A stretch of 59,839 bases of DNA, filler included. It is 6 parts of 6 records of this genome, joined end to end, with 100 filler letters (N's around TTAATTAATTAA, not from the genome) between each part and the next. Parts side by side here need not be neighbours in the genome. Positions count along the whole stretch, not along the records: positions 32,544 to 43,359 come from SRR2962707_2122; 5 more parts are not named here. One strand, given 5' to 3'. Numbering within the stretch: the first letter of the stretch is position 1; each line of letters opens with the position of its first letter. The position numbers were made by a program, and so were the translations under genes. Positions 1 through 59,839 of this stretch are shown here, one piece after another. The notes under the pieces are model-generated. The model ran no database searches, was not told the DNA's origin, and worked only from the letters and a program-made list of their open reading frames with translations.

Positions 1-20
1 AGGGAGGGAGGGAGGGAGGG
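1..20. repeat. (GGGA)n microsatellite at the window start
   Basis: agggagggagggagggaggg read directly. Confidence 0.9.
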
Positions 21-353
21 AGTGCGTGAGGGAGTGATGGGCGCTGCTTCGAGGCTCAACTAGCAAGCCACCTCAATGAAAGAAGGCAACAAGCAAAAGA
101 AACCAAAAACAACAACAACAACACAACAAAAGACAAAAAACCAAGCAGCAGTGACCCAAACAAAAGAGAGCCACCGACACTCACTCGCACGTGCATCACA
201 TAAGAAGAAGTCGCCATTTTTTTACACTCTGACTGACTGAGGCGACGCTGCTGCCCTTGGCCGGCCTACGGCGTTGAGACATGTACACAAAAGCATGATC
301 GTCTTTATATACCATCAGATCAGATAGATACATCATTAAAGAGAATTTCTCCG

Positions 354-1982
354 ATGATTGCTGACACCACTGCCGCTGTGCAACCGCCTCCTCCACGACG
401 CCTGATTCGATGCCACCGGTCGCCCGTTGTGCACAAACTGTCCGTTCCGGAAACCTCGGCTGAGTCTCCCGAGAGTCCTGCTGCATTGCTCAAGAACAGC
501 GTCTCACGTGCAATTCGCTCTATGCCAAAGATGAGGCATTCTGCGTCTGAACAGCGGGTGACTCGGCAACTGCCGACCAGAGTAGGATTTGTGAAAGCTG
601 CCGCAGCCATGGGCGCAGTACTCGCAGTCGCGCTTGTGGCTCACTTCGGGGTCTTCACTCAGGATGACTTTCACTTCTGGGACATGACACCTCGGCACGT
701 TGCGAGACCGCAGCAGTGGACTTCCTGGGAGGGAAAGGAGGAAGCTGCGGTGACTGAGTTTACTCTGTGCTGTTATCGCATGTTGTGCGCCAGCGTTGTA
801 TTTTGGACCGTTATTATTTGCATTACCGGCAGGGACCCGCTTGTTTTGCGAGTGTCTCACACAACAGAGGTGCGTTGCTCTATGGTGCTTCTGCTCCGCG
901 TTGCTTACCTACATCATTCGAGCTGGTCCATTGTCAACTTCATGAAAGACCCTGCTTTGACGATGTACTGGACCCACAATTTCACTCACTGGTGCCAACA
1001 CTCCTTTGTTGAGTCTCATGATGTGGTGTGCGCTGGTGTTCACGGTACATAGGTGAGCATTTTGGGTGTAAAGAGACTGTCGACTTTTTCGATGATTGCA
1101 TGGAGCTTGGAGGGTGTCTTCTTTCTATGCGCGTCACTTTGCCATTTCCGCTCCATTGCGCCATCATGGCTGGCGAAAGTCACGTGGGTTCTTTTCGAGG
1201 TGTGTCCGAGGATTGTGTGCAATAAATGCCGCTGACTGTTCCTCTTGAGGGAGTATCGTGCTGCGGAATGGAATACAGCGCAAGTGGGCGTCGGCAATTT
1301 GACATGTATTGACGAACTTTGCAACAGGTATGCTGCAGCTTCAGCCTCCTAGTATTCGTAGTTGTTCGCTGCGTGCTCATTCCTTACGCACGTCGAGCAC
1401 AGCTTACAGCGACTGTCGAGAAGATGAATTCGTGGATCCCATGGACAGTTCACAACGTCAATGTGGCAATGCTGGTCGTCGAGTGAGTCTATGTCTGCAT
1501 GTACGCTGATGTTTCAACTTGCCGCGGCATTGAAATGAATTGCAAAACAACTTCGCAGTGGCTCATCATACCGTGTATGTTTTGCGCGTGTACGCATCAT
1601 CCTAAAATTTTGTGGGCCAGATACGCTCTCAACACCTTATCATTTCAGCCATCGCACTGCGTCTTCGTAATGTACTTCTCAGCAGTGTACTGTGTGTTTT
1701 CGTGGCTATTTTTCTACTTCAATGGATATTTTTTCTATTTTTTCCTCGATTTCCGAAACCAGTATGGCTTCCTGGCGTACGCTGGCATTCCAGCAGTACT
1801 TTCGTGCGTGCACTTTGTATTATGCATGCTGCGCTACTAACAACTTCCAAAAGATTCACTGTAGCAAGTTTTGCTTCACCGCCTCAAAGTGTATTCACTC
1901 AGTAGAATCCGATGTTCCGGCGGGGCCCATGAAAAAGACCTTATCGAGAGTGAATATAAGATGCATGTACATTGTATTGTAA
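354..1982 (+). CDS. Multi-exon eukaryotic multi-pass membrane protein, FAR-17a/AIG1/rolling-stone-like
   Basis: Hydrophobic exons joined by GT-AG introns (donors gtgcgt ~870, gtgtgt ~1200, gtgagt ~1483, gtgcgt ~1804). Spliced peptide contains RLSTFSMIAWSL, WTVHNVN and YFFYFFLDF. Start and last exon are approximate. Confidence 0.5.
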
Positions 1983-2087
1983 CCTGAATTGGCCCGACCA
2001 AAAACCTTTCGCATCCATTTTTCGCAGAAACACACATCGACTGTTGATAGGGAAGGAACACAATAAAATTCAAAATAATAGATTTAC

Positions 2088-5000
2088 TCACTCATGAACA
2101 TACGTGTGCAAAAACCAACGCAGGCTGTCAGCCAGCACTAAGTGAGGTTTACTCCGTTCAGGAGCGCTGTCATCAAAGCCTGATTCCGCACGATCCAAGT
2201 CTGGGTCTTGGCCAACTACTTTCTTGAGAACTCGGAGGGCGCGCTGCGTCGGTGAACCAGAACCTCGACGTCTGACCTTTTCCAAGAGGTCCCGCCCTGG
2301 AGCAATCGAGAAAGAGAAGCCGCGGGCACCAACTCGGTCGGGGAGCAAAAAACCTTGTCGCTCGTGGGCTGCAAGGTGCAGCAAGCCCTTGTCGCTTCCC
2401 GTCAATGACGAAGATGTGGATGCCACTTCCTCTGAGTCAAGGGCTAAGAAAGCAATGTGATCAGCAAAAAGTTCGAAAGGAATAACATCTCCTGTAGCAG
2501 ATGACCTGCGTTGTTTGCCACCTACTGGCAAGCTGGACTGAGAAGCGTCAGTTGGCGAAGCGTCTGCATCGACAGGTCCGTGATCTTGGCCAACTGCCTG
2601 CTTAGAGACGCTGTCCCTGCTAGTTTCATCACCCACCCGCAGTGCTTTGTATGCCGCTTGAAGGGCCGCCCGGTGCTCCGCAACCCACGCCACACGACGG
2701 ACAGAATTGTCCCATTGTTCACTCGCACCAAATTCGGTCACCGAGATTAGTAGCGAGTAGCCCACTAGCCGTTGGGCTTCGAGAAAAGCAATATCCGCTG
2801 CGAGGCTCGTTGCAAGCGACCGATACGGAAGGCCGACGTTACACTGCACCTGCTCCATAACGAAGTCAAGGATGTCGCCCACTGGAGCAATGCGACTGCT
2901 ACTCGACCCACGACCTCGGTCGCGCTCCACCATTGGATGAGCAGGGGAACCAGCAATCTCATAGCGCCGGAGAAGTTCGACGGAGTTGTTGTCACCCCCA
3001 GCATCATGTAATTCACCACGAAAGCCCTTTGACTCGCCAAAGGAAGTGTCAGGTTGTCCTGCCCGTTCGCCTTGACCCTTTCTTAGGAGTGCTGCCCCGA
3101 CAGAAGCTGGGACGGAATGATCCACGGGGTTCTGGAAAACCACAAAAGTAAAGTCACGCAGAATCTCGTTGTTTGCCTCGCTATTGCTACTTCCAGTGGT
3201 GCCTTCGTCCGTCTGCCCCTCAGCAACTGCAGCGGGCACAGCAAGCACACGGAAGTGCCCAACGAGTCGGAACAATTGCGTCCCGCGATTGCGGCGAACA
3301 TGGTTGTAGTAAGGTTCGATAAATGCCATGAGCCTTGAGCGCTGGTTCTCGGTTAAAACCTAGGCCAAACCGCCCGAATGCCGGTGGACACAAGGGATGC
3401 AGTCAGCAACGGCACAGCGGGAAACGTGACGCCAGGGCCAATTTGCAATTGACTACGCGCATACCTGGCAGAAAAAACGCCCATCCATTGATGCAAAAGT
3501 ATGCCCTAAATCCCGGTGTGGGCTCGAACGACCCGCGAGACTGGCAAAATGCCCACTCAATGTTGCCTGAAGCACGCCGCGTAACCCTTGGCTCTGTAAA
3601 AAAGCCCGAGAACTAATTCCAAAAAGGGATCCTGCATCAACACCCAATGAAAAAGCACGAAGCAACGGCAGTCTGAGCTTCTCCAACTGCACGTAGAAAA
3701 ACAGACGCCTTCGCAGACAACATACGATCGTACGCACGGATGTTATGGTACACTTCTGGCAAAATCGCATGAATCTCGCGAACACGGGTCGGAGCTGATG
3801 CAGCAGCAATGCCTGGAGCAGAAGGTACAGAACCTTGCTTTGTGCTTCCGTTCTCCTTGCCACACACATCTTGGTGGGCTTCGATGGCCTCCATGGATGC
3901 CGGAATTGCAAAACCACAGCGCTTGCACTGCACCGTAAGTGGCGGCTCGTCTTCTCCAGCGCCCTGTGCCGTTCCTTTGGTTGGACTCGTGGTTGGGCTG
4001 ATGTGGATGGCATCTGGGGCAGAGGACCCCCCATTCTCAGCATCTGCTTCAAGTCCGCGATTCTTCAATCGCCGCCAGCTTTTGGAAGCAATTTCACCAA
4101 CACGTCGCGCCAGGCCTCCAGCGCGAGCCATCGCTTGTCCGACAGCAGAACGAACAGGCACGGTTTTTTTTGCACGTGGCTTGCCAACGGGCATGCGGAC
4201 AGCCTTGGCAAAGCGCCAAGATTGATCGGACAGCGGCATTTCGAATACCTGGTCCAGTGCAGGGCCACTGGCACCTGACGCGTCAAGCTGTGGAAGTGAT
4301 TTGTTTCGTTCGCAAAGATATCTAGGTAGACGCGCAGAGTGGTTCAGAATAGTTGGGAACACACAAAGCACAGCACGCACAACAGCCGCGATTTCGACAC
4401 GCAGCGCAAGGGACGTACTTAAGTGCCTCCACGACACCGAATTCGACAGCGGCGGCGAAAGACCACACATAGCCCCAACGTGTTTCTGGCAATTCCACCT
4501 TCAAGAGGCCCACAGAGACAAAGAGAATAATTATCAGACGTGGGGCTATTGATAGCAGTGACAATTTCAACACGCAGCGAAAGTCGCATGCAACTACACG
4601 TCCACACGGTGGAATCAGGGGTCTTGCCATCCAAACCCGACAGAACGAAGTCAGACAAAAACACACCAGTCGACCCTGTAGTTGAAGACATTTCGTCGGG
4701 AGCGGCCGTGGTTTGCTATTTGCATGGCCGATCGCCGCCACTGGCACTTGGGGGACACGCATTGCCCACGATCCATCTCGCCGCGGGGGATGAGCGACGA
4801 GATCCACGAATACGGACTTTGTCATTGGAGCTTCGCTTCGGTCTGGACAAGGTGGTGCCGGGTGAAGGACCACGGAAGACCAACTTTCGTTGGATGTGAT
4901 GTTTTCTTTCGCCACGACATCGTGTTCGTCTGGGGCAGGGTCAGCACAATCACTGTCAGACTCATCGCCTGAATGGCCCTCGGTTTTTTGCTCAGAAATT

Positions 5001-5794
5001 GCCCCCAAGGTTGCGTCGCCGTTGCTGCTGACAAAGCTCGCAGGTGAAGTGGCACGGGTGCTGTCTCGACGAGGCCGGCCTTGGCCAACACGTGAACCCA
5101 AAAGAGCTCGTACAATGCGCCCCACGTGCGCTTCATCAATATCAAAACGCGTGAGGTCGCACACAAGCTCACGGATGGATCGGATGATGTGGCGCGTGCG
5201 CAGGCGTCCTGAATGACCAAAATCCAAGAACTGGTACGCAAACTGCGCCTGACGTTGATGAATGCCCCCTTCACCGGCACTGAGGTGATTTGACGAGCCA
5301 CCGGGACTATCGGCAGATGTACCAGCAGTGGAACCACCTGAGCTCTCAGCGTTCACATCAACCGCGGGTGCGAACATGATCATGATCCATTCGTACAGCT
5401 GCTGTGCTGAAATGACGTCGTCGACCTCGACGTCGATGCTTTGGAAAAACGCGTCAATCACTCCGACCGACCGTAGGCCCAGCTCGTTGCAGACGAATTG
5501 AAAATTTTCCGGGCTGAATTTGTGGTGGGCCTTGCGGCGCCGCCTCACTGCGTCGTCCGAGTAGGCGTGGTCCGCAGCAGACGCTGTGGTCAGCGCTTCT
5601 TCTTCCGCAACCTTCGCCTTCAAGTACAGGCTGCCGACGTCCATGAGCAGGCCGACGTGGCCGGCAGCTTTCTCCGCGGCGACAAAGGCGGGGTCGAATA
5701 TGTTGGGCAACACTTCAGCCCTGATGCGGTCGTCACTGAAATCGCTCTTCGTCGCCGTCTCTGCAACAGAAGACGCGAAAGTGTGCATTGCCAT
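2088..5794 (-). CDS. Multi-exon eukaryotic protein: degenerate EF-hands, C2HC Zn-finger-like motif and PIP5K/PIPK-like core (probably inactive)
   Basis: Consecutive minus ORFs 4322-5815, 3637-4470, 3453-4052 and 2088-3329 linked by GT-AG introns. PIPK-like segments TFASMDGRFFCQ, FIEPYYNHVRRNRGTQLFRLVGHFRV, FVVFQNP, YEIAGS, DIAFLEAQRLVGYSLLI and LADSL. EF-like IDVEVDDVISAQQL and LDFGHSGRL; CKRC..H..C motif. Confidence 0.65.
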
Positions 5795-6021
5795 CCTCTC
5801 ACTCTTCTCTCTCACTCACTCACTCTCTCTCTTTCTCTCTCACTCACTCACTGTCTCTCTTTCTCTCTCTTATTCGCTCTGAAAGTGTGTGGCTTCACGA
5901 GGACGACAACGACGACGCAGTGGGGAGGAGAGGAGGGGGAGCCCTCAACAAGCGTGAAGTCTCTCGCGATGTGCGTGTTACTCCTTGAAGCCCGGAAAGA
6001 GACCACAGAGAGAGAGAGAGA
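5795..6021. repeat. CT/CTCA-rich and (AG)n simple repeats at the end of contig 1
   Basis: ctctctctcactcactcact tract at 5795-5871 and (ag)n at 6007-6021. Confidence 0.9.
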
Positions 6022-6121
6022 NNNNNNNNNNNNNNNNNNNNNNNNNNNNNNNNNNNNNNNNNNNNTTAATTAATTAANNNNNNNNNNNNNNNNNNNNNNN
6101 NNNNNNNNNNNNNNNNNNNNN
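6022..6121. other. Artificial contig spacer
   Basis: 44 N + TTAATTAATTAA (stops in all six frames) + 44 N. Confidence 0.98.
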
Positions 6122-6149
6122 CCTGACCTTTGGCGGCGTGAAAGGATAA
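6122..6149 (+). CDS. 3' end of a carbohydrate ABC permease (truncated by contig start)
   Basis: LTFGGVKG* is a typical MalG/UgpE-family C-terminus, directly before the sugar ABC ATPase. Confidence 0.7.
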
Positions 6150-6153
6150 GAAA

Positions 6154-7239
6154 ATGGCGAATGTCACCCTTCGCAATGTGGTGAAGAAATACGGCGTTCT
6201 TGAAGTCGTTCATTCCATCAACCTTGAAATCGCCGACAGCGAATTTGTCGTTCTGGTAGGGCCGTCGGGCTGTGGAAAGTCGACAACACTGCGTATGGTC
6301 GCCGGACTTGAGGCGATTTCTGGCGGCGAGGTACAGATTGGCGGGCGGGTGGTTAATGACCTTCCGCCGCGCGAACGCAACATCTCGATGGTGTTTCAGA
6401 ACTACGCGCTCTATCCGCATATGACGGTGCGTGAAAACCTTGGCTTTTCGCTTAAGGTTGCCAAACAGGCGCAGCCGGTAATCGACGATGCGGTCGATAA
6501 GGCCGCAGAAATACTGTCGTTGACGCCACTTCTGGATCGGAAGCCCGGTGCACTTTCTGGCGGGCAACGTCAACGTGTGGCGATGGGGCGCGCCATTGTC
6601 CGTCACCCGGAAGTCTTCCTGTTTGACGAGCCACTTTCAAACCTTGATGCGAAATTGCGCACCCAGATGCGGGTCGAGATCAAAAAACTGCATCAAAAGT
6701 TAAAATCGACCATCATTTACGTCACCCATGATCAGGTCGAGGCCATGACGCTTGCCGACCGTATTGTCATCATGCGCGACGGCCATATCGAACAGGTCGG
6801 AACTCCGCTTGAGGTGTTTGAAAATCCGTTAAACACCTTTGTTGCAACATTTATCGGCTCGCCGCCGATGAACCTTTTGGATGCGGTTGTCAAAGACGGG
6901 AAGCTCGGGTTTTCCGATGGTACCCTTATAGCCATACCGCCGGGCTATTCTCTGGCCGAAGGACAGGCTGTTACCTTTGGTGTGCGGGCTGATAACATCA
7001 TGCCGGTGGGCCACGCGCTTCCGCACGGTGAACATATGGCCGAGGTCGAGATGGAAGTTAACCTCACCGAGCCATTGGGCACGGAAACACTGCTTTTCTC
7101 GGTGCTTGCGGGCAAAGAAGTACAGGCCAAGATGTTCAACCCGCGCCCGGTCCAAACTGGCGAGCGTATGACGTTCCAGATCATGCTCGACAAATGTCAC
7201 CTGTTTGACGCCGAAACCGGCGCGGCACTGAAACGCTGA
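6154..7239 (+). CDS. Sugar ABC transporter ATP-binding protein (MalK/UgpC family)
   Basis: Walker A GPSGCGKS, LSGGQRQRVAMGR, DEPLSNLDAKLR, C-terminal TOBE-like region. Confidence 0.95.
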   Translation: MANVTLRNVVKKYGVLEVVHSINLEIADSEFVVLVGPSGCGKSTTLRMVAGLEAISGGEVQIGGRVVNDLPPRERNISMVFQNYALYPHMTVRENLGFSLKVAKQAQPVIDDAVDKAAEILSLTPLLDRKPGALSGGQRQRVAMGRAIVRHPEVFLFDEPLSNLDAKLRTQMRVEIKKLHQKLKSTIIYVTHDQVEAMTLADRIVIMRDGHIEQVGTPLEVFENPLNTFVATFIGSPPMNLLDAVVKDGKLGFSDGTLIAIPPGYSLAEGQAVTFGVRADNIMPVGHALPHGEHMAEVEMEVNLTEPLGTETLLFSVLAGKEVQAKMFNPRPVQTGERMTFQIMLDKCHLFDAETGAALKR

Positions 7240-7248
7240 GGTCATCTG

Positions 7249-8367
7249 ATGGCACGAATTACACGCGCAAACGCATTTCTCGTCGACCTTGAGCCAAAGG
7301 TCGTGCGCACCGATGCGATTCAGTCGTTCAAGTCGCAAGAAACGATCTTTGTCGTGCTCCATGACGCGGACGGTGCACAGGGCATGGGGTACAGCTACAC
7401 CATTGGGGATGGCGGTCCATCGGTTCTGGCACTGTTGCAAAAAACGTTACTGCCCCGCCTGATGGGACAGGACGCAGACCACATCGAAGCCGTCTGGCGA
7501 GATCTTTTGTTCTGTTCACATGCGACGGCGGTTGGGCCGATCATGTCGCTTGCGCTTGCGGCGATTGATACGGCCCTTTGGGACATGCGCGGTCACAAAA
7601 CCGGTCTTCCGCTTCATGTTCTGGCGGGCGGTGCGAAAAGCACGGTGCCGATGTATACGACCGAAGGCGGTTGGCTTCATTTGCCGCCCAAGGCACTGGT
7701 CGAAGACGCCAAGGCCGCAAAGGAAGACGGCTTTCGGGGATCAAAGGTCAAAATTGGAACACCAACTGTTTCCGGTGATGCCGCCCGGCTCGAAGCGGTG
7801 CGCAGTGCGCTTGGCGATGAGTACGAGATCATGACCGATGCCAATCAGTCGATGACCGCTGCCGAGGCAAAGCGTCGTGTGCCGATGCTTGAGCAGCTTA
7901 ACATCGCATGGTTCGAAGAACCGTTGCCGTCCGATGACATTGCCGGGCATGCCCGTTTACAGGCGCAATCGCGTGTGCCGATTGCGGTGGGCGAAAGCCT
8001 GTATAGCTTGGGGCAGTTTGCCGATTATGTCAGTGCCAATGCGTGCGAGATTGTGCAGGTCGATGTTGCCCGTGTCGGCGGTATTACGCCATGGCTTAAG
8101 GTCGCACACATGGCCGAGGCGCATAACATGTCGGTCTGTCCGCACTTTTTGATGGAACTGCATGTCAGTCTTGTCTGTGCCGTGCCCAATGCACCGTGGC
8201 TTGAATACATTCCCCAGCTTGAAGACATCGCGGCCCCGATGGCGCGTAAAGGTGGGATGGCACTTGCCCCTGACGCTCCGGGGCTTGGCATCGACTGGGA
8301 TCACGAAAAACTTGCTGCCCTAACTCTTGCGGGCAGCGCATTCGAAATAAAGGAGGGGCAGCAATGA
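7249..8367 (+). CDS. Mandelate racemase/muconate-lactonizing enzyme family acid-sugar dehydratase
   Basis: AIDTALWD, KVKIG (KxK), metal ligands TDANQ, WFEEP, GESLY, and CPH. Confidence 0.9.
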   Translation: MARITRANAFLVDLEPKVVRTDAIQSFKSQETIFVVLHDADGAQGMGYSYTIGDGGPSVLALLQKTLLPRLMGQDADHIEAVWRDLLFCSHATAVGPIMSLALAAIDTALWDMRGHKTGLPLHVLAGGAKSTVPMYTTEGGWLHLPPKALVEDAKAAKEDGFRGSKVKIGTPTVSGDAARLEAVRSALGDEYEIMTDANQSMTAAEAKRRVPMLEQLNIAWFEEPLPSDDIAGHARLQAQSRVPIAVGESLYSLGQFADYVSANACEIVQVDVARVGGITPWLKVAHMAEAHNMSVCPHFLMELHVSLVCAVPNAPWLEYIPQLEDIAAPMARKGGMALAPDAPGLGIDWDHEKLAALTLAGSAFEIKEGQQ

Positions 8368-8693
8368 CCCGCCACGGACAACTGATTGGCATTGGTGAGG
8401 ATGCCATCGCGGAATACAAGCGTCTTCATGCCGATGCATGGCCCGGCGTGCTTGCCAATATTTCCGCATGCAATATCCGCAATTATTCAATTTTCCTGAA
8501 AGAACCGGAAAACCTGCTGTTTGCCTATTTCGAATATGTCGGCACGGATTTCGATGCCGACATGGCAAAAATGGCGGCCGATCCCGAAACGCAGCGTTGG
8601 TGGTCTTTCTGTGAGCCACTACAGCGCCCCCTTGAAAGCCGTAATGAAGGCGAATGGTGGGCCGAGATGGAGGAGGTCTTTCATCATGACTGA
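8364..8693 (+). CDS. rhaM: L-rhamnose/L-fucose mutarotase (RhaM family)
   Basis: EYKRLHADAWP, IRNYSIF, WW..MEEVFH; ATGA overlap with the upstream gene. Confidence 0.85.
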   Translation: MTRHGQLIGIGEDAIAEYKRLHADAWPGVLANISACNIRNYSIFLKEPENLLFAYFEYVGTDFDADMAKMAADPETQRWWSFCEPLQRPLESRNEGEWWAEMEEVFHHD

Positions 8694-9741
8694 TTTACGC
8701 CAGACAATTGAAATGCCCAAAACACCGATGCCCGTCGTGATCTTTGGTGCGGGATCCATCGTGACCGATGCGCATCTTCCGGCTTATCGCGAACTGGGTA
8801 TCCCGGTTGCCGGGATATTTGATCCAGATACCGCCAAGGCGCAAAAAGTCGCATCGGGTGCAGGCACAAAGGCATTTAACACGGTCAAAGAGGCCGCAGG
8901 ACAAACCGGGGTTGTCTTTGATCTTGCCGTGCCGCCCGCGGCAATTGTCGGTGTGCTTGAAGCATTGCCGGATGGCGCCATTGCCCTGATCCAAAAACCG
9001 CTGGGGTCGGACTTGGCCGAAGCCGACCGGATTATCTCTGTTTTACGGCGCAAGAAAATCAAGGCGGCAGTTAACTTCCAGCTGCGTTTTGCACCCAACT
9101 CACTGGCGCTTAAAGATGCGGTCGCACAAGGGTTGCTTGGCGATATCGTTGATTTTGATGCCTGGCTTGCCCTTGATACGCCGTGGCATTTGTGGGAATT
9201 CCTTGCCAATTTGCCGCGCGTCGAAATTCTGTTGCATTCGATCCATTACCTTGATTTTGTCCGCGACCTTTTGGGCAACCCCAAAGGCATTCATGCGCGT
9301 ACCCTTGGCCACCCGTCATCAAGTATGTCAAACACGCGCAGTGCCATGATGCTTGATTACAGCGATCAGATCCGCTGCAACCTGTCGATCAATCACAACC
9401 ATGCTTTTGGCCGGAAATTTCAGGCCTGCGAGTTTCGAATTTGCGGCACCAAAGGGGCCGCTTATATGAAGCTTGGGGTCAATCTGGACTATCCCAAGGG
9501 CGAGCCGGACGAACTTTGGCTCAATACGGACGGCGAATGGCGGCAGATCGAACTGGTCGGTGACTGGTTCATCGCCGCATTCAAGGGGCGTTTCGCACAG
9601 CTTCAGCGGTTTGCATGTGGACTTGATGCGGAGCTTGAAGGTTCGGCCGAGGATGCATGGCATACGATGGCCTTGGTCGAAGCTGCCTATGAAAGCTCCG
9701 CCCAGCCGATGCATCCGATCAAGGAGACCCCGAATGCTTGA
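8686..9741 (+). CDS. Gfo/Idh/MocA family NAD(P)-dependent oxidoreductase
   Basis: GAGSIVTDAHLPAY, QKPLG, VNFQLRF, HSIHYLD; start moved to ATG 8686 after a GGAGG RBS. Confidence 0.9.
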   Translation: MTDLRQTIEMPKTPMPVVIFGAGSIVTDAHLPAYRELGIPVAGIFDPDTAKAQKVASGAGTKAFNTVKEAAGQTGVVFDLAVPPAAIVGVLEALPDGAIALIQKPLGSDLAEADRIISVLRRKKIKAAVNFQLRFAPNSLALKDAVAQGLLGDIVDFDAWLALDTPWHLWEFLANLPRVEILLHSIHYLDFVRDLLGNPKGIHARTLGHPSSSMSNTRSAMMLDYSDQIRCNLSINHNHAFGRKFQACEFRICGTKGAAYMKLGVNLDYPKGEPDELWLNTDGEWRQIELVGDWFIAAFKGRFAQLQRFACGLDAELEGSAEDAWHTMALVEAAYESSAQPMHPIKETPNA

Positions 9742-10180
9742 GCAGGTCACCTATTTTGAGGACTACGCAATCGGGGACTGCCGCGAAACCACGGGGCGTA
9801 CGATCACGGAAACTGATTTTGTGGTTCATGCCGGGCACTCAGGCGATTTCTTTCCCCATCATCTTGATGCCGAGTTTTGCAAGACGTTGCCGTTTGGTCA
9901 GCGGATTGCCCATGGCACCATGGTGTTCACCATCGGGGTTGGATTGACCGCAACTGTTATCAATCCGGTCGCATTCTCATACGGCTATGACCGTCTGCGT
10001 TTTGTCAAACCGGTGTTTATTGGCGACACGATCAAGTCGCGGGTCGAAATCACCGACAAGGAAGTCATGGAAAAGCGGCCCGGTTACGGGCGGGTGACCG
10101 AACGCCTGACGGTGACAAACCAAAAGAACGAAACCGCCCTTGTTGCTGATCATATCTATATGGTGGAGATGCGACCGTGA
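9734..10180 (+). CDS. MaoC-family (hot-dog fold) acyl-CoA dehydratase
   Basis: YFEDY, GRTITETD, GDFFPHH, RIAHG, LRFVKPVFIGDTI; ATG 9734 after AAGGAG. Confidence 0.9.
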   Translation: MLEQVTYFEDYAIGDCRETTGRTITETDFVVHAGHSGDFFPHHLDAEFCKTLPFGQRIAHGTMVFTIGVGLTATVINPVAFSYGYDRLRFVKPVFIGDTIKSRVEITDKEVMEKRPGYGRVTERLTVTNQKNETALVADHIYMVEMRP

Positions 10181-10491
10181 CAGGACCTTTCATTCTTTTA
10201 CATCCGAACGACAATGTGCTTGTCGCCCGAAAATTGGCACCAGAAGGGACCAACGTTGAACTTGCCAGCGGTACGATTACGCTGACACAGGCGATCCCGC
10301 TGGCCCACAAGATTGCTTGCCGTGACATTGCTGAGGGTGAACGTATCTTGAAATACGGCATGCCCATAGGCATTGCGACACACGCCATCGCGGCGGGTGC
10401 ACATGTTCATGTTCACAACATTCGTTCGGCCTATACACCAACCTATGCATTGCAGGATGCAAACGGGCAAAGCGCAGAGGTGTCATCATGA
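10177..10491 (+). CDS. SAF-domain small subunit of a split UxaA/GarD/SuyA-type dehydratase
   Basis: LHPNDNVLVA, IPLAHKIA, KYGMPIG, HVHVHN. Confidence 0.9.
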   Translation: MTGPFILLHPNDNVLVARKLAPEGTNVELASGTITLTQAIPLAHKIACRDIAEGERILKYGMPIGIATHAIAAGAHVHVHNIRSAYTPTYALQDANGQSAEVSS

Positions 10492-11690
10492 AACAACAAT
10501 TCCAGGGCTATCTTCGTGCCGATGGGCGCAAAGGCATCCGAAACACAATTGTCGTGGCTTACCTTGTTGAATGTGCCCATTTCGTTGCATCTAAAATTGT
10601 GGCCGGCTTTGATGATAACGACGTGCAGCTGATCGGATTTCCCGGCTGTTTTCCTAACGAATATGCCGCGCGCATGATGGAACGTCTGTGTACACATCCC
10701 AATGTCGGCGGGGTGCTGTTTGTGTCGCTTGGCTGTGAAAGTTTCGACAAAGTACGCGCATCCAAGGCCGTATCTGAGTCCAACCGTCCAGTCGAAACCT
10801 TGGTGATCCAGCGATCTGGTGGAACCGCAAAAACGGTTGCGACCGGCAAAGAATGGGTGCGTTCGGCACTGACCAAGGTGGCACAGGTTGAACGTGCTCC
10901 GATGGGTGTTGATGAGCTGATTATCGGAACGATTTGCGGTGGATCGGACGGAACGTCTGGCATTTCGGGAAATCCGGCGGCGGGCAAGGCTTTTGATCTT
11001 CTGATCGGCGAAGGCGCGGCCTGTATCTTTGAAGAAACCGGCGAGCTGATCAGTTGCGAAGACATCATGGTCGAACGCGCAGCAACACCCGAATTGGGCA
11101 AAGAACTGCGCGCGGCTGTGGAAAAGGCTGAACGGTATTACGCAACCCTTGGATATGGATCGTTTGCGGCGGGCAATGCCGCAGGCGGGCTTTCAACGAT
11201 CGAGGAAAAAAGCCTCGGCGCCTATGTCAAATCCGGTGACAGCCAGATCATGGGGCTGATCAAGCCCGGTGATGTGCCGCCTAAGGGGGGCTTGTACCTG
11301 ATGGATGTGGTGCCCGATGGTGAAGTGCGGTTTGGCTTCCCGAATATTTCGGACAATGCCGAAATCGTCGAGATGATCGCAAGTGGTGCGCATATGACGC
11401 TTTTCGTCACGGGGCGCGGGTCGGTTGTCGGCTCGGCCATTTCACCCGTGATCAAAATTTGCGCTAATCCCGATACGTACCGTGCACTTGAAGACGACAT
11501 GGATGTGAATGCAGGTGCGATCATCGAAGGCCTGCGGTCGATTGAGGAGGTCGGACAGGAAATCCACGATCTGGTGATTTCGGTCGCAAAAGGTGCCCAA
11601 ACCAAATCCGAGATCCTCGGTCATCGCGAATTCATTCTGACATACAAAACGTTTGAACCAATCGGGCCTTCGTGCCTGCCGACCGTTTGA
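10488..11690 (+). CDS. UxaA/GarD-family dehydratase, large subunit
   Basis: GYLRADGRKGIRN, HPNVGG, LGCE, CGGSDG, EEKSLG, TGRGS. Confidence 0.9.
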   Translation: MKQQFQGYLRADGRKGIRNTIVVAYLVECAHFVASKIVAGFDDNDVQLIGFPGCFPNEYAARMMERLCTHPNVGGVLFVSLGCESFDKVRASKAVSESNRPVETLVIQRSGGTAKTVATGKEWVRSALTKVAQVERAPMGVDELIIGTICGGSDGTSGISGNPAAGKAFDLLIGEGAACIFEETGELISCEDIMVERAATPELGKELRAAVEKAERYYATLGYGSFAAGNAAGGLSTIEEKSLGAYVKSGDSQIMGLIKPGDVPPKGGLYLMDVVPDGEVRFGFPNISDNAEIVEMIASGAHMTLFVTGRGSVVGSAISPVIKICANPDTYRALEDDMDVNAGAIIEGLRSIEEVGQEIHDLVISVAKGAQTKSEILGHREFILTYKTFEPIGPSCLPTV

Positions 11691-11699
11691 GGAGGAAAC

Positions 11700-12437
11700 A
11701 TGAAAAGAATTGAAGGAAAGCTGTGTCTGGTGACGGCCGCCGGGCAGGGGATCGGTCGCGCATCGGCAGAACGTCTGGCCGCCGAAGGGGGGCGCGTGAT
11801 CGCAACCGACATCAACGACAAAGCCCTTGCTGAACTGGCCGCAATTGACGGGATTGAGGCCAGAAAGCTGGATGTCACCGATAAGGCGGCAATCACGTCA
11901 TTGGTGGACGAAATTGGCACCGTTGATGTTCTGTTTAACTGTGCGGGCATTGTCCATAACGGTACGATCCTTGAGGCGACCGAAGAAGAGTGGGACTTTG
12001 CTTTCGACTTGAATGTGAAGTCACAGTTCCGCATGATCCGTGCCGTGCTGCCCGGAATGATTGAAAAAGGTCACGGGTCGATCATTAATATGTCCTCGGT
12101 CGCGGGGCCGGTAACCGGCCCTGTAAACCGGCTGGTCTATTCTGCGTCTAAGGCGGCGGTTGCGGGCATGACACGGGCGATTGCCAACGATTATGTCAAA
12201 CAGGGCATTCGCTGTAACGCCATAGCACCCGGAACGGTCGACAGCCCAAGCTTGCATGAACGGTTGCGTGCGACCGGGGATTACGACGGGGCGCTTAAGG
12301 CCTTTATAGGGCGTCAGCCGATGGGCCGGATTGGCAAGCCCGAAGAAATAGCAGCACTGGTAACCTATCTGGCCTCTGAAGAGAGCGGATTTACCACCGG
12401 TGTCGTTCACGTTGTCGATGGCGGCTGGACTGCCTAA
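11700..12437 (+). CDS. SDR oxidoreductase, BDH2/2-keto-3-deoxy-L-fuconate dehydrogenase-like
   Basis: TAAGQGIG, NCAG, YSASK (YxxxK), PGTVDSPSL, RQPMGR. Confidence 0.85.
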   Translation: MKRIEGKLCLVTAAGQGIGRASAERLAAEGGRVIATDINDKALAELAAIDGIEARKLDVTDKAAITSLVDEIGTVDVLFNCAGIVHNGTILEATEEEWDFAFDLNVKSQFRMIRAVLPGMIEKGHGSIINMSSVAGPVTGPVNRLVYSASKAAVAGMTRAIANDYVKQGIRCNAIAPGTVDSPSLHERLRATGDYDGALKAFIGRQPMGRIGKPEEIAALVTYLASEESGFTTGVVHVVDGGWTA

Positions 12438-12468
12438 GCGAAAATTGAAAAGAAGGAAGTGAAGTAAG

Positions 12469-13308
12469 ATGAAATTCGCACGTTATGGAGAACGCGGGGC
12501 AGAGAAGCCGGCACTTGTGGATGCAAACGGCAATCTGCGCGACCTGTCTGCGCATGTTGGCGACATCGCTGGTGACGTTCTTACCCGTCTCGATACGCTT
12601 AAATCAATTGATCCAGAATCGCTGCCGCTGGTTGATGGCGCGCAACGTCTGGGTGCCTGCGTCGGACAGACCGGAAAGTTCATTTGTATTGGTCTGAACT
12701 ATGCCGATCACGCTGCTGAGTCTGGTATGGAAGTACCGCCAGAGCCGGTTATTTTTGCCAAATATACCTCGGCGATTTGCGGCCCGAATGATCCGATCAT
12801 CATTCCGCGCGGCTCGGAAAAAACCGACTGGGAAGTCGAACTGGGCTTTGTCATTGGCAAAACCGCAAAATACGTCTCCGAAGAAAATGCACTGGATCAC
12901 GTTGCCGGTTTTTGCCTGATCAATGATGTGTCCGAACGCGCCTATCAGATCGAACGTGCCGGCCAGTGGTCCAAAGGTAAATCGTCGGACAACTTTGGTC
13001 CGACCGGTCCGTGGCTCGTGACCCCGGACGAAGTTGGCGATTTTGACAAGCTTGGCATGTGGCTTGATGTGAACGGCGAACGCGTTCAGGACGGATCGAC
13101 CGCGACCATGGTCTATCGCGTGCCACATCTGATCGCATATTTGTCGCAGTTCTTTACCCTGCATCCGGGCGATATCATTTCGACCGGCACCCCTCCCGGT
13201 GTGGGGCTTGGCTTTAAACCGCCGCGCTATCTTAAAGAGGGCGATGTGGTCGAGCTCGGCATCGACAAGCTGGGTACGCAGCGTCAGGTTTGCGTTAAGG
13301 ACGACTAA
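12469..13308 (+). CDS. Fumarylacetoacetate hydrolase family protein (2,4-diketo-3-deoxy acid hydrolase-like)
   Basis: CIGLNYADH, DWEVEL, NDVSER, GPTGPW, STGTPPGVG. Confidence 0.9.
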   Translation: MKFARYGERGAEKPALVDANGNLRDLSAHVGDIAGDVLTRLDTLKSIDPESLPLVDGAQRLGACVGQTGKFICIGLNYADHAAESGMEVPPEPVIFAKYTSAICGPNDPIIIPRGSEKTDWEVELGFVIGKTAKYVSEENALDHVAGFCLINDVSERAYQIERAGQWSKGKSSDNFGPTGPWLVTPDEVGDFDKLGMWLDVNGERVQDGSTATMVYRVPHLIAYLSQFFTLHPGDIISTGTPPGVGLGFKPPRYLKEGDVVELGIDKLGTQRQVCVKDD

Positions 13309-13332
13309 GCGTCTTTGATCGACGACAAAAGT

Positions 13333-13362
13333 AAAGCGCGGTTCCCAACGGAGCCGCGCTTT
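13333..13362. terminator. Bidirectional rho-independent terminator
   Basis: aaagcgcggttcc-caac-ggagccgcgcttt hairpin between convergent FAH and CaiB genes. Confidence 0.75.
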
Positions 13363-13390
13363 ATGAGTTTAGGGAGTAATTTTTCGCCTC

Positions 13391-14524
13391 TTACCAACCG
13401 CTTTCCAGCAGGTCATTTGCTTCGCCAAGTTCGGGGGCGGCCTTTGAGGATGCCGGGCGGCTGCCATCAATCCGCAAGGGCAGTTTTGTCGTTTTCATTT
13501 CAACATCCCCCCGTCGGATGTCTTGAACCATATCAAGGTTCTGCAAGATACCGCTTTCAACCACACCATCCCAATCCATGACCGGGGCGGCCCAGATATC
13601 ATTGGCGACGAATTTTTCCATCCAGTCGGCACTGCTTGATGTCTTAAGGCGCGTTGCCAAGCTGGCCTTGATTTCATCGCGTTGCTTGAAGGCATCCATC
13701 GTGGTGACATCGGTGCCAATGCCGGTGATTTGCGCAACTATTTCAAGTTTCCCCATGGCAATGGCGATATAGCCATCGGCGGTTTCATAAACGCCATATG
13801 GTGCGGCCAGATAAGCATGGGCCGGGTTGTTCTTTGAACGTTTCGGGGTTCGTTTGCCATCATTGAACCATGTCGTCAGAAGTTCGAACTGCAGATCGGC
13901 AAGAACCTCGATCAGCGACGTTTCGACATACCCACCGATCCCCTTGGTCGCCCGGCGATACAGCAGGGCCAAAACACCATGTGCCAGTGCGGAACCGGCA
14001 AGCACATCCGCCACCGGCAGTCCCATTGCCACCGGGCCGTCATCCTGCCCACCCGAAAGCCACATAACGCCGGACCGGGCTTGGGCCAAAAGATCCTGTC
14101 CGGGCAGGTTCACCCATGGGCCGTCGGATCCATAGCCGGTAACTGTGCCGTAAACGACGGTGGGATTGATCTTTTTGACGTCTTCATAGCCAAATCCAAG
14201 CCGTTCCATCACACCCGGGCGAAAGTTCTGCAAAATCACATCCGCGTCGGCCACAAGCTTCCGAAGCCGGGCTTTATCTTCGTCTGATTTAAGGTCCACA
14301 GCAACCGACCGCTTGTTGCGGTTGATCGCGTGAAAGATCGTGCTTTCGCCACCGATCTTGGTGTCTGTCAGATACAGATACCGCGATAGGTCGCCAAGTC
14401 CGGTGCGTTCGACCTTAACCACATCCGCGCCAAGATCAGCCAGTTTTAAGGCGCAATAGGGCCCGGCCAGGAATTGCGAAAAATCGAGGACCTTAAGGCC
14501 ATCAAGGGGCAAGAGTTCAGTCAT
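13391..14524 (-). CDS. CaiB/BaiF (family III) CoA-transferase
   Basis: LDFSQFLAGP, LADLGADVVKVE, NRNKRS, NFRPG, GQDLLAQ. Confidence 0.92.
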   Translation of the reverse strand: MTELLPLDGLKVLDFSQFLAGPYCALKLADLGADVVKVERTGLGDLSRYLYLTDTKIGGESTIFHAINRNKRSVAVDLKSDEDKARLRKLVADADVILQNFRPGVMERLGFGYEDVKKINPTVVYGTVTGYGSDGPWVNLPGQDLLAQARSGVMWLSGGQDDGPVAMGLPVADVLAGSALAHGVLALLYRRATKGIGGYVETSLIEVLADLQFELLTTWFNDGKRTPKRSKNNPAHAYLAAPYGVYETADGYIAIAMGKLEIVAQITGIGTDVTTMDAFKQRDEIKASLATRLKTSSSADWMEKFVANDIWAAPVMDWDGVVESGILQNLDMVQDIRRGDVEMKTTKLPLRIDGSRPASSKAAPELGEANDLLESGW

Positions 14525-15660
14525 GCATAGAAACTTTCGTCAAATCGTTTCGAAAGAGCGGGAAGCGCTGCATCCGGGGTGGTTTTTTCGCGAAGAAGAT
14601 CAAGCAGGATCTCGGATGCGTCTTCCTGAAAGTCCATATATCCGGCGTGGCGCGGACGCAGCCATGCCGCCTCGTGGGTCATTCGGGTGTTGCTATAAAG
14701 GCCGCCAACCGGGGCATTCACTGTCGTGTCGCCCCAGGCAACCGCATTTCCCGGTTGACCATTGTTCTGGGAATACAGACCGCGCTGGATGTTGGACGAT
14801 GCCACCCAAAGTGCGAAGTCGGTACAAATTTCGGGGTGTTTCGTACCAGATGAAACCGCAATGCCCGTTCCCCCAAGTGCGGATCCAAGCGGGCCAGACG
14901 CGCCAAGTGACGGCATATCGTGGAAGGCAATGCGATGGGACCGATATCCCACCCGGCCATAAGGGGCATACAGGTAAACAAACGGGCACAGGGAAAATTG
15001 ATCACCGTCTGCAAGCGCATCAAGGGCGGCAATCGGATCCATGTCAAAACAGGCCGGATCGACAAGATTGACCAATGCCTGCATGGCGACAATGACGTCG
15101 CGTGCGGTGGTGTCATTAATCTGTGCATGGCGTGTGATCGGAAAAGGCGCACCATGGTTCGCCAGCAACGTGAAAAACGACATCAACACATGGGGCGCGC
15201 GCAGTGGCCAGACCACACGGCCTTTCTTTGCCTCGGCAATGACATCGTCAAACCGGGGGACGGGGGCGTTTAAAAGGTCGGGGCGCAATGCCTGTACCTG
15301 ACAGGCGGCATCAACGGGTAAGGCCCATTGATGGTCTTTGTAAAAATAGCTTTGAAAACTTTTGCCAACTGTCTCGGCAAACAGCTGCTCCAGTTTGTCT
15401 TGGTCGCCAAAGCGATCGATTGGAAGAAGGCAGTTTTTTTCAACCACGGCACCGACATGGGGATGATCAATGATGATGAGGTCATAGGTGCTTGCCAGTT
15501 CCTCAACCGGGGTACTTTCAAACTCCTGAAGGGATCGCTTGTCCCAAACGATATCAACATTGGGATGGCGTTCACGAAACGCAGAACTCGCGGCAACCAA
15601 TGGATCGTAGCCACGCGGATCAGACCACGTCATTCCCCTAAGGCGTATTGTGTCGGGCAT
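14521..15660 (-). CDS. Solute-binding-protein-fold protein without an evident signal peptide
   Basis: YDLIIIDHPH, WALPVDAA and LGGTGIAVS resemble sugar SBPs; ATG 15660 follows an AGGAGG RBS; ATGA overlap with the CaiB gene. Confidence 0.75.
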   Translation of the reverse strand: MPDTIRLRGMTWSDPRGYDPLVAASSAFRERHPNVDIVWDKRSLQEFESTPVEELASTYDLIIIDHPHVGAVVEKNCLLPIDRFGDQDKLEQLFAETVGKSFQSYFYKDHQWALPVDAACQVQALRPDLLNAPVPRFDDVIAEAKKGRVVWPLRAPHVLMSFFTLLANHGAPFPITRHAQINDTTARDVIVAMQALVNLVDPACFDMDPIAALDALADGDQFSLCPFVYLYAPYGRVGYRSHRIAFHDMPSLGASGPLGSALGGTGIAVSSGTKHPEICTDFALWVASSNIQRGLYSQNNGQPGNAVAWGDTTVNAPVGGLYSNTRMTHEAAWLRPRHAGYMDFQEDASEILLDLLREKTTPDAALPALSKRFDESFYA

Positions 15661-15699
15661 AGAAATATTTCCTCCTGCCGTCACTTTAAGGGTGATGAT

Positions 15700-15732
15700 T
15701 TATAAATGAAAGAGTATTTTATATTTGATATT
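15700..15732. promoter_or_regulatory. Putative IclR operator in the divergent promoter
   Basis: AT-rich imperfect inverted repeat aaatgaaa-gagta-ttttatat between the divergent SBP-like gene and iclR. Confidence 0.35.
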
Positions 15733-15829
15733 GTGTTTATGCTAACGCAGGTTCGGTTGCCAGAAAGCAACCCGCGCGCATATACTCCGCCTAATGTAAA
15801 AAGCGGTTCGCAAACCCCTGAGAGGACCT

Positions 15830-16624
15830 ATGAACGGCAAAGCCGAAGTACCAACGGAAGAAGAAAAATACCGCGCCCCGGCATTGTCAAAAGGGCTTGA
15901 TATTCTTGAGCTTCTTGCCTCTGAGGCGGATGGGTTATCGCAGATCGCCATTGCCAAGGAACTGGGGCGCAATACCTCGGAAATTTTCCGTATGCTCATG
16001 GTGCTGTGCCAGCGCGGATATGTCGAACAGCGCGAAGATGATGACCGGTATCTGTTAACGACCAAGATGTTCGAAGTCGCACACCGTCATCCGCCAATCC
16101 GTCGCCTGACCTCCATCGCGGGGGAGGCGATGCAACGCCTTGCCAATGATGTGAACCAGTCAATGCATCTGGCGATCATTCATTCGGGCAAAGTCCTTGT
16201 CATCGCGCAGGTTGACTGCCCGGACAATAATATCACCGCGGTACGCCTTGGCGCGCAGATCAACATTTATGACACGGCATCAGGCCGGGTTCTGGCGGCA
16301 TGGATGGCACCAGATGTGCGTGACATGCTGCTTCAGGAAGCCGGGGGAGAAGGCAAAGAGGAACACCAAGCCTTCCTTGCCGATTTGCGCGACGTGCGGG
16401 AAGCCGGGTATTGTGAATCCCAATCCCTGACCATCGGGGGGGTTTTGAACTTGTCCGCCCCGATTTTTGATTTTTCGGGCAAGGTTGTCGCCGCCCTGAC
16501 AATCCCGTTCATCCATCGCCTGTCGGGAACCTCGATTGTTACCGTCGATGAATGTCGGGAACGTCTGGTCGTGCTATGTGCCGATATATCGCGCCGGCTC
16601 GGTGCCGGGGCTGGGGGGCAGTAA
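15830..16624 (+). CDS. IclR-family transcriptional regulator
   Basis: APALSKGLDILELL HTH start, TASGRVLAA, LSAPIFDFSG. Confidence 0.92.
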   Translation: MNGKAEVPTEEEKYRAPALSKGLDILELLASEADGLSQIAIAKELGRNTSEIFRMLMVLCQRGYVEQREDDDRYLLTTKMFEVAHRHPPIRRLTSIAGEAMQRLANDVNQSMHLAIIHSGKVLVIAQVDCPDNNITAVRLGAQINIYDTASGRVLAAWMAPDVRDMLLQEAGGEGKEEHQAFLADLRDVREAGYCESQSLTIGGVLNLSAPIFDFSGKVVAALTIPFIHRLSGTSIVTVDECRERLVVLCADISRRLGAGAGGQ

Positions 16625-16800
16625 GGCGAACCTTTTCCGCCAGCGGACTTTCAGTGCATAGGTCTCTTCATTCTGTGTGTCTCAATCTAACGGTTCAGGC
16701 GTGCTCAGTTTTGCGGCCCCTCACCTTAATGGGGTTGTCCGCTGTTTCTTATCTGAAAGCCCCTCAGAGCGCTTTGCGCCGAATATTACTTTTTGCGATT

Positions 16801-16819
16801 GAAAATGATTATCATTGTT
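16801..16819 (+). promoter_or_regulatory. Fur box
   Basis: GAAAATGATTATCATTGTT matches 15/19 of GATAATGATAATCATTATC, upstream of the fecI-like gene. Confidence 0.8.
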
Positions 16820-16920
16820 GATAGCTTGCTGCGCGACACTGGCTTGTAATGCAGGTGCCTGTCTATTGGTTCCATCCTGGGCGGGGCAAAGCGGTTAACA
16901 GATGGCGGTTTAAACTGAAC

Positions 16921-17433
16921 ATGAAGTTCTGGCAGCAAACACTGGCCAAGCTGTTTGAAGATCATCGTCGGCAATTGCTGTTGATGGTGATACGTCGCGT
17001 GCGTGATCGCGAAATTGCCGCAGAACTTGTCCAAGACGTTTACGCCAGATTGATGCAGGCGGGCGACAGTGGGGCGGGTGACGCCAATACCAAGGTGCTT
17101 TATGCATCTGTGCGCAATGCGGTGATCGATCATCATCGTAGCAATGCGGGGCGCAGCCGGGTGATGAATGGTATTTTGCCCGAACAGCTCTGGCTATGTG
17201 AAACGACGTCCCCACAGGATCATGCCGAGGCGCGCCAGACACTGTCTGCACTGGATCGCGCGCTGCTTGAACTTACGCCAAAGGCCCGTGAAATGTTCAT
17301 CCTCCATCGTGTGGAAGGCATTTCGAATGCCAAACTTGCAAAAAAGTACGGCATTTCTGTCAGCGCGGTGGAAAAGCAACTTGCGCGCACCATGCGCCAT
17401 TGTCAGCAACGTCTCGCGGCCTATCGTGATTAG
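16921..17433 (+). CDS. fecI: ECF sigma factor, FecI-like
   Basis: AAELVQDVY region 2, FILHRVEGIS..LA...GISVSAVEKQL region 4; precedes fecR and a TonB receptor; ATG 16921 preferred. Confidence 0.85.
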   Translation: MKFWQQTLAKLFEDHRRQLLLMVIRRVRDREIAAELVQDVYARLMQAGDSGAGDANTKVLYASVRNAVIDHHRSNAGRSRVMNGILPEQLWLCETTSPQDHAEARQTLSALDRALLELTPKAREMFILHRVEGISNAKLAKKYGISVSAVEKQLARTMRHCQQRLAAYRD

Positions 17434-17563
17434 AACCGATTAAATTCCATCTTGTTGCTGAGGATGTTTGCGCATCATCCGTTATTGTTTATAGAAAGGA
17501 ATTGGGCGAGCAGCATAGACTGTTGTCATCGGCGTCATATCCTAGCAGGCCAATCAAAAATCG

Positions 17564-18523
17564 ATGCAAGATCATCACGAACCAACCGAACAGCAAAAAG
17601 ACCAAGCCGCACTCTGGCACGCAAAACGTGCCGGTGGATCATTGTCGGCTGCTGACGAAGTTGCGTTCGATGCGTGGCTGAATTCTGATCGTGGCAACCG
17701 GTTGGCATTTGATCAGATGCGTGTGCTTTGGGCGCAGGTCGAAGAACCTGCCCGGCGTGTTTCAAACGTGCGACCAAAAATTGGCATATTGGGTATTTTG
17801 TCATCCATCCGGCCAAGACGGGCTTTGGCTGGACTGGTTGGCGCGGCGGCGATTGCCTGCGGTGTCTTTGTGGTCAATCCCGATATCGCAACCAACATGC
17901 GCGCCGACATTGTAACCGACCGGGCCACCGTTACGGATGTCGATTTGCCTGATGGTTCGGTCGTGCGTCTTGCGGCAAACAGTGCGCTTAAGACGGACTT
18001 TTCGTCCGGTCACCGTGAGGTCGAACTTTTGCGCGGACAGGCATTTTTTGACGTTGTTCATCGCAATGGCGACCCGTTCCGGGTTCACACCGGCGATGCC
18101 AGTGTGCGCGTGGTTGGGACCCGGTTTAATGTCGACTACCTGTTAGGCAATACTGTTGTCGCCGTGCAAGAAGGTGCTGTTCGTGTTTCAAACCGGGCCG
18201 ATATTGATGGGGTTCTTCTTGGACCGGGGCAGCAGGTTGCAGTGGCGGACCGCAACCTGATCATGACGGATGTCAGTGACCTTGAACCGGTATTAAGCTG
18301 GATGCAGGGGCGGTTGAGTGTGCGCAACGTTCGTGTCGACGATCTTGTGACCCGGCTCGATAATTTAGCGGATGGTCGGGTCGTGGTTTTAGGAAGTATC
18401 GCGACCCGGACAATATCGGGCAGTTTCCCGACCACCGACATTGCCGGTTCGGTTGAAACGATTGCTGCTGCTGTTGGGGGAACAGTTGTTCGAACGTCAC
18501 TTTGGTTGACTGTTATTTATTAA
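17564..18523 (+). CDS. fecR: FecR-family anti-sigma/sensor
   Basis: QAALW...FDAWL N-terminus, one TM helix, LPDGS, LLRGQAFFDV, VVGTRF. Confidence 0.9.
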   Translation: MQDHHEPTEQQKDQAALWHAKRAGGSLSAADEVAFDAWLNSDRGNRLAFDQMRVLWAQVEEPARRVSNVRPKIGILGILSSIRPRRALAGLVGAAAIACGVFVVNPDIATNMRADIVTDRATVTDVDLPDGSVVRLAANSALKTDFSSGHREVELLRGQAFFDVVHRNGDPFRVHTGDASVRVVGTRFNVDYLLGNTVVAVQEGAVRVSNRADIDGVLLGPGQQVAVADRNLIMTDVSDLEPVLSWMQGRLSVRNVRVDDLVTRLDNLADGRVVVLGSIATRTISGSFPTTDIAGSVETIAAAVGGTVVRTSLWLTVIY

Positions 18524-18642
18524 GATTGAGAAAAATTCGCAAAAACTGTCCTCGCCATGTGAGGACTTTTATTTCCCGCACGTTTGTCATTCTAGAAGCA
18601 GGGGGACCTGCCTGAAAGATAAGACGCATATGGAGCGGGAAG

Positions 18643-21078
18643 TTGAAATCCAAACAGGCAAAACCGAAAAAAAATTCACTTATTTCTGCATTGCTGGTGT
18701 CGACCACGATGATTGTACCAGCGGTATCTGGGGCAAAGACCGCCGTCGCGCAAACCGAAGTTGCGCAGTCGACTTATTCATTCGATATTTCTGTAAATTC
18801 AATTGCTGACGGTGTTGCCCAAATCGGAGCAGTGTCGGGATGGCGGATTGCCTATTCAATTGATCTGCCCGAGATTGAAGGGGCACGCATTATCAATGGC
18901 AATATGTCGGTTCCGGCCGCCATTGACATTTTGCTGCGCGGGACGGGATTGGAATACCGCGAAACCGGCGAAAATTCGCTGATACTGACCGACCCTGCAG
19001 CGCAAGGCAGCCAAAGTGACAACGCGGTTACCGGTCCTGTGTTGATTGAAACGGCTGACGCGCAAACAGATCTTCCGCCGGCCTATGCAGGCGGCCAGGT
19101 GGCAACGGGTGGTCGCCTTGGCATGCTGGGCAATACCGACATCATGGATGCGCCGGTCAGCATCACGAGTTACACCAGCGAGAAGATCGCCGACCAGCAG
19201 GCCGAAACCATCGCGGATGTCTTGCAAAACGATCCTTCTGTAAGGGCACCGAATGCCGAAACAGCCAATCTTGATACCTATCAGATCCGTGGATTTGGGG
19301 TGAATTTGTTCAATACCGGCGAAGTGTCGTTTAATGGCGCATACGGTGTTGCGCCGACATACCGTGTTCAGTCTGGCATGGCTGAGCGGATCGAAGTCGT
19401 TAAAGGTCCGAATGCTTTGTTGAACGGTATGTCGCCAACCGGTGCTGTCGGCGGTGCCATCAATATTGTACCCAAACGTGCAGGTGCCACAGATCTTAAT
19501 CGGGTGAGTGCAGATTATGGCCGTGGGGCGCAAGCCGGCGGTGACCTTGATGTCAGCCGTCGTTTTGGTGCCAACGATGAATTTGGCGTGCGTTTCAACG
19601 GCGGATATAGCAATGGTGATACCTATCTGGATCGTCAGACCAAGGAAACATCGCTCGGTGCACTCGCTCTTGATTATCAGGGGGATCGTTTCAGAGCGTC
19701 GGTCGATCTGATCGATCAGCGCGAAAACCTGAACGCACCAGCCCGCGAGTTTCAGATTGGGTCGGGTATCACGATGCCTGATGCGCCAGATGGTTCGACA
19801 AATGCAATTCAGGCATGGGAATGGTCTGATGCGGTTGATCGTTCTGGCTTGGTTCAGGCGGAATATGATGCACTTGACAACATAACGGTCTTTGGCAGTT
19901 TTGGGGGTGGCCGAACCGAACTTGATCGTTTGTTTGGGACGCCGACAATTACCAACGCCCAAGGTGACTACAATGATGCGGGATTGTCATATCGTCGCTT
20001 CCAAACGGATCGCTGGTCTGTCAGCGGGGGTATTCGTGGTGAATTTGAAACTGCTGAGATCACCCATAAAACCAGCTTTGAAGCGACACGCTACGAAGAT
20101 GTTCTGCGACAGGGGATATCAAATGCGGGTGTCACGCCATCGGCCAATATCTATACGACAGCCGACGTTGCTCCGGTTGCGGTCAATGCACCCTCAGTAA
20201 AGCCCAAAACATCGGAATCCGAACTGACCGGCTTTGCTCTTGCCGACACCATGGGATTTTGGGATGAACAGGTTCTGGTGACACTGGGCGCACGTCATCA
20301 GTCAATCGCTGTAAACAGCTATAGCAATGGCGTAATCAGCAGCAGTTATGACGACAGTGTTGTAACACCGATGGCGGGTATTGTGGTCAAGCCGACTGAA
20401 AATGTATCCGTTTATGCCAATTATATCGAAGGCCTTAGCCAAGGCGATCTTGCCCCGGCCTCGGCGACAAATGCCGGGCAGGCAATGTCCCCATATGTTG
20501 CAAAGCAATTTGAAACCGGTGTTAAACTGGACTTTGGAACCATTGGTGGCTCGATTGCGGCTTTCCAGATCACCCAGCAAGATGGGGATACAGATCCTGA
20601 CACAAACGTTTTCAGTGCGGATAATGAACAGCGCAACCGTGGCATTGAAGTCAATGTGTTTGGCGAAGTGACACCAAATGTCCGTCTTCTTGGCGGGGTA
20701 ATGTTCTTGAATTCCGAAATCTCCAAGGCGGCTGATCCGGATGATAAGGGAAAACGTCCGGTCGGGACACCTGATATGCAGATCAATCTGACCGGAGAAT
20801 GGGACACACCTTTTGCCAAGGGACTGACTCTAAGCGGTACGGTGACGCACACCTCAGAACAGTTTGTCGATACTGCCAATACGCAGGATATCCCCGACTG
20901 GACGACACTTGATCTGGGTTTGCGTTATAAAACCAGCATCGACAACACGCCAATCACTGTGCGCGCTACAATTCAGAACGTCACTGACGAAAAATACTGG
21001 TCTGGTGTGAACCAGTGGCGGTTTATTTCACTTGGGGCACCGCGCACGGCATTGCTGTCTATAACTGCGGACTTCTGA
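18643..21078 (+). CDS. TonB-dependent siderophore receptor/transducer with N-terminal STN signalling domain
   Basis: Signal peptide, STN-like segment, GGQVATGGRLGMLGN, ERIEVVKGPNALL plug motif, C-terminal GAPRT..ADF. Confidence 0.93.
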   Translation: MKSKQAKPKKNSLISALLVSTTMIVPAVSGAKTAVAQTEVAQSTYSFDISVNSIADGVAQIGAVSGWRIAYSIDLPEIEGARIINGNMSVPAAIDILLRGTGLEYRETGENSLILTDPAAQGSQSDNAVTGPVLIETADAQTDLPPAYAGGQVATGGRLGMLGNTDIMDAPVSITSYTSEKIADQQAETIADVLQNDPSVRAPNAETANLDTYQIRGFGVNLFNTGEVSFNGAYGVAPTYRVQSGMAERIEVVKGPNALLNGMSPTGAVGGAINIVPKRAGATDLNRVSADYGRGAQAGGDLDVSRRFGANDEFGVRFNGGYSNGDTYLDRQTKETSLGALALDYQGDRFRASVDLIDQRENLNAPAREFQIGSGITMPDAPDGSTNAIQAWEWSDAVDRSGLVQAEYDALDNITVFGSFGGGRTELDRLFGTPTITNAQGDYNDAGLSYRRFQTDRWSVSGGIRGEFETAEITHKTSFEATRYEDVLRQGISNAGVTPSANIYTTADVAPVAVNAPSVKPKTSESELTGFALADTMGFWDEQVLVTLGARHQSIAVNSYSNGVISSSYDDSVVTPMAGIVVKPTENVSVYANYIEGLSQGDLAPASATNAGQAMSPYVAKQFETGVKLDFGTIGGSIAAFQITQQDGDTDPDTNVFSADNEQRNRGIEVNVFGEVTPNVRLLGGVMFLNSEISKAADPDDKGKRPVGTPDMQINLTGEWDTPFAKGLTLSGTVTHTSEQFVDTANTQDIPDWTTLDLGLRYKTSIDNTPITVRATIQNVTDEKYWSGVNQWRFISLGAPRTALLSITADF

Positions 21079-21079
21079 T

Positions 21080-22306
21080 GTGATCAGCCCGCGCCAGCAG
21101 ATTAACCTTCTGTTTGCTGTCCAACTGATTTCGATGGGGGCAATGGAAATGAGCGGGCCGTTTTGGCCTGTTCATTTGCGCGCGTTAACACAGTCTGACG
21201 GTCTGTTCACCTTTGCCGGGATTGCGGTTTATGTCGGGCCGATGTTTGGGATCATGCTGACCAGTACCTTTTGGGGACGTATGGGGGATCGGTTTGGACA
21301 TCGGGCGATGATGATGCGCGCCCTGTTTGGTCTTGCCATTACGCAACTTGCCCTGGCATTCGCCGGGGATGTCTGGCTGATTTTGATATTGCGGTTCTTG
21401 CAGGGTGCCTGTGCGGGATATATTGCACCGGCACAGGCATATGGGGTCCGTATCGAAAACCCTGCCAGACGCGCCAAGCTGTTTGCCTTCCTACAGGTTT
21501 CAACAAACCTTGGGTCGTTGGCAGGAGCACTTGTCGGCGGGGTGATACTGGATCGCGCGACATTCTTTTGGATCAATTTTTCGGCGGCCATCCTTTGCTG
21601 TATATGTCTTGCGTCGGTTTGGGTTTTCTTGCCTGTCATCGAACCCTATCCGCATCGTGATCTCAGTGCAAAGGGGCGTCGCACGTCATCATCAAGTAGC
21701 ATCAACCTTCTGCGATCCCCTCAGGTGGTTCTGATCCTGAGCATTCTGGGAGTGCTGTTGCTGGGGAGGATGGTCACACAGGCGCCGTTTTCGATGTATG
21801 TGCTCAGCACCTTTAACGTTGGGAACTGGGTCGTGGGACTATGTTACGGGTTGCTTGCGCTTGGTTTTGTCGCATCGGCATCATTATGGGCGCGTTACTT
21901 CGAAAGCCGGTCCACGAGGGATGTCTTGCGCGGCATGTCGTTGGTGATTGCAGGCTGTATCATTGTCGTGCTGTTGGCCGGTGTTACCCGATCCATCCTT
22001 GTTTTTACCGCGATCTATTTTGTCTGGGGGGCTCTGTTGGGGGCAACGACCCCGGTGCTGACATCTTTGGTCTCGCGCAGTGTCTGTGATCATCAACAGG
22101 GACATGTGCTGGGGCTGACGCAAAGTACAGCACAGTTTTCGGCAATTTCGGGCATCGCATTGGGTGCCTGCTTCAGTCAGTTTGCCGGACTTTCAAATGT
22201 CTATTTCCTTGTTGGTTTTGTCTATGCCGTAGCCCTGATTCTGGCCGTTGTTGTGCGTGGTCATCTCGGGCGCGCAAAGCAACCATCTTATATACCGGGA
22301 GGATGA
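21080..22306 (+). CDS. MFS transporter, siderophore-associated type
   Basis: About 12 TM helices, WGRMGDRFGHR motif A, LRFLQG; GTG start 1 nt after the receptor stop. Confidence 0.88.
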   Translation: MISPRQQINLLFAVQLISMGAMEMSGPFWPVHLRALTQSDGLFTFAGIAVYVGPMFGIMLTSTFWGRMGDRFGHRAMMMRALFGLAITQLALAFAGDVWLILILRFLQGACAGYIAPAQAYGVRIENPARRAKLFAFLQVSTNLGSLAGALVGGVILDRATFFWINFSAAILCCICLASVWVFLPVIEPYPHRDLSAKGRRTSSSSSINLLRSPQVVLILSILGVLLLGRMVTQAPFSMYVLSTFNVGNWVVGLCYGLLALGFVASASLWARYFESRSTRDVLRGMSLVIAGCIIVVLLAGVTRSILVFTAIYFVWGALLGATTPVLTSLVSRSVCDHQQGHVLGLTQSTAQFSAISGIALGACFSQFAGLSNVYFLVGFVYAVALILAVVVRGHLGRAKQPSYIPGG

Positions 22307-23448
22307 ATATGATCATGAACATGACAATCAGGCTGATTGCTGGACTTGCTGCGGGCTTATTGTCGATCAGTTTTGCGCACGCTGAGATGATGACGCTGAC
22401 CGATATTGCCGGTCGTAGTGTCAGCGTGAATGTACCGATCCAGCGGGCAGTTCTCGGGGAAGGTCGTCAACTCTATATCATTGCCGCATTGGACCGGGAA
22501 AACCCGACCAAACGTATTGTCGGCTGGCGGAAGGATTTGATGGAGGCCGATCCGGCAACCTACAAGGCCTATCTTGCAAAATTCCCGGAATTTGCCGATG
22601 TCCCGACCTTTGACGGACTTGAACAAAGTTTGATTGATATTGAAACAACCATTGCGCAAAAACCTGATGCAGTGTTTTTGAATATCGGGATCAAAAAGGC
22701 TGTTGAGGAAGCCAACTATGTCGAAAAGTTGGGGGCACTTGATATTCCGGTGATCTACGTCGATTTCCGCAATGACCCTGAGCGCAATACGGAACCCTCC
22801 ATTCGATTGTTTGGAAAGCTGTTTGATCAGGAAGCGCGCGCCGAGGCATTCATTGATTTCCGTGCAGAAGAAATTGCGCGGGTTACCGATAAACTACTCC
22901 TGACTGATGTAAACCGTCCAAAGGTATTCATTGATCGCGCAGCCGGGTTTTACGAGGATTGCTGTCATTCTTTTGGGGCGGGAAATTTCGGTGCCATGGT
23001 TGAGATGGCGGGCGGGGAAAACATTGCCAAAGACTTGATTCCGGGGACATTTGGTCAAATCAATGCTGAGCAGGTCATTGTTTCAAACCCGGATCATATC
23101 ATCGTCACCAGCGCGCAATGGGATGCCTATGTTCCGGGGGGAAGATGGGTGCCTGTTGGTGCCGGTGCAGATGCTAATCTTGTGAAATCGAAACTGGAAT
23201 ACTATCCAACACGTCCTGCATATCGGGGCATTGCCGCACAAAAGACCCATGCCTTTCATGCTGTTTGGCACCAGTTTTACAACAGCCCGTATCAGTTTGT
23301 CGCAATCCAGAAAATGGCAAAATGGTTCCATCCAGACTTGTTTGCCGATCTTGACCCCGACGATACATTCCGGGAACTACATGACCGCTTCCTGCCGATT
23401 GACTATCAGCCTGGATACTTTGGCAGTTTGCAGGAAAAGGACGAGTGA
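22303..23448 (+). CDS. Iron-siderophore ABC-type periplasmic binding protein
   Basis: Signal peptide ..AHA, TDIAGRSV, WHQFYNSPY, AKWFHPDLF. Confidence 0.85.
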   Translation: MNMIMNMTIRLIAGLAAGLLSISFAHAEMMTLTDIAGRSVSVNVPIQRAVLGEGRQLYIIAALDRENPTKRIVGWRKDLMEADPATYKAYLAKFPEFADVPTFDGLEQSLIDIETTIAQKPDAVFLNIGIKKAVEEANYVEKLGALDIPVIYVDFRNDPERNTEPSIRLFGKLFDQEARAEAFIDFRAEEIARVTDKLLLTDVNRPKVFIDRAAGFYEDCCHSFGAGNFGAMVEMAGGENIAKDLIPGTFGQINAEQVIVSNPDHIIVTSAQWDAYVPGGRWVPVGAGADANLVKSKLEYYPTRPAYRGIAAQKTHAFHAVWHQFYNSPYQFVAIQKMAKWFHPDLFADLDPDDTFRELHDRFLPIDYQPGYFGSLQEKDE

Positions 23449-23498
23449 TCCTGTTGTCTGCACGTGGGGCCTTTCAGATATTATGTAATTAATTTTCA

Positions 23499-23517
23499 CA
23501 ACTTGTTTTACAAGTTG
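23499..23517. promoter_or_regulatory. Palindromic operator, GntR/FadR-like
   Basis: CAACTTGT-TTT-ACAAGTTG perfect 8-bp inverted repeat ~45 nt before the dehydrogenase ATG. Confidence 0.55.
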
Positions 23518-23562
23518 GCGTTGGCTACTCTGTGGGTCCTTGCCCCATCGGAGTAGCCCCTC

Positions 23563-24501
23563 ATGTCACGATCCGTTCTTGCCCTTTTGGATATCCGTCC
23601 GGCCTATACGGAAATGCTTGTCCAAAAATATGATCTGCATCGCTGGGATCAAATTAATGACAAGCAAGCATTCCTGAACCAGACCGGAAAAGACATCACT
23701 GCCCTTGTGACATCGGCGGGGTTTGGGCTGCCAGATGGATTGATTGACGACTTGCCAAACCTTGAAGTCATTACAAGTTTTGGTGTCGGATATGACACGA
23801 TTGACATCGAAGCCTGTCGTGCGCGGGATATCCGTGTGTCAAACACACCAGACGTTTTGACCGATGATGTTGCCGATACCGGCATCATGCTAATGCATGC
23901 CACCTTGCGCCGTATCGTGGTTGGGGATCATTGGGCACGTAGTGGTCAATGGGCACAAAAAGGCGCAATGGCGCTTACGCGGTCCGTGCGGGGTAAAAAG
24001 CTTGGCATTGTCGGGCTTGGCCGGATCGGGCAGGGAATTGCATCGCGCGCCGAACCAAGTGGGGTTGAAGTCGGCTATTTCGGGCGCAGCCCCAAACAGG
24101 TCGATTATCGTTACTTCGATGATCTGGTTGCCCTGGCGCAGTGGGCGGATATTCTGATGGTGGCTTGTCCCGGCGGGGACGCGACCAAGGGGATTGTCAA
24201 TGCGCCGGTATTATCTGCATTGGGCAAAGATGGCTATGTGGTCAATATTGCCCGTGGGTCGGTGATCGATGAGCCGGCTCTGATCGATGCCCTTCGTAAC
24301 GGCGTGATTGCCGGGGCCGGGTTGGATGTGTTTCACAATGAACCCAATATGGACCGTGCATTTGCCGATTTCGACAATGTGGTTCTGTATCCCCATAGTG
24401 CCAGCGGCACGGTTGAAACCCGCGATGCCATGGCGCAGTTGGTTGTTGATAATCTTGATGCGTGGGACCAACGTGGCGAACTTGTAACACCAGTCGTTTA
24501 A
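23563..24501 (+). CDS. D-isomer-specific 2-hydroxyacid dehydrogenase (hydroxypyruvate/2-ketogluconate reductase-like)
   Basis: FGVGYD, GLGRIG, NIARGSV, LDVFHNEP, PHSASGT. Confidence 0.92.
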   Translation: MSRSVLALLDIRPAYTEMLVQKYDLHRWDQINDKQAFLNQTGKDITALVTSAGFGLPDGLIDDLPNLEVITSFGVGYDTIDIEACRARDIRVSNTPDVLTDDVADTGIMLMHATLRRIVVGDHWARSGQWAQKGAMALTRSVRGKKLGIVGLGRIGQGIASRAEPSGVEVGYFGRSPKQVDYRYFDDLVALAQWADILMVACPGGDATKGIVNAPVLSALGKDGYVVNIARGSVIDEPALIDALRNGVIAGAGLDVFHNEPNMDRAFADFDNVVLYPHSASGTVETRDAMAQLVVDNLDAWDQRGELVTPVV

Positions 24502-24520
24502 TAGCGGATTGCGCTGCGGT

Positions 24521-25415
24521 CTATTGCTCGCGAAGATGGCCATTGACCGTGACCGATTTGATCACGGCAAAGACCTTTTGATGCAATCCAAGGTTCAACC
24601 GGTTTGCCGACCAACTGGTAATCCGGGCATGGACGCTTGGCCGGTCTGATGCCGGGCCGGTATGAATGGCGTCCAAGTCATGGCCAAAGGCCAGACTGAT
24701 ATCAAGGGTATCGTTGTTGCTTCCGGCCATTCGGGTGATGGTGACGGGGATGACGTTATTGGCACTTATCCCGGCTGGCGGGGTGCGGGCAATCATCACG
24801 TCACGCGCACGTATATGCAGACGCACCGGTGTATTTATTGCGTGACCAAGGTATGGCACGACGATGCGTTGCCCGGCACAATCAAGAAAACTGACCTGTG
24901 CCTTGGGATCGCGGCTGGCGACCCGTGCCGGAAGAACCGTACCGGTATCAAACTGCCCGGCAAGAGGGGCAAGGTCGGTTCGGCCCAGCATGTCAAATAC
25001 CGATCCGTTTGCCAGCGTTTTACCGTTATCAATCACCACCATCTGATCGGCCAAACGCGCGACTTCATCAATCGCGTGGCTGACATACAGGATCGGCAGT
25101 TTGCGTTGATCGCGCAGGCTTTCAAAATACGGCAGGATTTCTTCCTTACGCGCCTGATCAAGGGCCGATAACGGCTCATCAAGCAACAAGACATCCGGAT
25201 TGGCCAAAAGCGCACGGCCAAGTGCAACACGTTGCTTTTCACCGCCAGACAAATTGTTCGGCTGACGATGCAGCAATTTATGAATGCCCAGCATCTCGAT
25301 GATGTCTTGCTGATCAGATGCAGCCAGTTTCAACCGGTTGCGTTTGGCACCGTAATAAAGGTTGTCGTGTACGGACATGTGCGGAAACAGGCGGGCATCC
25401 TGAAACACATATCCA
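24521..25415 (-). CDS. modC: Molybdate ABC transporter ATPase, 5'-truncated
   Basis: GYVFQDARLFPH, LSGGEKQRVA, YVSH, ISANN, C-terminal TOBE/Mop AVIKSV. Confidence 0.92.
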
Positions 25416-25515
25416 NNNNNNNNNNNNNNNNNNNNNNNNNNNNNNNNNNNNNNNNNNNNTTAATTAATTAANNNNNNNNNNNNNNNNNNNNNNNNNNNNN
25501 NNNNNNNNNNNNNNN
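25416..25515. other. Artificial contig spacer
   Basis: 44 N + TTAATTAATTAA + 44 N. Confidence 0.98.
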
Positions 25516-25544
25516 CCTTCCTTCCTTCCTTCCTTCCTTCCTTC
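25516..25544. repeat. (CCTT)n microsatellite directly upstream of an ATG
   Basis: ccttccttccttcc... followed by cacc ATG at 25548. Confidence 0.9.
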
Positions 25545-25547
25545 ACC

Positions 25548-28500
25548 ATGATCGGGATAATTCTGTGCGGCTCGCTCGAGACCAAGCTGGAGCAGGAGAT
25601 CGCGTCGCTGGACCCGGACCACGAGCTGGGGCCTCTGGCGGGCGTGCCGCGGGCGCTCCTCCCCATAAACGGCGTCTCCATCTTGGACCGCTGGCTGCAC
25701 ATTCTGCGCGAAAAGCAGTCTGTGTCGGAGATCTTCCTCGTCTCCAATGGGCTCCGCTACAAGTACTTCGAGAGGTGGGCTACAGGCCACGGGCTGGGCG
25801 TGGACCATGTGGTCAACAACGGCTGCACCAGGGCTTCTGCGAGCTTAGGAGCCGTGAATGACCTGCGACTGGGTCTGGAGCGTGCCAAGTTTCTCGGGAG
25901 CTACGCCTGCGCCACCGCTTCCTCGTCGTCCTCTGTGAAGGAAGCGGTCGGTGGGAGGGATGTTTTGGTGGTTGGCGCGGATCATCTCTTTCACTGCGGG
26001 TTCAGCCTCGATGGCTTCCTGCGCTTCTACAACTCACGTCGCACGCAGCGTCCGGATATGAGCTTCTGCTTTTGCTACAAGGTCTGTAGCTTTGTCCTGC
26101 AGTTTTGGTTGTTGTGGGTGGTGGTAGTGGTGGTGCTGATGCGTTTCTGTCCAGCGACGGCAAGTTTGATCGTGCAAGTTCCAGCCCGATTAGCTCAAAT
26201 GAGAACTGTATGCCTTGACTTGGCAGACTCAAATCGAAGATACAAGTTCATTGGGCATTGTTGCGACCAATGCGAGTGATCAGTCTGCCATTCACTTTTG
26301 GGAAAAACCCTGCTCTGCACTAGACCTTCAGGTTTGCGAGTGTTTCACACAAAACAAATCATTTTGATGTGCAGTCTTTACCTTCCTGCAGTCTCAGTGT
26401 TAACAGCATTCATCGTGCCGCGGTTTTGCTCGGACTCATAGGCTGTGCAAGAATCATCTGAATCAACCATTACAGCATGCCCCTGCTTTTACATTCTAAG
26501 AGCTTCCGCTGTGGCTCATATATATGAGTTTGCCGGAATGCAACAAATGACTCAACACCGCCGGTCATCAATGGGGCATTTGATGGAGTACCTCATCAAT
26601 CCTGTTGCGGGCAGCCCGGAAAGTCGCCGGCACGGCTTTTTCGTAATGCGCTTGCCATCCGGATATCGACTCATTGGCGGAAGCATCGACCTTTCTCAGT
26701 ATCAACTTCTTGATGAAAGGTTCCGAGACTGGGAGCGCGACAAGTTGACGGCACAGCCGAGCCATGAGCTAGGGACTGTTGGGAGAAATGGTGGAACGGC
26801 TGGACGTGAATTCATTGAGGTGGGTTCGCCCATGGTTTTTGCTGTGCTTGTGACGACGGATCGCACTCTGGACTTGTCTGTAATGGTACCGTTTTTGGAT
26901 TTGCGCTGCGTGTGCTCGGTAGGTCATCAAGGTTAAAAGCTACGCTCGTGTCGGGCTTTTGGGCAATCCATCCGATGGATTTAACGGGCGCACCATTGCA
27001 GCAACGGTGTCCAACTACTTTGCAGAGATCACCATTTTTGAATCCAAAGAACTTCGTTTGCTGCCGCATCCACTGTACGTGGAAACAAATTGATGCATGA
27101 AATTATGATGTTTTTCGAATGCCGGGTTGATCCTGGAAAGCGTGTAAAGTGTGGCCGTGTGTTTTCTACATCGCTTGCAGCTACGATCCGCACTCTTTCA
27201 CATCGCTGGGGGCTTTGTTTGAAATTGGGCACCGTGAGGGTTACCAAGGTGGTTTGCGGTTGCTCATGGCGACTTGCAAAAAGTTTTTCGAGTACTGTTG
27301 CGACCAGGGTGTCAGTCTACCAAAGCGGAACTTTACAGTCAAGTACGACACAAATATCCCCCGCCAGGTGAGTGCAGCAAAGCCACGGCGTTGTTTGAAT
27401 GGCGGGTGTACACGACACCCCGTAGACCACCCGTGGGCCTTCAAGAAAGTAAAACACATGTTGTGACAGGTTGGCTTGGCTGGGTCATCCGCCATTGTGT
27501 CCGCTTTTGTCAAAGCCTTGATGGAGTTTTTTTGTCTTGACAACTCAGACATTAAGCAGGTACGTGTGCGATGTATGCGACCAGCCTCGTTGCGTTATTT
27601 GTGGTTGCTGCTCATGATTGACGCGTCAGTTTGGCTGTAAACGTGCTTGCACAGGCGTTGCAACCAAACCTTATCCTGAACGTGGAAGTTGATGAACTTC
27701 ACATCAACGCTGGATTGCAGGACCGCGTTGTACAGGTCTATGGTGGTGTGGTGTGCATGGACTTTGCAAAAGACCTCATGGAGCGGGATGGTGCGTTTGA
27801 AACCGAGGATGTGGGGGGGGTAGGGTTGAATGTATTACGCGTGAGACTTGGGCACCAGAGTAGAATTGCTGAAAAGTTGTGGTCAAATATCGATACTTTT
27901 GCAAAGCGAGTATTTTGCAATTGAATTGGCACTTGTCTGCTCTCATAAAGGTCATGGCGAATACGAACGGCTTGACTTGGAATTGTCCAGTCTTCCACCG
28001 CTGTGGCTGGCCTTCGTCGCTGACCCCTCGGATAGTGGGCGAATGCACTCCAACATTCGGCAGCGATGGCTCGACAACGATCCGGCAGTGCTGGATGGCA
28101 TGCGCAAGTTTGCAGATTATACCCTCCAGGGCAAAGTTGCCCTGCTGGCTGGAAAGTATGAGGAGTTTATGGACCTCATGTACGTCCTTGTGGACCAAAG
28201 GAAATTGTCCTTGTATGGTTGGTATTTGTGCGGTTTTCGGCATTAACGTTGCATTGGGTGCTATTGATCGCAGGAGCAAAAACTTCGATCTGCGCAAGGA
28301 GTTGTACGGGGAGGATGCCCTTGGGTCTGCGAACCTCCAGGTTTGACCGGCGAAGCACGTGCTGCTGGTATGTTAATCGATGGCCGTTGCCCTACCGGTT
28401 GACTTTGTTTATTTTCTTTACTGCCGAATTCACAGATGATTAAAATTGCTCGCGACGCGGGCAGTGCGTGCAAGTTTCCTGGCAGCGGTGGCGCCATTGT

Positions 28501-28975
28501 GGGCATGTGTAAGGAGGTGTGTCGGTAACGTTCGTCCGGCGGGACGTGCGGCTTCATTGGCCAAGGTCATGCTTTCGGTTGTGGAATATAGTGCCTTTTT
28601 TTTCTTTTCTTACTTTGATATGTTGTGTTGGCGCAGGAAACGCTTGTGGAACTTCGGCGAGCGTTCGAATCCCAGGGCTTTGTCTTTGTTCAACTTTTTC
28701 CTTTTGCCCCGACAGATGTGCGTTGGGATTTTGTGGCGTGTGCAATTCGTTGCCTGCTGATTCGAATGCAGTTGGAATGGGTTCTCTCACAATTGAGTTG
28801 TGTGTGGTTTTGGTATTGTCTGGTTGCAGGAAGAGCGGGTGACGCGATTGAAAGTGCGCGCTGCTGCTTTGTCCAACACGCACACCGCCAAAAAGCACGT
28901 GCCACGAGCAACGCCAGTCAAGTCGCAGTGAATCGTAGCGATGCAAAGGTTGAACAAGCATCCCGAGTAAATTAG
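25548..28975 (+). CDS. Multi-exon bifunctional nucleotidyltransferase-like + glucuronokinase (GHMP kinase)
   Basis: N-terminal [28 protein letters not shown]. Spliced kinase exons: [80 protein letters not shown] introns, e.g. 26820-26922. 3' end approximate. Confidence 0.85.
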
Positions 28976-28979
28976 CCCT

Positions 28980-31900
28980 TCAACTCAAGTTGCTATTCAT
29001 CGTCCTCAGCAGCTCGCATACTTCGAAGGTACCACTCCAAGTCGACTTTTTTGGGGTCTTGCTTAGGAGATGGAACGCCATTCTCATATCCCTCCACGAA
29101 CCTGAAACAATGGCAGACCATGAAAAACAAAGTTGGGCGGCCGTAATTTCATTATACCATGAGGAGCAATGAGATAAATCGAGAAAGTTGCGCATCTTTG
29201 GCTGTGAGGTTGCACGGATATACACACCATCGGCCGTCCGAAAAAATCAATCGCGGCGATGCAGGGAAGGATGGGGATTTCATCTGCTCGGGCTGATTAT
29301 GGACGGGTGCGTTGCGTGTCGGGGTTGAAAGCGCAGATCTTTCAACCACCTCGGATTCCGCGAGTGTCGACTCTGGAGTGTACTGCATGATGTCATCAAC
29401 ATCAACACTGCCTGTAATGAACCCACTTTCCCATGGCGTCGGTTCCGCTGCTTGAGCGGCAAACTCGGCAGCAAATTCATCGAAATCACTCAGCGAATCG
29501 TCTTCGTTGATGGCAAGGCTGGGGCCATTCGTTTCGCCGTCACCAACCAAGGCGTGATTCGTTGGAGCATTTTGGTCGCTTGGCCTGTCATTGGTGTTCC
29601 GTTCGGCAGAACTGTCCCCTTCGAAGCGGGCATAGTCTGGACATTCGCCAACGTTCGGGATTATTGTATTGGGCACTTGCGGTACGTGCGGGACCTGAAC
29701 GTCATCTCTGGTAGATAAACCATAGGGAGTCAAATTGGGTAGCGGGCGAGCTTTTGGTGTTGTTGGTTCGATCCTTTCCCCACGTATTTCTGTGCTGGTC
29801 TTGCGCTCTTTCGAATCGTGAGGCAGACACTCATCGGATGTCTCATTTCTGTGCGCGGTTGCTTCCGATAGTGCTTCTCGAAGCCCATTTCGTTCATGAG
29901 AAACATAGTCGCCGTCACCACGAAGTTTCGGATCATGTTGCCACGCATATATAGGCGCTGCAGGGCTACCTGTTTGTTTTGATCGTGTGGTCTGCTCATT
30001 CTGAGCAGGAACTCTTGCAACAGCATGATCTTGGTCACGTTCTTGCCGTGCTTTTGTCACTTGTGGGATTTTGCCAGCTTGAGCAAGCAACCTTTCATTT
30101 GCTTTGCGCAGGGCTGCTTTGCGGCGAAATCGTTTCAAGCGTTCATCGCGTTTGTGAAAGCGTTTGCGCTGAGCCTCTTCGGCCTCGGTCTCCTCTTCCT
30201 TCACACGAGTGTTCCTCACCTGCCTTGCTCTCTGAGCCGCTAAGCGTCGGGCTGCCTCAATACGAGCAGCTTCGTCTATTTCTGGGTCAGCATCGGGGAT
30301 GGAATTTGATTGTGGAACTTGTTGTTCTTGATGAACTTTCTCAACTATACCACTCTTTTTCTGTCGGTGTTGCCGGGATGGCCGGGGTGCTTGCACGCCT
30401 TTGGCACGGTGTTTACTCAAATCCCCACCTTCAGCGCTTGACTCCCTCCGGCGTTGGCCGTACTCATTTGATATACTCCTGCGACACATGGTTGTTCGTG
30501 CCTGTGGACCGTTTGCCGCAAGTTGTTGCTGATCGTTGCGACGACGTTGAGCGGCTGCTTCCCTTTTTCGTCGAGCGACTTCGGACAAGTCTTTGAGCCT
30601 TGCTGCAGTTTGAGCCTTTGTCTCTGCAATTTGCTGCTTGGTGTGGTCGCGTTGGGTTGCGCGGCGATGTTGGCGTACCTGCCAAGAATTAGAATTTTTT
30701 GCCCGACCAGAAAAAATGACAATCTTGCCGGACGCGTGGCAACGTTGCACTTGCGGTATGCGATGCAGACCATACATCAAAGTGATTTGCCACGTACGCG
30801 CTCCTTGGCTTTCTCTCTCGCTGTTTTAGGTGTTGGTGCGGTAGCACGACAGCCATGGCCAAAGTGTTGAAGTGGTGGTGATTGGTCGATAGCGGCTTGA
30901 GCTGGCGCTTCTTCATCGTCCGAGCTAGTGCTGGAACCTTCACGCAAGTCGAGCGACACATGAAGTGCTGGGGACTTTGTTTCCACAATCCGCTTGCTAG
31001 ACAATTTCACTGGCTCAAACGAAGAGCTGTGGCCGTGAAAAGTCTCGCGCATTGGTGTGACTGTGCCAGGGCGTTTTTGGAACGGTTCGTTGTTCGCTAC
31101 ACGGCCTCGATAGTGCTTTAACCCACCAACGTGCGCTTCTGACTTTGGCTCATTGTCGTGGCTTGGTGACGTTTGCAGCGCGGCGAGCCGTTGTTGGTAT
31201 CTACGATGTTCCTCATCCTGTTTATGCTGCTGCAAAAGTTTCAGTTGTTCTTTTTGTCGCTGAAGTTTTGCTTTGAGAAACTCCCTGTTCAGCACCTCTG
31301 ACTAATCAAACAAGCGCGAGGACGCGATGCAAAACCATGCAAAATGATCACAAGCCGTTGAACTGACTCTGCTCCTCCCATTTGCCGCGAAGAAATGCCT
31401 GCACCCAGACAGAATGAACAAGGACTTACCAATCGCTGCTGTTCGTCTTGAAGGTAGTCTTGGAGCGCGCGCACTCTTGGGACCGGTTGCGGTACTTGGG
31501 AGACTGATGGATTCGAAATGTTGCTGTGCGCCCATCGATCACTTGCTCTCAATTGCTGCGCTGAAACGCGAACATTCTGCGTGCCGCGTTGAGATTGGGT
31601 TGACCATTCAAAATCCGTCGATGCCTTTTCAGGTGAAGTGAATTGACTGTTGTTCGTTGACTGATGCAAATGAAAACGATTGCTTGGCTGTTGCCGCGTC
31701 GCATGCTGGTTGGTCCCACCCATCGAAGCATCCGGACCGCTTGTGGGCGCTGTCGCTTGGGCCTTCATTGGGGTACCGATGCTGCGAATGCTTGACCCGA
31801 GACTCTCCAGCAGAGCCGCAACGCTTTTGAATCCCTGCCCAATCCCATCGGTCGACGCTCCTCCAATCACTCTCTCCGAATGATTTGAAAAGTGAAGTTG

Positions 31901-32275
31901 CTCGTCGAATGTGGCGGAAGTGTTGTTGCTGGTCGCTCTTCTGCTGCGCGTGCTGTTGGGCGTGGACCTCGCAAGGTCCTCGATTTTAGCCGACGTGCAC
32001 TTGTTGACAAAAGCCCGCACGCTGGAGCAGAACAGCGCGATTTCTGCAGACGAAATGCGACTCGAAGAGCCCAGCATTTCGAAAGATGGGGCTGGAACCT
32101 GGCGCAACGACTGAGACAACGGCCACGACAGCCGCGCCTGCTTGTCTCGCACCTCGTCGACAAGCACGTTGAAGTAAGTCCGCGCTCTGGCCACCTCAGC
32201 CCGACGCTGCGCGTCGTCGGGAAGCAGCATCGCTCGCACGAGCTTTCGTCTCAAAACGTCTACTCTCTCGAGCAT
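28980..32275 (-). CDS. Multi-exon eukaryotic coiled-coil/low-complexity protein of unknown function
   Basis: Consecutive long minus ORFs 31289-32275, 30777-31295 and 29152-30780 with R/E/Q/K-rich helices; putative donors near ORF ends; no recognisable domain. Confidence 0.55.
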
Positions 32276-32443
32276 GTTGTTGTTGTTTTTGTTGTTGCGC
32301 GCACGTACCTGCTACTTTTTCAGGGAGCTGGCCATGGGCGGGTGCTTGTCGCTGCCGCTGCTCGGGAATAGGCAGCAGGAAGCACAAGACCTTGGAAAAA
32401 GAACAGAACGTGAAGAAAAACGGAAACCCCAAACTCAACACAC

Positions 32444-32543
32444 NNNNNNNNNNNNNNNNNNNNNNNNNNNNNNNNNNNNNNNNNNNNTTAATTAATTAAN
32501 NNNNNNNNNNNNNNNNNNNNNNNNNNNNNNNNNNNNNNNNNNN
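32444..32543. other. Artificial contig spacer
   Basis: 44 N + TTAATTAATTAA + 44 N. Confidence 0.98.
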
Positions 32544-33983
32544 CGCCGCGTTCAGTGCCAGCAGGTTGGTCTGTTCAGCAATCCCCTGAATTACCTCGAG
32601 AACCGAGGTAATGTCGGTAACGTCCTTGCCGAGTTTATCGATGACTTCCGCAGCGGCGTTAATCTCTTTTGACAATTTCTGTACTGCATCCCGGGAAGCG
32701 GCAACGGTTTCAAGGGAAGCACGGCTGTCTGCATCGGCGGTGTTGGAGGCATCCGCGGTCTGTTGGGCATTCTGTGCAATTTCCCCGGCAGCGGCAGACA
32801 TCTCATTGATGGCCGTGGCCACCATATCAATCTCGGCCTGCTGTTTTTCAACGCTGTCTCGGCTGGTGCTGGCGGTACCCCGCAGGGAGGACACGTTTTC
32901 GCCAAGCTCGGCGGTGCCTTGCTGGACGTCCCGGACCACATTCTGGATATTCTCAACAAAGCTGTTGAACTCCGCCGCGAGCTTGCCGAACTCGTCGTTG
33001 GCGCTATCGTCCAGGCGCTTGGTGAGGTCCGCCTCGCCACTGGCGATTGACGCCATGGCGGCATTAAGCTTACGAACGGGAGCCATCAGCACGCGGATAC
33101 CAAAACGCAGGATCACCAGGGACACCAACAAGCCAATTACTGCGATGATCAGCCCGGTTACGCGAGCGGCGTGGACCGGCGCATTGATTTTGTCCTCGTT
33201 GATAAAAGTGCCGAGATACCACTCAACACCACGGGCACCTTTGATGCGATGGAAACCGGCAGTCCAACTGGCATCTCCGGTGTCATATTCGTGAATTTCA
33301 CCGCTGAGCCGAGGGGATTCTCCCAAAAGATTACTGATCTTCTTGCCAACCAGTTTCTGGTCCGGGTGAAACAACACGGTGCCGTCGTCACTGATCAGGG
33401 CCGCATAGCCAGTGTTGGCCAGCGTAATCGTGGAGAGCGTCTGTTCTATGGTCTTCAGGGCAATATCACCACCGACAACACCCTGGTAGGCCCCACGTTT
33501 GACCGGTGCCAGCGTGGAAATGATGGTGCCTCCAGTGCCCGCGTCCACGTAGGGTTCGGTGAACGACGCTGAGCCCTTTTGTTTCGCCTGTTTGAACCAG
33601 GGCCGCGTGCGTGGGTCGAAATCCGCAGGCAGCGTGGCTTCTGAGGCATCGTCCTTCATCAGCATATAGCCATCATCACGGCCAACATAGACGTCAATGA
33701 ACCCGCCACCGGTTGTCGCAGCGGCCAGGATAACCCTCGCCTCGGCATCGGTTTCCACCGACTCCAGCGCTTTTGCCGTTGCTTCGGTCATGGCAAGACG
33801 GGTGTTGAGCCAATCCGCAATGCTGGACGTACTCTGCGCCACGGTGTCTTCAATCAGTGCATCAACATAGGTATCCGTAGTCTCCTGTAACCGGAGGTTG
33901 CCGCTGAGCGTAAACGCCCCCATAACAAGTAAAAGCAAAATACCAAAGGCGACGAGCAACTTCTGGCCGAAACTCAGGTTCAT
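32544..33983 (-). CDS. Methyl-accepting chemotaxis protein with dCache sensor, 3'-truncated
   Basis: TM1, FDPRTRPWF / EPYVDA dCache motifs, TM2, HAMP, IAEQTNLLALNAA. Confidence 0.95.
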
Positions 33984-34079
33984 TTTCCGGGTCCTTTTCG
34001 AGACAGTCTATTCGGGGGGTCAGTCAAACAGCCTATCGGCTGTCTATCATTCATAAACTGGTTTTCGGCGTGTGCTGCA

Positions 34080-34151
34080 AAGTCTTTAACTTTATGTGAT
34101 AAGAAGTCTTTAGCTTTAGGTGATAAGAAGTCTTTAGCGCTCTCTGATAAA
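34080..34151. repeat. Three imperfect 24-bp tandem direct repeats in a divergent promoter
   Basis: aagtctttaactttatgtgataag / aagtctttagctttaggtgataag / aagtctttagcgctctctgataaa. Confidence 0.9.
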
Positions 34152-34210
34152 ATACCGAAGCAATCGACAATTCTTGCCGTCATTTCCACACCCAACGGGA
34201 GCTGCCGTAT

Positions 34211-35758
34211 ATGGCCCACGAAGAACTGCACCTCAACCTTCGTAACCTGACCAGTGATGATTACCCACAGCTCCAGCGACTGATGGACAGGGTCTACGAC
34301 GATATTGGCGGTGCCTGGCCAGAGGACACGATCGAAGCTCTGGTGCAACAGTTTCCGGATGGTCAGATCTGTATCGAAGAGTCCGGTGACCTGGTGGCCG
34401 TAGCCCTCACGGTGTGCGTCAAGTATGAGCGATTCAGCAATCCGCACACCTACGACGACCTGATCCTGCGCAATGAAAAGATCTGGCACAACGCCAAAGG
34501 CGACTCGCTTTACGGCCTCGATGTGTTTATCCACCCGGATTATCGCGGCTACCGCCTTGGCCGGCGGCTTTATGAAGCTCGCAAAGAACTCTGCCGATCC
34601 ATGAACCTGCGCGCCATCCTGGCGGGTGGCCGCATCCCCGGATATCACAAGTATTCAGACCAGCACTCTCCGGAAGAATACATCCAGCGTGTGGATCGCA
34701 AGGACATCTACGACCCGATCCTCAGCTTTCAGCTGTCCAACGACTTCCAGGTCACCCGGCTGATGCACAAGTACCTGCCGGAAGACGAGAAATCCCTGGG
34801 CTACGCCACTCTGCTGGAATGGCGGAACATCCTCTATACACCGCCGTCGCCGGTGCTTAACGTCAAGAAGACTCAAGTACGCCTGGGTGCCGTTCAGTGG
34901 CAAATGCGTGAATTTACCTCTGTTGAGGAAGTGCTGGAACAGGTGGAGTACTTCGTGGATGCGCTCTCGGATTACAAGAGCGATTTCGCCCTGTTTCCAG
35001 AATTTTTCAACGCACCGCTGATGGGCCTGACGGACCAGGTGGACCAGACACGAGCCATTCGCTTTCTGGCAGGCTTTACCGAGCAATTCCGCAATCAGAT
35101 GTCGGAAATGGCGGTCAGTTACAACATCAACATCATTACCGGCTCGATGCCCCTGCTCGAAAATGATCGGGTCTACAACGTGTCCTATCTGTGCCACCGC
35201 GACGGCCGCGTCGACGAGCAGCGCAAGATTCATATCACGCCCCACGAACGCCGTGACTGGGTCATCGAAGGCGGTGAGAAGTTCCAGGTGTTCGACACCG
35301 ACGCCGGCCGCGTGGCCATCATGATCTGTTACGACATCGAGTTCCCGGAACTGGGGCGCCTGGCGGCCATCGAAGAGGTGGATATTATTATGGTGCCCTT
35401 CTGGACGGACACCAAGAACGGATACCTTCGGGTGCGGCACTGTGCGCAGGCACGGGCGATTGAAAACGAGTGCTATGTCGTGATCACCGGTAGTGTGGGC
35501 AACCTTCCCAAGGTTGAGAACCTGGACGTGCAGTACGCCCAGTCTTCCGTATTCTCACCGTCGGACTTTGCGTTCCCCCACGATGCGGTGATGGCGGAAA
35601 CCACACCGAATACGGAAATGATCATGTTTTCAGATATGGATCTGGAAAAGCTGAAGCTGGTGCGCAATGAAGGCTCGGTGACCAACCTGAAAGACCGGCG
35701 CACGGATATTTACGAGCTCAACACGCTACAAACGGGCCAAAATGATAAAAACAGTTGA
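34211..35758 (+). CDS. GNAT acetyltransferase / carbon-nitrogen hydrolase (nitrilase superfamily) fusion
   Basis: N-terminal VFIHPDYRGYRLGRRL acetyl-CoA motif; C-terminal catalytic triad FPEF (E), QRKIH (K), ICYD (C). Confidence 0.9.
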   Translation: MAHEELHLNLRNLTSDDYPQLQRLMDRVYDDIGGAWPEDTIEALVQQFPDGQICIEESGDLVAVALTVCVKYERFSNPHTYDDLILRNEKIWHNAKGDSLYGLDVFIHPDYRGYRLGRRLYEARKELCRSMNLRAILAGGRIPGYHKYSDQHSPEEYIQRVDRKDIYDPILSFQLSNDFQVTRLMHKYLPEDEKSLGYATLLEWRNILYTPPSPVLNVKKTQVRLGAVQWQMREFTSVEEVLEQVEYFVDALSDYKSDFALFPEFFNAPLMGLTDQVDQTRAIRFLAGFTEQFRNQMSEMAVSYNINIITGSMPLLENDRVYNVSYLCHRDGRVDEQRKIHITPHERRDWVIEGGEKFQVFDTDAGRVAIMICYDIEFPELGRLAAIEEVDIIMVPFWTDTKNGYLRVRHCAQARAIENECYVVITGSVGNLPKVENLDVQYAQSSVFSPSDFAFPHDAVMAETTPNTEMIMFSDMDLEKLKLVRNEGSVTNLKDRRTDIYELNTLQTGQNDKNS

Positions 35759-35903
35759 TGAACCGCCTGAGAGCTCTATCGTATGACACTGAACACGTTG
35801 CCAAACCAACAGAGTGTGGCTATTGTTTAACCATATACTTTCAGGAACACGCCCTCGGGGTGTCGTCCGGACCCCCTCGGGGTGCAAAAGAGATCACTTT
35901 TAG

Positions 35904-36302
35904 ATGAACGAAGCACTACCGGATCTTGTCGCACATTTTCACATCAAGCGTGGCCTCTTTCGCAGGGAGCGTGTACAGGCCGCGCTGTTCGAGCTGGATC
36001 ACTTCGGATGTGTGATGAAGACGGACAAGATATTTAACCCCGGTGATACGGTTATTCTGGATCTCGTGATGGAAATGCCGTTTGACGACATCAGGGCGGA
36101 TGGAATTACCGGCCTGGTAACGGAACGCAGGAAACACTGTAGCAATTTCTTCTATTCCGTTGATTTCGTAGAACTCAATGACAACTCCTCGTCTGCCCTG
36201 AGCGAAAAACTCAAGCGCATTCGTGAGGTGGTGCTCAAGAAGCAGACGCTAAAATCCAGACGTTCCTCAGGGCCCGCCTCCAGCATTCGGCAACTGGCCT
36301 GA
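35904..36302 (+). CDS. Hypothetical protein, PilZ-like beta-barrel
   Basis: ELDHFGC (D/NxSxxG-like), PGDTVILDL, YSVDF pattern; RxxxR loop not evident. Confidence 0.5.
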   Translation: MNEALPDLVAHFHIKRGLFRRERVQAALFELDHFGCVMKTDKIFNPGDTVILDLVMEMPFDDIRADGITGLVTERRKHCSNFFYSVDFVELNDNSSSALSEKLKRIREVVLKKQTLKSRRSSGPASSIRQLA

Positions 36303-36349
36303 ACTCACCAACGCCCCACATCAACTTGCACTTCAAGGAGAAAGTCCTC

Positions 36350-37120
36350 ATGGCGAAGAAAGCCAACAAGCAAAGCGTTGATAAAGTCGTCAAGAAAGTG
36401 AACAAAGAGTTCGATAAAACGTCATCACAGATCGAAAAGCTGATCAACGACGCCCTCAAGCAGTTCGACAGCCTGCAGAACCAGATTCAGGAACCCGTCC
36501 GCAAACTGTTGAAGGAAGTGGATGAGCTTCGTGATCGTGAAATGAAACGTTTCAACGAAGAATTTGAACGTCGCTTGGGTGAATTCCACGATTTGCAAAA
36601 CAATATCCTGGACCGCCTTGGTATTGCCAGCAAGGAAGCCAGCGATGATGCGAAGAAGGTCGCAGGCCAGGCCGCCAAGAAGGCCAGCCCTGCTGCCAAA
36701 GGCAAGTCAGCTCCGAAAAAATCCACCGCCAGTAAGACAGCGGCCAAAAAACCGGTCGCCAAGAAGCCCGCCACACCAAAAGCGGCAACTGCAAAGAAAG
36801 CCGCCAAACCCAAGGCGAGCACCGCCGCCAAAAGTCCGGCCGCAGCCACTAAAGCCGCTCCCAAGAAAGCCGCCACGGCCGCGCGGAAGCCAGCGGCAAA
36901 GCCGGCTGCAGCAACACGCGCTCCAAAGCCGAAGGACAAGAGCGACCTGACCCAGGTTAAAGGTATTGGGCCGGCCACCGCCCGCAAAATGAAGGAAGCC
37001 GGTATCACCTCGGTTGATCAGATCGCCAATCCGTCTGACGCGGACAAAGAAAAGCTTCAGGCATTTTCAAGCGTGAAAGGCTTTAACACCTTCAGCGACG
37101 AAGCCAAGAAAGTTATTTAA
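36350..37120 (+). CDS. Coiled-coil + K/A/P-rich histone-H1-like + helix-hairpin-helix protein
   Basis: ATG 36350 after AAGGAG; amphipathic N-terminus, AAKKP-like repeats, DLTQVKGIGPATARKM HhH motif. Confidence 0.75.
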   Translation: MAKKANKQSVDKVVKKVNKEFDKTSSQIEKLINDALKQFDSLQNQIQEPVRKLLKEVDELRDREMKRFNEEFERRLGEFHDLQNNILDRLGIASKEASDDAKKVAGQAAKKASPAAKGKSAPKKSTASKTAAKKPVAKKPATPKAATAKKAAKPKASTAAKSPAAATKAAPKKAATAARKPAAKPAAATRAPKPKDKSDLTQVKGIGPATARKMKEAGITSVDQIANPSDADKEKLQAFSSVKGFNTFSDEAKKVI

Positions 37121-39396
37121 TGCAACAATCCGAACAGCCTGTTTTACGGGACATTGTCCTGATTGGCGGCGGACACAGCCACGTAGGCGTTCTCAAGCGC
37201 TTTGCCATGAACCCAGTGCCTGGTGTCCGCCTTACCCTCATCTGCAGGGATACCCATACACCCTACTCCGGAATGCTTCCCGGGTATGTGGCTGGGCATT
37301 ATTCCTACGACGACGTCCATATAGACCTCAGCAAACTGGCCGAGTTCGCGGGCGCGCGCTTCTACCGCGATGAAGTTGTTGGCATCGACCGCCATCGAAG
37401 ACGTGTGGTCTGCCGCTCCCGACCGGACGTGCCTTACGACATTCTGTCGGTGAATATCGGGTCCGCTCCCAAGGTCGGTGACGTCAGCGGCGCAACTGAA
37501 CATGCAGTGCCCGTCAAGCCTATCAACGGATTCAACAATCGCTGGCTGTCATTATTGTCGCGGCTGGAAAACCATGACGGCCCGATGACCGTTGCTGTGG
37601 TCGGCGCAGGTGCAGGTGGCGTTGAACTCACACTGGCCATGCAGTTCCGGCTACGAAATGAGCTCGAAAAGCGCGGCCACGACCCGGACCAGTTGCACTT
37701 TCATCTGTTTGATGCAGACCAGCAGATCCTGCCTACCCACAACGCCAGGGTGCGTGCGGTATTCGCTGACACACTCGCAAGCCGTGGGGTGAAGGTTCAC
37801 CTGGGATCCGCAGTCTCAGAGGTCGAGGCCAATCGTTTGACCACGGAGTCCGGCGACACCCTGTCAGTTGACGAAGTGCTCTGGGTCACCCGTGCCGGCG
37901 GCCCCGAGTGGCTGCGGGATACCGGCCTGGCCCTGGACGACGGTGGCTTTATCCGGGTGACGGACACCCTGCAGACAGAAACCGACAACGATATCTTCGC
38001 GGCGGGTGACATTGCCAACGTTGTAAATCACCCCCGGGAAAAAGCCGGCGTATTTGCCGTTCGTCAGGGCCAGCCACTAGCGGACAACCTCCGCCGCCAT
38101 GCCCTCGGAAAGCCTGCGAAGCCATTCCGGCCGCAGAAAAAATGGATGGCGCTGATCAGTACCGGCGACAAATTCGCAGTGGCCTCCAGAGGTGACCTGT
38201 CATTGGCCGGTTCTTGGGTCTGGCGCTGGAAAAACAGCATTGATAGACGCTTCATGGCGAAATTCAATGATCTTCCCGCCATGGAAGAGAACGCCGCCCT
38301 GCCCGACACCGGCGCCGCACAAAACCCCGAGGAAGCGTCCCAGGCCATCTCCGCGGTGGCCATGCGTTGCGGTGGCTGCGGAGCCAAAGTCGGCAGTACC
38401 GTGCTGTCACGGGCCCTCGGCGAGCTGCGACCAATAGAGCGGGATGACATCCTGATTGGTCTACACGCCCCAGACGACGCCGCCGTACTGACCGTCCCAC
38501 CCGGAAAGGCGGTGGTTCACACCGTCGATTTCTTTCGCGCCTTTATTGACGACCCCTATGTGTTCGGCCGGGTTGCCGCCAATCACGCCCTGGGCGACGT
38601 GTTTGCCATGGGCGCCGAAGCTCAGAGTGCCACCGCCGTAGCGACCGTGCCCTACGGCATAGAGTCCAAGGTGGAAGACGTGGTTTACCAGATGATGTCC
38701 GGCGCCGTGGAAGTGCTGAATGAAGCTGGCTGCGCGTTGGTAGGCGGCCATACGGGTGAAGGCCGTGAGCTGGCACTGGGCTTTGCCGTCAACGGGTTGA
38801 TTGATCCGGATGACGTCATGAGCAAGGGCGGCCTGCGGGCCGGAGACGCTCTGCTGCTGACCAAGCCCATCGGTACCGGGACCCTGTTCGCTGCCCACGC
38901 CAAACTTGCCGCGAAAGGCCGCTGGATTGATTCTGCCCTGGCCTCAATGATGCAGTCCAACAAAGACGCGGCCCAGTGCCTGCGCCGATATGGTTCACGA
39001 GCCTGCACCGACGTAACGGGTTTTGGTTTGCTTGGCCATCTGGTTGAGATGACGCGCCCCTCTGGCGTTGATGCGGAGCTCGATCTCACGGCAATACCGA
39101 TTTTGCCTGGCGCTGAGGAAACTGCAGCAGCAGGTATCCTCAGCTCCTTGCAGCCGGCCAACATTCGTCTCCGGCGTGGTATTCGAGACCAGGAAAAGTG
39201 GGTCAACCATCCTCGCTACCCATTGATCTTCGACCCGCAGACCGCCGGCGGACTGCTGGCCAGCGTGCCCGCTGACCAGGCGGATGCCTGTATCAGTGAG
39301 CTGAAAGCAATGGGCTATCCCCACACTGCCATTATAGGGCGGGTGTTGCCGCAGGATGAGAGCGGCCCCATCGAGCCCATCACACTCAGGGATTGA
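37120..39396 (+). CDS. selD: Selenide,water dikinase fused to an N-terminal FAD/NAD-dependent oxidoreductase domain
   Basis: N-terminal IGGGHSH, YSGMLPG, VGAGAGGVEL, FAAGD; C-terminal MRCGGCGAKV, DDAA, TVDFF, GGHT, TKPIGTG, TDVTGFGLLGHL, DPQTAGGLL. Confidence 0.93.
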   Translation: MQQSEQPVLRDIVLIGGGHSHVGVLKRFAMNPVPGVRLTLICRDTHTPYSGMLPGYVAGHYSYDDVHIDLSKLAEFAGARFYRDEVVGIDRHRRRVVCRSRPDVPYDILSVNIGSAPKVGDVSGATEHAVPVKPINGFNNRWLSLLSRLENHDGPMTVAVVGAGAGGVELTLAMQFRLRNELEKRGHDPDQLHFHLFDADQQILPTHNARVRAVFADTLASRGVKVHLGSAVSEVEANRLTTESGDTLSVDEVLWVTRAGGPEWLRDTGLALDDGGFIRVTDTLQTETDNDIFAAGDIANVVNHPREKAGVFAVRQGQPLADNLRRHALGKPAKPFRPQKKWMALISTGDKFAVASRGDLSLAGSWVWRWKNSIDRRFMAKFNDLPAMEENAALPDTGAAQNPEEASQAISAVAMRCGGCGAKVGSTVLSRALGELRPIERDDILIGLHAPDDAAVLTVPPGKAVVHTVDFFRAFIDDPYVFGRVAANHALGDVFAMGAEAQSATAVATVPYGIESKVEDVVYQMMSGAVEVLNEAGCALVGGHTGEGRELALGFAVNGLIDPDDVMSKGGLRAGDALLLTKPIGTGTLFAAHAKLAAKGRWIDSALASMMQSNKDAAQCLRRYGSRACTDVTGFGLLGHLVEMTRPSGVDAELDLTAIPILPGAEETAAAGILSSLQPANIRLRRGIRDQEKWVNHPRYPLIFDPQTAGGLLASVPADQADACISELKAMGYPHTAIIGRVLPQDESGPIEPITLRD

Positions 39397-40363
39397 GACG
39401 GTCGCCTTTGGCCCTGGCCTTCTCAATCGCAGTGAGCAGGGCCGCTTGCTCAGCTTCAGGAACAAAGCAAGAGGCGAGTTCGGTGACGCGATCGGTCAGT
39501 TCCCCGAGATATTCGGGGGATTGTTCCGCCCACAGTAACACCTTCGCAAGATCAGCCTCGTCGCCTACACGGAAGTACCCCGGGTAATCTTCACCCAGTA
39601 GACCAATATTGCCGGAGATGTCCGACGCGATAACCGGCAGCCCTGCACGACAGGCTTCGGATACGACATTAGCGCCTCCTTCCATCACCGAGCTGATAAC
39701 CATGGCACGGCAACGGTTCATAAGCTGATGGGTGGACGGTCTGTCAATTTCGCCAAGCCACTGAAAACGCGGATTGGCCTCCTGTTCGGCTATGGCTCGC
39801 CGAGCCCAGTCATGGCTGTGAGCCTTGCCTGCATTCAGCACCCGGATGGTCGAACCTGGCGGCAATGTCCTCGCCGCGATTGCGGCCCTCAGAGGGTCCT
39901 TCTCCTCGCGCAGGTGTCCGATAACACAGACATCGAAATGCCTGGTATCGACGCCTGCATTACCCCCGGGCCGATCGGCGGATTGCAACACCGTCACCAG
40001 CTTTGGCACGAAACGCTCGGGAATATCCCGGCCAACACGATGGTGGAGCCCCACAAGGCAATCCGCGAGGGCCATGGAATGGAGGGTTTGCTCCGGGTAG
40101 CGGTACTGGTGGTCGTATATGTCCGTGCCCGTAAGCACAACGATTATTGGCGTTTCCGGGTTGTGGTCACGGAAGCGAAGAACGGCCTCATGGCTCCTCC
40201 AGGCGTGCAGGGCAATGTACAGGTCGCAGGGCTCGTTGTTGTATTCGGTCACAACGAAAACCCGGTGTCCGGCCTGCTCAAGCAACCGGCACCATCGGTC
40301 CGCCGTGGCCCGATTACCAGCCCTGGAGCCCGGTAGCGCCGGGGTATTCAGGATGATTTTCAT
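39386..40363 (-). CDS. senB: GT-B glycosyltransferase, SenB-like selenosugar synthase
   Basis: GNRATADRW, ALHAWRS, VLTGTDIY, GHLREEKDP, SSVMEGGANVVSEA; adjacent to selD. Confidence 0.8.
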   Translation of the reverse strand: MKIILNTPALPGSRAGNRATADRWCRLLEQAGHRVFVVTEYNNEPCDLYIALHAWRSHEAVLRFRDHNPETPIIVVLTGTDIYDHQYRYPEQTLHSMALADCLVGLHHRVGRDIPERFVPKLVTVLQSADRPGGNAGVDTRHFDVCVIGHLREEKDPLRAAIAARTLPPGSTIRVLNAGKAHSHDWARRAIAEQEANPRFQWLGEIDRPSTHQLMNRCRAMVISSVMEGGANVVSEACRAGLPVIASDISGNIGLLGEDYPGYFRVGDEADLAKVLLWAEQSPEYLGELTDRVTELASCFVPEAEQAALLTAIEKARAKGDRLNP

Positions 40364-40539
40364 GAGTGTCGGTTTCCATCAAGATTTTCATTTTTTGCCG
40401 GATACCCCTAACCTGATTGGCTCATAGAATCGTATAGCTGTTCAGAGTTGCAGTAAATCACGGTATTCTGGATAGCTTCGGGCTTCCGGTCCGGACATGT
40501 GACCCCGCTAAATTCAGCTCCAGACACAAGGAAATTCAA

Positions 40540-41409
40540 ATGGCTTTGAAATTGATACGGAAGTTCGCTGTCGCCAGCTTACTGACCTTGCTCTCTTCAG
40601 CAACCGTTTCAGCCCAGACACTAGTCTTCACCGCCATTCCCGATGAAGACGAAACCAAACTGGTGGAACGCTTCACGGGTATCGCCGATTACCTGGCAGG
40701 AGAGTTGGACGTAGATGTTCGCTATATCCCTGTCAAATCCTACGCCGCCGCGGTTTCAGCCTTCCGCAACAACCAGGTCCAGCTAGCCTGGTTCGGCGGG
40801 CTTTCCGGCGTGCAGGCCCGCGAATTGGTTCCCGGCTCTGAAGCGATTGCCCAGGGCGTGGAAGACAAAGCGTTTTACACTCATTTCATTGCCCACAAAA
40901 GTACCGGACTTGACGAGATGGAAACCCTGTCCGACGAACTCCGGGGGAAGACCTTTACCTTCGGTTCCAAGGGGTCAACCTCCGGTCGCCTGATTCCGGA
41001 GTACTATATTCGCGAATCCTTTGATGACAGCCCCGACGACGTCTTCAGCCGTGTAGGCTTCAGTGGCAATCACACCCGCACCCTTCGTCTCGTAGAGGCG
41101 GGCACCTACGATGTTGGCGCGATCAACTTCTCAGTGTGGGACAAGGAAATGGAAAACGGCAACATTGATACAGACGCGGTGAAGGTCATCTGGACAACGC
41201 CGTCGTACCCGAACTATCAGTGGAGTGTTCGCGGCGACGTCAACGAACAGTTCGGTGAAGGTTTCCAGAAACGGCTTCAGGAAGCCCTGCTTGCGATGGA
41301 CGACCCTGAATTGCTTGAAAGCTTTCCCCGTAGTGGTTTCATCCCAGTCTCCAATGACGCTTACGAGCCGATCCGGGTAGTTGGAAAGCAGATCGGAATC
41401 ATCGATTAA
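40540..41409 (+). CDS. PhnD-like periplasmic binding protein (putative selenium-compound ABC transporter)
   Basis: Signal peptide, FTAIPDED, LAWFGGLSGVQAR, FGSKGSTSGRLIP; divergent from senB. Confidence 0.85.
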   Translation: MALKLIRKFAVASLLTLLSSATVSAQTLVFTAIPDEDETKLVERFTGIADYLAGELDVDVRYIPVKSYAAAVSAFRNNQVQLAWFGGLSGVQARELVPGSEAIAQGVEDKAFYTHFIAHKSTGLDEMETLSDELRGKTFTFGSKGSTSGRLIPEYYIRESFDDSPDDVFSRVGFSGNHTRTLRLVEAGTYDVGAINFSVWDKEMENGNIDTDAVKVIWTTPSYPNYQWSVRGDVNEQFGEGFQKRLQEALLAMDDPELLESFPRSGFIPVSNDAYEPIRVVGKQIGIID

Positions 41410-42059
41410 TGTCGGGATTCGATCTATCCGGCCTGACGGCGTCTTTTGGTGGAGAGCGGGTGATTGGCCCGCTCTCCCTCAGTGTCAGGGAAGGAGAGCG
41501 CGTTGGCCTGGTGGGCCGCAGCGGCGCCGGAAAATCCACTCTGATCCGGCTTGTCTATGAGCAGGTGGAGCGCCTGGCAGCATTGGTCCCCCAGGACCTG
41601 GGACTGGTCAACGCGTTACCGGTATTCCACAACGTATACATGGGCCGCCTCGATGCCCACGGCAACTGGTACAACATGGTTACCCTGGTTCGGCCATTCA
41701 CCCGGGACAGCCGTGACGTCAAAAGCCTATTGTCGGAACTGGGGATGACCGAGAAAGCCTGGATGCCCACCGCATCGCTGTCCGGCGGACAGCGCCAGCG
41801 CGTGGCCATCGCCCGTGCCCTTTACCGGCAGTCAGGACTTTTGTTGGCGGACGAGCCTGTCTCTGCCCTGGATGGGCCGCTTGCCCACCAGGTTATGACG
41901 TTATTGAGAGAGCGCTTCAAGACCAGCGTTATCGCACTCCATGATGTCGAGCTCGCTCTGGAATACTGCACCCGTATCGTGGGTATCCAGGACGGGCAGA
42001 TCGCGCTGGACGAGTCGAGCGAAAAGCTCACACCGGCCGACATTGCGCCACTCTACTGA
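41409..42059 (+). CDS. PhnC-like ABC ATPase
   Basis: GRSGAGKST, LSGGQRQRVAIAR, ADEPVSALD, LHD; TAATG coupling. Confidence 0.92.
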   Translation: MSGFDLSGLTASFGGERVIGPLSLSVREGERVGLVGRSGAGKSTLIRLVYEQVERLAALVPQDLGLVNALPVFHNVYMGRLDAHGNWYNMVTLVRPFTRDSRDVKSLLSELGMTEKAWMPTASLSGGQRQRVAIARALYRQSGLLLADEPVSALDGPLAHQVMTLLRERFKTSVIALHDVELALEYCTRIVGIQDGQIALDESSEKLTPADIAPLY

Positions 42060-42084
42060 CTCAACCGGCCCAGATTCCACTCCT

Positions 42085-43359
42085 ATGCTGTCTTCGCCAA
42101 CCGTCAAAACCAGCCTGATCTTTATCGCCATCGCCCTGGTAGGCCTGGTGTTTGCCGATATCGCTATCACGGCAGCCAATCCCTGGAAAGATCTTGGCCG
42201 GTTCTTCCTGGGCGTAATAACACCGGATTTTTTCAGTACCGAAGGGCTGGCAACCGCCCTGCTTCGGACGGTTGCCTTTGCCTTCGTTGGCGTCGCTCTC
42301 GGCAGTATCAGCGGCTTTCTTCTGGCGCTTGTTTATCGCTGGATGCCGGTTCGGATTCTGTGCGCGTTTGTGCGGGCGATACATGAGCTGTTCTGGGCGC
42401 TTATTTTCCTGCAATTTTTCGGCTTCCATCCGCTGACAGGCGTTCTAGCCATCGCTATCCCCTACGCCGGTATCTTCGCCAAGGTCTATTCGGAGATCCT
42501 GGAAGAAGCCGACCCGGAACCCGGTCGCCTGTTACCGCCCCGTACGGGCGTTGTTTCGGCCTTCCTGTACACCAAAATACCGGATTGCTGGGTGCAGCTG
42601 CGAACCTACACCGCGTACCGGCTGGAATGCGGCTTGCGCTCCAGTGCCATCCTTGGCTTTGTTGGCTTGCCAACCCTCGGCTTCTACCTGGAATCGGCCT
42701 TTTCTCAAGGCCACTATTCCGACGCCGGCGCCATGCTGATCCTTTTCTACGTGCTGATAGCCACCATGCCGCTCTGGGTAAAGCCGAAGCTGTTGCCCGT
42801 TTATATCGTTGGCGCACCGTTTTTTCTTGGCGAAGGTCTCCCGATTGTCTGGAGTAACGTCGGCCGGTTTTTCACCCAGGACATCGTGCCGTCACCACTG
42901 CGCGGAGAAGAAGGCTGGGCCGGCATGGGCGCGTGGCTGGGGGACATGTTTGTCAATCAGGCCATGCCGGGCATCTGGAACACGGTAATCCTCACCCAGG
43001 TGGCCCTGGTTGCAACCGGGATCATTGCACTACTGGCCTTCCCGTTGATATCGACTCACTTCGGCGGGCCTGTTCGCCGTACCTCGGGGCATGTCTTCCT
43101 GGTGATCATGCGTTCCACGCCGGAGTACATCCTGGCGTATATCCTTTTGCAGCTATGGGGCCCGTCCATGCTGCCCGCCGTTGTTGCGCTGGCATTGCAT
43201 AACGGGGGCATCATCGGCCATCTGATTGGCCGGCAATCCAGCACCATCCGGTTACGCCCGGATGCGCCGATTGGTCTTAATCGGTATACCTACGAACTGG
43301 TGCCCAGGGTCTATCGTTCATTCCTGGCGTTCCTGTTCTACCGCTGGGAAATCATCATG
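42085..43359 (+). CDS. PhnE-like ABC permease with two fused repeats, 3'-truncated
   Basis: Repeat 1: RAIHEL..YRLECGLRSSAILGFVG; repeat 2: RSTPEY..YRWE. Confidence 0.88.
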
Positions 43360-43459
43360 NNNNNNNNNNNNNNNNNNNNNNNNNNNNNNNNNNNNNNNNN
43401 NNNTTAATTAATTAANNNNNNNNNNNNNNNNNNNNNNNNNNNNNNNNNNNNNNNNNNNN
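43360..43459. other. Artificial contig spacer
   Basis: 44 N + TTAATTAATTAA + 44 N. Confidence 0.98.
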
Positions 43460-43511
43460 GTGATTTGGCCGGCCGGCTTGCAGCCACGTAAAATAAGTAG
43501 CTAAAGGGCCG
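43460..43511 (+). ncRNA. SAM-II (SAM-alpha) riboswitch, 5' edge clipped
   Basis: GTGATTTG..CCGGCTTGCAGCCACGT..AATAAGTAGCTAAAGGGCCG fits the recalled SAM-II consensus; lies upstream of metA. Confidence 0.85.
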
Positions 43512-43571
43512 ATGCTGGAAAGTCGGTTCGTCGCAACTTATATTTGTTCGAACCATCAGCGAGTATCCAAA

Positions 43572-44504
43572 ATGCCAATTCGTATTCCAAATGCCCTTCC
43601 TGCCCGTGAAGTACTGGCCAAAGAAGGCGTGATGATTATGGATGAAACAACGGCGGCCCGTCAGGACATTCGCCCGTTGCAGATTGCATTGCTCAATTTG
43701 ATGCCAAACAAAATCAAAACGGAAACGCAAATTGCGCGCCTTATCGGCTCGTCGCCGCTTCAGATTGATCTGACGCTTGTGCGCATTGGCAGCCATGTGG
43801 CTAAAAATACATCGGAAGATCACCTCATCTCATTTTATCAAACATGGGATGAGATAAAGGACCGCAAATTTGACGGCTTTATCATCACCGGTGCGCCGAT
43901 TGAAAAAATGCCTTTTGAGGACGTCAATTATTGGCCGGAATTGAAAGAGATTCTTGATTGGACAACGACGAATGTTCATTCCAGCTTTTTCATTTGCTGG
44001 GGAGCAATGGCTGCGATCAACTATTTCCATGGCGTGCCAAAGCACCTATTGGAGAAAAAGGCGTTTGGTGTTTACCGGCATAAAAATCTGCAACCGGCTT
44101 CGCCTTATCTGGCAGGCTTTTCAGATGATTTTTCGATTTCTGTCTCACGGTGGACAGAGGTGCGCGGCGCTGACATTCCAAAAGATAGTCCGCTTGAAAT
44201 TTTGATGGAGGCCAATGAAACGGGCCTGTGTCTCTTGCACGAAAAATTTGCCAATCGCCTCTATATTTTCAACCATATTGAATATGATTCAACGTCACTA
44301 TCGGATGAGTATCATCGCGATAAGGAAAGCGGTGTGGATATCGATATTCCGGCCAATTATTTCCCCGAAAATGACCCGACGAAGAAGCCCCTCAACCGCT
44401 GGAAAAGCCATGCTTTCCTATTGTTCGGCAACTGGCTAAACCAGATGTATCAAACCACAGAGTTTGATCTCAACGAGATTGGCAATGATCGGAAAAAACC
44501 ATGA
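43572..44504 (+). CDS. metA: MetA-family homoserine O-acyltransferase, probably acetyl-CoA specific
   Basis: MPIRIP, QDIRPL, LNLMP, ITGAPIE, ICWGA catalytic Cys, HIEYD. Confidence 0.95.
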
Positions 44505-44947
44505 GTGAAGTGACCATTCGCCCCGTTGAACGCGGCGACTATGATGCATGGCATGCCCTATGGACGACCTATCTCGAATTTTATGAATCAAGCGTCAAAC
44601 CAGAAATTTATCTGTCGACTTTTGATCGTTTCTTCGATGATGAAACCTATGAGCCAAATTGCTATGTAGCCGTTTTAGACGGCAAACTCATTGGCCTCGT
44701 TCATTTCATGTATCACCGCCACAATTGGCATTTGGAAAATGTCTGCTACCTGCAAGACCTTTATGCTGATCCAGCAGTGCGCGGCATGGGTGTTGGGCGG
44801 AAACTTATTGAAGCCGTCTATGCACGTGCCGACGAAGACGGCGCCGCCAATGTCTATTGGCTAACGCAAGACTTTAACGCTGAAGCACGCAAGCTTTATG
44901 ATCGCATTGCAAAGCTAACACCATTTATAAAATACTCGCGCAATTAA
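44501..44947 (+). CDS. GNAT family N-acetyltransferase
   Basis: [27 protein letters not shown]. Confidence 0.9.
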
Positions 44948-45029
44948 AGAACGTGTACTTCATCAATTGCCGCACTTGGCTTTGGTGCTGTGAATGCCTA
45001 TGTCCGATGTAGCAAATAAAGAGGACGCC

Positions 45030-46160
45030 ATGACCACAGCACCGACAAAAGAAGCCGTACACGCAGCACTCGCGAAGATCGGCTTGCCTGATGGCAAGTC
45101 ACTGGATGCCTCTGGCCGCGTATCGGATATTTTCATCGCCGATGATAAGGTCTTCTTTTCCATTTCCTGCGATGCAGCCGATGTGGAGCGCTATGAAGAT
45201 GTGCGCCTTGCCGCCGAGCAGATGGTCAAGAAAATTCCAAATGTTAAAGGCGCTATGGTCGCACTCACTGCAGAGAAAAAAGCAGGCGGTCCTAATGCGC
45301 AGCCTGCCCAAACTGCAGCGCCGAGCCCAAATCCTGCGGGCGGTCAAAAGCCGCGCGTGGGGGTTCCCGGCGTTAAACATATTGTTGCTGTCGCATCGGG
45401 CAAAGGCGGCGTTGGCAAATCAACAACCGCGATCAACATTGCCCTCGGCCTTCAATCCCTCGGCCTCAAAATTGGTGTTTTGGATGCCGATATTTATGGA
45501 CCTTCGTTGCCGCGCCTCTTAGGCATAACCGAAAAGCCCGAAGCCATAGACGGCACAATATTGAAGCCAATGGAAAAGTTTGGCCTGCAAGTCATGTCTA
45601 TCGGCTTTCTGGTTGAAGAAGAAACGCCGATGATCTGGCGCGGCCCAATGGTCATGTCAGCGCTCACACAAATGCTGCGCGAAGTCGCATGGCACGATAT
45701 CGATGTGTTGATTGTCGACATGCCCCCTGGCACAGGCGATGCGCAATTAACAATGGCGCAGCAAGTGCCGCTTGCGGGCGCAGTGATTGTTTCAACGCCG
45801 CAGGATTTATCGCTGATAGATGCGCGGCGCGGCCTGAACATGTTCCGCAAAGTGAATGTGCCAGTGCTCGGCATTGTCGAAAATATGAGCTACTTCATCG
45901 CGCCAGATACCGGCGCGCGTTATGATATTTTCGGCCATGGCGGCGCGAAGGCTGAAGCTGAAAAGCTCGGCATACCATTCCTTGGCGAAGTGCCACTGGT
46001 TATGAAAATTCGCGAATATTCCGATGCGGGGACGCCAATCACCATGCAGGAACCAGATGGTCCGCACGCCGCAGCTTATAAGCAGATCGCTGCTGCAGTC
46101 GCAGAACAAATGGAATTAGCGCAGGGCAGCCACAAAGCGCCATCTATCGTTTTTGATTAG
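45030..46160 (+). CDS. apbC: Mrp/ApbC iron-sulfur cluster carrier ATPase
   Basis: SGKGGVGKST, DADIYGPS, WRGPM, DMPPGTGD, ENMS; ATG 45030 after GAGGA. Confidence 0.93.
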   Translation: MTTAPTKEAVHAALAKIGLPDGKSLDASGRVSDIFIADDKVFFSISCDAADVERYEDVRLAAEQMVKKIPNVKGAMVALTAEKKAGGPNAQPAQTAAPSPNPAGGQKPRVGVPGVKHIVAVASGKGGVGKSTTAINIALGLQSLGLKIGVLDADIYGPSLPRLLGITEKPEAIDGTILKPMEKFGLQVMSIGFLVEEETPMIWRGPMVMSALTQMLREVAWHDIDVLIVDMPPGTGDAQLTMAQQVPLAGAVIVSTPQDLSLIDARRGLNMFRKVNVPVLGIVENMSYFIAPDTGARYDIFGHGGAKAEAEKLGIPFLGEVPLVMKIREYSDAGTPITMQEPDGPHAAAYKQIAAAVAEQMELAQGSHKAPSIVFD

Positions 46161-46168
46161 AGTTTAAA

Positions 46169-46192
46169 AGAGTAGGCGCTAGCGCCTACTCT
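46169..46192. terminator. Perfect 24-bp palindrome between convergent apbC and livM-like genes, possible terminator
   Basis: agagtaggcgct|agcgcctactct, overlapping the minus-strand stop codon. Confidence 0.5.
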
Positions 46193-47492
46193 CCGGTATC
46201 AGCCCCTTGGGTGCAAAACGCAGCACCAGCAGCATAATAATGCCCATCGCCATCAGGCGCATATAGGCCGCGCTATCAAGCAGATGCAGACGCAATGGAT
46301 TTGCTTCATCCATGCCCGACGTAATCAGGTCGATGAACCATAGGCCTACCGGCTCGGCTTCCACCCAAAAGAACCAGACGAGAAAACCGCCCAGGATCGC
46401 GCCCCAGTTGTTGCCAGAGCCGCCGATGATAACCATTGCCCAAATCAAGAATGTATAGCGCAGCGGCGAGTAAGTGCCCGGCGTAAATTGCCCGTCCAGC
46501 GTAGTCAGCATTGCGCCCGCAATACCAACAACGGCAGAGCCAAGAACAAACACTTGCAAGTGACGCCCTTTAACATCTTTACCCATCGCCTCAGCGGCCG
46601 TTTCATTATCACGGATTGCGCGCATCATACGGCCCCAAGGGGAGCGAAGGGCGCTCTCGCAAAGAAACAAAATGATCAACAAAACAATCGCAAACAGACC
46701 AGCATAGCTGAGCTTGACGACGATCGAAGACAGATCAATGACATCCATGTTGAAGTAAGTCGCCCATGATTGAAGCACCGGCGATTGCTGAATATCGACC
46801 TCATAGGGCACTGGAAAAGGGCGCGGTAAACCTGTGACGTTTTTAACGCCGCGCGTCAGCCAGTCTTCATTTTTCAGAACTGCAATAATGATTTCGGAAA
46901 TACCAAGCGTCGCAATCGCCAAATAGTCTGAACGCAGACCAAGCGACACTTTGCCGATCAGCCAAGCAGCCCCGCCAGCGAATATACCGCCGACCAACCA
47001 AGAGAAAATGATCGGCATGCCTAAACCGCCCAGATAACCTGTCGCGGCAGAATCCGTGCTTTCAATTGCTTCAACAGCAGGATCAAAGAAATAGCGCGCG
47101 CCGAAATATCCAGCGATAAAAACAATCGCAATCAAGAGACCACGAGAGCGCCCCTTCATCTCCCGATAAATCCAGACGATACAGGCGATTGTCGCAGCCA
47201 TGACCAGAAAAGCCGCGATAAGGCGATACCCGCCAATTGAGATCGTCTCTGCCACAGGTTCTTTTGACACCAGCACAGCAGCAACGCCGCCTAAGGCAGC
47301 AAAGCCCATAATTCCAACATTCAATAGGCCCGCATAGCCCCACTGAATATTAACGCCGAGCGCCATGACGGCTGAGATCAAGCAAAGATTGAGTACAGCT
47401 AGCGCCAGCGACGCGCTTTGCACATAGCCAACAAGGACAAGCAAAATTGCCATAACAGCAAAGAGCGATGAAATTCGAAGCTTGTTGCTCAT
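46179..47492 (-). CDS. Branched-chain amino acid-type ABC permease (LivM-like)
   Basis: WGYAGLLN, LRSDYLAIATL, SPWGR..RAIRDNE, IIGGSGN. Confidence 0.9.
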   Translation of the reverse strand: MSNKLRISSLFAVMAILLVLVGYVQSASLALAVLNLCLISAVMALGVNIQWGYAGLLNVGIMGFAALGGVAAVLVSKEPVAETISIGGYRLIAAFLVMAATIACIVWIYREMKGRSRGLLIAIVFIAGYFGARYFFDPAVEAIESTDSAATGYLGGLGMPIIFSWLVGGIFAGGAAWLIGKVSLGLRSDYLAIATLGISEIIIAVLKNEDWLTRGVKNVTGLPRPFPVPYEVDIQQSPVLQSWATYFNMDVIDLSSIVVKLSYAGLFAIVLLIILFLCESALRSPWGRMMRAIRDNETAAEAMGKDVKGRHLQVFVLGSAVVGIAGAMLTTLDGQFTPGTYSPLRYTFLIWAMVIIGGSGNNWGAILGGFLVWFFWVEAEPVGLWFIDLITSGMDEANPLRLHLLDSAAYMRLMAMGIIMLLVLRFAPKGLIPESRR

Positions 47493-48508
47493 ACTGATTG
47501 TCCTCTAAAAATACCGGTCGGACGCACCAGAAGAACCACAACAAGAATGACGAAAGACACAGCAAATTTATATTCTGTCGAGAGCAATTGCACCAAACCA
47601 TCGGGCACATTATCGCCCGGCATAATGTAAGTAAGAACCCGCTTATAGGCGAAGGTCACCGTGATTTCAGAAAACGCGATAACAAAGCCGCCTGCGATGG
47701 CACCAATAGGGCTACCTAGCCCGCCAACGATAGCAGAAGCAAAAATAGGCAGAAGCAATTGCAGATAGATGAAAGGCTTATAGGTCTTATCCATGCCGTA
47801 CATCGTGCCCGCAATTGTTGCCAATCCAGCCGCCAATATCCATGCAATCAAAACCACGCGCTCAGGATTAACACCTGAAAGCAACGCTAGATCTTCATTG
47901 TCCGAATAGGCGCGCATAGATTTGCCCGCGCGAGTGCGATTGAGAAACCAAAACAGCGCGATAACACAAAGCAGTGTCACAACGACTGTGATGCCCTGTG
48001 TGGTACGCAGCGCAATGCCTTCATCTAAGCCAGACCATTTTTTAAATTGGCCCGCAGTAAAAATAAACCGAGCGCCGTCACCCATCGAGCGATCATCTGG
48101 ACCGATGATAAAACGGGTCAATCCGCTGTAGAAAAACATAACCGCCAAAGACGCGATAAGATAAATAACCGGCGGTGATTTTTTCGCGCGGTGAAAGCGA
48201 TAAACAACGCGGTCGGTGAGCAGAGCCAGCGCAATTGTCGCCAAGATGCCGAATGGCAAAGCCAGCAATTCGGTCGGTAAGAAGCCAAGTGAAATGCCCT
48301 GCGCCTGCAAAAACCAAGTCACCAAAATCACAGCCATCGTGCCGAAGGCCATCAACTCGCCATGGGCAAAATTTGAGAATCGCAAAATGCCGTAAACAAG
48401 GGTGACACCCAGCGCGCCAAGCGCCAACTGTGATCCATAGGCGAGCGCCGGAATGAAGAGATAATTTGCAAGCAACGCAAGTGGGTTTAAAATTTCCATG
48501 TCAATCAA
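47489..48508 (-). CDS. Branched-chain amino acid-type ABC permease (LivH-like)
   Basis: ALGVTLVYG..NFAHGE, GKSMRA, GGLGSP, RPTGIF; start may be ATG 48499. Confidence 0.9.
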   Translation of the reverse strand: MIDMEILNPLALLANYLFIPALAYGSQLALGALGVTLVYGILRFSNFAHGELMAFGTMAVILVTWFLQAQGISLGFLPTELLALPFGILATIALALLTDRVVYRFHRAKKSPPVIYLIASLAVMFFYSGLTRFIIGPDDRSMGDGARFIFTAGQFKKWSGLDEGIALRTTQGITVVVTLLCVIALFWFLNRTRAGKSMRAYSDNEDLALLSGVNPERVVLIAWILAAGLATIAGTMYGMDKTYKPFIYLQLLLPIFASAIVGGLGSPIGAIAGGFVIAFSEITVTFAYKRVLTYIMPGDNVPDGLVQLLSTEYKFAVSFVILVVVLLVRPTGIFRGQSV

Positions 48509-49209
48509 CCACCCAAAAATGCTTTGCGGACTTCAGGATCATTCAGCAGCGCCTCGCCCGTATCCGTATAAAGATTTGCGCCTTGGGCCAAGACATAACC
48601 TTTATCGGCGATGTTAAGCGCCTGCTTGGCGTTTTGCTCAACCATCAAAATCGCGATACCAGAACGGGCAATCTCGATAATCCGGTCAAAAAGCTCGTCC
48701 ATCACGATGGGTGAAACGCCAGCTGTCGGCTCATCAAGCATCAGCACTTTCGGCTTTGTCATCAAGGCGCGGCCAACGGCTACCTGTTGGCGCTGACCAC
48801 CGGACAATTCACCTGCCGGTTGGCGGCGCTTTTCTTTCAAGATCGGGAACAAATCAAAAATCTGTGCCATCGTGTCATGATAATCGTCGGTGCGAATAAA
48901 TGCGCCCATTTCTAGATTTTCTTCAACAGACATAGACTTAAAGACATTGTTGTTTTGCGGCACAAAACCCATGCCCTTTTGCACCCGTGCCTGCGGACTA
49001 AGCGATGTAATATCTTCGCCGTCCATCGTCACGCTACCAGAGCGCAGATTAAGCATGCCGAAGACTGCTTTCATCGCCGTTGATTTGCCCGCGCCATTGG
49101 GGCCAACAACAACAGCAATCTCGCCGCGTTCAACGCCAATCGTGCAACTGTGCAAAATATCAGCAGAGCCATAGCCGCCCGTCATTTCCTGTCCCAGCAA
49201 AAAGCTCAT
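48505..49209 (-). CDS. ABC ATPase (LivF-like)
   Basis: GPNGAGKST, LSGGQRQ, DEPT, VEQN. Confidence 0.92.
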   Translation of the reverse strand: MSFLLGQEMTGGYGSADILHSCTIGVERGEIAVVVGPNGAGKSTAMKAVFGMLNLRSGSVTMDGEDITSLSPQARVQKGMGFVPQNNNVFKSMSVEENLEMGAFIRTDDYHDTMAQIFDLFPILKEKRRQPAGELSGGQRQQVAVGRALMTKPKVLMLDEPTAGVSPIVMDELFDRIIEIARSGIAILMVEQNAKQALNIADKGYVLAQGANLYTDTGEALLNDPEVRKAFLGG

Positions 49210-49994
49210 TATTGCGCCACCTTTGCCGGCTTGTTTTTCAGACCCGTGCCCAAATAGGCTTCAATGACATCTTCATTGTTTTTAATTTCTTCGGCTGTGC
49301 CCTCAGCCAAAACAGTCCCCTCAGCCATACAAATGACCGGATCACACAGACGCGATATGAAATCCATATCGTGCTCAATCATACAGAAGGTGTAACCGCG
49401 CTCTTTATTAAGGCGCAAAATAGCATCACCAATTGTGCCGAGTAATGTGCGGTTTACGCCCGCACCAACTTCATCCAAAAACACAATTTTCGCATCGACC
49501 ATCATCGTACGGCCAAGCTCTAAAAGCTTCTTTTGACCGCCCGAAAGATTGCCCGCCAATTCATCGGCGACATGCGATATTTCTAAGAACTCGATAACTT
49601 CATTTGCCTTGGCGCGAATTTCTTCTTCTTCGCGGCGCACCAGACTTGGCTGCGTCCAGGCTTTAATCAGCGTCTCACCTGATTGGTGCGGTGGCACCAT
49701 CATCAGATTTTCACGCACGGTGAGTGTCGAAAATTCATGGGCAATTTGGAACGTTCTAAGCAGGCCTTGCCCAAACAATTCATGCGGAGAAAGGCCCGTA
49801 ATGTCTTTGCCGTCGAGCAAAACGCGGCCCGAAGTTGGCGCATAATGGCCAGCAATCACATTAAAAAGGGTTGTTTTTCCAGCGCCATTTGGCCCGATCA
49901 AACCGGTGATCGTACCAGTCTTAATCGTGAGCGACGCGCCATTGACTGCGCGAATACCGCCAAAATGCTTGTGAAGATTTTCAACTACAATCAA
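49209..49994 (-). CDS. ABC ATPase (LivG-like)
   Basis: GPNGAGKTT, LRTFQ, LSGGQKKLLELGR, IEHD, EAYLG. Confidence 0.92.
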   Translation of the reverse strand: MIVVENLHKHFGGIRAVNGASLTIKTGTITGLIGPNGAGKTTLFNVIAGHYAPTSGRVLLDGKDITGLSPHELFGQGLLRTFQIAHEFSTLTVRENLMMVPPHQSGETLIKAWTQPSLVRREEEEIRAKANEVIEFLEISHVADELAGNLSGGQKKLLELGRTMMVDAKIVFLDEVGAGVNRTLLGTIGDAILRLNKERGYTFCMIEHDMDFISRLCDPVICMAEGTVLAEGTAEEIKNNEDVIEAYLGTGLKNKPAKVAQ

Positions 49995-50026
49995 AAGTTT
50001 TCTCTCAAACTTCGAACGAAAAATGC

Positions 50027-50058
50027 AAAAATTGCCCGGATTTACATCCGGGCAATTT
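50027..50058 (-). terminator. Hairpin after the SBP gene (terminator or mRNA stabiliser)
   Basis: aaattgcccggat-ttac-atccgggcaattt with a U-run on the minus strand. Confidence 0.7.
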
Positions 50059-50073
50059 CAACTTTAAACGCGA

Positions 50074-51258
50074 TTAGCGGAATTTCGCTGTCGTGATTTT
50101 ACCACCGTCAACGAGGATTTCGCGGAATGAACCAGCGCTTTCACCATTGCCGATAAGCTCAACATTTGTTGCGCCGACATAATCGATGTCACCACCAGCA
50201 GCCAAGATTTCAAGCGCTTTGCCTAGTTCACCTGGCAAGATTTTTTCGCCCGGTGCGTTAGCAACGTCCATTACTTTAGATTTGAAATCTGCACTGTTTG
50301 ATGAACCAGCCGCCTGCATAGCAAGCATGATCAAAGCAGCTGCATCATAAGATTCGCCAACATAGGCATCGATTTTGATACCAGCGTCTTCAGCCATTTT
50401 CTTATAGATGTCAGCGCCTTCGCTTTCAGTACCAGAAATTGTGCCGTAAGAGCCGTTTAGGCCTTCACCGATTGATTCTGGTAGTGAATCGCCAACCATA
50501 CCGTCTGGAAGAACGAACGTGTCGAACGCACCAGTATCAAGCGCCGCCTGAATGATGCCTTTACCGCCTTGGTCAAGGTAACCAGCAACGATCAACACAT
50601 CACCGCCAGCCTGTGCCAACGCGCCAACTTCTGCAGAATAATCGCCTTTGCCATCTTCGTGAGAAGCATCGATTGTGATTGTAATGCCAGCAGCTTCTGC
50701 ATTGGTTTTAATGCTTTCAGCAAGACCTTTGCCGTAGTCATTATTTGTGTATGTCAACGCAGCAGATGTGACGCCTTTTTCTTTAAGCACGTCTGCAAGA
50801 ACTTGACCCTGACGTGAGTCAGATGGTGATGTGCGGAAAAATAGGCCATCATCTTCTGCATCAGAAAGTGCAGGTGATGTTGCAGATGGTGAAATCATAA
50901 CAATGCCGTTTGGACGTGCTACGTTTTGAAGCACGGCACCAGTAACGCCCGAGCAGTCCGCGCCAAAAATCGCGCTGACTTTGTCAGATGTTATCAAGCG
51001 TTCAGCTGTTGCAGATGCGGCTGCAGAATCAACACAAGTTGAGTCGCCGCGCACTGGCGTTACAGTTGAACCACCGAGAAATTTTCCGCTGTCGGAAACT
51101 TCTTTCATTGCCAACTCACCGCTTGCGCCCATGCCAGGTGTCAAAGATTCGATTGGACCGGTAAATCCAAGCAACACACCAATTTTGACTTCTTCGGCTG
51201 CTGCTACACCGGTCATTAGGACTGTTGTTAGCGCCGTTGTCATTAGAAACTTTTTCAT
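50074..51258 (-). CDS. Liv/HAAT-family periplasmic binding protein
   Basis: Signal peptide, IGVLLGFTG, ISPSATSP, FFRTSPSD, NNDYGKG. Confidence 0.92.
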   Translation of the reverse strand: MKKFLMTTALTTVLMTGVAAAEEVKIGVLLGFTGPIESLTPGMGASGELAMKEVSDSGKFLGGSTVTPVRGDSTCVDSAAASATAERLITSDKVSAIFGADCSGVTGAVLQNVARPNGIVMISPSATSPALSDAEDDGLFFRTSPSDSRQGQVLADVLKEKGVTSAALTYTNNDYGKGLAESIKTNAEAAGITITIDASHEDGKGDYSAEVGALAQAGGDVLIVAGYLDQGGKGIIQAALDTGAFDTFVLPDGMVGDSLPESIGEGLNGSYGTISGTESEGADIYKKMAEDAGIKIDAYVGESYDAAALIMLAMQAAGSSNSADFKSKVMDVANAPGEKILPGELGKALEILAAGGDIDYVGATNVELIGNGESAGSFREILVDGGKITTAKFR

Positions 51259-51531
51259 TCTTTACTCCTCAAAAGATACAATTTCACACTAAACCAAAAT
51301 TAGAATTGTCGCCAAGTATCAAATTGGCACCCAATTTTCATTAGGCGTACTACGGCTTTATAGATTCAGCAAGAAACTTCAATGTGGTTCAGCGGGCTTC
51401 ATGAAAATATAATGGGCGCCCCTCCGCCGCAAAGGCAATCCCAATTAAATGTCTCTCAAGTGGCCAAATCAAATGCGATAAGAATACTTTTAATGATACG
51501 CCGCCTTATGCCGCGATTCTTAATTACCTTC

Positions 51532-52470
51532 TTAGGTGGAACTTGAACCCGAAAACCTTGACTTGAGTTCATTGAAAACGATTTCGGCCGCTGGGGTTAG
51601 CGCTTGGCCAGATCGGGTTAAAATAGAATAAGGCTCTACTTCGATATCCGTTCCCGTCGCCAGCTCACACAATATCCCGCCATTGATAAAGCTTTGCGCA
51701 GCAAATGTTGCAAGTGCCGCAACGGCATTGGATCGTTGCAACATCGCAATGGTGAAAAGAAAAGACGAGGTCGTCAAAATCTGCGATGGCAATGCGACTT
51801 TTTGTTCCCTAAAGGCGCGTTCCATTGTGATGCGCAAAACTGCCCCAGGAGGAGGAAGTATCCAATCCAAATTAACCAAGGATGCTAGATTTGTTGCTGC
51901 ACCTGCGTGCGCCAGCGGGTGATGAGCACCCGTTAAAATACTAACCCGTTCTGGTCCGAGCACGTCTTCTTGGAACATGGATTTGTCATAACCGCTAGGC
52001 AATCGGCTAATGGAAAAATCTAGACTACCATCGAGAAGCTGCGCACCCAAAACATCGCTTGGACCAACGTCGATCTCAATTGAAATGCCGGGGTTGCTCG
52101 CGCGCAGATACTTAATGGCAGGCACCACAAATTCAATGGCCGGTCCCGTAACCGATCCAATCCGCACGTGACCAGACATGCCCCTTCTAAGTTCATCTAT
52201 ATCGCGCTCAGCATCATTGATCTCTTTTAAGATACGCGTGGCGCGGTAGGCCAATTGCATCCCACTCTCGGTCAATTCAATTCCATGACCAGTGCGCTCA
52301 TAGAGCTTGCCTCCCAGCAATTCTTCTAACTGAGACAATAAGCGTGATGCTGCTGGCTGCGTCATACCCAAAGCATCGGCGGAGTGGCTTATTTTTTGAG
52401 TTGCATGAAGAGACGATAAAAGCCGCAAATGCGAGAGTTTAAGCCCTTTTTTAATGAGTCGATCCGTCAC
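51532..52470 (-). CDS. gbpR: LysR-family regulator, GbpR-like
   Basis: LKLSHLRLL..MTQPAASRLL HTH; divergent from chvE; GTG 52470 after GGAGG preferred. Confidence 0.75.
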   Translation of the reverse strand: MTDRLIKKGLKLSHLRLLSSLHATQKISHSADALGMTQPAASRLLSQLEELLGGKLYERTGHGIELTESGMQLAYRATRILKEINDAERDIDELRRGMSGHVRIGSVTGPAIEFVVPAIKYLRASNPGISIEIDVGPSDVLGAQLLDGSLDFSISRLPSGYDKSMFQEDVLGPERVSILTGAHHPLAHAGAATNLASLVNLDWILPPPGAVLRITMERAFREQKVALPSQILTTSSFLFTIAMLQRSNAVAALATFAAQSFINGGILCELATGTDIEVEPYSILTRSGQALTPAAEIVFNELKSRFSGSSST

Positions 52471-52672
52471 AAAAACCCGCCTCCCCCAATATAACAAAAA
52501 TGAGATATTGTTATAACTAGACATAACTTGACCGGTATATCGCAGGTCGATAGTTTAGTAAACTTAGCTATTGCGTTGGATTGAGCTTAAATCAAACAAA
52601 AAGACCAACCAAAGCAAATGGTTGAATGGCACGTAAATTCACTATCGCATCACGCGATTTCGGGAGGACTAA

Positions 52673-52816
52673 ATGAACTTTTTAACTAAAGCCCTAGGGG
52701 CCTTGGCGACGCTATCTATGCTCGCAGCAGCTCCAGCCTTCGCACAGGACAAAGGCACTGTTGGTATTTCCATGCCAACTAAATCATCTGCACGTTGGAT
52801 TTCTGACGGCAACTCA
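52673..52816 (+). CDS. chvE: Multiple-monosaccharide binding protein ChvE, 3'-truncated
   Basis: Signal peptide and [17 protein letters not shown] signature; GGAGG RBS. Confidence 0.85.
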
Positions 52817-52916
52817 NNNNNNNNNNNNNNNNNNNNNNNNNNNNNNNNNNNNNNNNNNNNTTAATTAATTAANNNNNNNNNNNNNNNNNNNNNNNNNNNN
52901 NNNNNNNNNNNNNNNN
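52817..52916. other. Artificial contig spacer
   Basis: 44 N + TTAATTAATTAA + 44 N. Confidence 0.98.
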
Positions 52917-52970
52917 ACCCCCCCCCCCCACCCCACCCCACCCCCCACCCACCTACCTCTCCTCCCCTCC
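52917..52970. repeat. C-rich low-complexity tract (G-quadruplex potential on the minus strand)
   Basis: Poly-C and ccccaccc runs at the contig start. Confidence 0.8.
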
Positions 52971-53180
52971 ACACACAGACCCATTTCCAAGTCATCTGTG
53001 GTGTAGCACCACCACAGGGCTTTGGTTGCGCTTCTGTGGACACAATGCTGTGCAAACACAGTCGACTTTTTGCCCGTATTTTCGTCTTTTTCGAAACTCC
53101 CACTTATTCCTTGATCATCCCGTTTGAACACTCCGCCGGCCGACGAGGCTCACTCCCACCCCCACTCCCCACTCAGCACA

Positions 53181-54320
53181 ATGGGCAACACCGAAAGCAA
53201 GTCGATCCCGGATGCTTTCCGCCAGCTCTCCGACGCAGACCAGCGCGACTTTGAAGCGCGATACGAAGCGCTGCTCGCTTGCGGAACGTCCCCCGAGGCA
53301 GCCGTGCTGGAGCTCGAGGCCGTCCACGCAGCCACGAACGATCCCGCGGCATTGCTGGCCGCCGACAGCAACCACGACGGCAAACTCACCGCCGGAGAAA
53401 TTGCCGCTGCCATGGAGCGCAGCGGCGCGTCCAAGGAGGCTGCCGCCGCAGCGTCCAGTGCGGTGATGTCCACCGCGGACACGAACCACGACGGCGCGAT
53501 CGATGTGGAGGAGCTCAAAAAGTTCGCGTCAGATGCCGACATTCGCCTGGCAGTGGCCGGCGGAGCCCTGGTGGTCGACCTGCGAGGCATCGAGGAGGGC
53601 AAGATCAAGGGGAACCTCGTGCCGCGCAGCTTGAAGATCCCGTACGTCCCGGCAGATGACGGCCGGTCCTTCGTGGAGGCCGTCAAGAATGGCGCGCTTC
53701 CGGCGGACCGCAATACGAAAATTGTGCTGCACTGCCAGTCGGGGCGCCGCGCCGGGTGGGCCATCGAGAAGTTGTGCAAGCTCGGGTACTGCAACGTGTT
53801 GAATGGAGCCACTGGCGGCGCAATCAATGCGGCGTTGGCACGCTTCGCCACCGATGAAGATATCCGCGATGCTGTGCGGCGCCGAGCCGTGTTGCTCGAC
53901 GTTCGCGGTGTCGAGGAGGTGGCCAAGGCGGGTGACAAAGTGCCAGGAGCCCTGATTGTGCCGTACAAAAAAGACGACAATGGAGAATCGTTCAACAAGG
54001 AAGCCACACAGCGCCTTCCAAAAGACAGGATCACGCCGATTCTTGTCCACTGTCGCTCAGGTGCTCGTGCAGGTGCCGCCATTGACCGGCTCCACGAGCT
54101 CGGGTTCGTGAACGCCGTCAACGGGTGCAACAGCGCTGTTGTCAAGCAAGCTCTGGACCGTGCCGCGCAGGAAGTGGACGACGCCCAAGCAAAGCGTATC
54201 GCAGCAATGATGCCCCCGAGTCGGAAAACCAAGAAGCGCTGCCGCATGTGCCGCGCGCTGCTCACGACTGTGTGGTTAGCTTCGGCGTTGATGGTCTCGT
54301 CGCGGCGGAAGTCTCGCTAA
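53181..54320 (+). CDS. Protein with N-myristoylation motif, EF-hand pair and two rhodanese domains
   Basis: MGNTESK; EF loops DSNHDGKLTAGE and DTNHDGAIDVEE; VVDLR..HCQSGRRA and LLDVR..HCRSGARA; basic/hydrophobic tail. Confidence 0.8.
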   Translation: MGNTESKSIPDAFRQLSDADQRDFEARYEALLACGTSPEAAVLELEAVHAATNDPAALLAADSNHDGKLTAGEIAAAMERSGASKEAAAAASSAVMSTADTNHDGAIDVEELKKFASDADIRLAVAGGALVVDLRGIEEGKIKGNLVPRSLKIPYVPADDGRSFVEAVKNGALPADRNTKIVLHCQSGRRAGWAIEKLCKLGYCNVLNGATGGAINAALARFATDEDIRDAVRRRAVLLDVRGVEEVAKAGDKVPGALIVPYKKDDNGESFNKEATQRLPKDRITPILVHCRSGARAGAAIDRLHELGFVNAVNGCNSAVVKQALDRAAQEVDDAQAKRIAAMMPPSRKTKKRCRMCRALLTTVWLASALMVSSRRKSR

Positions 54321-54451
54321 GTGCAGACCGGAGCATGGCTTCCCACTTTCTTGCCAACGCTGCCGCGGAACAAGGTTGAAATTTGAAATGAAATTATTTA
54401 TTGTTCGTCATTTTCAGGATTGTCCAGTTGTTTTATGTTAAAAGCTTGCAA

Positions 54452-57400
54452 TCATCTCTCAACACGTTGCCTGTCGTCGATGGCCTCAGCATTTTTCTTG
54501 ACTGGGGACGGGTTGGGTCGCTGCGCGTTCGAGCGGATTGCAGGTGCCAAATCTTGTGCTTTCTCAGTCCTCTCGATCGTGCGGTCTTCATACCAATCGA
54601 TGAGCAGAGAAAAAATCTGTTGCATCATCACCACCGACACACAAAACCATCGGTCAGGCAAGCTTTAACCAATAAAAAATAGAGGGCCAACGAAAAGCAA
54701 CGTGGTTGCACCGTTGTTCGGCGTCGGCTGTTCGCGAGTTGCTTTTGCAGCTTCTTGTCGGCCGAAGCAAAGATGTTGTTTCCACCTTCATAAGCAGGAA
54801 AGAGCGCTGGAGCGATGCACCTTGCAAAGACGTCCTTTGTCACCTCGTTCGTCTCTGCGTGCGCAGCAACCGCCTTCACACATGCATGTGCAGCATGATG
54901 CGAAGCAAAGATACACTGTTGGTGTTGCGTCGAAAGCCCATTTTTTTTTTTTTGGTACCGTGACAGCCTTTTTTTGAATGCAAAGACATAAACCAACCAA
55001 TGCGATGCCCAGCAGAAACTCCAAAACAAGCCGCTGAGTACGAGGTAGAGACGCGACCGCAGGTGTAAAATACCTACTGTTGATACGCCGTGCCCATATC
55101 TGCGCCAAGCACAAAAAATCAGCGTTGGACGGGTTCGATTCTCCACAAGCGAGCTCCTACGAAAACAGAGCGTAAACTGATGAATTCAAACCGTAGCGCC
55201 GGGGCCACGAGTAGGCTGCTCAATATCCAAGCCGTCGTTAATGAGGCCTTTTACGTCCAGATGGGCGAGGATCTGACAAGTCCCCGCGAGTACCAGCAAT
55301 CAAACGGTGGATTGTCAACGCCGGACACGGTTGCTTCACGGAGCACGCCAGCACGCATTCACGAACGTGGCAAATCGCAAATCATAAGCCAATGACAGTC
55401 ACACGCTTCTGTCTGCGTACCTTGTCGTTGTCCGGAATCGACCGGAGCCACAGCTTGAGCACTGCTGCAGCAGCTAGCACGTCGTCGGATGTTGTCAGAG
55501 CAATGGGCTGATTCAGCTCAAGGGCCGACACGAGACGAAGGTGTCTGTCAAAGTCCACATGAACCCGTGCGTACGCAAATGGTGAACAGATTGACGAAAT
55601 GAGCAGTGACGCATTTCTGTACCAAACCGAAGGGCAGGTAACGCACTTTCGACGATCGCCAGATGCGGCAAATATTTGCTTGGTGTGTGCAGCATGTGGT
55701 TCGATCAATCGCCACAGCTTGACCAGCACTTCGGGAAGCTCTCGCGTTTTCAGTCGGCGCTTTTTTTGCAAAGTCACGAGTTCGCCTTGAAGGTGGCGCC
55801 GGTACACCTGCACCGAAACGTTATAAGCACGTGGTGGCTTTTCACAATTACGTTGCAACAGCGAAAAAAAAAAAAAATAAAGGCAGGGAAAAACTTGGGG
55901 TGAAGAAAAAGACCTTGCCACGCGCTTTGTCGACCGGGCGTGTGTCGCACTCTGGTAGAACGCCTCTCGACATTTTGCCGAGACTCGTGTCGTCCAGCCG
56001 AAGTTTCTCTTCAAGTTTCTGAAAATAATGGATTTTCACAGAGTTTGCGCGACCACGACAATTAAAACAGTTCGGGCTGCTTGGCGCAAACTGCACAACG
56101 TGACACAGGTTTTTTATACTTGCAGCCCATACCTCCACAGCGCCATCATAAAATTCATCGATGACACCGAAAAAGCTACTGCCACGAGACGTCGCCACAG
56201 CTTCGCTTGACTCCGCGTTGTCTGCGCGTCCGCGATTTTTCGTCGGTGGTGTATCGGGAGTTGGCGGGGTCGCGGCCTGGCCCTCATGGGAATTTAACGT
56301 GCTGGGAGTTGGAGTGCTGACCAACGTGCTGGAGCGGGGTCCTTCCTGTGACTGTGTCGTCGTTCGCCTGGTAAGCGGTTCGCGTTCAGCAGCAAAAACT
56401 GGACAGCTTGAAACTGGAACCCCGAAATGAGGAATCCCCTTCACAAACGACAACACAGGGTCGTATCTGTACCTGCGATAAGAAACCAGGTGCATCACGC
56501 ATTTCTCAAAGGGGTGCGTAAGCACATTCTCGGCGACTGCATTTTGCGGCGTGGGCACGTGACCACAAACAGGGATTTGGCGCAAGTCTGGACGCACACA
56601 AAATGACTGGACTTCTCCTTGGCGAAAAAAAACCGAGAGATTTCGCTGGAGGTGGTTGGGTCCGGCTTGTTGGAAGCAAACTTGGGCACGGACGGGGAGG
56701 CGCTCGGAGCAAACAGGCCTGAAGTTTGTTGCAGGGAAAAGCAATTGGGAGCAGTCGTGATGATGCGTTTGACGTCAGCATTCAAACGCGCTGATGTGGT
56801 GCTTCGCGGCTCATATACCCACGTGGCGATGCTGGCTGTTTGGTCCCCTTGGACTTCGTCAATTCGGGGCCTCGCTTCGTCTTGGCCAGCTTCTCTGCTG
56901 CACCTTCATCCTGCTCGCGGAACCGCACCGATACGCGATTGCTTGACTTAAAACAACTATCACGTTGCACAACAGAAAGCAGCGTTTCACGTGTGGAGGA
57001 AGAGGTTAAGGCGACGCTGCTTTCAATCACCCGAATCGAAAAGACGTACACAAGGGCCAAGCGGTGCAAGGCAGTGGGCGCAGTTTGCAAGCGAGGTGGA
57101 GTCGAAGCGCTCGTCTCTAAATGCGCAACAGCGCCCCCTCCACTGGCACGCTGAACTTCGGCGTCGTGTTTGAGACGCTCAATGATGCGGCGTTTATGTC
57201 CGTGCGGACGAGGATGGTGTCGATGTTTGTGCTGTTGTACCACTTCCTCAACGTTGTCATCTGCATTAATCCACAGCTGGGAGTACAACCATGAAGCACC
57301 AGCACCAACGTTAGGAACTTTGCTTTCATTGCAACGCAGTTTCCGCACCAGAGCATATGGCTGTCCGTACCCATTTTCGGCGTCGAGGCAACGCTTTCGG

Positions 57401-59839
57401 GTCGAAGACCTTCACCTGATGTGGAGTACTGCGCCCTGCGGCAATGTAATAACCTTTGAATGGACCAGTCGCGACTCGGAGCCTACACACGCCGGGCTTT
57501 TCGCGCTTGCGAACTTCCTCCTTTCACAGACAGCGCCAAAGGAGAATAACACATGAGGTGGGTCCTTCAGCAACTTGGGCACCATCCAGGCCCGATCCGT
57601 GAACGACCAAACCAACGAACCCGAAACAACGTGCGATCAATCAGTGAAACCGTATCCGTCACTTGCCCCTCCGCATCGACAAATAGGTAGCGATTCTGTT
57701 GTGACAGCCCTGTTCCCAAATCAACATCACCAGGATGCTGATGCATGATCCAGAAACTAGCTCGCGAGATCATTTCTTGGCGATTTTTCCACTCAAGCTG
57801 ACGTGCTGCTGCCTGTGGCGACGAGCGTGGAAGAGCAAATTCATTTTTAGTTTGGAAGTCGTCGGACAAAAAAGCGTATCAGACATTATCTGGCTTTAAC
57901 AAAGCGGTCACCTGAGCCTCCTGCATGGCTGTAAGTTCTTCGAAGCTGAGCGTCCCTGAGCCGTCGGCATCAAACCTAGGACCCACAATTTTAACCAGAC
58001 ACCCCAACTATAAAAAGTACTTTTGGGTTAGGTGGGAGTTTGTGGCCAGATTGCGCCGGCGCGATACCATGCGACTTACTCAGCAAAAAGTTCAAGGTCA
58101 CTCGAGTTGCGGGTTGAAGCGGATGACATGGTTAGCAAACCATGACCATGCCTTAAATCGGCCGGTCGGACGAGCTCGTTAGGTTCCAAAACTTCAAATT
58201 TGTGCCCTTGTTTTTTCTGCGGCGTGGCGTGACGATTAATGTGTTGGTCACTGCTCGCAAAGCTGTTGTCGTCGTCATCAGTATCAGAAATGCCCGACGA
58301 TGAGTCATCATCGCTGCTTTGCAATTTTTCTTGGAGTGGGTCTACCAAATGCACATCGCGTGAGGCGTAAGGAAAGAAATCACAACCTGCAAAAAACGCA
58401 CAGCAAAGTGCGTCGCTTTGACTTGGCTTACTGGTCATGATTTTTTCTTCCAGCATCGCAATCTGAGCATCTTTGATGCGGTTCGTAAATTCCTACAAAA
58501 TTTCGACATCACAGCATCACAACAAGAGCAGGCTAGAGCGGTATCACAAATCGGGAATAGCACGGCCATCAAACACAAATTGCAATCAACGCACTTTTTG
58601 GCTTTGGAGAACATCAACAGCAATGGCTGATGCATGCACCTCAGCCTCCAGAGCTGCGTTTTTCCTGCGTAGCTCTTCAAGCTCGGCAATTGCTTGTGCG
58701 GTTTCAACCTCGTCAACGCCGGTTGCAGCCAATTTTGGAATTTCAGGTTTCTTCTTGATACGCCCAGGGCAGCAACAACAAGAAATGCCGACCCAGCATA
58801 GTAGCAGGCCCAACATGGCTACCACAAACGCAACCAAGCCGAAGACGACAAGTTGCCAGGTATCCATCCCCGCAGCTTTTGACGCGCTAAAAGACCACGC
58901 AGCCAGGCCGGTGTCCACAACTTTTCGAACAAGGGCTAAGTCGAGCAATTTTGTCCAAAGCACAGTTGCCGCAGCGAGAGCGGAAGCGACGTATCCCTGA
59001 ACGGCAATCCACCATTTACTCACTTCTTCTGTGATGCCAGGAAGTGATTGGTTTCCAGGCGTTGGATTCGTTTCAGCACACCCTGTGAGAGAGAAGGCAG
59101 GCATTTCACCATACTTTGTTTGCAGGTTCTCAAACAAGACTTGCTCGCGACCTTTGTACCGCGTTAGAAAGTGATCCAGCTGTTCAACCTTTTCCGGCGC
59201 TTTGTGTTTGTAGAAGTCAAGCAGGGCAGCTCTAAGTCCCATAGGATCAAGCTGGGCGCAAATCTGGTTGGCTGGTGCTGGTGGCAAGTCCGCATGGGCT
59301 GGGGTCTCATCATCATGATCATTCTGTGAACTCGTAGTGGTATTTTCAGCTTGGGTGTCTCCCGCCTTGCTCAGAGCTTCGGTATCCGCGGCGGGAGGTG
59401 GGCCAAGCCCCTTGGTATCTCCTGGACCAGCGATTTCAGATGCGCTGCGATTTGCAGCAGTAGAGTCGCGAGGCAAGTATTCAGCCCTTGCAGCGGTGGA
59501 GGGATCGACAGAGGCCAATGGAGCATTCTCATCGGCAGAAGAATCGGTGAGAGTCAATGGGCTCTGTGCGTCCAATTCATCATTGTGCGTTTGTGTTTCG
59601 GGATCCAAAGCACGGTCAGTGAGGGCGGCACCCGGGCTACTGCTGGAGCTGGTTGATTCGAGAGCATGTGGTGCTGCTCCCTGTGAAGTCTCGTCAATTT
59701 GGTCAACAACGGCGACGGCAACATCATCGTTTGAGTTCGTTGACGCCTGAACTCCCACTTCGTCAAAAGCTGTTCCACGGACGACCTCTGCAGCTGCAGC
59801 ATCGCCGTTTGAAACAACCTCTGCAGCTGCAGCATCGCG
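54452..59839 (-). CDS. Large multi-exon eukaryotic protein: TM helices, coiled coil, EF-hand and C-terminal RhoGAP-like domain (5' end outside window)
   Basis: FYKHKAPEKV..YKGRE..KYG motif, TM helix, gtgcgt donor at the end of ORF 58586, EF loop DADGSGTLSFEE (~57935-57975), RhoGAP-like HFGVP, LPEVL, QIFAASG, AAVLKLWLRSIP, NEVT..FARCIAPALF. Single-gene model is inferred. Confidence 0.6.
59784..59838. repeat. 33-bp-period coding tandem repeat (DAAAAAEVV)
   Basis: acctctgcagctgcagcatcgc at 59784 and 59817; truncated by the window end. Confidence 0.8.

Follow-up and report, generated by a model that had tools for sequence, protein, structure and literature searches.

Relationship to described selenometabolite systems

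The pathway closest to the locus studied here is that for ovoselenol, whose genes senC, senB, ovsA and ovsM are described in Marinobacter vinifirmus and Halomonas utahensis (Kayrouz et al. 2024, PMC11030361). In the sections of that paper drawn on here, M. vinifirmus produces ovoselenol from selenite and an ovsA mutant accumulates SeGlcNAc; H. utahensis is the only other species for which they show production. The same sections place the ovs genes mainly in Marinobacter and report that the four pathway genes co-occur, yet are separated on the M. vinifirmus chromosome. A second described system, the Variovorax paradoxus selenoneine cluster senA-senB-senC, has the same SenB/SenC chemistry, leading from selenophosphate to a selenosugar, and a putative selenate transporter has been noted near many sen clusters (Kayrouz et al. 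2022, bioRxiv 10.1101/2022.04.13.486033).

The locus lies on a 10.8 kb contig (positions 32544–43359) within the window, that is, the whole stretch of 59,839 nucleotides, filler included, that was analyzed. This contig carries a SelD fusion, senB and ABC importer genes, and we conclude with high confidence that it represents the module that supplies selenium and forms the selenosugar (senC-senB with its linked ABC importer) in the ovoselenol pathway already described, here in a host resembling Marinobacter salarius. The four-gene logic is that of M. vinifirmus and H. utahensis, and M. vinifirmus FB1 (L014) has a senB-binding protein-phnC-phnE block with the same upstream neighbors. The two organisms differ in that the window has a flavoprotein-SelD fusion next to senB, whereas M. 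vinifirmus SelD is a plain protein of 345 aa encoded 400 kb from senB. Compared with the V. paradoxus cluster, the SenB active site is kept, but there is no adjacent senA.

Layout of the locus and composition of the window

The features, with window coordinates, are as follows.

36326–37120: Ala/Lys/Pro-rich helix-hairpin-helix ORF, unrelated to the selenium locus
37120–39396, plus strand: senC, flavoprotein-SelD fusion, 758 aa (TIGR03169 and TIGR00476 profile scores)
39386–40363, minus strand: senB, predicted selenosugar synthase (GT-B Se-glycosyltransferase), 325 aa (TIGR04348 profile score)
40364–40539, no strand: intergenic spacer of 176 bp that separates senB from the divergent transporter operon, presumed from its position to hold promoters
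40540–41409, plus strand: periplasmic substrate-binding protein, PhnD1-like, of the SenB-linked ABC importer (TIGR04553 profile score)
41409–42059, plus strand: ABC ATP-binding subunit, PhnC-like, 216 aa (TIGR02315 below cut-off; readable motifs)
about 42085–43359, plus strand: ABC permease of two PhnE-like halves, cut by the contig end (TIGR01097, two stretches)

Translation and coordinates bore out the gene order and strands given by the sequence-only reading: the senC fusion and senB are convergent, with an 11 nt overlap, and senB is divergent from the binding-protein gene of the PhnD/C/E-like transporter. The binding-protein gene and the phnC-like ATPase gene overlap, at the stop of the former and the start of the latter. 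That reading had placed the start of the locus at 36350, which falls inside the unrelated helix-hairpin-helix ORF; the fusion begins at 37120. The permease likely starts at the ATG at 42085, the ORF itself opening at 41941. As claimed, the break after 43359 is real: 43359/43360 is the junction with a linker, N44-TTAATTAATTAA-N44, one of five in the window, and the permease gene of M. salarius R9SW1 continues for about 190 nt beyond the matching position. In the 176 bp intergenic region, no Rfam family was found at E ≤ 0.1 and a search for an inverted repeat found none; two short direct repeats, each in two copies, are present.

The whole 10.8 kb contig is 98.7% identical in nucleotide sequence to M. 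salarius R9SW1, whereas contigs 6122–25415 and 43460–52816 match the M. salarius genome only in short stretches of 66–75%. A mixed assembly, the window combines contigs from different organisms, so the absence of a gene from neighboring contigs is uninformative for the host of the locus. SelA/SelB, SelU and FGE-sulfatase/DinB-type genes were not found in the 10.8 kb contig, nor were tRNA genes across the whole window. The earlier statement that selA/selB, selU and EgtB/OvoA-like genes are missing holds for the contig; beyond it, selU is encoded elsewhere in three relatives.

SenB retains the selenosugar synthase active site

The window SenB scored 399 bits against TIGR04348 (cut-off 300), covering profile positions 1–309 of 310, and 147.5 bits against V. 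paradoxus SenB structures (8jjn, 8fbx). It is 58% identical to SenB of the experimentally tested M. vinifirmus. All five SenB-type motifs reported from the sequence are present in the translation, as GNRATADRW, ALHA, LTGTD, GHLREEK and EGGANV. Mutagenesis of V. paradoxus SenB has shown the importance of N20/T23/E231, K158, E239, the T83/T85 pocket and the EGGAxV motif (PMC10891094). In the 8jjn alignment, the equivalents of N20, T23, H58, T83, T85, D86, R155, K158, E231 and E239 are all kept; in window numbering these include N17, T20 and K155, with EGGANV and a downstream Glu present. The sole difference among the residues checked is the equivalent of V157, which touches the UDP-GlcNAc acetyl group (PMC10891094) and is Glu in the window protein, so the sugar donor could differ. 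On these grounds we assign the window SenB as a Se-glycosyltransferase predicted to make a Se-glycoside.

SenC is a flavoprotein-SelD fusion

The SenC protein divides into an NDH-2-like flavoprotein domain (residues ~11–382) and a SelD domain (residues ~415–746). The fusion scored 516.3 bits against TIGR03169 ‘Nterm_to_SelD’ (cut-off 310) and 302.6 bits against TIGR00476 SelD (cut-off 125; profile positions 6–310 of 311), while its 479.1 bits against TIGR04369 ‘fusion_not_SelD’ fell under the cut-off of 700. The C-terminal half matches the E. coli SelD structure 3u0o at 169.9 bits, and its translation has a readable Cys-Gly-Ala-Lys stretch, presumably with the counterparts of the Cys and Lys in the E. 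coli active site. Over the N-terminal 380 residues the TIGR03169 match is full-length, and this part scores 66–77 bits against NDH-2 structures (77.4 bits for the type II NADH dehydrogenase 4nwz); unlike the TIGR03169 oxidoreductases and NDH-2, the window domain is fused to SelD. A literature search on the family identifiers yielded nothing beyond the two SenB papers, and no experimental function for a TIGR03169-type domain in such a SelD fusion was found.

In relatives G001 and G002 no SelD other than the fusion was found, and selU (TIGR03167) is over cut-off in all three relatives, encoded away from the locus. Because these closest relatives carry selU and the fusion is their only SelD found, the same SelD probably also supplies tRNA 2-selenouridine synthesis.

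A PhnD1-like importer linked to senB

The binding protein scored 418 bits against TIGR04553, a “putative selenate” family (cut-off 250). The three profiles named in the sequence-only reading (TIGR04348, TIGR04553 and TIGR03169) were all matched above their curated cut-offs, and the family scores agree with the roles given there: SelD as the predicted source of selenophosphate, SenB of a Se-glycoside, and a linked ABC importer. A canonical phosphonate transporter PhnCDE was considered and rejected, all three subunits scoring beneath the cut-offs: 153.8 bits for the binding protein against PhnD TIGR03431 (261.1), 167.4 bits for the ATPase against PhnC TIGR02315 (266.1), and 162.7 bits in two stretches for the permease against PhnE TIGR01097 (216.7). 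The ATPase translation contains GRSGAGKST, LSGGQRQR and LLLADEP, presumably the Walker A, ABC signature and Walker B motifs.

The closest structure to the binding protein is Synechococcus PhnD1 (7S6G, 227 bits), which binds phosphite, phosphate and methylphosphonate (PMC10284923). Compared with the picocyanobacterial PhnD1-PhnC-PhnE system (PDB 7S6G, 5LQ5; PMC10284923), the window protein keeps the pocket Tyr, Ser-Thr-Ser, His, Asn and capping Tyr, but the proton acceptor Asp203 is Asn. It also differs in matching TIGR04553 rather than PhnD and in the linkage of its type to senB: a homolog occurs in the examined flanks of 27 of the 80 SenB loci, some of them from other phyla (among these Caldithrix, Cytophagia, Latescibacterota and Blastocatellia MAGs). 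Among these 27 homologs, the Asp203 position is Asn in 10 and Asp in 17, and the position of PhnD1 Ser123 is Gly in 24.

One could suppose that the main task of the SelD fusion and the importer is tRNA 2-selenouridine synthesis, the transporter being an ordinary PhnD1-type phosphite/phosphate importer that lies beside senB by chance. The presence of selU in all three relatives, the single SelD found in G001 and G002, and pocket residues equal to those of PhnD1 fit such a view, but the recurrence of the binding-protein gene beside senB in several phyla, its match to TIGR04553 with a PhnD score under cut-off, and the convergent, overlapping arrangement of senB and selD make it very unlikely. Supply of selenouridine is compatible with the ovoselenol module as an extra role and does not replace it.

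Gene linkage is the evidence that points to selenium transport by the importer, whose pocket is as in the phosphite/phosphate-binding PhnD1. Since the pocket matches a phosphite-binding one, and selenite and phosphite share a three-oxygen pyramidal shape, we tentatively suggest that the PhnD1-like protein might be a high-affinity selenite (or selenate) receptor, that the NDH-2-like domain might reduce the imported selenium and hand selenide straight on to the active site of SelD, and that Asp/Asn pocket alleles could tune uptake of selenium oxyanions; as a joint reading this is possible rather than probable.

In Marinobacter, the Asp/Asn pocket alleles may move together with a recombined block of senB, the binding-protein gene and phnC, a point put forward as tentatively as that reading.

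A distant ovsA-ovsM pair in M. salarius R9SW1

We use NHISS for EgtB/SenA/OvsA-type sulfoxide/selenoxide synthases. M. salarius R9SW1 encodes one, at 546805–548157, with senB 1.14 Mb apart at 1686448; a second FGE-domain protein, of 318 aa, is non-EgtB. The R9SW1 NHISS scored 644.7 bits against OvsA (PDB 8U41) and 177 bits against SenA, and in alignment retains the OvsA histidine-pocket residues M401, Q405, Q430 and A431, which distinguish OvsA from SenA according to the sections of PMC11030361 consulted. The adjoining gene encodes an OvsM-type TIGR04345 methyltransferase (298.9 bits; cut-off 170). An OvsA-type NHISS and OvsM accompany senB/senC in relatives G001, G002 and G003, and the OvsA of R9SW1 is orthologous to the crystallized H. 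utahensis enzyme. Neither EgtD nor SelA was found in any of the three relatives. As in M. vinifirmus according to PMC11030361, ovsA and ovsM stand apart from senB; they are adjacent to each other in M. salarius but on different contigs in M. vinifirmus.

Across 151 Marinobacter genomes, SenB exceeded its cut-off in 130 and was present as a split copy in one more, and OvsA (E ≤ 1e-60) was found in 129. Cross-reading of the two listings gives OvsA in 128 of the 131 SenB-positive genomes and in 1 of the 20 SenB-negative ones; the three SenB-positive genomes with no OvsA match (G075, G114, G124) are small assemblies of 2.6–3.2 Mb. In sequencing run X1, all sampled words of the locus are present (a fraction of 1.00), together with a 5497-nt contig that spans L081:876-3200, the complete ovsA and ovsM, without gaps. 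Its 24 substitutions alter four amino acids of OvsA and introduce no stop. The picture is the same in runs X14 and X15. X1 is a mixed sample with about 41 Mb of contigs, in which co-presence with the locus means the same run rather than the same cell or replicon, and it is not independent support, as it is possibly the locus’s own source. The probable placement of ovsA/ovsM in the host of the locus rests on the relatives’ genomes and this mixed run.

These results bear on the product. The sequence-only reading had the last enzyme lying beyond the break or elsewhere, or else absent or new, in which case the selenosugar or an unknown selenometabolite would be the product. For an organism with no SenA- or OvsA-type enzyme, whose end product is the selenosugar or whatever an unknown new enzyme makes, one may cite the lack of an NHISS within 10 kb of senB in all 17 Marinobacter-type loci and in the 7 kb of R9SW1 past the position of the window break, the three congeners with no OvsA match, and the SenB loci of other taxa, where 46 of 63 have an adjacent NHISS and 17, many of them short contigs, do not. 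Against this stand the ovsA-ovsM pair elsewhere in the nearest genome, OvsA in nearly all SenB-positive congeners, the intact ovsA-ovsM contig in the likely source run, and a split layout published for a proven ovoselenol producer (PMC11030361, in the part drawn on). We consider such an end product extremely unlikely; of the earlier options, the evidence favors “elsewhere” over “absent or new”. The expectation that a canonical ovsA nearby would reduce the locus to a known pathway was borne out in substance, by ovsA of R9SW1, though not in proximity.

Supply of selenoneine synthesis by a SenA encoded elsewhere has a barely appreciable probability, for although SenB and SenC are common to both pathways and the NCBIfam SenA model NF041186 calls a relative’s NHISS SenA (426.8 bits; cut-off 420), the NHISS is far closer to OvsA than to SenA structures, its pocket is the OvsA Met/Gln/Gln-Ala rather than the SenA Tyr/Asn-Phe, the relatives yielded no EgtD, which makes hercynine, and an OvoA-C-terminal-type N-pi-methyltransferase adjoins it. 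The arrangement of a selenoneine cluster, senA with senB/senC and EgtD for hercynine supply, was not found: neither the contig nor the 10 kb around senB in the Marinobacter-type loci (17/17) has an NHISS, the one NHISS of R9SW1 is OvsA-type, and the three relatives yielded no EgtD.

Proposed pathway and implications

In the ovoselenol pathway proposed for this host, the PhnD1-like ABC importer would bring in a small selenium oxyanion, and the flavoprotein domain on SelD may assist delivery of reduced selenium. By homology and published SenC biochemistry, the SelD domain would then form selenophosphate; homology and the kept catalytic residues suggest that SenB moves its selenium to UDP-GlcNAc to give SeGlcNAc. 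Finally, OvsA and OvsM, both probably encoded at a distant chromosomal site, would respectively selenylate histidine at C5 and methylate N-pi to yield ovoselenol.

The narrow margin by which the SenA model accepts an OvsA means that automatic annotation probably labels such genes selenoneine synthase. Beyond correct annotation, little is added: the locus is an unexceptional case of a pathway published in 2024, and “orphan” senB/senC in Marinobacter reflect the documented split ovoselenol pathway rather than a lead to a new selenometabolite.

Gene content of the locus contig

Five linkers of the form N44-TTAATTAATTAA-N44, at 6022, 25416, 32444, 43360 and 52817, join the six contigs of the window. 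When compared with the genome of Marinobacter salarius R9SW1, contigs 6122-25415 and 43460-52816 gave only short matches of 66-75% and are, on sequence grounds, not Marinobacter. The window record is a mixed assembly containing contigs of different organisms, and a gene missing from the rest of the window therefore says nothing about the bacterium that bears the locus. A Pfam scan of 48 window ORFs detected no sulfoxide/selenoxide synthase of the EgtB/SenA/OvsA type (NHISS), a result that is uninformative for the other contigs because these two are not Marinobacter. On a different contig, seven successive ORFs (25548-32275; 98-542 aa) had no Pfam match at E<=1e-5. The locus lies on the contig at 32544-43359, which carries the following features:

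32546-33983, minus strand: partial methyl-accepting chemotaxis gene (ORF call), at the start of the contig
34211-35758: carbon-nitrogen hydrolase family protein, 515 aa
35904-36302: 132-aa ORF without a family match, upstream of the locus
36326-37120: Ala/Lys/Pro-rich protein with a helix-hairpin-helix (PF14520) at its end, upstream of the locus
37120-39396: flavoprotein-SelD fusion, 758 aa; NCBIfam TIGR03169, 516.3 bits (cut-off 310), and SelD TIGR00476, 302.6 bits (cut-off 125)
39386-40363, minus strand: SenB, 325 aa; NCBIfam TIGR04348, 399 bits (cut-off 300)
40540-41409: binding protein, 289 aa; NCBIfam TIGR04553, 418 bits (cut-off 250)
After the binding-protein gene: PhnC-like ATPase, then a PhnE-like permease with two domains, cut at the contig end

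The sequence-only reading had described a SenB-type selenium locus, and this observation stands: the SelD fusion, SenB and the binding protein score above the NCBIfam cut-offs for TIGR03169, TIGR00476, TIGR04348 and TIGR04553, and the five SenB motifs that it quoted are all present in the translation. Its start for the locus, 36350, falls within the unrelated helix-hairpin-helix ORF (36326-37120); neither this ORF nor the 132-aa ORF is probably part of the pathway. No Rfam match to a regulatory RNA was obtained on the locus contig at E<=0.1, and an operator search of the senB/transporter intergenic region returned no inverted repeat and just two short two-copy direct repeats.

SenB and the SelD fusion

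Window SenB matches the V. paradoxus SenB structure 8jjn with 147.5 bits. In this alignment, which we interpreted against the mutagenesis results given in PMC10891094, it keeps the equivalents of N20, T23, H58, T83, T85, D86, R155, K158, E231 and E239, and the enzyme looks active. The sole differing position is the equivalent of V157, here Glu; in V. paradoxus SenB this residue contacts the acetyl group of UDP-GlcNAc (PMC10891094).

A SenB scan of species-representative genomes yielded 322 relatives, and the analysis retained the best 80 as loci. Among these best 80 of 322, the SelD fusion adjoins senB at 13 of the 17 Marinobacter-type loci and is absent there at four, including that of M. vinifirmus, which encodes a plain 345-aa SelD 400 kb away. 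At the same 17 loci (best 80 of 322), with or without the SelD fusion, the 132-aa ORF (35904-36302) is kept at all and the helix-hairpin-helix ORF (36326-37120) at 16. The domain fused to SelD resembles type II NADH dehydrogenases (4nwz, 77 bits). A literature search by identifier found no paper naming TIGR03169 or TIGR04553, its matches carrying TIGR04348 only.

The locus in the nearest genome

The top SenB relative is that of M. salarius R9SW1 (CP007152.1), a complete genome to which the whole locus contig aligns at 98.7% nucleotide identity. Compared with the window, the R9SW1 record lacks eleven single bases at scattered points over 10.8 kb. Four of these deletions break reading frames: two fall within the selD fusion and one each within senB and the permease gene, whereas the window copies are intact. 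The deletions are probably sequencing errors; pseudogenisation of the R9SW1 selD fusion was considered and rejected.

In R9SW1 the permease ends approximately 190 nt beyond the position of the break (the contig end at 43359/43360), and after it come two small genes for hypothetical proteins and the genes of an ABC-2 exporter, a DUF192 protein and a patatin; no pathway gene occurs in the 7 kb that follow. On the far side of the locus, R9SW1 encodes an MCP, a DUF4442 protein and RecQ, none of them a pathway gene.

OvsA and OvsM in Marinobacter

R9SW1 has two genes with an FGE-sulfatase domain. The first, at 546805-548157, lies 1.14 Mb from senB (1686448), and its product is an OvsA ortholog: it matches Halomonas utahensis OvsA (PDB 8U41) with 644.7 bits (E 1.3e-192), versus approximately 177 bits for SenA structures. 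OvsA is set apart from SenA by M401, Q405, Q430 and A431, where SenA has Tyr and Asn-Phe (PMC11030361); the aligned R9SW1 protein has Met, Gln and Gln-Ala at these positions. The neighboring gene matches TIGR04345, the model for ovothiol-type N-pi-methyltransferases, with 298.9 bits (cut-off 170). The second FGE-domain protein was rejected as a pathway enzyme, being 318 aa long and neither EgtB- nor SenA-like.

The NCBIfam SenA model NF041186 (cut-off 420) also scores the R9SW1 protein (L081:889-2358, on its ovsA stretch) at 426.8 bits and its M. vinifirmus counterpart (L082:1000-2331) at 424.7 bits. By structure match and pocket residues, both are assigned as OvsA; with scores just over the cut-off, automatic annotation therefore probably names these OvsA proteins selenoneine synthase. 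Three relatives were checked for partner genes: R9SW1, a complete Marinobacter MAG and M. vinifirmus FB1. All three possess OvsM, as well as SelU above cut-off, and EgtD and SelA were found in none of the three.

Proximity and co-occurrence of senB and ovsA

Among the best 80 of 322 loci, an NHISS gene occurs within 10 kb of senB at none of the 17 Marinobacter-type loci and at 46 of the 63 others. Searches of a sample of 151 genomes of the R9SW1 genus placed SenB over the cut-off in 130, with the gene split across two contigs in one further genome (G012), and gave an OvsA match at E<=1e-60 in 129, several of these matches being fragments at the ends of contigs. Cross-reading of the two tables showed OvsA in 128 of the 131 SenB-positive genomes; the three without a match (G075, G114 and G124) are assemblies of 2.6-3.2 Mb. 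OvsA was present in one of the 20 SenB-negative genomes (G023), leaving 19 with neither.

Eighteen sequencing runs contain 50% or more of the words sampled from window 36326-43359. Run X1 contains a fraction of 1.00 of the sampled locus words and is a possible source of the locus. Contigs of X1 and of three other runs (X2, X14 and X15) were compared with the R9SW1 ovsA-ovsM stretch. In X1, one 5497-nt contig spans positions 876-3200 of this stretch with 24 substitutions and no gaps; the substitutions cause four amino-acid changes in OvsA and introduce no stop codon into ovsA or ovsM. The differences seen in X1 recur in X14 and X15, and X2 has the entire stretch on one contig. X1 is a mixed sample with approximately 41 Mb of contigs; ovsA-ovsM is therefore co-present in the sample, which does not imply linkage to the locus.

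The binding protein and its surrounding block

The closest structure to the window binding protein is Synechococcus PhnD1 (7S6G, 227 bits), a protein that prefers phosphite to phosphate and to methylphosphonate (PMC10284923). The picocyanobacterial hosts of PhnD1 cannot use phosphite despite its tight binding of this ligand, a situation the authors call 'paradoxical' (PMC10284923); neither selenite nor selenate turned up in a term search of the paper. The pocket residues of PhnD1 are conserved with two exceptions, Ser123 and Asp203. A homolog of the binding protein lies near senB at 27 of the 80 loci (best 80 of 322), from several phyla. The Ser123 position is Gly in 24 of these 27 SenB-linked homologs. 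At the Asp203 position, where the window protein has Asn, 10 of them carry Asn and 17 carry Asp. We considered, and discarded, the idea that the Asp203-to-Asn change marks a shift toward fully ionised oxyanions, as it is not family-wide, Asp being retained in 17 of 27, including M. vinifirmus. The putative ligand of the importer, a selenium oxyanion, is inferred from gene linkage only.

The Asp/Asn pocket difference lies within a 2.8 kb block (39344-42144) comprising senB, the binding-protein gene, phnC and the start of the permease gene. Compared with M. algicola DG893, nucleotide identity is mosaic, at 68-74% in the block and 88-96% in the flanks; the encoded proteins share 72% (SenB), 73% (binding protein) and 75% (PhnC) identity, against values of 97% (SelD fusion) and 95% (permease). 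This mosaic profile suggests that the block was replaced by recombination.

Assignment to the ovoselenol pathway

M. vinifirmus makes ovoselenol from selenite, and its ovsA mutant accumulates SeGlcNAc (PMC11030361). As reported there, the four ovoselenol genes co-occur and are chromosomally separated in M. vinifirmus, and ovs genes are mostly from Marinobacter. A 2022 preprint (bioRxiv 10.1101/2022.04.13.486033) had already pointed out that many sen clusters have a putative selenate transporter nearby. The sequence-only reading, having seen no senA, had allowed for a new end product. We instead assign the locus, with high confidence, as the module of the ovoselenol pathway for uptake and selenosugar synthesis. 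Given these two reports, the finding is already known, as regards both the pathway and its arrangement.
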